From Callorhinchus milii (Eukaryota), in the NCBI RefSeq assembly GCF_018977255.1, contig NW_024704742.1, positions 69,380,001 to 69,444,000 of the forward strand: DNA of 64,000 bases, given 5' to 3'. Below, one piece after another: positions 1 to 64,000 of this stretch. The notes beneath the pieces were generated by a model, which was not told the origin of the DNA, made no database searches, and saw only the letters and a program-made list of their open reading frames with translations. Position 1 is the first letter of the stretch; each line of letters starts with the position of its first letter. Made by a program: the position numbers and the translations under genes.

Positions 1-527
1 TCTCCCTTTTACTTCAAGTTTCCCCTGAAAACCTTCCTCTTCGACCATGCTTACGTGTATATTTTTTGTAGTGTGGTGAACACAGCTGCTCATAATATTC
101 CACATATGGGACTGATCAGAGCCTTTCAAATCTTCATTTGACTTCTGTTTTCTTAGTATTGTTGAATTGTTTCACATCACCATGTGAACATTAAAGCTGA
201 TAGCTGTTACCCCCAGATTCCCATTTTTCAGTTTCCCTGCTATTTCATATCTATCGTGTCCCATATTTAAAAAAAAATATTCATTTATACAGCGGATTTC
301 ATGTTGGGAGGACATCACCTTATGCTTCACGTACCCAAGCTGGGGGTAGGGGAGGAACTGAGGAAAGAGGGGCAAGGTCAAAAGAAAGGTCTTAAGGTGG
401 ACTTTAATGATCGGGAGAGCAGGTGCGAGGCCGAGGACTTTGAGATTGAGTACCAACAACAACTGCTTGGCATTTATTTAGTGCCCTTCACTCGGGGCAG
501 CTTACCAATAGCTCAGTGGAGTCCTCA

Positions 528-846
528 GTGGAGTCCTGTAGCTTAGTGGTTAGAGCACTCGCCTCGGAAGCATTAGATCTGGATTCGACTTCCGGCAGGG
601 TGAAACCTTGGGGAGATTTCCTTACTCCACATGCCTGATAATAATCCCTCAAGAAAAGAAAACAATAATAAAAAAAATTGGTCCACGACTGTTTGTGGGA
701 CACTGCTGTGCATAATTGGCTGCCCCATTTCGCCCACAAATATATAGTCAATTCACTTTACAGTATATTGTGTGAAGTACTTTGAGATGTCTAGAAGACG
801 TGAAAAGTGCTATATCAAATGCAAGGATTATTATATATATTATTAT
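528..846 (+). mobile_element. tRNA-derived SINE (short form) with L2-like tail
   Basis: A/B boxes, TGCTGTGCATAATTGGCTGCC core, ...AAATGCAAGGATTATT tail. Confidence 0.85.
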
Positions 847-1054
847 ATCCCTTAATACCCTGACCTATCAAATATCTATCCACCACAGTCTTAAAAATGT
901 GAATGGATCCAGCATCAACAGCCTTTTAAGGGAGAGAATTCCAGATTTCCACTACTCTTTGCATGAAGAAAATGCTTCCTGATTTCACTCCTAAATGGCC
1001 TAACTCTAATTTTAAGATGATACCCCACTGTTCTGGATTCTCCACCAGAAGTAA

Positions 1055-1366
1055 TCTATACTAATAAAGAAAAAATATTTGTCTGTGTGTCTGTCCGCCA
1101 ATAACGCAATAACAGATTGACTTAGAGACATGATTTATACCACACCGGAAAGGTCTTGCTTGGCGAAGTGTCAATGCCAGTTTTTTGGGGGTGGGGGTGG
1201 TATCTCCTATCATTGATGAGCTATGACCTAAACAAACTCATCACACATGTATGGCAGTTTTGCTTAAAATCTACACACAGTATTTATGACATGTTAAATG
1301 GTTTGTGAGTTAAATGATTAAATTGGATCCTTTGGTCGCAAGCATAGCTGTAACAGGTACAGCTAG
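1055..1366 (+). mobile_element. Probable non-autonomous Helitron
   Basis: Starts TCTATACTAATAAA after an A, ends TAGCTGTA-ACAGG-TACAGCTAG (8-bp stem + CTAG) before a T, no TSD, interrupts a CR1 fragment. Confidence 0.7.
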
Positions 1367-1560
1367 TAGATAATAACTAAAATCAGGAAATATCGATATC
1401 CACCTTATCAAATCCTTTCATAACCTTAACCACCTCTATTGCATCACCCCTCAATCATCAGTTGAGTCACTTAGTCACGTGTACATAAGAACATAAGAAT
1501 TAGGAGCAGGAGTAGGCCATTCGGCCCCTCGAGCCTGCCCCGCCATTCGATAAGAAAAGA

Positions 1561-1632
1561 GTTAATAATTCAACAAAGTCATAAAACCACGCCAAGCACT
1601 GTATCTTTTCAAGATATGGGAATCTCTATAAA
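1561..1632 (+). promoter_or_regulatory. FABP1 copy A proximal promoter: HNF1-like site and TATA box
   Basis: GTTAATAATTCAA at 1561 (HNF1 consensus GTTAATNATTAAC), CAAAGTCA next to it, TATAAA at 1627-1632; same motif order in copy B. Confidence 0.65.
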
Positions 1633-1696
1633 GGAAAAGTACAGTTTGGTTTGCTACCTCTCGTTGCTCCATTGCACGGACCAAACATTCATAGTA

Positions 1697-1763
1697 ATGG
1701 CATTCAATGGGAAATATGAACTGGAAAACCAGGACAACTTTGGACCATTTATGAAAGCTCTTG
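1697..1763 (+). CDS. FABP1: FABP1 copy A exon 1 (coding part)
   Basis: ATG at 1697, [22 protein letters not shown]+G, donor GTAAG at 1764. Confidence 0.93.
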
Positions 1764-4700
1764 GTAAGCTCATCCCTTTTTTATTCCTGATCAGCCAGGT
1801 ATCAGTAACATTTGTAGAAACATAGGTACTCAGGAACGGGAGTAGGCCATTTGGACCATCAAGCCCGTTGTAGTACTTTCCAAAATCATGGCCGATTTGC
1901 AACTCAATTTCACCTCCACGCCCTCTCTCTGTATCCTTTGATATCTGTCTATCAAGCATAATGACTATTTGCCTTTTAAATTCTTTAATTGACTCTGTCT
2001 CCACTGCAAGTGAATTCTACACTCCCACCACCCGCTGCATGAAAACCCATCAACAACAAATTCTATTTATACAGAGGCTTTCACATCAGGAGGACATCCC
2101 AAGGTGCTCAAGAGGGAAGGATCTGCACTCAAGCTGGGGATTGGAATCAAAAGGGGTGGAGGGCAAGGGGAGTGGAGATGGGAAGATGATCAAAGGAAGG
2201 GTTGAAGAGGAAGGTCTTCAGTCAAACCTTGAACAACAACAACAACATTCCATTTATAGAGTGCATTTCACGTCGGGAGGACGTCCCAAGGCGCTGTACA
2301 GTTGGGTCAGGACCCGAGCAGGGGGGAAATGGTCAGGGTGAGGGGAGGGAAGGCAGGGAGTGAGGAGGGGGTAGAGTCGAGAGGGGAGCTGAAGGCACGG
2401 TCAAAGAGAAAGGTCTTGAGACCAGCCTTGAAGGAGGAAAGGGAGGAGGCGGCGAAGGCACTGGGGGATAGAGTTCCAGAGCCTAGGGGCTGAGAGGCTG
2501 AAGGCCCGGCCACCAATGGTAGGGCAGTTGGGGCGGGGGATGTGGAGCAGACCGGAGCCAGAGGAACGGAGGGTATAAGCAGGTAGGTAGGGGGATAGTA
2601 GGTCGGAGAGGTAGGAGGGAGCGAGGACGTGAAGGTGTAGGTGAGGAGGAGGATCTTGAATTCGATCATCTGGCGGATGGGGAGCCAGTGGAGGTGAGCG
2701 AGGGTGGGAGTGATGTGGTCCCGAAGCCTGGTGCGGGACAGTACACGAGCTGCAGAGTTCTGAATGACCTGCAGCTTGTGGAGGGAGGGGCCGGGAAGGC
2801 CGGCGAGGAGAGAGTTCCCATAGTCCAGCCTTGAGGTGATAAAGGCGTGGACCAGAGTTTCAGCAGCGTGAGGGGTGAGGTAGTGCCGTAGTCTGGCGAC
2901 GTTCCGGAGGTGATGGAAGGCGGTGCCAGTTGTGGCGCGGATATGAGGGAGAAAGGACAGCTCAGGGTCGAACAGAACCCCGAGGTTCCTGACTGGCTTT
3001 GAGAGGTGGAGAGTGCAGCCTTGGATGCTGATGCTGTCAGCGCCTGAGGTGCGGAGGCGCTGACGTGAGCCAATCAGGAGGGCCTCAGTTTTGCGCACGT
3101 TGAGCTGAAGAAAGTTGTCTCTCGTCCAGGACTCGATGTCGGACAGGCAGGCTGTCAGGACATCGGGGGTCGTGGAGTTGAGGGTAGAGGAGGAAAGGTA
3201 GAGTTGGGTGTCATCCGCATACATGTGGAAGTTAACCCCATGTCTGCGGATGATGTCACCACAGGGGGAGCATATAGAGGGTGAAGAGGAGGGGACCGAG
3301 GACAGAGCCCTGAGGGTCACCGCACGAGACAGTGCGGGGGCCGGAGGAAAAAACATTCGTGGAAACAAAGTGAAGACGGTGGGAGAGGTATGACCTAAAC
3401 CACTCAAGGACAGGGCCTTGAAGGTTGAGGTGGGAGGACAAGCGGTGGAGGAGGATAGCGTGGTCGACCGTATCGAATGCTGCCGATAGGTCGAGGAGGA
3501 CGAGGAGGCAGAGGGAGCCCTGGTCACAGATGGTCAGCATGTCAATGGTGACCTTGACCAGGGCAGTTTCTGTGCTATGGGCAGCACAGAAACCCAACTG
3601 AAGGGGTTTGAATAATGAATGGGTGGAGAGGAAAGAGCACAGCTGGGAGGCGACAACTCGTTCCAGGACCTTGGACAGGAAGGGGAGGTTGGAGATGGGC
3701 CGGTAGCTTGATAGCTGCGACGCATCAAGGGAGGGTTTTTTCAAGGTGGGAGTGATGGTGGCAGTTTTTAAGGGAATGGAAACAGAGCCAGAGGAGAGGG
3801 ACAGGTTGATGATGTCTGTGATATGTGGGGCAAGGAGGTGGAGCTGGGAAATAAGGAGTGGAGTGGGGGTGGGGTCAAGGGAGCAGGTGGTGGGTTTCAG
3901 GGATAGGATGAGTTTGGTGACAGAGGGTGGGGAAACGGGTACGAAGGTGTGTAGGGGAGGATGGGTAATAATAATAATAATAATAATCCTTGCATTTGAT
4001 ATAGCGCGTTTCACGTCGGGAGGACGTCCCAAAGCGCTTCACAGAACACACTGTAAAGTGAATTGACTCTATATTTGTGGGCGAACGCGACAGCCAATTG
4101 CGCACAGCAATGTCCCACAAACAGTCGTAGATTAAAATGACCAATTTAATTATTGTTTTTTGTTTTCTTGGAGGGATTATTATTAGGCGTGTGGAGTAAG
4201 GAAACTTCCCCAAGGTTTCGCCCTGCCTGGAATTGAACTCAGGTCTGTCACTTGCAAAGCGAGTGCTCTAACCACTGAGGAGTCGGAGTGTGGGAGGGAG
4301 GGGGTGGGGGGGTGGGTGGATTTTGGAGGGGAAGTGACCGCGGAGCGAATTCCCTTGATTTTGGATTCAAGGAAATCCAGCATCTCCTCGCAGTGAAAGT
4401 TGGAGGAGATGACCTGCGCGGGGTGGCGGGGGGGGGACGGAGGAGTCGGGATATGGTAGAAAACAGAAGCCTGGGGTTGTTCTTCGCCTCCAGGATTATC
4501 CTGGAGTAGAAGGACGACTTGGCCAAGGCTAGAGTGGAGCGGTAGATTTTGAGGAGGTCCAGCCAGATTTGTCGGTGGACCGTTAGGCCAGATTTGACGC
4601 AGGTGCGTTCAGCGGCCCGCACCTGGCTCTTCAGTGAGCGGAGGTGGGTGGTGAACCAGGGGGAGGAGCGAGAGTAGGAGACAGTACAGGAGGTGATGGG

Positions 4701-7700
4701 GGCAAGAGTATCGAGTGTGGAGGAGAGGGTGTTGTGGAGGAGGGTGAGAGGAGAAGAGGGGTCAGTGAGGGTTGAAGGCCAGAGGGAGAGGAGTTCAGAG
4801 GACTCCAAGGCAGCGGTTAGGGATTGTGGGGGTAACTTCTTCCAGGGGCGGTAGAAGATGGTGGTGGGTCTGGTGGAGGTGGGGAGGGGGGTGGAGGTGG
4901 TGAAGGAGATGAAGTGGTGGTCGGAGATGGCCTTGTCGGTGATAGTGACATCCGAGACACTGAGGCCCCGGGTGATCACCAAGTCGAGTGGGTGGCCGTG
5001 ACTGTGAGTGGGGGAGTTGATGTGGAGGGAGAGGTTGAGCGAGGAGAGCAGGGAGGAGAAATCTGAGGAGATGGAGCAGGAGGGGTGAAGTGCAGGTTGA
5101 AGTCGCCCAGGATGATGAGGCGATCAGAGCAGAGGCAGAGAGATGTAAGAAGTGTCGAAATATCGGAGATGAAGGTGGGAGAGGTTTTAGGGGGCCGGTA
5201 GAGGAAGAGGATTTTGAGTGAGAGGAAGGAGGGGTGGGAGAGGGTGAGGTGCTCGAAAGAGGGGAAAGAGCCAGAGGAGTAGGGGAATAGGGCGAGTGGT
5301 GTCCTTGAGATAAGGGCTACACCACCGCCACGGCGGTTGGGGCAAGGGATGTGGTGGGAGGTGTAGCCGGGTGGTGTGGCCTCCGTGAGGGGGAAGGTGT
5401 CACCTGGGGTGAGCCAGGTTTCCATTAAGGCCATGATGTAAACGCTCTCATCAAGGATCCAATGGAGTCGGGCGAGAGTGGGGAAGATGGGGTCACGGAG
5501 TTTAGTTCGGGAGAGGACACGGGCTGCAGAGTTCTGGATTATCTGCAGCCTGTGGAGGGAAGGGTTGGGAATATTGATAAGCAAGGCATTTGCATAGTCA
5601 AGCCTGGAGGTGATGAAGGCATGAACAAGAGTTTCAGCGGCCTGAGGGATGAGCTGGTGGCGGAGTCGGGCAATGTTCCAGAGAGTATTAGGCCAGGTGA
5701 AGCCAAGGCTTGGGGTCTCCTGTAGTTGGAGCACTTCTGGAGTCTAACCAGCTAAACCGGAAAGCATTGAAAGTTGTGGGTTCAAGTTCCTCATAGGGAC
5801 TTGAGCTCTTATGGCAGGGCTGAAGCTATAGTGCAGTACTGGGGGTGTAAATAAAAAGAATCTTTGCATTTGATAAAATGCCTTAAATGTCACGTCGTCA
5901 AGATCTCGCAAAACTATTCACGGGATGTACTGTAAAGTGGTGCGACTGTATATTGTTTAGGCAAGGCCCGTAGCCAATTTTGCACACAGCACACAGCAAT
6001 ATCCCGCAAACAGCAATGAATGATCAATTTCATTTCGGGATTGTTGGCCAGGGCACTGGGAACAACTCCCTTCCCTTTTCATAAATCAAGAAATATTCAA
6101 TCAATAAAACGTATTTTGTTGGGCGACTATAACGGTTGGCTAACATTGGCCTAGATTGTGAGCTCAAAATCCCAATGTGGGGCTTGAACACACAGCCTTC
6201 TGACTCAGGGGCGACCATGCTACCAATGAGCCAGGCTGACACCTTCCAACAACAACAAGATTACATTTGTATAGCCCCTTTCCACCCTCTTGGTCTGATT
6301 TTCAGGACTCTCGGACGAGATGATCGAGAAAGGCAATGACCTCAAGAGCGTCTCTGAGATCGTCCAGAACGGGAACCACTTCAAGATCACGGTCACTACA
6401 GGCACCAAAGTGCTGACCAACGAGTTCATCGTTGGCCAGGAGACCGACGTTCAAACTCCCACCGGTGCAAAGATGAAGGTAGTGAACATCTCTCCGGCTC
6501 TCTTGGGTTTCGGTGACTCGATTCTTGCCAAGCAGACATAATTTCAATTGCTGGAAATTAGCTTTCTGAGTTTATTGCTGGCTTTACACACTTTTTTTAT
6601 TTTCTTCCGATGAGACATTAAGCGCTCAGCCTCCGAGACGCTACCTCATGTGAAAGGCACTCTATGAATGCAAGCTGTTGCTGCTGCTGTTAAACTGGCT
6701 ATTCAGGCAGATGTTAAAAATCCTGAGGCACTCTTCGAAAAGAGAAGGGAGTTTCTCCCGGTGTCCTCGATAATTTCTCACAAATAAAAACTATTCTCAC
6801 AAACAATAATCATTCACTTTGACTGTTTGTAGGGGCTGCCGCATTCGTCTACAAAATACACAGTCAATGCCCTTTACAGTAAATCGTACGGAATTTTCTC
6901 TCAAAGTTGGAAAAATAAATATCACAATTCTCAGTCACTAAAGCCTGGGTGTAAGCGACGGCCTCCCCTGCCCTCCGCCCCTCCTCTCCAGCACAACAGT
7001 TTGAACAGATCAATTTCAAGATTGTCACCTTCATGACCTAGCACCAGCCTTACCTCTCCAGGCTGCTCACAGCCCATTCCTCTACCTGCTCCCTTTGCTC
7101 AGCCGGCTGCGTCCGACTATACATCCCTTGTTCCTTCTGCTCCACCATCAGCAGCTTTTAGTCACTACGCTTCCGAAACACTGGATCTCTTCTCCTCAAT
7201 CCTTTCCAGCTCCCTCCTTGCCCATCTTCAGATTGCACCTGAAGACTTTCCTGTTAGACCAGTCTACGGTCACTTCTCCTCTTTCCCTGGCTCTGCATCA
7301 GACTCCACCACTGTTAATCGCTCCAAGGTGCGCTCTGCTTGAAGAACGCTGTATAAGAACAAGTTAATTTTAAGATTTAATTGGTCGTCATTGTTTTTAC
7401 AACTGGATATGGAGTTCCAGCGCCATTTCACCAAATACCCGGAATGAGGCCTGCCGTCCTTCCTAATTATCTTGTGTCTTGTCAGCGCCTTGGGACATCC
7501 TCCCAATGTGAAAGGCACGATACAAATGTAATTTGTTTTTGTTGTTATCTAGGCTATAATCAACCTTGAAGGGACCAATAAACTTGTGTTGAAGGCGGAA
7601 AATGTAACCTCCATCACAGAGCTGACTGGAGATAGGCTGGTGAATGTAAGTCTCTGTTGATTCTATTTCTGGTTTCAAATACTTCAACCTTTGAATGGAT

Positions 7701-10620
7701 GGAATGCCTCCACCTCCTTACCCCATCCTGTGTTCTTAATTACACCACCTCTCCCCCTCCCCCCCGGCTTCTCTGCCCCACCATCAGCAGACGACCAGTT
7801 CACAAAGGCGTGGTCTTGGCAATCTAATTTACTGGTTTTCTTTGACGGTGTGACAAGGGAGCTTGATAAGGGTAAGGTAAGGCTGTGGATGTTAAAAATC
7901 TGGATTTCAGTAAGGCCTTTTGTGCAGTTCGCCTTGAGAGGCTGTACTGAAAGTAAAGAAAGCGGGAATCAGTGGAGGTATATTACATTGGCTATGCAAC
8001 TGGTTGACTGCAACAACCCAGAGGATGGTGGTTCAGGGAATGTCATCAGACTGGGAAAATGTTACCAATGGAGTTCCACAAGCGTCTGTTTTGGGATCTC
8101 TTTTGTTTAATATTTTCATAAATCATCTGGAACTAGGAGTCGCAAGCACAGTGGTTAAGTTTGCAGATGACACCAAACTAATGAAGGTGGTAAATTGCAG
8201 AGCTGAACAAGATAGGTTACAGGAGAATTTGAACATACTTGGGAATTGGGAAGATTGGTTGGAGATGAAATTCAATGTGGAGAAATGTAAAGTATCGTGG
8301 AAGGGATTATTATTTGAACGGAAGGAAAATAATATGTATGGAAAATGAAAAGGTCCTGGGGGTCCTGATTGACAATAAATTGAAGTGCCACTGTATAAAT
8401 CCTGCCACTGTATAAATAATTGGTGAGACCATACTTAGAGTACTGTGTACAGTTCTGGTCGCCGCAGTACAAAAAAGATATTGGAGAAATCAAGAAGATA
8501 CAGAGGAGGGAAAACAAAATGATTGAGGGAATAGAAGGACTGGACTATGAGGAGTGACTAAGTAAATTGGGCATATACACACTGGTAAGAGAAGATTGAG
8601 AGGGGATATGATTGCTGTCTTTGAGATTCTAAAGGGCAAGACTATACAGATCATGACAGGCTGTTTCAACTTGTCCAGAGTAGTAAAACCAGAGGCCCCA
8701 GCCTGCGATTGAAGGGGGAAAATTCAGAACAAATCTACGCAAACACTATTTAAGTAGGAGTTCGCTCACTGAAAATAGTAAACCTGTAGGAACAGGCTCC
8801 CTAGGGAGACGGTTGAACAACAACAACAACAAGATTATATTTGTACAGCGCCTTTCACGTTGGGAGGACGTCCCAAGGTGCTGGACAGAGTACAGCATTT
8901 CAAACCTGAGCAGGGGTTGGGGGGTAAGGGAAGGGAGGGGAAGAGGAGGGTCTTGAGGGCGGGACTTGAAGGAGGCTAAGGAGGGATCGAGGCGGAGTAA
9001 CTGGGGGATAGAATTCCAGAGGTTGAAGCAGGAAGTGTTGATTCTTTCAAACACAGATTAGATAGTTTTCTCTTAAGAAATAATATTATAGGATATAGTA
9101 CATAGGTAGTTCAGGAAATGTGACCGCCAGGAAGGTGGAAGGTGAACTAGATGGACCTTGGTCTTTTCTCATCCAGTTTTCTTATCTTCTTAATAACACA
9201 TCAACAGAGGGTAAGGTAAAACTATTCCTTTTATTGTTGTGTTGTTGCAATAGTAACTTTTACTCATGGCCTGGGCCAATAGAAAAGTGTGGAAATATTT
9301 GCCGAAAATTGCCAAACAAATTTTGCGGAAAATGGCAGGGAGTTGATTTGTGCTCTTGAAGTACATTTTAATGCCAACCTACGTTTTTTCACTTTATTGA
9401 TAAAAGAAAACATGAGGAAATAACACATATTAGATTGTTGCAAAAAAAATGTTAGTTGCTTCTTTAACAAAAACTGGGTTTTCATTTTTTTAGGTGGGCA
9501 GGAGGGGGGGACACCAGCGAGGCTACAGGAGCTCTCAGGGTTCAGCACCGCACACATACCCAGAGAGGCAGAAACACACACACACACAGAGACACAGAGA
9601 GAGAGAGACACACACACAGAAAGACACACAGACACACACGCAAACACAGAGAAAGACACACACACACATACACACAGACACACAAACACACACAGAAAAA
9701 GATACACACACAGAGACACACACACGCACACACACAGAAAAAGACACACACACACAGACACACACACACAGATACATAAAAACACACACACAAAAACACA
9801 CACACACAGAGACACACACACACACACACACACAGAGAATGACACACACACAGACACACACAGACACACACATAGAGACACACACACAGAGAACGACACA
9901 CACACACACACAGAGAATGACACACACAGACACACACACACACACAGACACACAAGCACACACACACGCCCATTTGCTGCTTGCGCCACACCGCGCCTTG
10001 TGCGTCCGAAGCTGCCCCCACCCACAGTGAGGGGCAGAGGCCCGCGCCAAAAACTATATTTATGGCAGGTTTGTAGCGGAGGAAGGTGTTTATAGAGGGT
10101 TCCATAAGACAATAATAATAATCCTTGCATTTAATACAGCGCCCTATCAAATCATTGATTCATCTCAAACCGCTTCACAGAATAGACTGTAAAGTGAATT
10201 AACTGTATATTTTGTGGGGGAAATTTGGCAGCCCAATTGCACACAGTAGTGTCCCGTAACTTGTCGTAGATTGAATCACCAATTTATTATTTTTTAATTT
10301 GAAACGATTGTTAACCCAGAAAACAACCTTTCAATCGACCAACAACCGAGTTCCAACTTACTGCTAGATGCGTGTGGAGTAAGGACACTTCCCTAAGTTT
10401 CGCCCTGCCCAGGAATGAACCCAGTTCCTCTCACTTGCAAGGCGAGTTCTTTTACCAATACGCTATAGGACTGCACAACAACAACAACAACTTGCATTTC
10501 TATAGCAATTTTCAGGCAGGAGAGCGTCCCAGAGCACTGCAAGTAAACATTAACTTTTTGTTTCAGACAATGACAATCGGAAACATTGTGTACACGCGGC
10601 AGAGCAAGAAGATCTGCTGA
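1697..10620 (+). CDS. FABP1: Liver-type fatty acid-binding protein, copy A; join(1697..1763,6306..6478,7553..7645,10567..10620), 128 aa
   Basis: Spliced product [128 protein letters not shown] aligns without gaps to mammalian FABP1. Coding exons 67/173/93/54 nt, all GT-AG. S39, R122 and S124 equivalents kept. Gene lies next to SMYD1. Confidence 0.93.
2232..5460 (-). mobile_element. L2-clade LINE, long ORF2 remnant (APE endonuclease + RT), interrupted by a SINE
   Basis: - strand frames give ETWL, GGGVAL, YRPP, GDFN, DHHFI (APE); [35 protein letters not shown] (RT); (GTT)n tail at 2232-2247; frameshifted. Confidence 0.92.
3966..4279 (-). mobile_element. tRNA-derived SINE inserted in L2
   Basis: (ATT)n tail at 3966, head at 4279; splits the L2 ORF2. 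Confidence 0.88.
6306..6478 (+). CDS. FABP1: FABP1 copy A exon 2
   Basis: TTTTCAG acceptor, 173 nt ([10 protein letters not shown]...TGAKMK), GT donor at 6479. Confidence 0.93.
7553..7645 (+). CDS. FABP1: FABP1 copy A exon 3
   Basis: CTAG acceptor, [12 protein letters not shown]...GDRLVN, GTAAG donor. Confidence 0.92.
7790..9190 (+). mobile_element. CR1-clade LINE 3' fragment with nested L2 tail
   Basis: GVPQASVLG...KFADDTKL...[19 protein letters not shown] motif; L2 tail at 8816-9030. Confidence 0.85.
9573..9968. repeat. Imperfect (CA)n/(GA)n microsatellite
   Basis: CACACACAGA-type units. Confidence 0.95.
10107..10452 (-). mobile_element. tRNA-derived SINE (long form)
   Basis: Head at about 10452, extra CTAGCAGTAAGT segment, (ATT)n tail. 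Confidence 0.8.
10567..10620 (+). CDS. FABP1: FABP1 copy A exon 4 (coding part)
   Basis: TTTCAG acceptor, [17 protein letters not shown]. Confidence 0.92.
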   Translation, partial: TMTIGNIVYTRQSKKIC

Positions 10621-11000
10621 ACTCTGACTGGTGGATTTTTTGCGTCTTATTTTACTGCATTATGTATAATAACAATCCTTGCATTTGATATAGTGCTTTT
10701 CACGTCTCCTCGACATCTCAAAGCGCTTCATAGAATAAATAGACTGTAAAGTGAATTGACTGTATATTTGTGGGCGAAATGTGGAGGATGTGGAGGAAAG
10801 TGGAAATATGATATGTAATATTATCATATTGCTCAAAGCAGTCCATAGAGTCAATCGTTATCAATGACCTTAGGATTGGTAGAGGGTGGGAGTGGGTTGT
10901 TTGGCTTCCACAATCACCTTTGACCACATATCTGGTTGATATGATAATTATCACCAGTGCTTATATCACATCTCTCATTCTCCCACACCTCCATCTATGT

Positions 11001-11006
11001 AATAAA
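11001..11006 (+). terminator. Candidate polyadenylation signal, FABP1 copy A
   Basis: TGTAATAAA context like copy C; an alternative AATAAA lies at 10734-10739 inside a SINE fragment. Confidence 0.4.
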
Positions 11007-12290
11007 CCAGAGACTAATGTACAATGTGTGACCAGTGTTGTTTTTCCTAAGCTTTGCACTGATGAATCTGATGAGCCTTGTGAAGCTCTCCAAATTGCTT
11101 GTCTTGTCTATGCTAGTCCCAACAACTCAACTCAAATCGTATAGATGAATAATATAAGACGGTAATAATTCCTGTATTTGGTATGATGCCTTTTATGTTA
11201 CTTCAGAGAATTTATTGTAAAGTGGAGTGAGTGTATGTTTGGAGGTGAGAGAGCACAGCAATGTCTCACAGCCGGCCATGAAGTGAATGACCAATTTTAC
11301 CTGGGGAATTGTTGGCCAGAGCACTCGAATAAACTCTCTTCACTTTTTGAAGAGTGCTATGGGCTTGTTAATGTCCTTCTGAACGATTTACTGTCTCAAC
11401 TATAGACGGCACCTCCAACAATGCCGCTCCTGCATCCCCAGCACAGCACATTGGTGCATCAGTCTAGACAGTGAGTTCAAAGTCCCGATGTGGGGGCTTG
11501 AACCCCACAACCTTCTGACTCAAGAGCAAGAATGCTACACTTGCCAGGCTGACACCTGTTATTATAAAAATAACCCTTGTATTTGATACAGAACACACCA
11601 CATCAAAATTTCTCAAAGTGCTGCAGGTGGATTTGGTCATCACTGAACTGTCACCCTACAACACCATCTGGGCTCTCTGCCCCCACCCATCTCGCAGAGT
11701 CCCATTGAATGACCAATTTTAGCTGTTGGCCAGAACAACAGGAAATACTCTCTTCTCTGTCGACTAGTGCCACAACCTGTAGACATGAGCTTGGTTTAAC
11801 ATCACATCCAAAGGAAAGCACTGACAACCACTATGCATGCACGCCAACTCCCTGCTTGTTGGCCTTCCCAACACTTCCCTCCACAAGCTGAAGATCATTC
11901 AGAACTCGGCAGCTCGTGTCCTCTCCTGCGCCAGGCTCCTTGTCCCCATCACCCCCACCCTCGCCCGGCTCCACTGGCTTCTCAACTCCCAGAGGATAGA
12001 GTTTAAAATCCTTGTGCTCGCCTTCAAGGCCCTCCAAGGCCTTGCTCCTCCCTACCTCTGTGATCTGCTGACCCCATATCAATCTGTCCACCCTTCCACT
12101 CAGCAGGCTACAGCCTGCTCCACGTCCCGCGCCCGGCGCGCCCCGCCATCGTCGGTCGGGCCTTCAACCTCTCGGCCCCCACCCATCTCCCAGAGTCCCA
12201 TTGCCTCACTCCCTCCCTTGCCTCCTTCAAGGCCCATCTCAAGACCCTCTTTGAACGTACCTTCGGTCACCCTCCTACCCTACCTTCCCT

Positions 12291-14330
12291 ATAAGAACCT
12301 AAGAAATAGGAGCAGGAGTAGGCCATTCGGCCCCTCGAGTCTACCCTGCCATTTAATAAGATCATGGCTGATCTTCTAACTTAATTCCCTTTATCTGCCC
12401 TATCCCCATATCCCTTAATCCCTTTAGTTTTTAAAAATCTATTGATCTCAGTCTTGAATACGTTCAATAACTGAGAATCCACAGCCTTCTGGGGTAGAGA
12501 ATTCCATAAATTCACTACCCTCTGAGTGAAGAAATGTTTCCTCAACTCAGTTCTAAAAGGCTGACATTTAATCCTGAGACTATGACCCCTCGTTTTAGAT
12601 TCTCCAACCAGGGGAGACAGTCTCACAATATCTACCCTGTCAAGACCTTAAGAATCTTATAGGTTTCTATAAGATCATTCCTAATTCTTCTATATTCTAG
12701 AGAATATAGGCCTAGTTTACTCAACCTCTACTTGTAGGTCAACCCCCTCATCCCAGGAACCAACCTAGTGAACGTACGTTGCACCCCCTCTAAGGCAAGT
12801 ATATCCTTTCTTTGATAAGGAGACCAAAGCTGCACACAATACTTTAGGTGTGGTCTCACCAAGGCCCTATACAATTGCAGCAAGACTTCCCTACTCTTGT
12901 ACTCTAACCGCTTTGCAATAAACGCTAACATGCTATTAGCCTTTCTAATTGCTTGCTGTACCTGTATACTAAATTTCTGTGATTGGTGTACAATGACACC
13001 TAAATCTCTCTGAATACTAACACTACCTCGTCTCTTCCCCTCTAGAAAATAATCTGCTTTTCTATTTTTTCTACCTAGGTGAATAACTTCACACTTCCCC
13101 ACATTATACTCCATTTGCCACCTTCTTGCCCACTCACTTAACCTGTCTATATCCCTTTGCATCCTCTTTGTGTCCTCCTCACAGCTTACTTTCCCACCTG
13201 GCTTTGTATCGTCTGCAAATTTAGATACGTTAAGCTCTATTTCCTCATCTAAATCAACGATGTAGTTTGTAAACAGTTGAGGCCCAAGCACTGATCCTTG
13301 TGGCACTCCACTAGTCACAACCTACCAATCTGAGAAGGACCCGTTTTTTCCTACTCTCTGTTTTCTGCCTGCTAACCACTCTTCGATCCATGCTAATATA
13401 TTACCCTTGATTCCATGAGCTCTAATTTTGTGTAACAACCTTTTATGTGGCACCTTGTCGAATGCCTTCTGAAAATCGAACTACACTATATCCATTGGAT
13501 CCCCCTATCTAACCTTCTGGTTACATCTTCAAAAAACTCTAAAAGATTTATTAAACATGATTTCCCTTTCGTAAGACTGTTGACTCTGCCTAATCATATT
13601 ATGACTTTCTAAGTGCCCCACTATGATGTCCCTAATTATAGACTATAACCAATGTCAGGCTAATTGGTCTATAGTTCCCCATTTTTTCTCTCCCACCCTT
13701 CTTAAATAGTGGTGTTACTTTTGCGACCTTCCAATCAACGGGAACCGTTCTAGAATCCAGGGAATTTTGGAAGATCAAAAGCAATGTATCCACTATCTCT
13801 ACAGCTACCTCTTTTAAAACCCTAGGATGCAGCCCATCAGGTTCAGGGGATTTATCAGATTTTAGTCCCATCAATTTCTCTAGTACTATTACTTTACTGA
13901 TATTAATTTCTTGAAGTTCCCCACTATTTTTGGTAAGTTTTTAGTATCCATCCGACAGAAGCAAAATATTTGTTTAGTGACTGCCATTTCTTTATTCCCC
14001 ATTATAATTTCTCCTGTCTGTGCCTATAAGGGACTCACATTTATTTTTGTTAATCTCTTCCTCTTTATATACTTGTGAAAGCTCTGTCTATCATTATATC
14101 TCTAGCTAGTTTACTCTCATATTCCATTCTCTCTCTCTGAATCAGTTTCTTGGTTATCTTTTGCTCATTTCTAAAGCCCTCCCAATCCTCAGGTTTACAG
14201 CTTTTTTTTGGCAATATTATAAGCCTCTTCTTTTAACTTTATACTTTCTTTAACTTCTCTAGTTAGCCATGGTTGAACCACTTTTCCCGTGGAATTTTTA
14301 TTTCTCAAGGGAATATGCGTTTGCTGGGAA
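12291..14330 (-). mobile_element. CR1-clade LINE fragment (RT)
   Basis: [41 protein letters not shown]...FFTQRVVNLWNSLP; TTCTTA(T/G)-type tail at 12291. Confidence 0.9.
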
Positions 14331-15130
14331 TTATATAATATATCTATATAATATATCCTCCATCTCTATTGACCCCAACTCCAGCTTGGGTCCAAATCCC
14401 TGACTGTCCAAGGTGAAAGGTGCTATACAAATGTAATTTGCTGCTGCTGTTGTTGCACGTGTGTATGCATGTTATGGAGGCATGTAATTGAGGGTTACAT
14501 TGGTCTCAGCAATGAAGCATTGATGAGCCTGACTGTCAACAACAACAACAACTTGGATTTATATAGCGCCCTCCATGCCGGACGGCGTCTCAGAGCACTT
14601 CACAGTAATGGATCCTGGGGCCGAGCCAGGGGAAGGAGGTGACCAAAGGCACAGTCGAAAAGAAAGGTCTTCAGCCGAGACCTGAAAATAGGAAGAGACG
14701 GGGCGAGGCAAAAGGAGAGAGGAAGGGAGTTGAGGGATTGACAGTCACCATTCCCTCAACTCCCTCAAACAAAGAATACTCAGGTCATAATAATATAATA
14801 ATAATCTTTGTACATGAGCACCTTATCACCTTGTCGAGATATCTCAAAGCTCTTCACGAGAAAGTGATGTGACTGTGTATTTTTGTGAGCAAACAGGGCA
14901 GCCAAACTGCACACACCCAATGTCCCACAAACACCCACAAAATGAATGGCCCATTTTATGTGGGGGATTGTTGGCCAGGATACTGGGAGAAACTCCGTTC
15001 TCTATTCAAGTTGAGCCATGGGATCTTTGTGGTCCACCTGAGGTTAGTAACAAAGTGTTGACAGGTGCTCCTTGGGTCAGTGGTAGCACAATTGCCTCTG
15101 ATCCAGAAGATTGTGAGTTCAAACTCAACA

Positions 15131-15441
15131 GTCCTGTAGCTCAGTGGTTAGAACAATCGCCTTGCAAGTGAGACACCTGGGTTCAATTCCAGGCAGGGTG
15201 AAACCTTGGGCAAGTTTCCTTACTCCACACGCCTAATAATAATCCCTACAAAACAAAACAATAAATATATTGTTAATTTTCAGTCCACGACTGTTTGTGG
15301 GACACTGCTGTGCGCAATTGGCTTCCGGGTTCGCCCACAAATATACATTCAATTCACTTTACAGCATATTCTGTGAAGCGCTTTGAGACATCTGGAAGAT
15401 GTGGAAAGCGCTATATCAAATGCAAGGATTATTATTATTAT
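15131..15441 (+). mobile_element. tRNA-derived SINE (short form) nested in an older DeuSINE-like element
   Basis: GTCCTGTAGCTCAGTGGTTAG head to GGATTATTATT tail. Confidence 0.85.
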
Positions 15442-15680
15442 AACAGAATATCAGAACTTGAACTCACATAGTCTACGCTGACACTCCAATGCAGTGCTGG
15501 GGTGAGCTGCATTGTTGAAAGTGCTGACCTTCGGTTGAGACATTAAAGTGAGCCATGGTTCAAGAGAACTTTAAAGATCTCATTGTGCTTTCAAAAAGAA
15601 ACGGAAATTTCTTGGGGTCCTGGCCATCCCCCAAATAAAATGTGTTAGTCACTCCATGGCTGTCTGCGGGACATTGGTGT

Positions 15681-16119
15681 GTGCAAACTCACTGCTGTAT
15701 TTGCCCACAATACACAGTAAATCCTGTGAAACACTTTGGGGTGTCCTCCCAATGTGGAACGATGACACTCAAATCCAGTGCTGGAGCAGTGTGATGGGGG
15801 GAGTGCTGCATGGACGGAGGTGCAATCCTTCAGATGGAGACATTAAACTGACTTTCTGTCTGCTGTTCAGTCAATCCTTGCTGTACTAAATGTGAGGATT
15901 ATCATTATTATTATCATAGACTCAGCACCTTCAGGAGAGGAGACACATCTGAGGTTAGGGTACAAGCGCATTGCTGAGTAAGCACTAAGGCAATTACCTT
16001 GTATAATGAGTTAATAATTGAATAAGAGTCATATAACAATGGGCCCACTTATCACATGAAGGTGCTGCAATGCCTTGAAAGGAGAGCAGTAATTTGGAAA
16101 GGGGCCTTCTACTCCATCA
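15681..16119 (+). pseudogene. Orphan duplicate of the FABP1 copy B promoter/5'UTR with no coding exon
   Basis: Collinear with 16903-17343; ends at ACTCCATCA where an antisense L2 tail begins; TATA-like TTTAAA changed to TTGAAA. Confidence 0.75.
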
Positions 16120-16902
16120 ACAACAACAACAAGAGTCCATTTATAGAGCGCCTTTCACGTCGGGAGGACGTCCCAAGGCGCTGTACAGTTGGGTCAGGAC
16201 CCGAGCAGGGGGGAAATGGTCAGGGTGAGGGGAGGGAAAGGGAGGGAGCGAGGAGGGGGTAGAGAGTCGAGAGGGGAGCTGAAGGCACGGTCAAAGAGAA
16301 AGGTCTTGAGACCGGCCTTGAAGGAGGAAAGGGAGGAAGCGGCGAAGGCACTGGGGGATGGAGTTCCAGAGCCTCGGGGCTGAGAGCCCGGGCACCGATG
16401 GTAGGGCGGTTGGGGCGGGGGATGTGGAGCAGACCGGAGCCGGAGGAACGGAGGGTACGGGCAGGCAGGTAGGGGGATAGTAGGTCGGAGAGGTAGGAGG
16501 GAGCAAGGCCGTGAATGGTCTTGTAGGTGAGGATGAGGATCTTGAATTCGATCCTCTGGGGGATGGGGAGCCAGTGGAGGCGAGCGAGGGTGGGAGTGAT
16601 GTGGTCCCGAAGCCTGGTGCGGGACAGTACACGAGCTGCAGAGTTCTGAATGACCTGCAGCTTGTGGAGGGAGGTGCCGGGAAGGCCGGCGAGGAGAGAG
16701 TTCCCATAGTCCAGCCTTGAGATGATAAAGGCGTGGACCAGAGTTTAAGCAGCGTGAGGGGTGAGGTAGTGCCGTAGTCTGGCGATATTCCGGAGGTAAT
16801 GGAAGGCGGTGCCAGTTGTGGCGCGGATATGAGGGAGAAAGGACAACTCAGGGTCAAACAGAACACCAAGGTTCCTGACTGGCTTTGAGAGGTGGAGAGT
16901 GC
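16118..16902 (-). mobile_element. 5'-truncated young L2 LINE
   Basis: Nearly identical by eye to 2232-3016; (GTT)n tail. Confidence 0.9.
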
Positions 16903-17233
16903 GTGCAAACTGACTGCTATGTTCTCCAACAAATACACAGTAACTGCACCTCATACTAAATCTTGTTAAGTGCTTTGGACGTCTTCCCGACGTGAAAGGA
17001 AAACATTCAAATGCAGTGCTTGGATAGTGTGATGCTGCATTGCTGGAGGTGCCATCCTTCAGGTGGAAACATTAAACTGACTCCCTGTCTGACTGTTCAG
17101 TCAATCCTTGCTGTACCAATTGCAAGGATTATTATTATTATCGACTCAGCACCTTCAGGAGAGGAGACACGTCTGAGGTTAGGGTATAAGAGCATTGCTG
17201 TGTAAGCACTAAGGCAATTACCTTGTATAATAA

Positions 17234-17304
17234 GTTAATAATTGAATAAGGGTCATATAACAATGGGCCCACTTATCACATGAAGGTGCTGCAATCCCTT
17301 TAAA
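17234..17304 (+). promoter_or_regulatory. FABP1 copy B proximal promoter: HNF1-like, GATA and TATA-like sites
   Basis: GTTAATAATTGAA 17234-17246, GGGTCA half-site, CTTATC (GATA) 17272-17277, TTTAAA 17299-17304 in the same context as the copy A TATA. Confidence 0.6.
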
Positions 17305-17357
17305 GGAGAGCAGTAAGTTGGGAAGAGACCTTCTACTCCATCAGACAGAGAGAAAGA

Positions 17358-17433
17358 ATGTCAGTCGTGTCCTTCACTGGGAAGTATGAGCTGGAAAGCC
17401 AGGAGAACTTTGAGCCCTTTATGAAAGCTATCG
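17358..17433 (+). CDS. FABP1: FABP1 copy B exon 1 (coding part)
   Basis: [25 protein letters not shown]+G, donor GTGAG at 17434. Confidence 0.9.
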
Positions 17434-20400
17434 GTGAGCTAATCTCCTTGAAATGCAGTAATTCTGTACACTCTGTGTGGGTGTGCATATGGGGTTGGGG
17501 GTGCGTGTGTGCGGGTGGGGAGCTGTGGGTGGGAACTGTGGGTGTGCATATGGTGAGGTATTGTTATTCTGCCTCTTGCCAATTTTTGACCTACAAGTGC
17601 CTGAGTGTGTGTGAGATATTTCTGCAAATTGAAACCGAGAGATAGGTTAAAGACCAAGTCTTAAGGTATTGCCCAACCGTAGTCTAAACTGCCACTCAAA
17701 TGTAGTACTGGGGGGGAGGGGAGATAAGTTGATGGAGGAGCACTGCTTTGTTGGATGAGACATTAAAATGTGTTCCTACCCATCTGTTCAGGTGGCACCA
17801 TTTAAAAAGAGAAAGAAGGTTTGTGGAGTCCTGTAGCTCAGTGGTTAGAGCACTCGCTTTGCAAGCAAGAGACCCGAGTTCAATTCCAGGCAGGGCGAAA
17901 TCTTGGGCAAGTTTCCTTACTCCACACGCCTAATAATAATCCTTCCAAAAACAATAATAAATTGGTCATTTTCAATCTACGACTGTTTGTGGGACATTGC
18001 TGTGCGCAATTGGCTGCCGCGTTTGCCCACAAATACAGTCAATTCACTTTACAGTGTGTTCTGTGAAGCACTTTGGGACGTTCTCCCGACGTGAAAAGCG
18101 CTATATCAAATGCAAGGATTATTATTATTATCAAGGTTCTCCCGGTGTCCCAGCTAATAATCCCTGAATAAAATTTATCAATCAACTTTGTGGCTGTTTG
18201 AGACATTAATTGCTGCAAATTGTCTGCCTTGTTTGCCTACACATAAATGTTACAGTAAACTCTGAAGCGCTCTGAGGCAGTTTGAAGTGAAAGGAGTATA
18301 TCAAATGCAAGGATTATTATTATTATTAGCATCACGAATAGTGTGTGTGCCTGAGATACCGGGCTGCTTGGGAAGTCTGCGTGGGATATGAAATTGGCCG
18401 TACTAAATGCGAGGATTATTATTTTTATTAACTTCATGATTGTTTGCGAGACACTGCTGTGCATTTGCTTACAGAATACACAGTCACTATGCTTCACAGT
18501 AATCCTGTGATGCACTTTGATATGTCCTCCTGACATGAAAGGTGCTGTATAACATGGAAGGATTATTATTAGTATTATTATGACCTTTAATCATTTCTAG
18601 GTCTCTCAGATGAGATGCTTAAGAGAAGCAAAGACATCAGCAGAGTTTCTGAAATTGTCCAAAACGGAGACCATTTCAAAATAGTGACCAAAGTTGGCAG
18701 CGATGTGCACACCAATGAATTCACTCTGGGCAAAGAGACTGACATTCAAACCTACACTGGACAGAAGATCAAGGTAACTCATTCCATGGGCCACGCCATG
18801 TGGATTAGCTTCCTGTTAGCTCGGCTCAGTTTTATATCACTCACCAATGATCCAAAGGTTGTGGATTGAAGCCCACGTGATAGGGAGACTTTAAATCTTA
18901 TGGTCTCAGGTGACCATGTCAGATTAGAAGGAACTTTTTCACAGAGTGGTGAATGGTGGAATTCTCTGCCAGTCAGTTGTTGCGGTGGCAACCATGTGCG
19001 CATTCAAAAAAAATGACTAGCCACGTAGTTAAGAGACAATAACATAAGTCCTGTAGCGTAGTGGTTAGAGCACTTGCCTCGCAAGCGAGAGGATCCGAGT
19101 TCGATTCCTGGGCAAGATGAAACCTTAGCCAAGTTTGCTTACTCCACACGCCTCTTTACCTAGCTATAAGTAGGAACCCCGTTCGTAGTTGATTGGCGGA
19201 TCGCTTTCCGGCAGTAATCTCTTCAAAAAATAATTAAAAACAATTTGTGTGCAATTGGTTGCCTCCTTTTGCCCACAAAATACGCAGTCAATTAATTTTA
19301 CGGTATATTCTGTGAAGCGCTTTGAGACATCCTAATGATGTAATAAGGCGCTATATTAAATGTATGGATTATTATAATAATAGTTATGCAGAAGATATGG
19401 ACAAAAAGACGAGTTTATGGGACTAGGGATCTGATCTAGGATGTGGATTATAAATACTGGCTAGACTGGATAGGCTAAATGGCCTGTTTCTGAGCTGTAG
19501 CTTTTATGGATCTGTGATAACGAGCTGTACCAAATGCAAGCATTATTTTACTCAACTGGGTCCTCTTGTTTGAAGGACTAATGATGGATCATCTTTTTCC
19601 TTAACCAGGCAATAATCACCCTTGAAGGCAATAAACTGATCGGCAAAATGAAAGAGATGAGCTCAGTTACCGAACTGCTGGGAGACAAACTGATTAGCGT
19701 AAGTTGCTGTAACTGGGGGTGGTTGTGGGTCTCGTGATTGAGAGCTTTGACCAAGGTCACCCATCTCGTGGCGGATTGTCAGCACGTGAAATGTGTCTAA
19801 TGGGGGTCACTGAGCAAGCTAAATTAAGGGGGAGAAATTCATTTTACCTGGGTTGAAACTTACTTTGTTTTCTTGCCGTTTTGCAGCATGCAGATTTTGT
19901 TAGTGTTTTAAATCCAGCTTTTTTTTTTGATGCTGTCTTTCCTCTTTGACCATGCTTTTGGTCAACTTTGTTGATTTATCACAAGCTGAATTTCAATGTA
20001 ACACTGCTGAGATCAACAGTAAACTAGTTGCTGCAGCACACACAAAGAATACAAGCTGAATAGACGTCTGTATCAGTGCAGCTGAATTTGCTAAGGATTG
20101 ACATGTGTCTGATTTACAATGCAATACAATTTACACTTGGTGAGCGCCTTTCATATAGGGAGGATGTCCCAAAGCGCTAGACAATTCTGGCTGAGGACCG
20201 ACTCTGGGTGGGGGGTAGGCTGGGTGGTGAGGAGAGGAAAGATGACTGAAATGCGTTTCAAGACATACCTTGCAACGACAAAATTACATTTGTATAGCGC
20301 CTTTCACGTAAGGAGGACGTCCGAAGGGAGGGAATCGGAGGCACTTCGGAATGGAGTTCCAGAGAGCAAAACGCTGTCGCTGAAAGCCTTTCTGCCAATA

Positions 20401-20574
20401 AGCACTGTGGGACTTGGACTGTTCTAAGTTAGGATGAATAAAGCATAGGAGGTGTAGTTGGCCTGTGTCCGCTCAGCAAAGGGAATGGTCAGATTGAGTT
20501 TTTTTGTTATCTCGTTCCAGACAATGACTGCCGGAGATATCGTTTACAAGAGCATCAGCAAAAGGATCAGCTGA
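17358..20574 (+). CDS. FABP1: Liver-type fatty acid-binding protein, copy B; join(17358..17433,18601..18773,19609..19698,20521..20574), 130 aa
   Basis: Spliced product [130 protein letters not shown]. Intact frame, GT-AG introns in FABP phases, AATAAA at 20639. Confidence 0.92.
17823..18131 (+). mobile_element. tRNA-derived SINE (short form), full length
   Basis: TAGCTCAGTGG A box, GTTCAATTC B box, Ala-like TGC loop, L2 tail. Confidence 0.9.
18601..18773 (+). CDS. FABP1: FABP1 copy B exon 2
   Basis: TTTCTAG acceptor, 173 nt, GTAAC donor. Confidence 0.92.
19047..19380 (+). mobile_element. tRNA-derived SINE (long form)
   Basis: Head plus CTCTTTACCTAGCTATAAGTAGGAACC segment and tail. Confidence 0.8.
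19609..19698 (+). CDS. FABP1: FABP1 copy B exon 3
   Basis: ACCAG acceptor, 90 nt (one codon shorter than A and C), GTAAG donor. Confidence 0.92.
20521..20574 (+). CDS. FABP1: FABP1 copy B exon 4 (coding part)
   Basis: TTCCAG acceptor, [17 protein letters not shown]. Confidence 0.92.
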   Translation, partial: TMTAGDIVYKSISKRIS

Positions 20575-20638
20575 ATTTAGAGCAAAGTGCCGTGTGCAGT
20601 TGTTAATGTGTGGCTTATTGTACAACAAACTAAAATAC

Positions 20639-20644
20639 AATAAA
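20639..20644 (+). terminator. Polyadenylation signal, FABP1 copy B
   Basis: AATAAA about 65 nt after the stop, followed by T/GT-rich sequence. Confidence 0.7.
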
Positions 20645-22552
20645 CTGATTTTTTTCCTGACACACAGGTGGTTGTTCCCTTTCCTTAGCCCTTTGAGATA
20701 ACACAGTGCATTTTCAACTTGTAACAAAATTTACATATCCATAGAGCACAGAAACAGGCCACTCAGCCCAACCCATCTGTGTTGGTGTTAATACTCCACA
20801 TCAGCATCCGCCCACTCCTTACTCCCTCCGATACCCTTCGGTTCCCTTCTCCCTCACTTGTCTATTTTTCTTTTTTGTGGGGGGAAAATTGGTTGTCAGG
20901 CCCTGGCAACTCCTTACCTCTCTGTTCTGCTCACACCGCACTCCTCTACCCGGCACCCTTGCTCAACTGGCACAGATCTGCTACATGACCATCTGCTCCA
21001 CCATTGCCAGCCACTGTGCCCCGAATCTCAAACTCCCTGTCTCAATCCCTTTGGCTTGTCTCCATCTTCATAGATGCCTGTTTTCAAATCACACCTGAAG
21101 ACTTGGTTCTTGAACTGTGCCTTCAGTCACCACTTCTCCTTTCCAGCTTGGCATCATGCCACACTGCCGTTAGTAATAATCCTTGCATTTGATATAGTCT
21201 TATCCTGTCTTTGAGACATCTCAATGCAATCAAAGAATTTACTGTAAAGTGAATTGACTGTATATTTTGTGGGTGAATCGCACTAGCCAATTGTGCACAG
21301 CTGTGTCCCAAAAACAATCATGGATTGAAGTGACCCATTTATTTTTTTAAGAAATTATTACCCCTGAAAAAGTGATCTAGCAATTAATTAACAACCAGGT
21401 TCCTGCTTACTGCTAGGTAAACAGAGGTTGTGTGGAGTAAGGAAACTTGCCCAACATTTCACTCTGCCGGGAATTGAACCCAGGTCTTTCGGTTACTGGA
21501 TGGATGTCCCAAAACCTTAGGCAAAAAAAACCTTACTCCACATGCCTCTGTTTACCCAGGAGTAAGTAGGAATCTAGTTGTTCGTCGTAATTCCCCCAAA
21601 AAAGAATTTGGACACTCAATCAACGACTGTTTGTGGGAGACTGCTGTGTGCAATTGGCTGCTGTGTTTACCCACAAAACAGTTAATTCACTTTACAATAT
21701 ATAGTATTCTGTCCAGATGTCTCAACAACATAAGGTGCTATATCAATTGCAAGTATTATATTTATTATAAGTTTAACTGTATTTAGACATCCAGATGTCC
21801 AGAGAATTGGTGTGAGTGAGCGCAATCATTTTCATAGCAGATAATGATCTATCACCATGTTCGGTATGACATCTTCTGAAACATGATGGTGTGATGAGCC
21901 AAAATGCATCTCTGACAACTTGTTTCATTTCCTCTGTAGTCTCATATCAGTGTTTTGTAATAGGAGGGTAAGAAGACTTTGTGATTACCCTGCACATTGA
22001 GAAGCCAGGCCCTAGTGAAATAACAGTCTGAAGACAGCACAGTCTGAGTGCAGCAGAAAAAGAAAATGCTTCAATTCAGTCCGTTACCTTTTCAGCTGCA
22101 GAATGTACTGAGATAATCAGAACTCATAAACTCATCTAGTTAGCTTCCATTACATCAAATTGGAAACAGAACACTTTCAATTAAAAACCTCTGCTACAAT
22201 ATTGCTCCTGGGATTGTCATTGGGCTTCCTATAAATTGTCTCCTTCAATCTTCTCCCATTATTCTGTGTTTCTGTTGAAGGTGTGAGTAAAATATTTTCT
22301 CTGTTTTTGAACAAAAATCTCAGCTTCTTGTTTGTCATTATTTGTTTGATGAAGATTTGAGCAATTTCATAATCTAGCTGTGATTTGTAACAGAATTTGA
22401 TTCCATACTGTTTCCACAAAATCTACTTTTTAGTTTAATTACAAACTCTCCTGCCTTTTCTAAATTTCTGAATGACTTTAAGAGTGGCTACAAAATGTAT
22501 TTAAGGCTTGAGTCTGTTTTTAAGGCCTATATACCAAGCCTTTTTATGGTGG

Positions 22553-22830
22553 CAGCCTAGCTCAGCAGATTGTGCTCTTACCTTGGAGTCAGAAGATTGT
22601 GGATTCAAGTTCCACCACGGGGCTTTGAGCTCACAGTCTCGGTTGATGCTCTAGGGCATTGTTGGAGGTGCTGTTTTCCAGATGAGATGTTAAACTGAGA
22701 TCCTGTCTACCTGCTTGGGTGGATGTTAAAAGATCCCATGGTGCTATTCATAAAGAGAAGGGAGTTTCTCACAGTGGTCTTAGCCAACAATCCCCACATA
22801 AAATTGGTCACTCACTTCATGGCTGTCTGG
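22553..22830 (+). mobile_element. Older DeuSINE (SacSINE1-like) element; related copies at about 11165-11555 (-), 26000-26360 (+), 50020-50350 (+), 61100-61320 (-)
   Basis: GAGTCAGAAGATTGTGG.TTCAAG head, GATGAGATGTTAAAC...AAAGATCCCATGG...GGGAGTTTCTC central block recalled from Deu-domain SINEs; family name is an inference. Confidence 0.6.
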
Positions 22831-23313
22831 TACAAAACCCTCATTCTCACATTCAAAGCCCTACACCGTCTTGCTCCTCCGACCTCCTAACCCCATATCA
22901 GCCTGTCCAATCCCTCTGCTGGCAGACACCTGCCAGCTTCAGGTCCCTCGCACTTACCATCCCAACCATTGGTGGTCAGACATTCAGCATCTCTGCCGCC
23001 ATACTCTGGAACTTTATCCCACAATCCCTCCACCTTATCCCTCCTCTTGCAAGTCCTGTCTAAAGACCTTCCTCTTCGATTGTGCATTCATTCCATCCCC
23101 TACCCTCCACCCCTCCAGACCCCCAAAACGCTGACTGTTCAGTGCCTTATGATGTCTTTCTGAAGTGAAGGGCACTGTAAGTTGTTGTCTGTAAGACTTT
23201 GCTGTGTGCAAACTGTCTGTGAATTTACTTATAAAATAGTTACAATAAATCCTTTGATTTATATTTTGACATGTGAATGTAAGTTCTCTCTCTGGACAGA
23301 CAGCACATCTACT

Positions 23314-23380
23314 ATGGATTTCTCTGGCCAATATGAGCTCCAAAGCCAGGAGAATGCTGTACCATTCATGAAGGCCATGG
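23314..23380 (+). CDS. FABP1: FABP1 copy C first coding exon
   Basis: [22 protein letters not shown]+G, donor GTAAG at 23381. Confidence 0.9.
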
Positions 23381-26300
23381 GTAAGATTTGGGAGGCTTAT
23401 TGTATGTTCAAGTCTTGATTCCATGTTATGATGTCCACAAATTGATGACTTGTTTTGGGGTGGTGGGGGCAAGAAGCTGGAAGTCAAGTGCAGAAGAAAT
23501 TGTACTCCCTGTGAATTGATGTCGGGAATATCTGCTGGAAAACTAATGCATCAAGCTCATCACTTATCCTGGGTTTGGGCTACTGAGAGCAAGGACAAGA
23601 ATGATCTGAAATACCTCATTGGTGTTTGAGAGCACAGCTGTTGTGCATTCAAACTGGGTTTCCTCACTGCCTTTCGTAGCAGGTGTGGTGGGGGTTAGTG
23701 GTGGTGAAATGAAAATGACTTGGTGCCTTAATGCACTTGTTAAGTCTGACTGATGAACCCATGGATAAGCCAAGGCCAACTGTGTAGACATATGTGTCTT
23801 TCACTTTATTCTATTCATAAGAACCTTTTTTGGAATATTAAGCCAAATACTGTCTTATTTTCTCTTCTCCTTTTAACTAACTGTTGTCCTGGATAGATTT
23901 CAATAAGTCACTTGACTGGGTGATCCTATCTTGTCAATGCTATTATGGGTTGTGATCTCTTCTTGTGTTTTGCAGTATTTTTTTGCCGCTTTCTACATAT
24001 TTATTCATGCATTAAATAAGCAATAATTTCATCATTCAATCCACGACTGTTTATGGGACACTGTTTGCGTAATTCGCTACTGTGTTTTGCTCACAAAAAT
24101 ATATAGTCAATTCACTTTGCAGTATATTTTGTGAAGTGCTTTGAGACATCTCAACAATGTGATAAGATGCTGTATCAAATGTAATTATTATTATTATAAC
24201 ACAGCATTGCCCTGCTGCTAAAGCCACTAAGTCAGGGCAGTGACTTAACCCAAAAATTCTAGTTTCTAGAAACTCAAACTCCTCCCACCAACACCCTTTT
24301 TTTGGTCACCTTTTTTCCTCCACTCCTTCGTCAACTTCCTCCTCTCCCAGCTCTGGTTCCCAAGTGATTCTAAGGAATGCTTTGAGGTTTCCTACAAAAT
24401 AGTCACTACATATTATTGAAATCCTGTGAAGGGTTTGAAGATATTCTGAGGTGTTGTAACAACATGAAAATACTGTATGAAATGCAAGGATTGTTTCTTT
24501 AGGACTCTCAGATGAGATGATTGGGAAAGTCAAGGACCTCAAAAGTACAACTAAAATTGTCCAAACTGGACAAGATATCCTAGTTGCCATCCATACTGGC
24601 AGTCAAGTCCTTGTCAATGAATTTACCCTTGGGAAAGAGATGAATATGGAAACTCCAACAGGAGACACAGTCAAGGTAATGTTACTGAAAAGTTGAAGCT
24701 CAGATCCAAACCTTTCAATGTCTAGTGCCTTGGGACATTCTCCCGACCTGAAAGACACTGTATAAATGTAAGTTGTTGTCCCATCACTCACTCGGTACCA
24801 ACTGTCCCATCACTCATTCTCTCCGCACCAACCACCTCCGAAAGCCAAACACCTCTTCCCCCTCCCTCATCCATATCCTCTCCAATGCTTGCCTCTCCTC
24901 AAACTCCACAGTCATTTCTTCCCCACAACCTCAAATCCTCCCTATATCACTCCCACCTCCATTTCCCCACCACCACCACCACCAAACCTGTCTCCATTTC
25001 CCTCTAAAATGTCTGCTCATTGATATTCTTGAGTTTACAGAAAGCTGCCTCTCCTCTGGCGAGAAGCCTCTCCCTTGTTGAAGCCTCCCCTCCTGGCTGC
25101 ACCATTCATCACACTCCCTGCCCCAACCAATGTGGTGGCAAGGTGGCCCTCATCTCCCTTGGCTTATCCCCCTATTCCGCTGGCTGTTTCTCCTCCTTTG
25201 AGCACCTCACCCTCTAATATTCCACCTCTCTCTCCCTCAAAATTCTCCTAGTTTACCGCCCCCCCCAAACCTCCTGGCTCCTTCCTCACTGATATCTCCT
25301 CTCATCTCTGTCCCTCTGCACTGAACACCTGCTCGTAATGGGTGATTTCAACCTCCACTTTAATTCCCCTTGCACCATCTCCTCGGGTTTCACGATTTAC
25401 CATCAGCTGTGGCTTGAGCACCTCATACCCCAAATACAGTCGAAACCCTTGTGCATACCTCCCGCCTAGATTACTCAAACACACTCCTTGCCAGTCTCCC
25501 TAGCTCCACTATTCAAAAAATCCAGCTCATTCAGAACTCTGCTGCCCACATATTGACCCAAACCAAACTCCGTACCCCCACCTCACCAGTTCTGGCCAGG
25601 CTTCACTGGCTCCCTATCACCGAATGGATCGACTTCAAGATGCTCACACTCGTGTTTGAATCCATTCACTCCCTGGCTTCTTCGACCTCCTCACTCCCCG
25701 ATCCACCACCAGGCGCCTCCACTCGACTGGCACCAGCCTCCTGCTTGTCCCTCACACCCTCCATTCCACCATTGGAGGTCGGACTTTCAGCCACTGTGGA
25801 AAACTCTCCCTCAACCCCTCCACCTTGCCCCTCTCTCCCTTTTTTTAAAATCCAGCCTGAAAACCTTCCTTTTTGACCGTGCATACGGTCACCTCCCCCA
25901 TCCCCCTCCTTCCACACACCCCCCCGGCTTGGAGTCTGGCTCTGCGCTCTAAGACACTACCCTGCATGGAGGGCATTATATAAGTGCAAGTTGTTGTTTA
26001 ATCCCCACGTCAGGGTTTTGAACTCCATCTATACTGACACTCAAGTGCAGTGCTGGGAGAAATGCTGCATTATTCAAGGTGACGTCCTTTGAATGAGATG
26101 TTAAACAGGTCCTGTCTGCTGTTCAGGACATTAAAATTATGTGGTTACAAAAGAGAAGGGAGCTTGTCCTAGTGTCCTGGGCAATAATCCCCCCCTCCCC
26201 AATAAAACTGGTCGCTCACTTCACAGCTATGTGATGTTTGTGCAATGTTGTTGTCCAAAAATTAGCTTCTGTGTTGGTCTACAAAATAGGCACTAAACAT

Positions 26301-28200
26301 TATAGTAAAATCCTATGAAGTACTGTGAAATGCCTTGACAATGTGAAGGTGCTATATTAAATTTTGTTTTTATTGTACAAAGTTAAATCTGCTGATCACT
26401 TTATTTGTTTGCAGGCTATGATGAAACTCGAAGGTGACAATAAACTAGTTGTCACCACAGCAGCCATTACTTCTGTTGCAGAATTAGTTGAGGATCGGCT
26501 GATTAATGTAAGTTTCAGTTCTACATCCTCCTACACAGTCTGACACCTGTTAAACGTCAGAAGGTTGAGCAGGATATGATTACAGTCTTTAAGATTCTAA
26601 AGGGACTATATAATGCAGACCATGATGAGCTGTTTTATCTTGTACTGAGCAGTAGAACCAGAGGACACTAGTTGCGATTCAAGGGAGGTAAAATCAGAAC
26701 AAATCTGTGGAAACACTACTTCAGTGAGCTAGTAGTAAATGTATGGAATAATAATCCTATAATCCTTGCATTTAATCTAGCGCTTTTCACGTTTTCTAGA
26801 CGTCTCAAAACGTTTCACAGAATATGCTGTAAAGTGAATTGACTATATATTTGTGGGCGAACAGGTTCCCAAGGGAGACAGTGGAAGCAGAAAGTATCTA
26901 TTCTTTCAAGAATAAATTAGATTGATTGCTGTTAGGAAATAATATCTCAGGATACAATATATAGTTTGGGACGTGACATGTGACTGTCAGGATGGTGGAA
27001 GAAGAACTGGATGTCGCCTGCAAATTCGTATGTTCTTATTTCTGGCATTTAGCCTTCTCATCCTTAGGATGAGAAATTAAACCAAGGTCTTGTCTGTGCC
27101 TGTTCAGGTGGACATTAAAGATCCCAATGGCCCTACTCAAAGTGAAAGGTACTTCTCCCAGTGTCCTGGCTATCAATCCCCCAGAATAAAATTGGTCATT
27201 CCATGCTGTTTGTGGGACATTAGTGTATGTAAAATAAAATGCTGCTTTCGCCCGCAAATAGTCAACACGGAAGGGGTTGCTGTGGTTTGGGGTATAGGAA
27301 CAGACTTCTCTGATCAAGGGACAAATGTGGTGTGGAAAGGGTGGTAACTAACTCTCTCACCTTTTCTCCTCCCTCCCCCCCTCCTTCAGTTCCAAGTTCT
27401 TCCTCAAATCCCCTATAGCACCTGGGCACTACATAAATATTACACCCACAAGAGCTGAAATAGGAATCTAGTTGAGACCAGTGACTTGAGTCCTTAAAGA
27501 TAGAGGTATAGATCGAGGTATAATTCAATGAAAGGAACATCACTCTCTTCCATTAAGTGTAGTGTCAGTTATCCCTTGAGCCAGCAACTGCCAGAAAGGT
27601 TCTCCGATTGAGATTTGCCTGTGGTACAAAGAAACAAAACCGAATCACACCCATAAGTGGAGCATGTTGGAAAGATTGAGCTCCTAGCGACAGCTATGCT
27701 TTCAATCCTCGGTTGGCTGGGACCGGTGTTCCAGCACTTTCCATTCTGAGGATTGTGATCTGCCCTCATTAGAGGAAACCGAGATACTATAATGTAGAGC
27801 TCACTTGTGCACTTGGTCACTAGGCTCAAGCCAGGTTTGCCCTGCAGAGAGGCAACCTGGTCACCTGACTTGCTCAGATGGTCATGAAGACAGGGTTCAG
27901 GTCTGCATTGTCCTTTGATAGTTTGGGGCCTGGAAGAGTTTGTGGGGAATTGGGGCTTGTCTGCAGGACAATGCATGTTCCCTAAATGGAATGTATTTGG
28001 TCCAATTTGTTTAATGTGGGTGAGCAGGCCTAACCTCGCTCACCAATAAAATAAATCACTGTCTTCCATTGACTAAACTACTAAAGTACTTGATTATAAC
28101 CTTGTGTGCTTTTTGGTTTCAGACAATAACTTTTCAAGGCATCGTTTACAAGAGAATAAGCAAGAAGGTTATAGACCCTGTTTCAGAGAATGGCCAATAG
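23314..28200 (+). CDS. FABP1: Liver-type fatty acid-binding protein, copy C; join(23314..23380,24503..24675,26415..26507,28123..28200), 136 aa
   Basis: Spliced product [136 protein letters not shown]. Exons 67/173/93/78 nt, GT-AG, overlapping AATAAA pair at 28260-28269. Confidence 0.9.
24503..24675 (+). CDS. FABP1: FABP1 copy C coding exon 2
   Basis: TTTAG acceptor, 173 nt, GTAAT donor. Confidence 0.9.
24990..26000 (+). mobile_element. Degenerate L2 fragments (APE part + 3' end)
   Basis: [23 protein letters not shown]...LHWLPI motifs; GTTGTT tail. Confidence 0.75.
26415..26507 (+). CDS. FABP1: FABP1 copy C coding exon 3
   Basis: TTTGCAG acceptor, [15 protein letters not shown]...DRLIN, GTAAG donor. 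Confidence 0.9.
28123..28200 (+). CDS. FABP1: FABP1 copy C coding exon 4
   Basis: TTTCAG acceptor, [25 protein letters not shown]. Confidence 0.88.
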   Translation, partial: TITFQGIVYKRISKKVIDPVSENGQ

Positions 28201-28259
28201 CTTATTACCAAGGGGTGGGGTGGGTGGGTTGGAGAAGAAAAGAAAGATGCCAATATTGT

Positions 28260-28269
28260 AATAAATAAA
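28260..28269 (+). terminator. Polyadenylation signal, FABP1 copy C
   Basis: AATAAATAAA about 60 nt after the stop, preceded by TGT. Confidence 0.7.
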
Positions 28270-28505
28270 GTGTTAAATCCACTTATTGCACGATGTGATT
28301 ATTTCAGTAGTAGGCTGATAAAATCTACATTACGTGCATGATCTGACCTTTACTTGTTTGGGTTGGAGGGCTTGCAGTTGTCCCAATGCCCTTGATGGGC
28401 TTCTTATATTGATGTGCCCCTCCATGGTGGGATGGGTCACACAATGGCTGACTTCCATTGAACTATAGGAAAGTCCACAGTATAGAAAGAAGTCATTTGA
28501 CCCAT

Positions 28506-28727
28506 AACAAAAACAGAAGTTGCTGGGAACACTCAGCAGGTCAGGCAGCATCTATGGAGAAAGGAAAGTGAGTCAACTTTTCGGGTCCACAACCCTTCAC
28601 CAGAACTGTCATGGACCCGAAACATTGACTCGCATTCCTTTCTCCATAGATGCTGCCTGACCTGCTAAGTGTTCCCAGCGACTTCTGTTTTTGTTTCCGA
28701 TTTCCAACATCTGCAGTTTTTTGCGTT
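28506..28727. mobile_element. Palindromic Penelope-like insert with a 13-bp target-site duplication
   Basis: 84-bp inverted arms 28506-28589 / 28612-28695; TCATTTGACCCAT at 28493-28505 and 28728-28740. Confidence 0.7.
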
Positions 28728-29816
28728 TCATTTGACCCATTGTCTGGGCTGGTGCTAACAAGCTTTTTTAAACAAATTACATTTGTATAGCTCCTTTCAC
28801 ATCTGGAGGAAGTCCCAAAGCGCTGTAAACCCAATACTCCACAATTCTTTAGAGTGCTGTGAACCTGTCTGGTGGGAGGCAATTCACACCTTCAATCCTG
28901 TGGGATGGGATTCACACCTTCACTCACTACTGTCCAAGGCATAGTGTATGGAGGTACAAGAATGGACTACTGTGAGGGCCAAAATTGTTTGGCTTTACTT
29001 TTGTTTTCTAGTGTGAATAGTCCCAGCTCTAGGTTTTTTTTGGTGTCTTTCAAGAATATTGCAAGCATTGTGTGTTCCACCTTTGTATACCACTGATGGT
29101 GTGAACATTTTGCTGAGTCTGGAATGAAATGTGCACCATGTCTCTCTCTGGAGGGACTTGCCCTTCTTAACTAATTCTGGAAAGTATTGGGTGCACATTG
29201 GAATTGAGACTTGGGGACTCTAGAGTGTGAATTGGGTACGGTTTAACCAGCTAAAATGGCAATAACTTGCTATTATAAATTTCTCATCTCTAGTTATGTA
29301 ACTTCTCCATGACACTAGAAAGATAAATCTCTACTAAACTTTTTTTTAAAAAAACTGTTGCTCCAGCCAATGTAATTGCTGTTTCCTCTACCCTTCATCT
29401 TAAGAAAAGATCGCATTATTGCCCACAGGCTTGAATCTTGTAGCCTGATTGAGGTGTTGGTGATGTTTTGTGTGTGTATTTATGTGTATAGCATGGTGAT
29501 GAGCTTTCATGTGTATTAATACAACAATAAATAATTTTCAAACCCTGAAGATGGATGAAGGACATAGGTAGTGTTAAGCTTCAATCTGGTGCCAGGAGTT
29601 CACACCTTGCTGGAGCAGTTGGGTATACAGTGTTTATGCTTCTCTGTCCCAACATTGCATCCCTCTCCTCAGAGCATCTCTTTCTACAGCTGTCTCCAAG
29701 CCAGCCAGCTATGTGATTGCCATGTGTAAAATATGACTGGACCTTGTAACTCTAGCTGTTGGCTTGTCTGCTGTAGGCACCAGGAAGTAGAGTGAAACAA
29801 GAGGAGTGTAGCAAGC

Positions 29817-29822
29817 TTTATT
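29817..29822 (-). terminator. Candidate distal polyadenylation signal, SMYD1
   Basis: TTTATT on + (AATAAA on -) in non-repetitive sequence about 1.9 kb past the stop. Confidence 0.4.
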
Positions 29823-30784
29823 TTGTATCTTTTGCGATGGGAAGGAAAAATATACTGCCTAAATAGCTGTCATGTAAGGGTACAATGGGAAGTAATGTAT
29901 ACACATATGTACTTCATTTAACTGATATGCATCAACTATATGCATAACTATTATGTAGCATTGCTTTTGATAATTGGATACCGGACAGTAACTCCTGTGC
30001 CTAGTAAGATTTGGATGGGGATGGAGAGGTGTAGAACAATGGAATAGAAAAGATTTGCTTCAACTATGTCCTTCAATTTGCAATTGCTTACAATTGCTGT
30101 ACTATGAAGCAGAGGCATTCCGAAATAGTCTATTTTCACTTCCATCTGTTTTCATTCATGGGCTGCGTTTAGCTCTATTGCAACAGAGACGTTGCACTTA
30201 TTGTTTCACAAACCTGCAAAACGACTGAGAATGCGGTGAGATGACCACAATGGTCTGTATGATGGGCACACCTTGGGCAAGAATGCCTGAATACGCAACA
30301 ATGGAACAATTTATATTTGTATAGTGTCTTTCAATCATTGTGAAAAGTTCAGCCTTTTTACTGGAAATGGGGAAAGGTCAGAAAAGATGGAATAAGAATA
30401 ACAATCCTTGCATTTGATATAGCGCCTTATGTTGTTGGGACATCTCGAAGTGCTTCACAAAATATACTGTAAAATGAATTGACTATATTTTGTGGGTGAA
30501 ATGCAGCAGCCAAATGCACACAATGTCTCACAAACAATTATGAATTAAGTGACCAAATTAAGACCCAAAATGCTGGAAGACAGTCTCCCTCAATCCTTTT
30601 ACCTTGTCCCTTCCTTCCCCATCTTCAGGTCACGCCTGATTAATTTGCACTGTTAATAAGAAACGTGCAGTTCTCAAATTTTCTGAGAAATGCATTCTTC
30701 AGCACACTTGATGGTCTTGATCCAGAGATTTCTTGTGCTTTCAGGCAGCCAGGTTTTGGAGTGTCAGAACCCATCACCATGATT

Positions 30785-31105
30785 AATAATAATAATAATC
30801 CTTGCATTTGATATAGCGCTTTTCACATCTTCTAGATGTCCCAAAGCGCTTCACAGAATATATTGTAAAGTGAATTGACTATATATTTGTGGGCAAACGC
30901 GGCAGCCAATTGTGCACAGCAATGTCCCACAAACAGTCATGGATTGAAAATGACTCATTTTTATTATTGTTTTGTTTTCTTGGAGGGATTATTATTAGGT
31001 GTGTGGAGTAAGGAAACTTGCCCAAGGTTTCGCCCTGCCTGGAATTGAACTCGGGTCTCTCACTTGCAAAGCGAGTGCTCTCACCACTGAGCTACAGGAC
31101 TCCAC
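30785..31105 (-). mobile_element. tRNA-derived SINE (short form), full length, downstream of the SMYD1 stop
   Basis: Reverse complement of the 17823-18131 type. Confidence 0.9.
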
Positions 31106-31744
31106 GGCATTCAAACCAGACAGAGTTTCGTATATGTATTCTACCTACAAATGGAAATTTCCCTGTGTCTGGAATTTGCACTCCCTCCCTAGAGGGACTC
31201 GCCAGGATTCCAATTTCTGGAAAGTATTAGTGCATGTTGGTAGGAGCCAAGACTTGGGGATACCAAGTGTGTGCGTTAGGGTAACTGTTTCCTGCTAGGA
31301 CCACCATATCTCACAGGGCTTTGGCATGCAAGGTTAACAGACCACCCCCCCTCCAAGGACTAGGATTAAATAGTTGACTTTGAGTAACTTGGCATTGGAC
31401 TTGAACCTCAAGAGCATCAAGACATGTCTCAAGCTGTCCTGTAAAAAGGTCCTTCCACCATGCTGAAAGCAGATGTCAGTCAGATAGCTGATGAGGAAAC
31501 TCTGAGACTTAGAACAACTGGAAGACAGCTCAACTATTTGTATTAAGAAATGTATTAAGCAAAAGCGCAAACTGGGTGCCAGATGCCTCTTTTAAAGAGT
31601 GTCCGGCTGTGATAGAATGTGTGTTTCCCTCTATTCCCCTTCCATCTTCAATAACTAAAATAGCACCAATAACATTCAAATTTCCTGTTTCAAAACCAGG
31701 CATTAGTAGTAGTCGGGGTGGGAGTGGGAGCGATATTTCTGGGC

Positions 31745-31906
31745 TTATTTTCTCCGGCGGAAGAGCTGTTTGACGTACTCGCCCGCTGCTGGCTCTGCCA
31801 TCATCTGCATGTTCTTGTTCTTCAGTGCTGCATCTCTCATCTGGTAATAGAGAAACTCGTTCTGCTGGAACATGCGCAGCTCCATCTCAGTCTGACCCCG
31901 CATGGT
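31745..31906 (-). CDS. SMYD1: SMYD1 exon 10 (coding part)
   Basis: [30 protein letters not shown]...LFRRRK*. Confidence 0.95.
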   Translation of the reverse strand, partial: TMRGQTEMELRMFQQNEFLYYQMRDAALKNKNMQMMAEPAAGEYVKQLFRRRK

Positions 31907-34900
31907 CTGCAGGAGTAGGGGGAAAAAGGCCAGGCCACTCGGGTCAATGTTGTGAGATTTCTTAAAGGGGATTTCTTAATTAAGGAATTACTTAATTTGT
32001 TGAGTCCTGTAGCATTGTGGCCTTGCAAGAGAAGGTCTTGTCATGTTATTGATGCATCTCAAAGCGCATCACAGAATATACTGCAAACTGAATTAACTGT
32101 ATATTTTACAGTCAATTACGCACAGCAGTGTCCCACAAACAGTCTTGGATTGACAAAATTTATTTTTGGAGGGATTATTACCCCTGGAAAGCGTTCTACC
32201 AATCAACTAGCAACCTACTTGCTGCTGGTGAACAGAGGGATATGGGATAAGAAACTTGCCTAAGATTTCGTCCTGCCTGGGAATCAAACCCGGGTCCTTT
32301 CGTTTGCAAGGCGAACGTGCTAACTACTACACTACGGGAGTCATGTAAGCGAGACCATAACGCACATGAAGTATTTGCACTTACACAGGCGGTGACGGGC
32401 TTACCTCAAGATCCTTCGTGATGGCATGAGTGGGTCCGTGGGTTACGAGCAGGATGCCGTATGCTTGGCAGATCATGGCGTGACCTGTTTCGATGATGCC
32501 AGCGTGCCAGTGGGTCACCCCTGCTCTCATCATGGCCATGCCTAGCTGGGCGTTGTTCGGGTGGTACAGTTTCCTATTTGAAAGGAAAATGTATCCTTAA
32601 AATTCTCACCGGAGTGGCTCAAACCCACCTCCCACCCCGAGATGAGAAATTCCACCCAGAATTCCACCTCGCCTGTGGCACCATTTTTGCCATTAAATTG
32701 TTGGATTCATGGCAAGTTTTTCAGTTCAGGCTTCATAGCAATAACCCTTTCATGTCAGGAGGACATCTTCACAGAACGTTTAACGTCCACCTGAACAGGC
32801 AGACATCTCATCTGAAGGACGGCACACCCCTCCCCTCTCTCTCCCTCCCCTCTTTCCCTCTCCTTTCCTCTCTTTCCCTCCCACTCCTCTCTCTCTCTCG
32901 TTCCCTCCCAAGCCCCCCTTTCTCTCTCTCTCTTCCCCACTCCAAGAGTTTAATGTATCACCCAAAGGACGGCGCCTCTGACAATGCAACACCCCCATCG
33001 CTGCACTGGAATGTCAACTTCAAAATGTTTTGTACCCACAGCCTTGTGCCTCAGAGGTGAGAATGCTAGCACTGAGCCAGGCTGACACAGCGTTTCCGGG
33101 GTATCTGTCTCTCTGCAGGTTGAGGCACCTACTTGTAACCCTCCACCATCCTCTCAGCATGCATCGCCGCCTCCTCAAAGTGCTGCAGATACGATAGTAC
33201 CTCTGACAGGAGGCTTAGCACCCGCAGCACATTCAGATGTGTGTCAGCCAGCACCCCCTCCTCCTTCTTCAAACACTCCCGACACAGCTTCACTACCTGA
33301 GAGAGGGGGAGGGAGAACAGCGAGGAGGGAGAACAGAGGGATGGCGGGGGGGTGGGGGGGCAGAGAGAGAGAGTAGGGGGGGAGAGAGAGAAAAAGAGTG
33401 TGAGAGGGGGAGGAGGGGACAGTGAGAGTGTGAGGGAAAGTTGGAGAGGGAGGAGGTGAGGGGAGAGAGTGGTAAAGAGAGAGATAGAGGGGGAAAGAGA
33501 GTGAAAAGGGGTTGAGACAGAAAGAAACGGAGAGAAACCGGGATACAGAGGGAGTGAAAGAAAGAGGAAGAGAGCAAGAAAAATATACAGAGAGGGAGAA
33601 AGAGAGGAAGAGAGTGAGAGAGAGAAGGAAGGAGAAAGCACAAGAAATACAGAAAGGGAGAAGAAAGAGAAAAAAGGGGGAGAAACAGAATGTGAGAGAG
33701 AATAAAGGAGAAAAATCTGTTATGCACTTGAGAAAGATGGAGTGGGAGACAGCACAGTTACAGATGGGGAAGGGGACACCAAGAATCGATCATTGATTGT
33801 GGGGAGGAGGCGGATTTCCATAGTAACTGACAGTCTGACTCCCCCACAATGTAAAGTGAATTGACTATATTTTGTGGGTGAAACGCGGCAGCCAATTGCG
33901 CACAGCAGTGTCCCACAAACGTCGTCGATTGAGTGACAATTTTTTTTGGGGTGGAGGGATTATTACACCCCAGAAAGCGATCCGCCAATCGACTAATAAC
34001 TGGGTTCCTACTTCTTATTCTACTTCTTACTAGGTAAACAGAAGGGTGTGGAGTAAGGAAACTTGCCTAAGGTTTCACCCGGCCCAGGAATCGAACCCGG
34101 GTCTTCTTGCGAGGCGAGTACTATTCTACGGGACTTCATATCCTGAGAGTGACAATAAACAGATCAGCCGAAGCATTGAGACAGACAGCCCCTTACCTCA
34201 GCCCACAACCCCTCTAATCGATGCTGGTCAACCTTCTCCAGGGCTGCCTTCGAAAATTCAGTGACCTCCTTCACTGTTTCTTCAGATAGCTGCAATTTTA
34301 CAAGAACATCATTGTTAATAATAATTAATCCTTGCATTTGGTAGAGTGCCTTTCACCTCGGCAGGACACCCCACAGGGCCTCACTGAATATGCTTAAAGT
34401 TCAGTGACTGTGTGTTTTGTGGGTGTACGTGGCAGCTAATTTTTGCAGAGCAATGTCCCACAAATAATCATGAAGTGAATGACCAATTTATTTTATTCGG
34501 GGTATTGTTGGCCAAGACACCAGGAGAAACTCCCTTCTCTTTTCAAATAGTTTCATAGGATCTTTAACATCCACCTGAACAAGCAGGTGGGACCTGCTAG
34601 GTCAAAGGTCGGGACATTGACTCAAAATCCAGAAGGTTGTGCTGACAGAATAATTATTAATGCACTTCTTCCTGTCTCCACTAGCTGGTGCTGGCGTTAC
34701 AGCTATTTGGGATTCACACAACCTACCTGGACTTGGTACCTGATTTGCTTTCCCCATCTCACCCTGATCTACAAAGTCTTTAGTCCCCTACCCACATTGT
34801 TTCACTTCTGATGTCTTATTTGTGTGTTCCTCTCCTGCCTCCTTCAAGGCACGTCTCAAGACCCTCCTCCTCAACTATGTACCAGGGGTAATAATAATAA

Positions 34901-37900
34901 TCCTTGAATTTGATATAGTACTTTTCACGTCTTCTAGACATCCCAAAGCGCTTCAGAGAATATGAGGGTAGGCGGTCACCCTTCTACGCCTACCCACTCT
35001 GCCCTCCACCTCTCCAGATCCCATCTCAGGCCCACATCCTTGACTGTCCAGTGCCTTGGGACATCCTCCCGATGTGAAAAAGCGCTATACAACTGTAATT
35101 TGTTGTTGCTGTTGTTGTGTCAGCCTGGCTCAGTTGCTAGCGCTCTCGTCTCACGGCCTGAGGAATCTTTTACCTTTTTGCCTTCCTGCTCCACCACGGC
35201 CATCATCAAATCATCTTTGATGCCCTTGGCACAGTGCTCGCAGTTACAGTCAAAGTAATACTGGAGTTTGAGTATCTTCTGCCGATCGGCGCTGAGGTTC
35301 AGGAAGTCCACATAGGAGACAGTCAGCTCCTGCCCGGCTCGGACTTTATCTATCGCCCGGAGCTCAATCCTGTCCCAACACAGAGCGAAAATCATCATCA
35401 ACGTCAACACAACTGCTACCAAACAGCAACGGAAACGGGGGAAGGAAATGGTGGAAAACAAACATGCTGGATCGGATACTAATGCGCTGTTAAAAAATTT
35501 GAACCCACAACCTTCTGACTCGGAAGTGAAAGTGCTACCTCTGAGCCATGCTGACACACTTACTGTGGCTGGTAGATCGAGAGGGAGAGAAAGAGAGAGT
35601 TACGTGTGCATTACACTGTACACTGGTGGGCATTTGCCAGACCTGATGCAAAGCGAGATGCTGGCGCCTCATTGCCAGTTCGTATGCAGTGACCTCATGC
35701 TCAACTGCACTGGGTCAGCGAACCACAAAATTCTGCCCAGTCTCAGTCCGTAAGACAACAACAACACAATTATATTTATAGAGTGCCTTTCACATCGGGA
35801 GGACGTCCCAAAGCACTGAACAGTCAGGTGTCGGGGCCCGAGCATGGGGGAGGGGTGGTGTAGGGATGAGGGAAGGCAGAGAGGTGGGAGGGAGACGAAA
35901 GGCACGATCGAAGAGAAGGGTCTAGAGACCCGCCTTGAAGGAGGCAAGGGAGGAAGCGAGGCGAAGGGACCATGGGATGGAGTTCCAGAGTGTGAGAGCA
36001 GAGAGGCTGAAAGCCTGGCCACCGATGGTAGGGCGGGTCGGGCGGGAGACATGGAGCAGACCAGAGCCCGCTGGACGCAAGGAGTGGGCAGGTTGGTCGG
36101 GAGTCAGCAGGTCAGAGAGGTAGGAGGGGGCAAGGCCATGGATGACTTTGAAAGTGAGGACAAGGATCTTGAATTCGATCCTCTGGGGATGGAGAGCCAG
36201 TGGAGTCGGGCGAGGGTGGGAGTGATGGGGTCACGGAGCCTGGTGCGTGAGAGTACATGAGCTGCAGAGGTTTGGATGATCTGCAGCTTGTGAAGGGAAG
36301 AGTTGGGAAGGCCGATGAGGAGGGAGTTTCCATAATCGAGCCTTGATGTGAGGAATGTGTGGGTGAAGGTTTCGGCAGCCTGAGGGGTGAGGCGGTGGCA
36401 GAGTCTGCCAATATTGCGGAGGTGGTGGTAGGCAGTGCCGATCATGGCGCGGATGTGGGGGAGAAAGGACAGTTCAGGGTCAATCAGGATACCCAGGTTG
36501 CTGACTGGCTTAGTGAGGTTGAATGTGCAGCCGTGGAGGCTGATGCTGCCACGCCTGAGGTGTGGAGGCACTGGCGCGAGCCAATCAGGAGGGCCTCAGT
36601 CTTGCTGACGTTGAGTTGGAGAAAGTTGGCCCTCGTCCAGGATTTGATGTCGGACAGGCAGTCGGTCAGGATGCCAGTAATCCTGTTCGCTCCCTCCGCT
36701 CAGCGGGCTCCAGCCTGCTTCACATTCCCCGCCTTGCTCGCCCCACCATTGCCTGGCGGGCCTTCCACCACTCTGCCCCCACCCTCTGGAACTCCATCCC
36801 GCAGTCCCTCCGCCTCACCCCCTCCCTTGTGACCTTCAAGACCCATCTCATGACTGGCTTAGTAGTCCTGGAGTTCAGGGTGGAGGCAGAGAGGTAGAGT
36901 TGGGTGTCATCCGCATACATGTTGTAATTTACCCCATGTCTGCGGATGACATCACCAAGGGGGAGCATGTAGAGGATGAAGAGGAGGAGACCGAGGACAG
37001 AGCCCTGAGGAACACCGCACGAGACGGTGCGGGGGCTGGAGGAGAAGTCATTTGCTGCGATGAAGTGGAGGCTGTGTGAAAGGTAGGACCTGAACCAGTC
37101 AAAGACAGAACCTTGAAGGTTGAGGTGGGAGGAGAGGCGGTGGAGGAGGATTGAGTGGTCCATGATGTGAAAGGTAGTGGAGAGGTCAAGAAGGATGAGG
37201 AGGCAGAGGGAGCCCTGGTCACACATGGTCAGGATGTCGTTTGTGACCTTGACCAGAGCAGTTTCCGTGCTGTGGGCAGCACTGAAACCCGATTGGAGGG
37301 GTTCATAGAGAGAGTGAGAGGAGAAGAAAAAGTGAAGCTGGGAGGCAACAGCTCTATCAAGGACCTTGGATAGTAAAGGGAGGTTGGAGATGGGCCGGTA
37401 GCTGGATAGCTGTGATGGGTCAAGGGAAGATTTCTTCAAGGTGGGGGTGATAGTGGCTGTTTTGAGGGGGGAAGAAACAGTGCCAGAAGACAGGTAGAGG
37501 TTGATAATGTCGGCAAACAGTGGGGCCAGGAGGTGGAGCTGGGATTTAAGGAGAGGGGTGGGGATGGGATCCAGGGAACAGGTGGTGGGCTTCATGGAGG
37601 CTCAAGATCTGTCTCGAGATCTAAGGTGGCACAGAATTGCGGAAATGTTTTAGGATTCGATTCATTCATTCAGAGGCTGTTTATTCTCTTATTATTAATT
37701 AATAATAACAACTTTCCTTGCATTTGGTAAAGCACATTACACGTCAGGAGAACATCTCAAAGCGCTTCATAGGGTATACTACGCAAAGCGTGAAATTAGA
37801 ATTTTTTTCTGATTCCCCCTTGGATCTCGCTGCCTCGCGTGGAGTTCTGTAGTCTAGTGGTTAGAGCACTCGCCTCACAAGCAAGAGAACCTAGATTCGA

Positions 37901-40900
37901 TTCCCGGGCAGGGCGAAACATTAGGCAAGTTTTCTTACTCCACACACCTCTGTTTACCTAGCAGTAAATTGGAACATGGTCATTAGTCAATTGATGGATC
38001 ACTTTTCCACGTGTAATAATCCCTTCAAAAAAAAATGATAACTTGGTCATTGAATCCACGACTGTTTGTGGGGCACTGCTGTGTGCAATTGGCTGCCGCG
38101 TTTTGCCCACAAAATATACAGTCAATTCACTTTACATTATATTATGTGAAGCGCTTTGAGACATCTTGAAGCCGTGACAAGGCACTATGTCAAATGCAAG
38201 GATTATTATTATTGTTATTCGGTTAGTGAGTGAAGGCAATCATGATCAGTAATGATAGGTGAATGGTCAGAGGTGAATCTCTGTGGCAGGGATACAACAA
38301 TCAACTGTTTGGCACCTTAAGTGGCTGAAACAATAATTAATAAATAATAAAATAATTTGTGCTTCAAAATGAATCGTTGCATCCCTCACAGAAAAAGACT
38401 ACGCTGAGTTAATTTCAGACTGGGAAGAGTTGGATCGGAGAGAGAGGAAGGGGGAGGAGAGAAGGGGAAGAAGGAAGGCCGAGGGTGGCAAGGGTAGGGG
38501 AGAGTGAAGGAAAATTTGAATTACAGACAACCACATGACCCACCTCATCTGAGTGTGAAACATTGATTTTACTGCGTCATGACTGAAAGACAAAATAAAA
38601 AGTCCGTGTTGCACAACGTAAAGAAAAAACACCAAAAAGTCATGGACCAGTTCAACACAAAATGCCAAATAGTAATAATAATCCTTGCATTTGATATAGC
38701 GCTTTATCACGTGATAGAGACGTCTCAAAGCGCTTCACAGGATTTTACTGTAAAGTGTAGAGAGACTGTATTTTATACATGAATGCGACAGCCAATTTTG
38801 CACACAGCAATGTCCTGCAATCAATCATGAAGTGAGTGACTAAATTTTTATCTGGGGGATCATCAGCAAGGACACAAGGAGAAAGAAACTCCCTTCTCTT
38901 TTCGAATAGTGCTGCAGGATCTTTAACGTCCACCTATTATATGAGTTGTTGCCTATTTAAGAAATATTTAATATGTAATAGAAAGTGAGAAATTCAATTC
39001 ACAACCTGTGCTGAATGTGCTGACTTCCCCCAGTTGACCCTTCTTATCCCAGTGGGGAGGAGGGGGAGAGACTAATGGTGAAACCATCTGAGATTAGTAA
39101 TCTCACCATGATCATATGAACCTGCGACCTTTCATTCAGTGTGGGTGGGTTACTTTGGTCACTAAGCTCTGTAAGCCTCCATCCTTACCCGGCTTCACTG
39201 GCTCCCCATCTCCCAGAGGTTCGAGTTCAGGATTCTTGTCCTCACCTTGAAAGCTCTCCACTGTCTTGCTCCTCCTTACCCCTGCGACCTTCTAAAACTT
39301 CACTAACCTAACCTTCCGCTCTGCAGGCACTAGCCTGCTCCACATCCCCAGCCCTGCCTGCTTCACTATCAGCGGACGGGCCTTCAGCCTTTAATCCAGC
39401 CCGGAATCCCTCAAAGCACTTCATAGGATATAATGCAAATTGTGTATCTTGAAGGTGAAACGTGGCAGCCAATTTAACACGACTGGAAAGAGTTCTGTAT
39501 GTCCACGCACCTACGAATGGTAATTTCTCATTCATCTGGAATGGGGTGCGCAATCTCTCTCCACCTCTCCCCCACATCCCCTCCCCAGAGGGTCACACCC
39601 TGCTCACCTAACCCCCGGGAATTATTAGGCTCAGGCTGGCAAGAGTGTGTGTTGTAGGATAACTCCTGGAGTTTAACCAGCTAAAACCTGGGTTGCCCTT
39701 GAATTGCTGGAATGCTGGTGACTTTCACCACTCACTGTGTCTTCAGGAGAAGCTCAATCAGTATATTTTATTTGTGGTTTACATTTAAACATGCAGAAAA
39801 GAGACAAGCAGGGTATGCGATAGGGGCAGCGAGAGAGCGCATTCGATTCCAGACACACAGAGATTTCCAGATTTCCACAAGTAGACAGAGGGAGGTGTGA
39901 TTGACTTTCTGCTGTAAATTAATTAATTCCCTATAGACTCCAGACGTGTCATCCCAAGAGCTGACCTAAGCGACTTCCATCCTTCTCGCAGGTTAGTTTC
40001 TCAGAGCGCTGCACAGTGGATTGGGTTAACAAGAGATGAATGGGAAGAATCTCTACCCAACAGACTTAAACAAAGCCCAGAGATAAGCACACAATACTGA
40101 TACTGAACCAGAGGTTAACATAGTTGAGCACATGTTTACACTTCTGATTGATGAGCCAGATCATCTGCTCAACTATCACTGTTGCTTTGCCAAGCATTTG
40201 GGAAGACTCCTACAGTCCCCACAGCTTACAGTCCCCAGTAGTCACTGGCTCCCCATCCCCAGAGGGTAGAGTTCAAGATCTTTGTTTCTTCTACACACTA
40301 TAAATGTAAGTTGTCTCTCAGAGCATTCAATGTTTTAGAACATGATAATTAACATTTCCTATTAAAAAACCTGTTAAGAAATGTCACAAATTAGAATACA
40401 TGGTCCTTATTTTATTAACCCACCAGAGAATTAAAATAACAAGGGGACATAAATATACGATACCTAGTAGCAGATCTAAAAGCAAATTAATGAGTAGTTT
40501 CTTTAAACAGAGGGCGATGAGAATGCTGGAGGCTGTGTATTTAAGGGGAAGTGTATTTAACAGGAAATTCAAAGTGTATAAGAGGGTGGAGGGAATAGAA
40601 GGGTCCAGAAGAGGGGGAATGAAGGGGTTGTGTGGGGTATAAACAATGGCACAGAGTATTTGGACCAAATGGCCTGTTTTGGCGATGTGGAATTTATGTA
40701 ATTCTACTTAAATCCCAAATCATCTGGTCACTTCAACCAACTGAGTTACGCAATATGTATCCAATGCACCTGAAGATTGGTTTACAAGACAGAGTCTCTC
40801 TGGCTTGCTCCCTCTATCCCCTTTTCAAGGCAAAATTTATTTGACTGTATTTTTGGTCATCTCGATGACCACCTGCAACTGAGATGCCCTTCCAGCATTG

Positions 40901-43900
40901 TTAAGCATGTGCTCCCGACATGAAAGACGCTGTACACTACAAGTGTAAGTTGTGTTGTGTTGCATTGCACTTACTTGCCGTTGTTCAGTATGACAGTGCA
41001 GTTTGGCCAGCAGTCATGGTTTACAAGGCAGAGGTTTGGGAAGATTCCAACTCCCACTGCCTGCAGCCCCCGCTGGTCACTGATCGTGAAACCATTGCAG
41101 TTGATCTGGAAAATGATAATAATAATAATAATCACAATGATCCTTGTATTTGGTATAGTGACAGTTTCCCATCGAAGAGATCAGTTTTAAGCTTGGTTTA
41201 AAGACAGATAATAACAATATAATAATAATCCTTACATTTGATATAGTTCCATTCCACGTTGTTGAGTCTCTCAAAGCGCTTCACAGATTATAAGTGAATT
41301 GATTGTATAAGTTGTGGGTGAAACCAGCAGCCAATTGCTCACAACAGTGTCCCACAAATAGTTGTGGATTGAATGACCCAATTATTTATTTATTGATTGA
41401 TTGATTTTGAAGGGATTATTACCCCCAGAAAGCAATCCTCCAATCGACTAACCACTGGGTTCCTACTTACTGCTAGGCAAACAGGCGAGTGGAGTAATAA
41501 AACTTGCCTAAGGTATCACTCTGCCCGGGAATCAAATCTGGGTCTTCTCACTTGCGAGGCGAGTGCTCTAATCAATAGGTTACAGGACTCCCAGATAGAG
41601 AGGCACTATTGCAAACGTAAAGGTAATTATTCTTGTTGTTAAAAGCTTTCCTACAAGACCCCTCCCTCTCATTCCCAGACTGAGGCCATTGCTAGTGTGG
41701 ATCTTACCACTCCGAATATGTGGGATATGGACTCATGCCCAATCTGCTGACCGCAAGGCTGCCAGTAATTCAGGAAGGCATTGACGTCAGCGGTCAGCTG
41801 CTTCTTCTCCTCTTCGTCAAGATCTTCCACATGGTCCTGGAGGTCCTCAAGAGATGTTAAACGGTCCTCCGAGACAATGCCACCCTCCCTTTCCACCTGC
41901 CACAAGATCCGGGAGGCCAACCTGGAGAACGTTAGGATAACAACAACAACAATTTGCATTTATATAGCGTCCTTCACCCAGGGTAGTTTCGGGGCGCAGT
42001 GGCTGAAAGCCTGAGACACAAGGGGACGTGCTGAGCGCTATCCCCCACCCCCACTTCGGGACTCACCTGATGTTCTCGTTTGGGGCCTTGCCGGCCTTCT
42101 TCACAGCAGCACATTCGTTCTTGTGCTCCGTCCATGCCTGCCTCTGGCAGGTGCGGTCGCAGTAGTGGGCGAACTTGCAGTGGCCACAGCGGTGCAGCTT
42201 GGCTTGCTTCTTGAAGCAGCTGTGACACACTTGCTGTGTGAGGCTGGAGAAAGGAAGCAACAAACCCAACATCAGCGAACCCAACACACCCCAAACCTGG
42301 CTCAGGAACCGGACTATCAAGACCACCCCAGAGGGCTGGCTCGATTCCAACATTCCATTGCCAAGCACATCACCTTGGAGGCAGTTCAGCTCCAAGGAAA
42401 CCCCACTTACCTCCTCCCAAGGAGAATGGTCACGCGTTGGTCTTTCAACATCCAACAAGCATGGGTTTGAGGCCTCACTAGATGGATGCTAGGAACAAGC
42501 AACTCACTGCGAGTTTCCCGGTGGGCAACACAGCTCAGCAAGAAATACATTGCCACCATCTGCCTGTCCGCAGCTCAGGCCCACATCCCTTCCCATTGAG
42601 CGATGGTTCCACCAATTGGAGATGCGGAGTTTAAGCAGCAGCTGCTTACCTCTCTGCAATCAAGATGGATTCCAGGCACTAAATGTACGAATGTGTGTTC
42701 ACAGACTCGGACTCCAAGCCTCAGAGTTTCCTCATCAGCTATCTGGTGGGCATCTGCCTTTTGTATAGTGGGAGGACCTTTACAGGACAACTTGTGACGC
42801 GCCAGCCACCTTCATGTTCTTGAGGTCCAAGTCCAATACAGCGTACCAGGCTTACTCAGCACCAGCTTCTTAATCCAGGTCCTCATGTGAGGGTCCTTGG
42901 TAAATAGACGTGCCCGCTGTGAAGCTGACTCCAGCTTAGTGGCAAATCAGTGTAGGCTGGAGCCCTCCATTCCTGTAGCCCCTTCCCGTGTTTCCAACAA
43001 ATTCACCTCACTGCTTGATCCTGGACTGTGCAGATGGGTCAGAGGAAGCTTCTCAGTTTTATCCTCAGGAGCTCAGATGCCATTCTTTTCAGTAATGGTG
43101 CAGCAATTTGAGACTTTGAGGGTTACAGGAGGTGTGTCACATGTGAAAGATTTTTATTGTTACTAATCCGTAGCACTGTTGATAGTCAATCAATCTGTTC
43201 GGCTCATCAGTGAGACTCACGACAGACAGACTTGTTCTCAGTCCCTGTGACCTCTCCCCTCTCCCTGGGATAGGGGGCGGTGGCCTGAGCTGAACCATAT
43301 GGCACTGTTACTAAAATAAAGTTTGATATTAGCCTTCCCACAGTGACAACAATAAGAGTCTTCAGAGCATTTGAGGCTTTTGGGAAATTTAGGGACAGCT
43401 GTTCGTCTGTTATCTCTCTGTGTGTTTTCAATCACTTTGAACTTTTCTGTTGATTTCAAAAATCAGACTGCATTTGTAATAATGCATTTATAGTGCTTCA
43501 TCTCATGAGAAGGACTTCTCAATGCAATAACTTTGTACTGTAGACAAACACGGCATCCAATTTGCGCAAGGCAAAGTCCCCACACACAACAACGTAAAGG
43601 GGAATATAATGATTTTGATGGTCAGCCAGGTGACTGACACACGTGGAAGCCTATCACTATGATTAAGAATCTCCAAACCAGACTGACAGTTCCACAAGTG
43701 TCTACCACCCACGCATGGAAAGTTCCCTGTCTATGGAATGCAATGCGCACTATACCCTCAGAGGGTTGCATCCTGCTTACCTAATTCCCAAAAGTACTTG
43801 GAACATATTGGCGAGAGCTGAGGGTTGAGGACCCAAGAGTGTGCAACAACAACAACAAAATTACATTTAGTGCATCAGGGTAAATGCTGGAGTCTCATCA

Positions 43901-46900
43901 GCTAAGCAGGCTTTCCTGCTGTTTTTTCAGATAGGATTATCCTACCCTTTACGCCCCACCAAGCCGCCAAGAAGCCACCCACCACCACCAGTACCCACCA
44001 CAAACATGTGCACGAGGCTAGGTAAATTTGTATTCAATCGGTAGTGTGTTTCCTGATTTTTCTTCATTGAATATTTCTTGATTTATGGCGTAAATGAAGA
44101 AATATTCAATCAAAAACATTTTATTGACAGATCAAAAAGGTTGATCAAAAGCTAGAGCTGGTTTAGGGCTTGACTTTGGAAACTCCTTTCCAGCTGCCAA
44201 TTCCTGGCTGTGTAAAGAAATGAAATAGAGGGAAAGAAATGCCATGCTTGAAAGCCTGGAATATGGACAGAATGCCGATAATCCAGAGGCGCTCATCAGG
44301 ATTTTCAGATGAAAGAAAGAAATGCAGAGAGATTGGAAGCCCTATTGGGTTTCATAGGACAAAGTGGTACTGAAATAGCTTCAGTTTAAGTCAAAATGAA
44401 TGTGCCTTACTCCACAATTAGCGACACTTGAAAGAGCCAGAAAACAACAACAGTAACTTGCATTTATAACTTGCACCCTTCACAATGGATAATATCTCCG
44501 AGTGCTGCAGAGTGCGTACACAGTATTATCGTTCCAAGACAAGTGTTAAGATCTCTGAGACAATAATCCGTGTGAAGGATTCTATATAAATGCAAAAGCA
44601 CTGCATTGGATTGTTGGCCTAGACTGTGATTCCAAGTCACGATGTGGGGTTTAAATCTACAACCTTCTGACTCAGAGGCGAGAGCACTACCACTAAGCCA
44701 GGCTGACACCTCACACCCTTTCCGGATCACTGCAAAAGCATTCCCGGGGGTGTGGCTACTCGAGAGTCCTATACTGAAAGTCGAATCCTCCACTTTCCTT
44801 CTCCTTATTCAGTGACAAATTAAGCCCAGACCTTTTCTCTCAGCCAGTCACTACCTATGTCATGGCCACTTCCTGGACAGATTCTGAGATCCTTTCACTC
44901 CCAGTGACATTGCCGCTGGAGTCAGCCTGGCTCAGGAATGGCCCTGGCTTAGTCAAATCCTTTACTGGAAAATGTAGTGACTATTTATTTTGTATTTCAA
45001 CAAAGCAGGCAGTCAATTTGAGCAGAGCAAAGTCCCGTTAACTAGCCACAAATCGTTTAAAGTGTCTGAGTGACGTGATTGGGTATGTCTTGGGTTGCCA
45101 ATGAATTAATGAACCGGAAAAGGTTTTCAAGTTCTTCTAAAAAAACATACACCAATCTATACACAGATGCACCGTCACTACACTTGACTGGAAACCAGCC
45201 ATCTGAGACACTGCCCCGCATAAAGGGCACTACACAACAACAACAAAATTCCATTTGTATAGCGCGTTTCAGGTCATGAGGACGTCGCAAGTCGTTGGAC
45301 AGAGAGTTACGGAGCTGAGCTGGGGCTCGGGGTGGGGGAGTGTGGAGGGCGGGGGGTAATTAGGGAGGTTGAAAGTACAGTGAAAGAGGAGGTCTTGAGA
45401 TGGGTCTTGAAGGTGACAAGGGAGGGGGTGAGGCGGAGGGACTGCGGGATGGAGTTCCAGAGGGTGGGGGCAGAGTGGTCGAAGGCCCACCAGGCAATGG
45501 TGGGGCGAGCGAGACGGGGAACGTGAAGCAGGCTGGAGCCTGCTGAGCGGAGGGAGCGAACAGGACTACTGGCGTCCTGACCGACTGCCTGTCCGACATC
45601 AAATCCTGGACGAGGGCCAACTTTCTCCAACTCAACGTCAGCAAGACCGAGGCCCTCCTGATTGGCTCGCGCCAGTGCCTCCACACCTCAGGCGTGGCAG
45701 CATCAGCCTCCGCGGCTGCACACTCAACCTCACTAAGCCAGTCAGCAACCTGGGTATCCTGTTTGACCCTGAACTGTCCTTTCTCCCCCACATCCGCGCC
45801 ATGATCGGCACTGCCTACCACCACCTCCGCAATATTGGCAGACTCCGCCACGGCCTTACCCCTCAGGCTGCCGAAACCTTCACCCACACATTCGTCACAT
45901 CAAGACTTGATTATGGGAACTCCCTCCTCATCGGCCTTCCCAACTCTTCCCTTCACAAGCTGCAGATCATCTGCAGCTCGTGTACTCTCACGCACCAGGC
46001 TCCATGACCCCATCACTCCCACCCTCGCCCGACTCCACCGGCTCCCCATCCCCCAGAGGATCAAGATCAAAATCCTCATCCTCACCTTGAAGGCCATCCA
46101 TGGCCTTGCCCCCTCCTACCTCTCTGAGTTGCTGACTCCCTACCAATCTGCCCACTCCCTCCGTTCATCGGGCTCCGGTCTGCTCCATGTCTCCCACCCG
46201 ACCCGCCCTACTCTCGGTGGCCGGGCTTTCAGTCTCTCTGCCCCCATACTCTGGAACTCCATCCCACGGTCCCTTTGCCTCACTTCCTCCCTTGGCTCCT
46301 TCAAGGCCGGTCTCAAGATCCTTCTCTTTGATCGTGCCTTTGGTCTCCCTCCCACCTCTCTGCCTTCCTTCACCTCTACATCACCCTCCCCCATGCTTGG
46401 ACCCCGACACCTGACTGTTCAGCGCTTTGGGACATCCTCCCAACTTGAAAGGCGCTCTATAAATATAATTTTGTTGTTGTAGGGGGTTAGGAGGTTGCAG
46501 AGATAGGGGGGAGCAAGACCGTGGAGGGCTTTGAAGGTGAGGACCAGCATCTTAAACTCTATCCTCTGTGTGATGGGAAGCCAGTGGAGTCGGGCAAGGA
46601 TGGAGCCTCGTACGGGAGAGGACACGAGCTGGAGCGTTCTGGATGATCTGCAGCCTATGGAGGGAGGAGTTGGGGAGGCCGACAAGCAGTGAATTTGCAT
46701 AGTCAAGCCTCAATGTAATGAAAGCGTGTGTGAGGGTTTTGGTGGCCTGCGGTGTGCGACAGTGGTGGAACCGGGTGACATTGCGGAGGTGGGGAAGGCA
46801 GAGCGGGTCATGGCATGGGGTAGAAAGGATAGTTGAAATGTTGTTATTGAAAGTGCACTGCGAAAGTGCACCCGTGTAATTCAGGCTGGAGCAAATAGAA

Positions 46901-49900
46901 GAGAAACGTGCAACAGAATCAAAAAGCTGATAGTAACAATACTTGTATTTGATACAGCTTTGTATTATATTGTCAAGATCTCAAAGCGCTTTACTGTGAT
47001 TTGTATCTTGTGGGCAGATACAGCAGCCCGTATGCGCCCAGCAATATCCCACTTGGTGGCACTTTGTAATAATAATAATCCTTGAATTTGATATAGTACC
47101 TTATCACGTCTTTGAGACGTCTCAAAGCACCACACAGAATATACTGTAAAATATATAAAGTAAAGACTGTGTATTTTGTTGGCGAAACGCAGCAGCCATA
47201 TGCACACAGCAGTGTCCCACAAACAGTCGTGGATTGAGTGACCAATTGTTATTTTTTTAAGGAATTATTCAAGAGGAGCCAATTCCAAAGTTACCCACCT
47301 CTCCCCTCCCCCCCACGTCCCCCCCCATTTTCATCCATTGTCAGCATTGCCTCGACTGCCTATGGCAATGTGTTAAATGCCGAGTGACTAGGGTGAAGTG
47401 AGCTCGGTTAAATCACATTGAGACAAACCAGCAGCCTCAATAACCTGTGGATGGCCTCCACAACCTACTTCATTTTATCAACTTATTTTTCTTAGGAGAT
47501 AATACAGTGGAAGCTGCTTGAGCCGGACACACCATTTTGTCCAGCTTAAGAGGTGTCCAAGGTAACCAAAGTTCCCTCCCTCACCTCTACCCTCCCAGCA
47601 GAGTGGCCATGGCTCCTCCTCCCCTCCCACTTTGAGACATTTTGACATAACAGGCTCCTTCAAGTCCCACCTCAAAACCCTATCATCTTCCCCACTGACC
47701 CTAGCTCGGGTCTGAAATGCTGTACACTATTCCAGCGCTTTGGGACGTCCTCCCGACATGAAAGGCGCTATACATATGTAATCTTGTTGTTGTTGTATCA
47801 AATGCAAGGATTACCATTATTGTTAGATCCTGTCTCTTGCAATTGGTGCGGTGCCAGTAACATCAAAGTGTCTTGAAGATTGCTGTGCACAAATTGGCTG
47901 CCGCAGTGTCTGACCACCAATACAGAGACTGTCACTGTGCTTTGACTAGCGTACATTATAGGGTTAAAAATAATAGTGTGGCCTGCTCTCCAGAAATAGA
48001 GACCAAGACAGCTTGGTCATTTGTGGAGAGTTACTTTCAGGTGAATGATTAGCAATGAACAGCTCGGTGCATTGAACATGGTGAGTGTCACTCTCATCTA
48101 CAAATTCAGTCACTACACTCGTATATCTGCTGCATTTAATATAGCTATATATATATATAATAATAATCCTTGCATTTGATATAGCACTTTTCACGTCAGG
48201 AGGACGTCCCAAAGCGCTTCGCAGAACACACTGTAAAGTGAATTGACTGTATATGTGTGGGCGAATGCGGCAGCCAATTGCGCACAGCAATGTCCCACAA
48301 ACAGTCGTAGATTGAAAATGACCAATTTATTATTGTTTTTGGTTTTGGAGGGATTATTATTAGGCTCTGTGTGGAGTAAGGAAACTTGCCCAAGGTTTCG
48401 CCCTCTGCCTGGAATTGAACTCCGGTCTCTCACTTGCAAAGCGAGTGCTCTAACCACTGAGCTACAGGACTCCACAATATGGAGTCTGACTGAATACTCC
48501 ACTGACTTACTCCACACGCCTAATAATAATCCCTCCAAAAAAACAAAACAATAATAAATTGGTCATTTTCAATCCATGACTGTTTGTGGGACATTGCTGT
48601 GCGCAATTGGCTGCCGCGTTCGCCCACAAATATACAGTCAATTCACTTTACAGTGTGTTCTGTGAAGCGCTTTGGGACGTCCTCCCGACGTGAAAAGCGC
48701 TATATCAAATGCAAGGATTATTATTATTATTATATTATTATAATATGTTATATTGCCATCTGAGCCTTGAATCACTACACCCCACTCCTCTGGAACTCTC
48801 TTCTAAAACTTATTATTAACAAAAATTATTAGAAATTAATTTTAAATATATTATTAAATTACAAATTATTAGTCAATTTACTTTGCCTCTCTCCCTACCT
48901 CCAAAAACTCTTCTGAAAAAGTTTCTTCAACCTTGCCTCCGACCTCCTCTGAATTTCCCTCCCACTTCCCCACTCGCTGTGCATCACTCCAGCTGTCAAG
49001 CTCCTTGAGACATTTGTTCACATGATGAGCAATGTGACCGTAATGGGACTATAGAAATTTATAACAAGAAGGAAACCTTTTTGGCCCATTGCACTTGTGA
49101 CAGTTCTCTCGGAAGGAGCTCGCAGAGGTCAACCTTACGATTTCTCTGGGGACAGCCGGTTGCCTGACACATACCCAAAGCATTGCCATGTTTAGGAGTA
49201 TCTAAACCAGACAGAGTTCCACAATTTCCCTGTTTGTGAAAAGGAATGCGCACTCTCTCATCCCCTGAATAGACCCTGCTCACCTAATGCCACAGGTAAT
49301 CTTGCAGGTTGGCAAGAACCAAGGTTTAGGGCACCCAGGAATGTGTGTTTGTTTAACTACTGGACTTTAACTAACTGAAACCACATAGCTTATCAGTAAA
49401 AACACTATCTGTCAAGCTTCCTGCTGCTTGTCTAGCTAAGACCACCCTATCTGAAAGTGCTTTGGCTTGCAGGGATAACATAATCAAGGGTATGAAGAAT
49501 CCATGTCCCCAGTGACTGTTCTGCCCCTCCATGTCCTGCCGACAAGCCAGACTGCCTGGTCTGTCATCGGCAATGCCCTGCAGTCGCTCATAAGGTCATC
49601 CTTCTTCCAAGTGGCACCTGTCACTACTTACAGAGAAACCCATTCAGAGACGTCAACCCTCAACTAACATATTTATCCGTCTATAACAGCCATAGCTCTT
49701 TAGAAGTCAAATCCTTGACTGATGAAGACATGTGCCCAAACCTGTACATTTACATTTGTGCTTGCTGTGTGGGCAGCCAGTTACACACAGCAGTGTCCCA
49801 CAAAAAGCAATGAAGTGAGTTTGGGGGATTGTTGGCCAGTACTCCAAGAGAGAGAAACTCCCTTCCCTTTTCGAATACAGTAGTGCCATGGGATCTTTAA

Positions 49901-52900
49901 CATCTACCTGAACAGAACACTTAATCCCCACCTCAGGAGCATCCAGCCTCAGCTTTGCTGGACTACATCATGTTTCTTTCTGACAATAGACAAAGGAAGA
50001 CACTGCCACAAGTGTTAGTTGTCAGCCTGGCTCAGTTGGTAGCACTCTCTCCTCTGAGGCCAAAGATTGTGGATTCAAACTTCACGTTCGGAATTTGAAC
50101 TCAAATTCTAGGCTGACAATCTAATATAGCGCTCGGGGAAGCACTGCGATGGTGGAGGTGAGGCGTTAAACCAAGATCCCGTCCCCATGGCAACAATTCG
50201 AAAAAAGAAGGGAGTTTCGCCAACAATTGTCCCCCCCAAAAACATTGGTCACTCACTTCATGACTGTTCAAGGGAATTGCTGTGCGAAAATTAGCTGTTG
50301 CATTCACCTAGACCCAGTCACTGCACTTCACATCAAAATCCCACCAATGACATGATAACGTGCATTACAATAATAATAATCCTTGCATTTGATATAGCTC
50401 TTGGGTTCTTACTTACTGTTAAGTAAACAGTGCTGCATTGGAGTGTCAGCTTAGCCTGAGGTTAGTAAACCCAGTTGACCTTTATGTTTGGCCATTAACC
50501 AAAATAACACTGTTCATCTGTCCCTGCTCAGCTCAGAAAAAAGTTCACAAATTCCACTGTGTAACATTACTCTTCACTACTCACAGCATATGTTACACAA
50601 ATTTGGTGTATGTTGCACACATATTCATATAAGACCTATGTGCAAACATTCCTCCTTTATGGATCTGGTGTCCTGGGGATGCAGCGGACAGGTTTCCTCT
50701 AATCCATTTGCAGTCCCGGATCAAGCAGTGAGCTGGATTTGTGGCTGCAGGGAAGGAGGATTTTTGGCCTACACTGACCTGTCACTGAACACTCTGGAGA
50801 TGGATTTGGCTTCACAGACCCTCAAATGAGGACCTGAATTAAGTAGCTGGTGCTGAGTAAGGCACTGGCAAAGAGGAAGGTCTTGAGATGGGCCTTGAAG
50901 GAGGCAAGAGAGGTGAAGAGGACTGTAGAATGGAATTCCAAAGAGTAGACTGAAGGCCCGACTGTCGATGGTGGGGCAGGCAGGGCGGGGGACATGGAGC
51001 AGGTACTGTACTACAATGCAGATCCTGTGACACTATTTGAAAAGAGAAGAAAGTTTCTCATGATGAGTTACATTCAGTTGTGGTGACTGCTGTTTCTTAG
51101 CCAAAGGCATCACACTGATCAGCACCAGTGATGTCCCACAGACAACATTGCGATGAATGACCTTTGGAGAATTTTGATGGAGGAGGGGAGAGGGGAATTG
51201 GCCAGGACACCAGGAGAATTCCCTGCCCTAAATAGTATATAAATAGTGCAGAGGGATCTTTAACATCACCAGAGCAGAGCTTTTTGAATAGTGCAATAAC
51301 ATCCACCTGAATAGGCAGTCAGGAGCTCGGTTTAATATCTCATTCAAAGATCGCACCTCCGACAATACAACGCACCTTCTCCTTCCCCTTTCCCTCACCT
51401 AATCCCTTCACCCCCCCTCCCCCAACCACCACCACCGTAGTCTGTAGTGCACATCCCATGACCTATTCAAAGAGAGATGTAGATTCCTCTCCCGATGTCC
51501 TTACCAACATTTCCACCAGATGAAATGTGGGTAATTGACAGTTTGGTTCAGTTGGTAGCACTCTCATCTGTGAATCAGAAGGTCATGAGTTCAAGCCCCA
51601 TGGAGGGACCTTGTCTAGGTTGACACTCCAGTGCAGTGCTGGGATTAGGGGTACCTTGAGCTGTGCAACAGGGAGAATTTAGCAAGCACTGAGTGATGGG
51701 TGATCGGATGAGTTGCAGCTTGTGGATGGTAGAGCCAGGGAGACCAGCAAGGAAAATATTGGTGAAGTCTAAGCACAATGTGATGAAGGTGTGAACGAGC
51801 ATTTTAGCAGCATTGGGTAAGGGCCAGGACAGAGGCGGGCAATGTGATGGAGGTTAAAGGTGAGGGACCAGATGTGAAGAAGAATGAAAAACACTCCAGT
51901 GGTGCTCTGAGGTGTCAGTCTAGACTAGGAACTCAGGTACTAATGTGGAGCTTGAACTATGAGTGCTAAGCCAAGATTGCACACAGTATAGGAGATATAG
52001 AGATTAACTCCACATTGTACCACTGTTAAACCAGCTAACTCAGGGCAGTGACTTAATCCAAGAAACTCTAGTTTCTAACTCCCTCTACATCACCTCCTCC
52101 CCCACCGCCCACCCTTCAAGCCCTTTCTTTTCAACCATGTCTTTTGGTCACTTTTCTTCCCCTCCTTCCTCGACTCCTTCCACCCCCAGCTCGGTCTCCC
52201 AAGTGGTACTATGAAGCACTTTGAGACATCCTCCTGACTTGAAAGGCACTGCATAGATATAAATTATTGTTGTGGAACGTAAACAATCTTTTTTTTTGTG
52301 TGAGCTGGGTGTCTGACAACGCAAGGAAACCCATCACTGATGGTGGAGCGGAGGGGTGAGGGACAAGCAGGAGGCCAGAGACAGCTAAGCGGAGAGTAAG
52401 CGGGTCAGAAAGATAGGGAGGTGCCAGCACGTGAAGAGATTTGTAGCTGAGCGTGAGGATATTGAAGTCGATACTCCCTATCACAAAATGTGACATGAAG
52501 CAGGCAGGGCAAAGGGACTGGGTGGAGAAGTAGGACCAAGAGAAGTAATGGCAATAAGAGATGGGGCAAGAGCATGGTGATACTCAAAGATGTCCAATTT
52601 ATGGCTCAATCTGCATTACCATTGAGAAGGGTGTTAGGTGAATTCGCTCCAGCACACCAGGGCACCAATCGATGTGTTAAATGTAACAAGGTGACTGAAT
52701 TGAGCAGTATGTGTGAATTAGTACATAGTTGTTAACTAACACATCACCATATCGCAAAATTGACTCCAGACACGGGCCAGTGAACTAGACGTAAAATTTT
52801 CCAAAATGTAACGAATAAAAAAAGGTTTTCGAAAAAATTAAAGATTGAGTCTACATTTACACATCTGGATTGCCAAGGCTCATTGACAAGCCGATCAATA

Positions 52901-55066
52901 TCAACAATGCTTTTGATTGAATGCGAACCAGCCACTACCAGAAAGACTCCAGCAATAATACCTTGCATTTGTGTCGCTCTTTCACTCACCTTTCAACCCC
53001 TTCAAAAAAGATACTTTTTAAAACAAAAACAAATTGTATTTATACAATGCCCTTCACATAAGGTGGCAAATCAGAATGTATCACAATAATGGAATTGGAC
53101 CCTGAGCAAGGGAGAGGGGAAGGTCACCATAAGTTCAGTCAAAGAGGTTTTGTTTAGGCAGGATTTAAAGACAGAGAGGGGCAAGTCAGGTAGAGGTAAT
53201 AATAATAATCCTTGCATTTGATATAGCACCCATCACGTTGATGAGACGTCCGGAAGCTCTTCACAGAGTATATTGTAAAGTGGATTGTCTGAATTGTGTG
53301 GGTGAAATGCGGTGGCAAATTGCACACAGCAGTATCCCAAAAACAGTCCTAGATTGAGTGACCAAATTGTTTTGGGGGGGTTTGGAGATATTATTACCCC
53401 CAGAAAGTGATCCGCCAATTGACTAACAACTGTTCCTACTTAGTGCTGGGTAAACAGAGGCATGTGGAGTAAGGAAACTTGCCTAAGGTTTTGCTCCACC
53501 CAGGAATGGAATCTGGGTCCTCTTGCTTGCGAGGTGAGTGCACTAACCACTACACTACAAGGACTCCTTGGGTGGAGAATTCCACAGGTTAGGGGCATAT
53601 TAGCAAAAGGCTCGGCCACCGATGGTAATGCAGATTGAGCTACAACATCCACAATAACAAAAGCAGCAACCTCATGTTAGCATCATTTAACCCCATTAAG
53701 CAAATGGCTGATTGGACTCAATGATATTCAAACTGAGAAACTCTGGCCCCAAGTCCAGTGCACCACCAGCTGATGATAAAATTTCTGTGTATTATCATCT
53801 TCATTCAACTCATACAATGAATGTGATATCCACTTGCACTTAGCCATAAGAGCACAAAACCAAGTCTTAATGTCTCAAAAGGTTATGCAGAATTGTTTTG
53901 GCAAACCCTTAAATTCAGTCTTCATTTGGAAGTTGTCAGTTTATAAGAACTGTGAGAAAAACAAAGGCATCCAAATTAATTAAACAAACAAATTTAAGAA
54001 TATTACACAATTTCGATAACTTCAGGTCTCAGCTGAATCAGCAGTTGTTCTTGTCTCTTGAGTCAGAAGATTGTGGGTTTAAGCCCCACATCGAGACTTT
54101 AATTTATATACTCTAGGCTGACATTATATACTTTAATTTATATACTCTAGGCTGAGCAGAGGATTCCACCATCGGCGGCTGTGCCTTCAGCCACTACACC
54201 CCAAAACTTTGGAGCTCCCTCCCTCGACCCCTTCACGCCCCTCCTTCCCCATCTTCAGGTCGCACCTGAAGACCTTCCTTTTCGACCACTCCTACCGTCA
54301 CCTTCCCCCTTCCCCTGGCTTGGCCTTGGGCTCTACTATTGTTAAGCGCTCTGAGATGCCGCCCGGCGTGGATGGTGCTATATAAGTGCAAGTTGTTGTT
54401 GCTGAGGTATTATTCTTTGGATGAGATGCTAAACCGAGTTAAGGATACCGTGGTGCTATTCGATAAAGAGAGGAGAGTTTCTCCCTGTGTCCTGGCTGAC
54501 AACTCCACAGATAAAAGTAATCATTCACTTCATGGCTGTTTGTGGAACATGGCTGCACACAAAATTGGCTTCCGCATTCACCAACAAAATATGCAATGAC
54601 TACACTTCACATTAAAATCCTATAAGCGCTTTGAGACATCCTCCCAACGTGAAAGGTGCCAGGGTGAAACCTTAGGCAAGTTTCCTTACTCCACACGCCT
54701 CTGTTTACCTAGCAGTAAGTATGAATCCGGTTGTTAGTCGATTAGTGGATCACTTTCCAGCAATATCCCTTCAAAAAATTTTTTTTAAATAATAATAATT
54801 TGGTCACTCAATCCAGTGTCCAACTTCACAGTAAAATCCTTTAAGTGTTTTGAGACGTCCTGCCGACGTGAAAGGTGCCATGCCAAATACAAGAATTATT
54901 ATTAGTAATGGAGCAGAGAGCAGACTCACTTATCAAATACCACAGCAGCGTATGACGGTTCAGCAAAGATCACATCCCCAATGTACAGGTCTTTTGTCGC
55001 CTTGAGTGCTCTTCCCTTGCCTTCAGCATTGAAGACTTCTACTTTCTCCATGCTGCCGCCAGTCAT
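31745..55066 (-). CDS. SMYD1: SET and MYND domain lysine methyltransferase SMYD1; complement join(55066..54930,42243..42067,41921..41708,41105..40975,38582..38544,35369..35174,34289..34197,33296..33133,32573..32405,31906..31745), 493 aa
   Basis: Ten GT-AG exons (137,177,214,131,39,196,93,164,169,162 nt) give one open frame. It contains the S-sequence EGKGR, MYND CHSC...CGHC...[18 protein letters not shown], post-[14 protein letters not shown] and C-terminal [11 protein letters not shown]...[14 protein letters not shown], matching vertebrate SMYD1. Confidence 0.96.
32405..32573 (-). CDS. SMYD1: SMYD1 exon 9
   Basis: [25 protein letters not shown]...[13 protein letters not shown]. Confidence 0.96.
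33133..33296 (-). CDS. SMYD1: SMYD1 exon 8
   Basis: [19 protein letters not shown]...RMVEGY. Confidence 0.95.
33299..33716. repeat. Purine-rich low-complexity tract (pyrimidine-rich on the SMYD1 sense strand)
   Basis: GA-rich sequence abutting the exon 8 acceptor. Confidence 0.9.
34197..34289 (-). CDS. SMYD1: SMYD1 exon 7
   Basis: [37 protein letters not shown] donor. Confidence 0.92.
35174..35369 (-). CDS. SMYD1: SMYD1 exon 6
   Basis: [23 protein letters not shown]...[11 protein letters not shown]...EGKK. Confidence 0.95.
35755..37595 (-). mobile_element. L2 LINE fragment (RT) carrying an inverted L2 insert at about 36684-36860
   Basis: ORF 36720-37595 with [24 protein letters not shown]; (GTT)n tail at 35755. 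Confidence 0.9.
37838..38217 (+). mobile_element. tRNA-derived SINE (long form), full length
   Basis: Head, CTCTGTTTACCTAGCAGTAA insert, core, tail. Confidence 0.85.
38544..38582 (-). CDS. SMYD1: SMYD1 exon 5 (39-nt alternatively spliced insert)
   Basis: (N)[12 protein letters not shown](R), TCTTTCAG acceptor, GTGGGT donor. Confidence 0.93.
40975..41105 (-). CDS. SMYD1: SMYD1 exon 4
   Basis: [43 protein letters not shown]. Confidence 0.96.
41220..41592 (-). mobile_element. tRNA-derived SINE (long form) in SMYD1 intron 3
   Basis: Same family on - strand. Confidence 0.8.
41708..41921 (-). CDS. SMYD1: SMYD1 exon 3
   Basis: [14 protein letters not shown]...ISHIFGV. Confidence 0.95.
42067..42243 (-). 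CDS. SMYD1: SMYD1 exon 2 (MYND finger)
   Basis: [33 protein letters not shown]...PNENIR. Confidence 0.96.
45235..46480. mobile_element. Two L2 3' fragments joined back to back (45235-45560 on -, 45561-46480 on +)
   Basis: Both have GTT tails pointing outwards; inverted copy of 35755-36850. Confidence 0.88.
48157..48735. repeat. Inverted SINE pair (48157-48475 on -, 48506-48735 on +)
   Basis: About 225-bp near-identical arms, tails pointing outwards. Confidence 0.88.
54930..55066 (-). CDS. SMYD1: SMYD1 exon 1 (coding part)
   Basis: [26 protein letters not shown]...AVVFD, GTGAGT donor. Confidence 0.93.
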
Positions 55067-55173
55067 TGAGGGAACAGTTGAGAGCACAGCCACCGATGCT
55101 ATGACCTTGGGGGAACTAATCTCTGTTTGTGCCATCAGTTATCTTGGCACTTTGGGATGCCTGAAAACCAACT

Positions 55174-55246
55174 CTATATATGGTCTGCCTCATCCAGACT
55201 CCTCCACATTAAAAGGGGGGTGGGGAACAGAAGAACGACACATCTG
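55174..55246 (-). promoter_or_regulatory. SMYD1 proximal promoter: TATA/CArG-like box and E-box
   Basis: On - strand CCATATATAG (55183-55174; TATA, one mismatch from CArG) and E-box CATCTG 55241-55246 in a repeat-free block. Confidence 0.5.
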
Positions 55247-58200
55247 GCATCGACAATTGAATGCTAAGAATCTTATTTCACTGAAAATCGATAAGAAAAT
55301 TCATGGCTAAATCTATTTCAATGTAAAATGGCAACTCAACGCTTTCTCTTTCCCTTTTGCAGTATTCTCCACTTTTGCTTCCTCCCCTTTAGGAAAGTGG
55401 ACCAGCTCCACTGTGTATATTTTTGGACACCAGTTGCCCTGGTCTGTCAAAGCAAAACAGTTGGACAGCGGCACCCAACCTGCCCATGGACTGATTGGCT
55501 GGATTGTTAGACATTTACCACACAATGTAAGAGTGACTGATAAGCACTGATACGGTGATAAAATTGGCTTGATTCTGTCATGCCAATGCCACACACGTCA
55601 CCTTGTAGCCATCTCTGTCCCAACGAGACCCCCACTTTGACGCAGTTCTTAAAAGAAACTTCCAGGAGAATCGGCTACAAAATTAGAAATTAAATCTTTA
55701 ATATTTCAAAAAAATCATTTTATTTATTACATTGGGAAAACTTTACTTGTTGCACACGTTTGAAGCTTAACAATGGAAGACCTTTCCATCAGGGGATATA
55801 TGGAACTTCAATTGTTAGCACCTATAATGCTACAGCAATAGAGTCTATTTAATCCCAGATGGAATTTCTCCCAAGTTTCCTTACTCCACACACCTTTGTT
55901 TACCTAGCAATAAATAAGAACCCAGTTGTTAGTTGATTGGCGGATTACTTTTCTTGGGGTAATAATCCCTTCAAAAATAATAATGAAAAATAATAATTTG
56001 GTCACTCAATCCACCACTGTTTGTGGGACATTGTTATGCGCAATTGCCTGCTGCGTTTCACACACAAAATATACAGTCAATTTACTTTATATTCTGAGAA
56101 GTGCTATGTAAAGAGCAAGGATTACTATTATTATTACAAACTCCAATTTATCCAAAACTCTGCCACCCACATCCTCACACACCGAATCACCCAAGTGTTC
56201 GCCAGGCTCCACTGGCTCTCTGCAGATAAAAGTCCATGTCCTCACCTATCAATCCCTTCATGGTTTAGGGTCTTTGTAAAGCATTCCAAGACATTATCTG
56301 ATTTGAAAAATGCTTTGGTGTTGTGGTTATACAATATTCTCATTGTTTGCTTTCCTTTACCAACTGAACCAGTAGGAAGAGCGCATGGTTTTATTTGGTC
56401 AGCTGGGTATGTGACACATGGAAACGCCATCACCATGTGTCCAACAGACTGAGAGTTTCACATATCCATCATTAAGCTATAATTTTAGCTCCTACAATCC
56501 ATCCACACTTCTCAGGCATGATTACAATACAATTCAAATTTAGATTTATAAAACATCCTCCATACCGACCTGTTCGCTCCCTCCGCTCAGTGGACTCTGG
56601 CCTGCCCACCTCATTATCGGCAGCCTTTCTGTCCTCACCCTTTGGAACTCCATCCCACAATCCCTTCACCTCAAACCCTCCTTCAAGGCCTGTCTCAAGA
56701 CCCTGCTGCCTGCCCTCCACCCTTCCTGATTCCAACCCCCAGTTTGGGTGTACACCTTTGACTGTCCATTGACTTGGGACATCCTCCCGACATGAAGGGC
56801 ACTATAAAAATATAATTTGTTGTTGTTGTTCACAGTACTCCAAAGTAGTGCTCGTGACAGACTAGCCATCCTAGCTTGTCGGCAGAACTTAAGTAGTTTC
56901 GTCCAATGTTGGAAGAAACACATCGTATTTCAAAGACTGTAACTCAATCCTCCCGTTCTGAGGTTTCAGCTAGCCTCACTCACTGGGATGAACAAAGTTG
57001 ACTTAATTTTTAATCACTGATTCTCTCTTCCAGGAAATACCTCAACTATCCTTTAATACATCACCCGCCATCCATCCATCCATCCATCCAACACCACCAT
57101 CACCACCATTTTTTTTTGCAGTCAGCCAGATGCCTTACACCCATAGAACAATATAATTCACCTCAGAACCCCATCACATTGTTTAAAAATGTCCAAATAA
57201 ACTATAGGTAGTTCTGCATCTACGTTATCCCTTTGGAGTGCACACTCTCTTCCCGGAGAGATGAACCTTGTTCACTTAATTCTAGAAAGTTTGGGCGCAG
57301 ATTAACACGTGCCAAGGCTTGGGGACCCCAATGTACAAGTTGGGGGTACTGGATAAAACCACACAGTTGCCATTGCGTGCACTGGTTGATTGCTCCCATC
57401 CTGTGGAGCTCCATCTCCAAATCCCTCCATCCCTTCCACTACCTCTCTTCCTACAAGACCCATCTCAAGACATGTCTCTTTGACCGCATCTTCAGCCACA
57501 CACCCTACCCCTCCCCTCCTATCTCTACCCCTCTTGATTCCAACCTCCAGCTTGACTGCAAACCCTTAACTGTCCAGCGCTTTGGGATGTCCTTCCATCC
57601 TTCCATTTATACGTAAGGCGCCATATAAATGTTACTTGTTGTTCAGCTAGGACCACTCATTAGAGTTTTGACTTATAGAGTTAACAGGATCTGAGTGGAA
57701 ACAATCACTGACACCCCCACCACCGCCCAGGGACTCAGCTGTAGCGCCAAGTCTTGCCAATAAGCCAGGTTGTCATCAAGTCCCCAGCCTCTCTATCACT
57801 TAGTTCCTTGCCCCACGGAGGATTTCAGGGCCCACGACATGGTAACTTTAAACCACTAAATAATGGAATGCATTAAAGGTGCTCAAATAGAACAATCATT
57901 GCTTGAAGCAGGATGTTCACACATCATCTGCAGCTTCATAGAACTGGCTACTTCTCAACTGGATGCAGATTCACGCCTGCATTCAATTCAAATGCATGAT
58001 ATAGCCTGTGGGAAGCTTTTCTCACCATTAGTTTGGAGTTTAGAAGAAAAGCCCCCACACTTTGGGTATCTGCTGCCCCATTTACACTATCTCCCCCAGA
58101 GCCTGTGTGTGCGGCACCTGCATTATGAGGCGGTCCTCTCACCTCACAAGTCGAGTTCAATTCCCGGGGGGGGCAAACCTTAGGCAAGTTTCTTTATTCC

Positions 58201-61200
58201 ACACGCTTCTGTTTACCTAGCAGTAAGTAGGAACCTGATTGTTGATTGATTGGCAGATCGCTTTCCAGGGGTAATAAGCCCTTCAAAAAAAATAATAATA
58301 ATTTGATCAATCCACACCTGTTTATGGGACCCCCAGGGATTCAGCTGTAGCTCCAAGTCTTGCCAATGAGCCAGGTTGTCATCAAGTCCCTAACCTCTTT
58401 GGCTGCCACATTTTGCCCACAAAATATAGTCAATTCACTTTACAGTATATTCTGTGAAGCGTTTTGAGATGTCTCAAGAAACTGTTCAAGTGCTATATCA
58501 AATGCAAGGATTACTATTATTAAAAAAAATAATAATTTGGTCACTCAATCCACGACTGCTTGTGGGAGACCCAGTGATTTATTAACAATATTTATTTATT
58601 TATTATTATTCCTACATTCCGAGGTATTCCTGCATTCCAAACCTCTACCATTTTCACACCATCTCTGGATGGATCTTCGGAGACTGCTTGTGACAAACGG
58701 CATTCCACGCGTGCGCAGTCTTAATAACAATGCTGTTATTAATTCATAGTAATAATCCTGCCAATTTAAAAAGGGTTTATAACATCGCAAAATGACTTAG
58801 TAAGTTTCTATAAAGTGTGACTGTGTACTTGTAAGAAGAGATTAACAGCCAATAAGTGCACAGCAAAGACCCACAAACAACCAATTTTAATTTGGGGATT
58901 ATTTTAGGGATTGTTGGCCTGGACACAAGGAGAATCCCTGTTTTCTTTTCAAGTACTACCATGTGACTCCAAAGCAGGTTTGCTTCTAGGAGACAAACAT
59001 CTAAATAGTTCAGCTGGCAGCATCCTTGTCTCTGGGTCAGATCATTGTGGTTTCCAACCCCTAGACGGCTTGAGCTCAGTCTAGGCTGACACTCCAGTGC
59101 AGCATTGTATTGTCGGTGATGCTTGAATGAGACATTATGCTGAATTCCTGTCTATCTGTTTTAGGTGGACATCAAAGATCCTATCTGACATTAGAAGGGA
59201 ATTTCTCTCTCTCAGTGTCCTGGCCAACAATCCCTCAGATAACAACAACAACAAAATTACATTTGTATAGCGCCTTTCACGTTGGGAGGAAGTCCCAAGG
59301 CGTTGGACAGAAAGAGTTACGGACCTGAGCTGAGGTGGGGGAGGGTAGGGGGGTGAAGCAGGGAGAGCGAAAGCAAGGTCGAAGAGGAGGGTCTTGAGGT
59401 GGGTCTTGAAGATAGTGAGGGATAATATATTAAATTCATAGTAATAATCCTGCCAATTTAATAAAGCGTTTATCGCAAAATGATTTACAAAGTTTCTATA
59501 AAGTGTGACTGTGTATTTGTAATACTATTTATATTTATATTTTTCATAAATATATATATTTATAAAGAGATAAATGAGTCATTCACCTCACGGCTATTTA
59601 TGGGACATTGTTGTGCATAAATTTGCTGCTGTGCTTGCCAAGAAATGTTCAGACACCTCACTTGGCAGTGATTCACTGTGAAGCGTTTATAATAATAACA
59701 ATAATAATCCTTAAATTTGATATAACGCCTTATCATGTCTTCGAGACGTCTCAAAGCACTTCACAGAACATACTGCAAAGTGAATTGACTTTATACTTTG
59801 TGGGTGAAATGCAGCAGCCAATTTGGCACAACAATGTCCCACAAACAGTCGTCGATTTAGTGAACACATTATTATTCTTATTTTGAAGGGGTTATTACCC
59901 CCAGAAAAGCAATCCATCAGTCGACTAACAACCGTGTTCCTACTTACTGCTAGGTAAACAGAGACGTGTGGAGTAAGGAAACTTGTCCAACGTTTCACCG
60001 AGAAAATATAGTCAATTGATTTTACAGTGTATCCTCTGAAGCGCTTTGAGGTGTCTCAAGACCCTCCTCTTCGACCATGCCTTCGGTCACCCTTTAACCC
60101 TACCCTCCCCACCTCCTGATCCCAACCACCAGGTTGGGTGTGGATCCTTGACTGTCCAGCGCCTTGGGACGTCCTTCTGACTTGAAAGGTGCTATACAAA
60201 TGTAATTTGTTTTTGTTGTTGTCTGAGCAATGTGATAAGGTGCTATATCAAATGCAAGGATTATTATTATGCATGTATTGCCCTTCGATGACATGTGGGT
60301 AGTGTCTCAGAGCGCTTAGAGCAGGGGAAGGGAGCAATCACAGGTGAGGGTGAAGAGTTACAACAACAAAATTACATTTGTACAGTGTCTTTCACGTCAG
60401 AAGGATGTTTTTTTAGGCAGGTTTAATGACAGAAAAAGAGGGGATGAGAGAGGGGTGGAGGTAGGGAGTTCTAAAGTTAGGTTCTGAGATTGCCAATGAC
60501 TCGGGGCACGGAAGAGGCAACACATACACAACAGGTCCTAGTCTAAAAGATGCCACCACCGTGAAGGGTAGTGTCTATATAAATGCAAGCTGTTATTGAC
60601 TTAGTTAAGAGAAAGAGTCAAGCAGAGCGAGAGAGTGGTAAAGTGTGAGAGGAGAAGATCAGAGAAATAGGGAAATGTTTGAGTGAAGGAAGGGATTTAT
60701 ATGTGAGGGTGAAATCCTTGAAATCGATCCTTTGGGAATGCCAGCAGGGTTAGGAAAGAACAGCCAATGAAATCCCTGGTGTTTGCTTGTTGAGAGGCCC
60801 TTGTTTGTGGTCAACTACAAACTGCGCTAGAAAGTGGTGTTTGAGATGTAGAGTGAATCAGCTCCTGTTCGTTAAATACTGTAAGTGTCTCCTCTCCTGT
60901 GTCTTCTGATAGCACTGCATTCCTGATCCTTCGCAACCTTGTTAATAATAATCCTTGCATCTGATATTGCATTTATAATGTCTCAATGCACTTCATGGAA
61001 TTGCTATTGGTTGAAGCGACTATGTATATTTGTAGTAAAATGGCAGCAACCGATTTGTATAACTTATACAATTATTTAAAAAATAATAATACTTGCATTT
61101 GATATAGTGTCTAAAGCACTTTACAGGATATACTGTAAATTATACTGTAACAGCATGAATGAAATGACCAATTTTATCTGGGAATTTGTTGGCCAGAACC

Positions 61201-62209
61201 CAGGGGAAAACTCCTTTCCATTTTGAAACGGTGTCGTGGGATCTTTAATGTCCACCTGAACAGGCAGGCAGGACCTTGGTTTAACGTCTCATCTGAAGGA
61301 CCGTACCTCTGACAATTCAGGCCCGAGCGTACGCGCAGCACTGTGCTGGATTGGACAGCCTGGAGAAAAGGAGGTCAAGGTTGAAGCAACTGAACCACTA
61401 CAATCTTATTTGGATTTTTTTTTCGTCGTTTGAAAAAAAAAATCTGCGTTATACAGTTCTGCGCATTGTCCGCGCTATTAGCTGGATATAGTGGCCAGAA
61501 TCTAAAGGCACGATTTTAGAGAATGGGGGCAGAGGAATGCTTTTGTTTGTGGGTGGTTTGGACCTGGGGTTGTTAACGGGAGCCGCCTGTCAAACTCTGT
61601 CCCGTCAGGACCCCTGGGACTCATTGACGTCTTGTGATGGATGAATACATGTGTTATAATCCCCACTGTCCGTCTCTCCCGCCTAACTGCCTCTTTGTTC
61701 CTTTTAGCATTTTTCATGGGGTCAACTCCAAGCCAGACCAAGAGTTCCACATATGCACAGAAATACACCACCCCCAATCCCTACCCCACACAACCCTCTC
61801 TCCATCTGTAACTCCCCCTGTAACCACTGCTCCTTCGTAGCACTCTCCCTCTCTCACAACTATCCACAATAACCCTCCCCACAACCCATAACATTCCCTT
61901 CTTTTAACACTGGATGTCTTTCTGATGTGAAGGGCGCTGTACAAGTCTAATTTGTTGCTGCTGTTGTCGTTCACCCACAAATACACAGTCCATCCTCAGT
62001 ATATCATGTGAAGTGCTTTGAGACGTCTCAACAACAGGATAAGGCGCTATATCAAATACAAGGAATATTATTATGAATCCTATGAGGTATTTTGAGACAT
62101 CTTAATGACACGATACACCATTATTTCAAATGCAATGATTATGATCGTCTCCCAGGATCTGTAACGTCCCTCTACAAATTTCTTTCCCTCTCCTTCGCTC
62201 CCGGCCCTG

Positions 62210-64000
62210 ACTGCCCTCTCTCTCAGCCCCCCCACCCCCAGCCTCTCTCTCGCCCACTCTCTCTCTCTCACCCCCTCTGTCCCTCTCTCTCTCTCACCCC
62301 CTCTGTCTCTCTCTCTCACCCCCTCTCTCTCTCTCTCACCCCCTCTGTCCCTCTCTCTCTCACCCCCTCTGTCCCTCTCTCTCTCACCCCTCCCCCTCTG
62401 TCCCCTCTCTCTCTCTTCACCCCCTCTGTCCTCTCTCTCTCACCCCCTCTGTCTCTCTCTCTCTCACACCCTCTGTCCTCTCTCTCTCACACCCTCTGTC
62501 TCTCTCTCTCTCTCACACACCCTCTGTCCTCTCTCTCTCTCACACCCTCTGTCTCTCTCTCTCTCACCCCCTCTGTCCCTCTCTCTCTCCCCCTCTTCTC
62601 TCTCTCACCCCCTCTGTCTCTCTCTCTCACCCCCTCTGTCCCTTTCTCTCTCACCCCCTCTGTCCCTCTCTCTCTCACCCCCTCTGTCTCTCTCTCTCAC
62701 CCCCTCTGTCTCTCTCTCTCTCACCCCCTCTGTCCTCTCTCTCTCTCACCCCCTCTGTCTCTCTCTCTCTCACCCCCTCTGTCTCTCTCTCTCTCACCCC
62801 CTCTGTCTCTCTCTCTCACCCCCTCTGTCGCTCTCTCTCACCCCCTCTGTCTCTCTCTCTCACCCCCTCGCTGTCCCTCTCTCTGACCCTCTCTGTCCCT
62901 CTCTCTGACCCTCTCTGTCCCTCTCTCTGACCCTCTCTGTCCCTCTCTCTGACCCTCTCTGTCCCTCTCTTTCACCCCCTGTCTCTCTCTCTCTCACCCC
63001 CTCTGTCCCTCTCTCTCTCACCCCCTCTGTCTCTCTCTCTCTCACCCCCTCAGTCCCTCTCTCTCTCTCACCCCCTCTGTCCCTCTCTCTCACCTCCTCT
63101 GTCCCTCTCACCCCCTCTGTCTCTCTCACCCCCTCTGTCTCTCGCACCCCCTCTGTCCCTCTCTCTCTCACCCCCTCTGTCCCTCTCTCTCTCACCCCCT
63201 CTGTCTCTCTCACCCCCTCTGTCTCTCTCACCCCCTCTGTCTCTCTCACCCCCTCTGTCTCTCTCACCCCCTCTGTCTCTCTCACCCCCTCTGTCCCTCT
63301 CTCTCAACCCTCTGTCTCTCTCACCCCCTCTGTCTCTCTCACCCCCTCTGTCTCTCTCACCCCCTCTGTCCCTCTCACCCCCTCTGTCCCCTCTCTCTCT
63401 CACCCCTCTGTCTCTCTCACCCCCTCTTCTCTCTCACCCCCTCTGTCTCTCTCACCCCCTCTGTCCCTCTCTCTCTCTCACCCCTCTCTGTCCCTCTCTC
63501 TCACCCCCTCTGTCCCTCTCTCTCTCACCCCCTCTCTGTCTCTCTCACCCCCTCTGTCTCTCTCTCTCTCACCCCCTCTGTTTCTCTCTCTCACCCCCTC
63601 TGTCCCTCTCTCTCACCCCCTCTGTCCCTCTCTCTCAACCCTCTGTCTCTCTCACCCCCTCTGTCTCTCTCACCCCTCTGTCCCCCTCTCTCACCCCCTC
63701 TGTCTCTCTCACCCCCTCTGTCTCTCTCACCCCCTCTGTCTCTCTCACCCCCTCTGTCTCTCTCACCCCCTCTGTCTCTCTCTCTCACCCCCTCTGTCTC
63801 TCTCTCTCTCTCACCCCCTCTGTCTCTCTCTCTCTCTCTCTCACCCCCTCTGTCTCTCTCTCTCTCTCACCCCCTCTGTCGCTCTCTCTCACACTCTCCC
63901 CCTCTGTCGCTCTCTCTCACCCCCTCTGTCTCTCTCTCACCCCCTCTGTCCCCCTCTCTCTCACCCCCTGTCCCTCTCTCTCACCCCTTCTGTCCCTCTC
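62210..64000. repeat. CT-rich minisatellite, unit about (CT)nCACCCCCTCTGT, running off the window end
   Basis: Dozens of 18-26 nt units. Confidence 0.95.

What the first reader, a model, noticed from the sequence alone, without database searches (positions are those of the whole stretch)
20551..20553. FABP1 copy B has lost the fatty-acid carboxylate-binding arginine (R122S)
Seen: exon 4 reads VYKSISKR (AGC at 20551) where A has VYTRQSKK and C has VYKRISKK. B also has N111S, G32S, G37R and a one-residue deletion in exon 3, yet frame, splice sites, promoter and poly(A) signal are intact. Known: R122 with S39/S124 anchors the carboxylate of the inner ligand in FABP1, and Arg-to-neutral changes accompany neutral-ligand binding in cellular retinol-binding proteins of the same family. 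Inference: B may carry neutral or non-carboxylate lipids (alkylglycerols, squalene, sterols or bile alcohols).
Basis: partly seen in the sequence, partly recalled or inferred. Interest (0 to 1): 0.7.

Follow-up and report, generated by a model that had tools for sequence, protein, structure and literature searches.

The report
Relocated arginine in shark fat-binding protein
One of three neighbouring fat-carrier genes of a chimaera has lost the arginine that normally grips a fatty acid's acid group. It has gained a new arginine on a nearby strand of the same pocket, and a group of sharks made the same swap separately, so the grip has probably moved rather than vanished.

Summary
AGC at 20551-20553 puts Ser at human-FABP1 position 122 in copy B of an elephant shark fabp1 tandem cluster. 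Named database proteins carry the same Ser. The neutral-ligand reading is only partly supported. It adds an Arg on the cavity face of strand B, two residues before S39. Among 213 FABP1-type proteins, R37 occurs in 0 of 188 with R122 and in 9 of 12 with a neutral 122. A different paralogue made the same swap in galeomorph sharks (S37R plus R122Q on one branch; 8 of 8 readable rows). One clade of it with B is rejected (p-AU 4e-5). B lacks the CRBP residues that hold neutral head groups (K40, Q108). Best reading: a convergent second-site swap that keeps a cationic anchor for anionic lipids, with altered geometry. The side-chain geometry is inferred, not measured, and no ligand is shown. N111S and the loop deletion are common variants. 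I found no paper on this in the library searched.

The parts
20551..20553 (+). Codon AGC = Ser at human FABP1 position 122 (B residue 124); the lost Arg
18642..18644 (+). Codon AGA = Arg at human position 37 (B residue 40), first residue of strand B; the gained, probably compensating Arg
   Evidence: (0 of 112 others)
18648..18650 (+). Ser39, carboxylate-site hydroxyl, retained
20557..20559 (+). Ser124, carboxylate-site hydroxyl, retained
17358..17433 (+). fabp1 copy B exon 1 (coding); starts 3 codons upstream of the usual Met, which is GTG here
18601..18773 (+). copy B exon 2; carries K31R, G32S, K36S, S37R, T53K, T54V, K57D, and H59 and Y74 (each 0 of 112 others except G32S, 1 of 112)
19609..19698 (+). 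copy B exon 3, 90 nt (one codon shorter than A and C); G93, S111
20521..20574 (+). copy B exon 4 (coding part with stop)
17234..17262 (+). HNF1-like site and TATA-like box of copy B (consensus matches only)
20639..20644 (+). AATAAA polyadenylation signal of copy B
1697..10620 (+). fabp1 copy A (S37/R122, canonical site); NP_001279764.1
23314..28197 (+). fabp1 copy C (S37/R122); XP_007896233.1; its galeomorph-shark orthologues are R37/Q122

Best explanation
Copy B is an intact FABP1 paralogue in which the pocket arginine has moved from strand J (position 122) to strand B (position 37) by a reciprocal Ser/Arg exchange. Each change is one base from the codon in a neighbouring copy (Ser AGC/AGT to Arg AGA at 37; Arg AGA to Ser AGC at 122). 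Shown: the two changes, their mutual exclusion across FABP1s and a second independent origin. Inferred: Arg37 reaches into the space left by Arg122 and, with Ser39, Ser122 and Ser124, still holds an anionic head group. B would then remain a carrier of fatty acids or other anionic lipids, with a shifted head-group position and altered selectivity. The likely order is loss of R122 first, then the compensating gain, since S37/S122 proteins exist and no FABP1 with R37/R122 was found.
For: R37 in 0 of 188 R122 rows, 9 of 12 neutral-122 rows and 1 of 13 K122 rows. The galeomorph C-paralogue stem carries six parsimony changes, among them S37R and R122Q. All 8 of 8 readable galeomorph rows are R37/Q122 and all 8 of 8 other C rows (squalomorph sharks, batoids, chimaera C) are S37/R122. 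Two further catshark records agree. One clade of B with those sharks is rejected with columns 37 and 122 removed (p-AU 3.8e-5). All 5 parsimony gains of K/R at 37 sit on non-R122 backgrounds, which carry 13% of substitutions. The idea was noted, before the shark case appeared; out-of-sample p is about 0.027. The AF2 model (pLDDT 92) has strand B starting at this Arg, in register with S39 and I41, and matches human FABP1 at TM 0.93-0.94. Position 37 aligns with Pro38 of FABP3/4/8-type proteins, which surrounds the ligand together with Met40, Arg126 and Tyr128 in mouse FABP4 (PMC3795557 passage).
Against: No coordinates were returned, so the distance between Arg37 and the 122 site is not measured. 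There are no binding data. Three of five switches to a neutral 122 have no R37: agamid P0113 (with unnamed P0275), croaker P0078 and catshark P0034, so compensation is not obligatory. A blind scan would expect about 3.4 residue states with two or more origins on those five branches; the statistic rests on prior naming and on two events. Exclusion could be purely steric, with R37 tolerated once R122 is gone. CRBP2 shows that a basic residue on strand B (K40) can serve a neutral ligand. One distant unnamed protein (P0171, first domain, 30% identity) aligns as R37/R122. B also has K36S, so a local register change is conceivable.
Confidence: 0.58

Rival explanations
1. One reading: B has switched to neutral lipids (alkylglycerols, monoacylglycerols, sterols, squalene). 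Arg37 would then hydrogen-bond a glycerol or hydroxyl head, as K40 does in CRBP2.
For: S122 replaces an Arg kept in 109 of 112 FABP1s. CRBPs pair Gln at this site with neutral ligands. CRBP2 uses a strand-B lysine for 2-AG hydroxyls, and a CRBP2-glyceryl ether structure exists (7jvy). R122Q raises binding of bulkier ligands (review passage). Ether lipids are abundant in ratfish liver (abstract of PMC2920550). B has further pocket changes (H59, Y74, G93).
Against: An Arg is regained in the pocket twice independently. B lacks K40 and Q108 equivalents (S39, T102). S39 and S124 are kept. The outer-site contacts K31/S56 are kept as R31/S56.
Confidence: 0.17
2. Structural fill-in or relaxed drift: after duplication R122 was lost at modest cost, and Arg37 only fills the space or keeps the fold stable. 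B is a somewhat weaker general FABP1 with no new specificity.
For: R122Q only moderately lowers binding in FABP1. S37/S122 and S37/M122 proteins exist. B has a long branch (0.34-0.39) and 13 departures at 59 conserved columns against a bony-vertebrate median of 1.
Against: R37/Q122 is uniform across galeomorph orders. B keeps all 12 invariant columns, an intact gene and transcript-type records. C and D paralogues show 13-21 departures that are shared across species, so divergence here is not decay.
Confidence: 0.22
3. Sequence error or private allele at 20551.
For: Contig laying gave no verdict at this codon.
Against: The RefSeq NP_ record and three GenBank protein accessions carry S122 and R37.
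Confidence: 0.02

Closest known systems
FABP1 (liver FABP, iLBP subfamily II; human 3STM/3STK, rat 1LFO)
   Same: Four-exon gene, 58-60% identity, same ten-strand barrel (TM 0.93-0.94), S39/S124/T102 kept, SMYD1 neighbour (the human linkage is recalled).
   Different: R122 is Ser and position 37 is Arg (0 of 112 others); K36S, T53K, K57D, H59, Y74; three extra N-terminal residues.
Galeomorph-shark C-type fabp1 paralogue (e.g. Heterodontus P0282, Chiloscyllium P0284, Cetorhinus P0290, Mustelus P0293)
   Same: Arg37 with a neutral residue at 122 and S124 kept.
   Different: Gln rather than Ser at 122, T39, A102, N111 kept, acidic C-terminal tail. Separate origin. I found no study of it.
Cellular retinol-binding proteins CRBP1/CRBP2
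   Same: Neutral residue at the strand-J arginine position and a basic residue on strand B.
   Different: Their basic residue is K40 (FABP1 39) and they use Q108; B has S39, T102 and Arg at 37, where CRBP2 has Gln. About 35% identity.
Engineered rat FABP1 R122Q (Thumser 1996, seen only through review PMC10197203)
   Same: Loss of the strand-J guanidinium.
   Different: No second-site Arg37; binding fell only moderately.
Zebrafish fabp1b.1/fabp1b.2 tandem duplicates (PMC7193176 passages)
   Same: Tandem duplication of fabp1.
   Different: fabp1b.1 keeps R122 (P0167); fabp1b.2 was not examined.

Membership tests
FABP1 | iLBP fold: ten-strand barrel with helix-turn-helix lid; Pfam PF14651 | tested here: met
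FABP1 | Closer to FABP1 than to FABP6, FABP10 or CRBP | tested here: met
   150 bits against human FABP1, 101 or less against bile-acid binders, 55 or less against CRBP2
FABP1 | Four coding exons with the usual lengths (67/173/93/about 54 nt) | tested here: met
   (B: 76/173/90/54)
FABP1 | Linkage with SMYD1 | tested here: met
   SMYD1 first coding exon at 54929-55066, minus strand; that this linkage is typical is recalled
FABP1 | Canonical S39/R122/S124 carboxylate triad | tested here: not met
   S39 and S124 kept, R122 is Ser, Arg at 37. B is an FABP1 by descent with a variant site.
FABP1 | Binds two long-chain fatty acids | not testable with these tools
   needs a binding assay or a structure
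CRBP-type neutral-ligand site | Neutral residue at Q128 (FABP1 122) | tested here: met
CRBP-type neutral-ligand site | K40 and Q108 head-group contacts | tested here: not met
   B has S39 and T102

The most novel reading that the evidence does not exclude
Cartilaginous fishes have an unstudied radiation of at least four FABP1 paralogue groups whose anion site was rewired repeatedly: Arg moved from 122 to 37 twice, and Lys122 occurs with Arg124 or Trp124 in another clade. Each variant would be tuned to a different head group. Copy B, with Arg37 nearer the portal plus His59, Tyr74 and Gly93, would be a carrier for a chondrichthyan-specific anion such as bile-alcohol sulfate, or for very long polyunsaturated or lyso/ether phospholipids.
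Probability: 0.25. Interest if true: 0.72.

Novelty: new variant of a known kind. Interest (0 to 1): 0.5.

Why it matters
The strand-J arginine is treated as the hallmark of iLBPs that bind acidic ligands, and its absence is read as a switch to neutral ligands. A natural, twice-evolved move of that arginine to position 37 would show that this rule can mislead. It gives a clean two-site test of compensatory epistasis in a small soluble protein with many solved relatives. It also points to uncharacterised FABP1 paralogues in animals that store lipid in the liver and use unusual lipids and bile salts (general knowledge).

Tried and rejected
Own-genome search: no genome is held. Sequencing runs: no RNA holder listed. 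Laying four runs over 1500-21400 at 85% likeness was swamped by repeats and showed nothing at 20551; one contig of X1 spans exon 2 with no differences, but X1 may be the source sample. No orthologue of B from another chimaera was found (best other hit 62% identity; 50% representatives), so the age of B's swap is unknown. B's place among the paralogues is unresolved: grouping with A, D or E was not rejected (p-AU 0.48, 0.35, 0.25), and FastTree put it with D, which changes only whether 122 went R>S or K>S. The AF2 model gave no coordinates. A second fold was not available. The ESM Atlas returned only FABP clusters and held no model. Earlier findings: none. Tissue of the B cDNAs: supplements of PMC3466250 were unreadable and may bear on expression; the Nature 2014 supplement had no hit. 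PMC6416440 is not held. N111S and the exon-3 deletion were rejected as signals because they are common. The blind co-substitution scan is not significant family-wise. No complex prediction was run, since fatty acids cannot be scored.

Full report
Setting. The window holds three tandem four-exon FABP genes on the plus strand (A 1697-10620, B 17358-20574, C 23314-28197). The first coding exon of SMYD1 lies on the minus strand at 54929-55066. Exon 2 of B matches a named Callorhinchus milii protein at 100%. The spliced B equals P0002 (NP_001279758.1, AFK10887.1, AFM86050.1), C equals XP_007896233.1, and A reads the same as NP_001279764.1 (by eye). All belong to PF14651. B scores 150 bits against human FABP1 and at most 101 against bile-acid-binding FABPs. 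A survey paper lists two C. milii fabp1 proteins, one of them B (K4G6D8); the passages I saw concern gene counts and synteny and do not mention residues (PMC7193176).

Observation. Codon 124 of B is AGC at 20551-20553 and aligns with human R122. Frame, GT-AG introns, promoter-like motifs and AATAAA are intact. Three GenBank protein accessions and a RefSeq NP_ record have the same Ser. That such accessions derive from cloned cDNAs, probably the project of PMC3466250 (passages seen; supplements unreadable), is my recall. Among 112 other FABP1s aligned (112 of the 119 other listed hits; seven long-isoform rows were left out), position 122 is R in 109, S in 2 and M in 1. N111S (16 of 112) and the exon-3 deletion (44 of 112) are ordinary.

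Position 37 is Ser in 95 and Gly in 17 of those 112, and never Arg; B has Arg (AGA at 18642-18644). A and C have Ser codons there, and C has AGA at 122, so each change is one base from a neighbour's codon. In the AF2 model (pLDDT 92; TM 0.93-0.94 to human FABP1) this Arg opens strand B, in register with S39 and I41. Both contact ligand in human FABP1 (bioRxiv 2024.07.25.605175, passages). The position aligns with Pro38 of FABP3/4/8-type proteins. Pro38 surrounds the ligand together with Met40, Arg126 and Tyr128 in mouse FABP4 (PMC3795557, passages), touches oleate in FABP3 (PMC4775160, table passage) and contributes to inhibitor binding in FABP4 (PMC6164837, passages). Position 37 therefore faces the same sub-site as 122. 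This is inference, because the tool returned no coordinates.

Comparative test. I noted the swap idea. One search then turned up a bamboo-shark protein with R37 and Q122, and a targeted search filled in the cartilaginous-fish paralogues. In the clade of copy C (support 100/100), 8 of 8 readable galeomorph rows are R37/Q122. All 8 of 8 others (Heptranchias, Pristiophorus, five batoids, chimaera C) are S37/R122. Two more catshark records are R37/Q122. Parsimony puts six changes on the galeomorph stem, including S37R and R122Q. With columns 37 and 122 removed, a clade of B plus six of these sharks is rejected (p-AU 3.8e-5, 34-row tree), so the swap arose twice. Across 213 FABP1-type proteins, R37 is found in 0 of 188 with R122, 9 of 12 with a neutral 122 and 1 of 13 with K122. 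Dropped before that count: P0304 and P0307 (R37, exon 4 unreadable), two mislabelled contaminant rows, and P0149 (an incomplete model of the same protein as P0284). All five gains of a basic residue at 37 fall on non-R122 backgrounds, which hold 13% of substitutions, although three of them are in one clade. The chance of two of three R37 gains falling on the five neutral-122 branches is 0.0017 with B included and 0.027 out of sample.

Results against. A blind scan would expect about 3.4 such doubly shared residue states by chance, so the weight lies in the prior naming, the location and the uniform retention across shark orders. Three of five neutral-122 switches lack R37: an agamid lizard with a second, unnamed relative, a croaker record with an adjacent odd Pro, and one catshark E-type protein whose sister species keeps Arg. 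One distant 30%-identity domain aligns as R37/R122. Mutual exclusion could be steric only. B's position among paralogues is unresolved, and no other chimaera orthologue was found.

Mechanism. Most likely (0.58), Arg37 supplies the guanidinium formerly given by Arg122. With S39, S124 and the new S122 hydroxyl, B would still anchor an anionic head group, displaced toward the portal. The outer-site contacts K31 and S56 persist as R31 and S56. K36S, T53K, K57D, H59, Y74 and G93 reshape the portal and cavity and may alter selectivity. The neutral-ligand reading (0.17) leans on CRBPs, which have Gln at this position (PMC10197203, passages). CRBP2, however, holds 2-AG and retinol through K40 and Q108 (PMC7065888, passages), where B has S39 and T102. 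The same review reports that R122Q only moderately lowers fatty-acid binding and raises binding of bulkier ligands, and normal FABP1 already binds monoacylglycerols, cholesterol and bile acids (PMC10909404, passages). The K40 case does show that a strand-B cation can serve a neutral ligand, so this rival is not excluded. Fill-in or drift (0.22) fits B's long branch but not the conserved shark state.

Novelty. The gene is annotated. I found no paper on R122S in this protein, on Arg37 or on the shark paralogue swap in ten full-text searches (most hits were judged from listings and abstract starts only). The library lacks most subscription papers, including the older shark-liver FABP and FABP1 mutagenesis work that I only recall. 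Earlier scan notes held nothing. Verdict: a real new variant of FABP1, more interesting as a convergent relocation of the ligand arginine than as a loss; the ligand is unproven. Interest 0.5.

Noticed in passing
window 15677-16119: Upstream duplicate of copy B's promoter region: 81% identical over 461 bases, and 93% over the proximal 213 bases including the HNF1-like and TATA-like sites. It ends just short of where the start codon would be, at a high-copy repeat that looks like a LINE fragment.
   Followed up: partly
window 17358-17369: B starts at an ATG three codons upstream; the Met found in 112 of 112 other FABP1s is a Val codon (GTG) here.
   Followed up: no
P0131, P0272, P0276-P0281, P0287, P0288, P0292, P0294, P0356, P0371: A shark/ray fabp1 clade with no copy in this window has Lys122 throughout, with Arg124 or Trp124 in galeomorphs and Arg/Lys/Asn at 37: a third rewiring of the head-group site.
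   Followed up: partly
P0113, P0275: An agamid lizard FABP1 and an unnamed close relative have Ser122 with Ser37 and D34T: loss of the arginine without the swap.
   Followed up: no
window 23314-28197 (copy C): The C clade has an acidic C-terminal extension, E40K, T102A and a bulky residue at 32 in chimaera, sharks and rays, so copy C is an ancient, separately conserved paralogue.
   Followed up: partly
window 10594-10596 (copy A, position 121): Thr121 in the window and NP_001279764.1 but Lys121 in AFK10903.1: an allele or a clone difference next to R122.
   Followed up: no
window 54929-55066, minus strand: First coding exon of SMYD1, facing the fabp1 cluster.
   Followed up: partly
P0326, P0329: Two FABP1-like database proteins on 400-base contigs carry a bacterial species label; apparently host contamination.
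   Followed up: no
P0369: A catshark gene model fuses an A-type and a C-type copy into one 237-residue protein, probably a read-through annotation across the tandem cluster.
   Followed up: no
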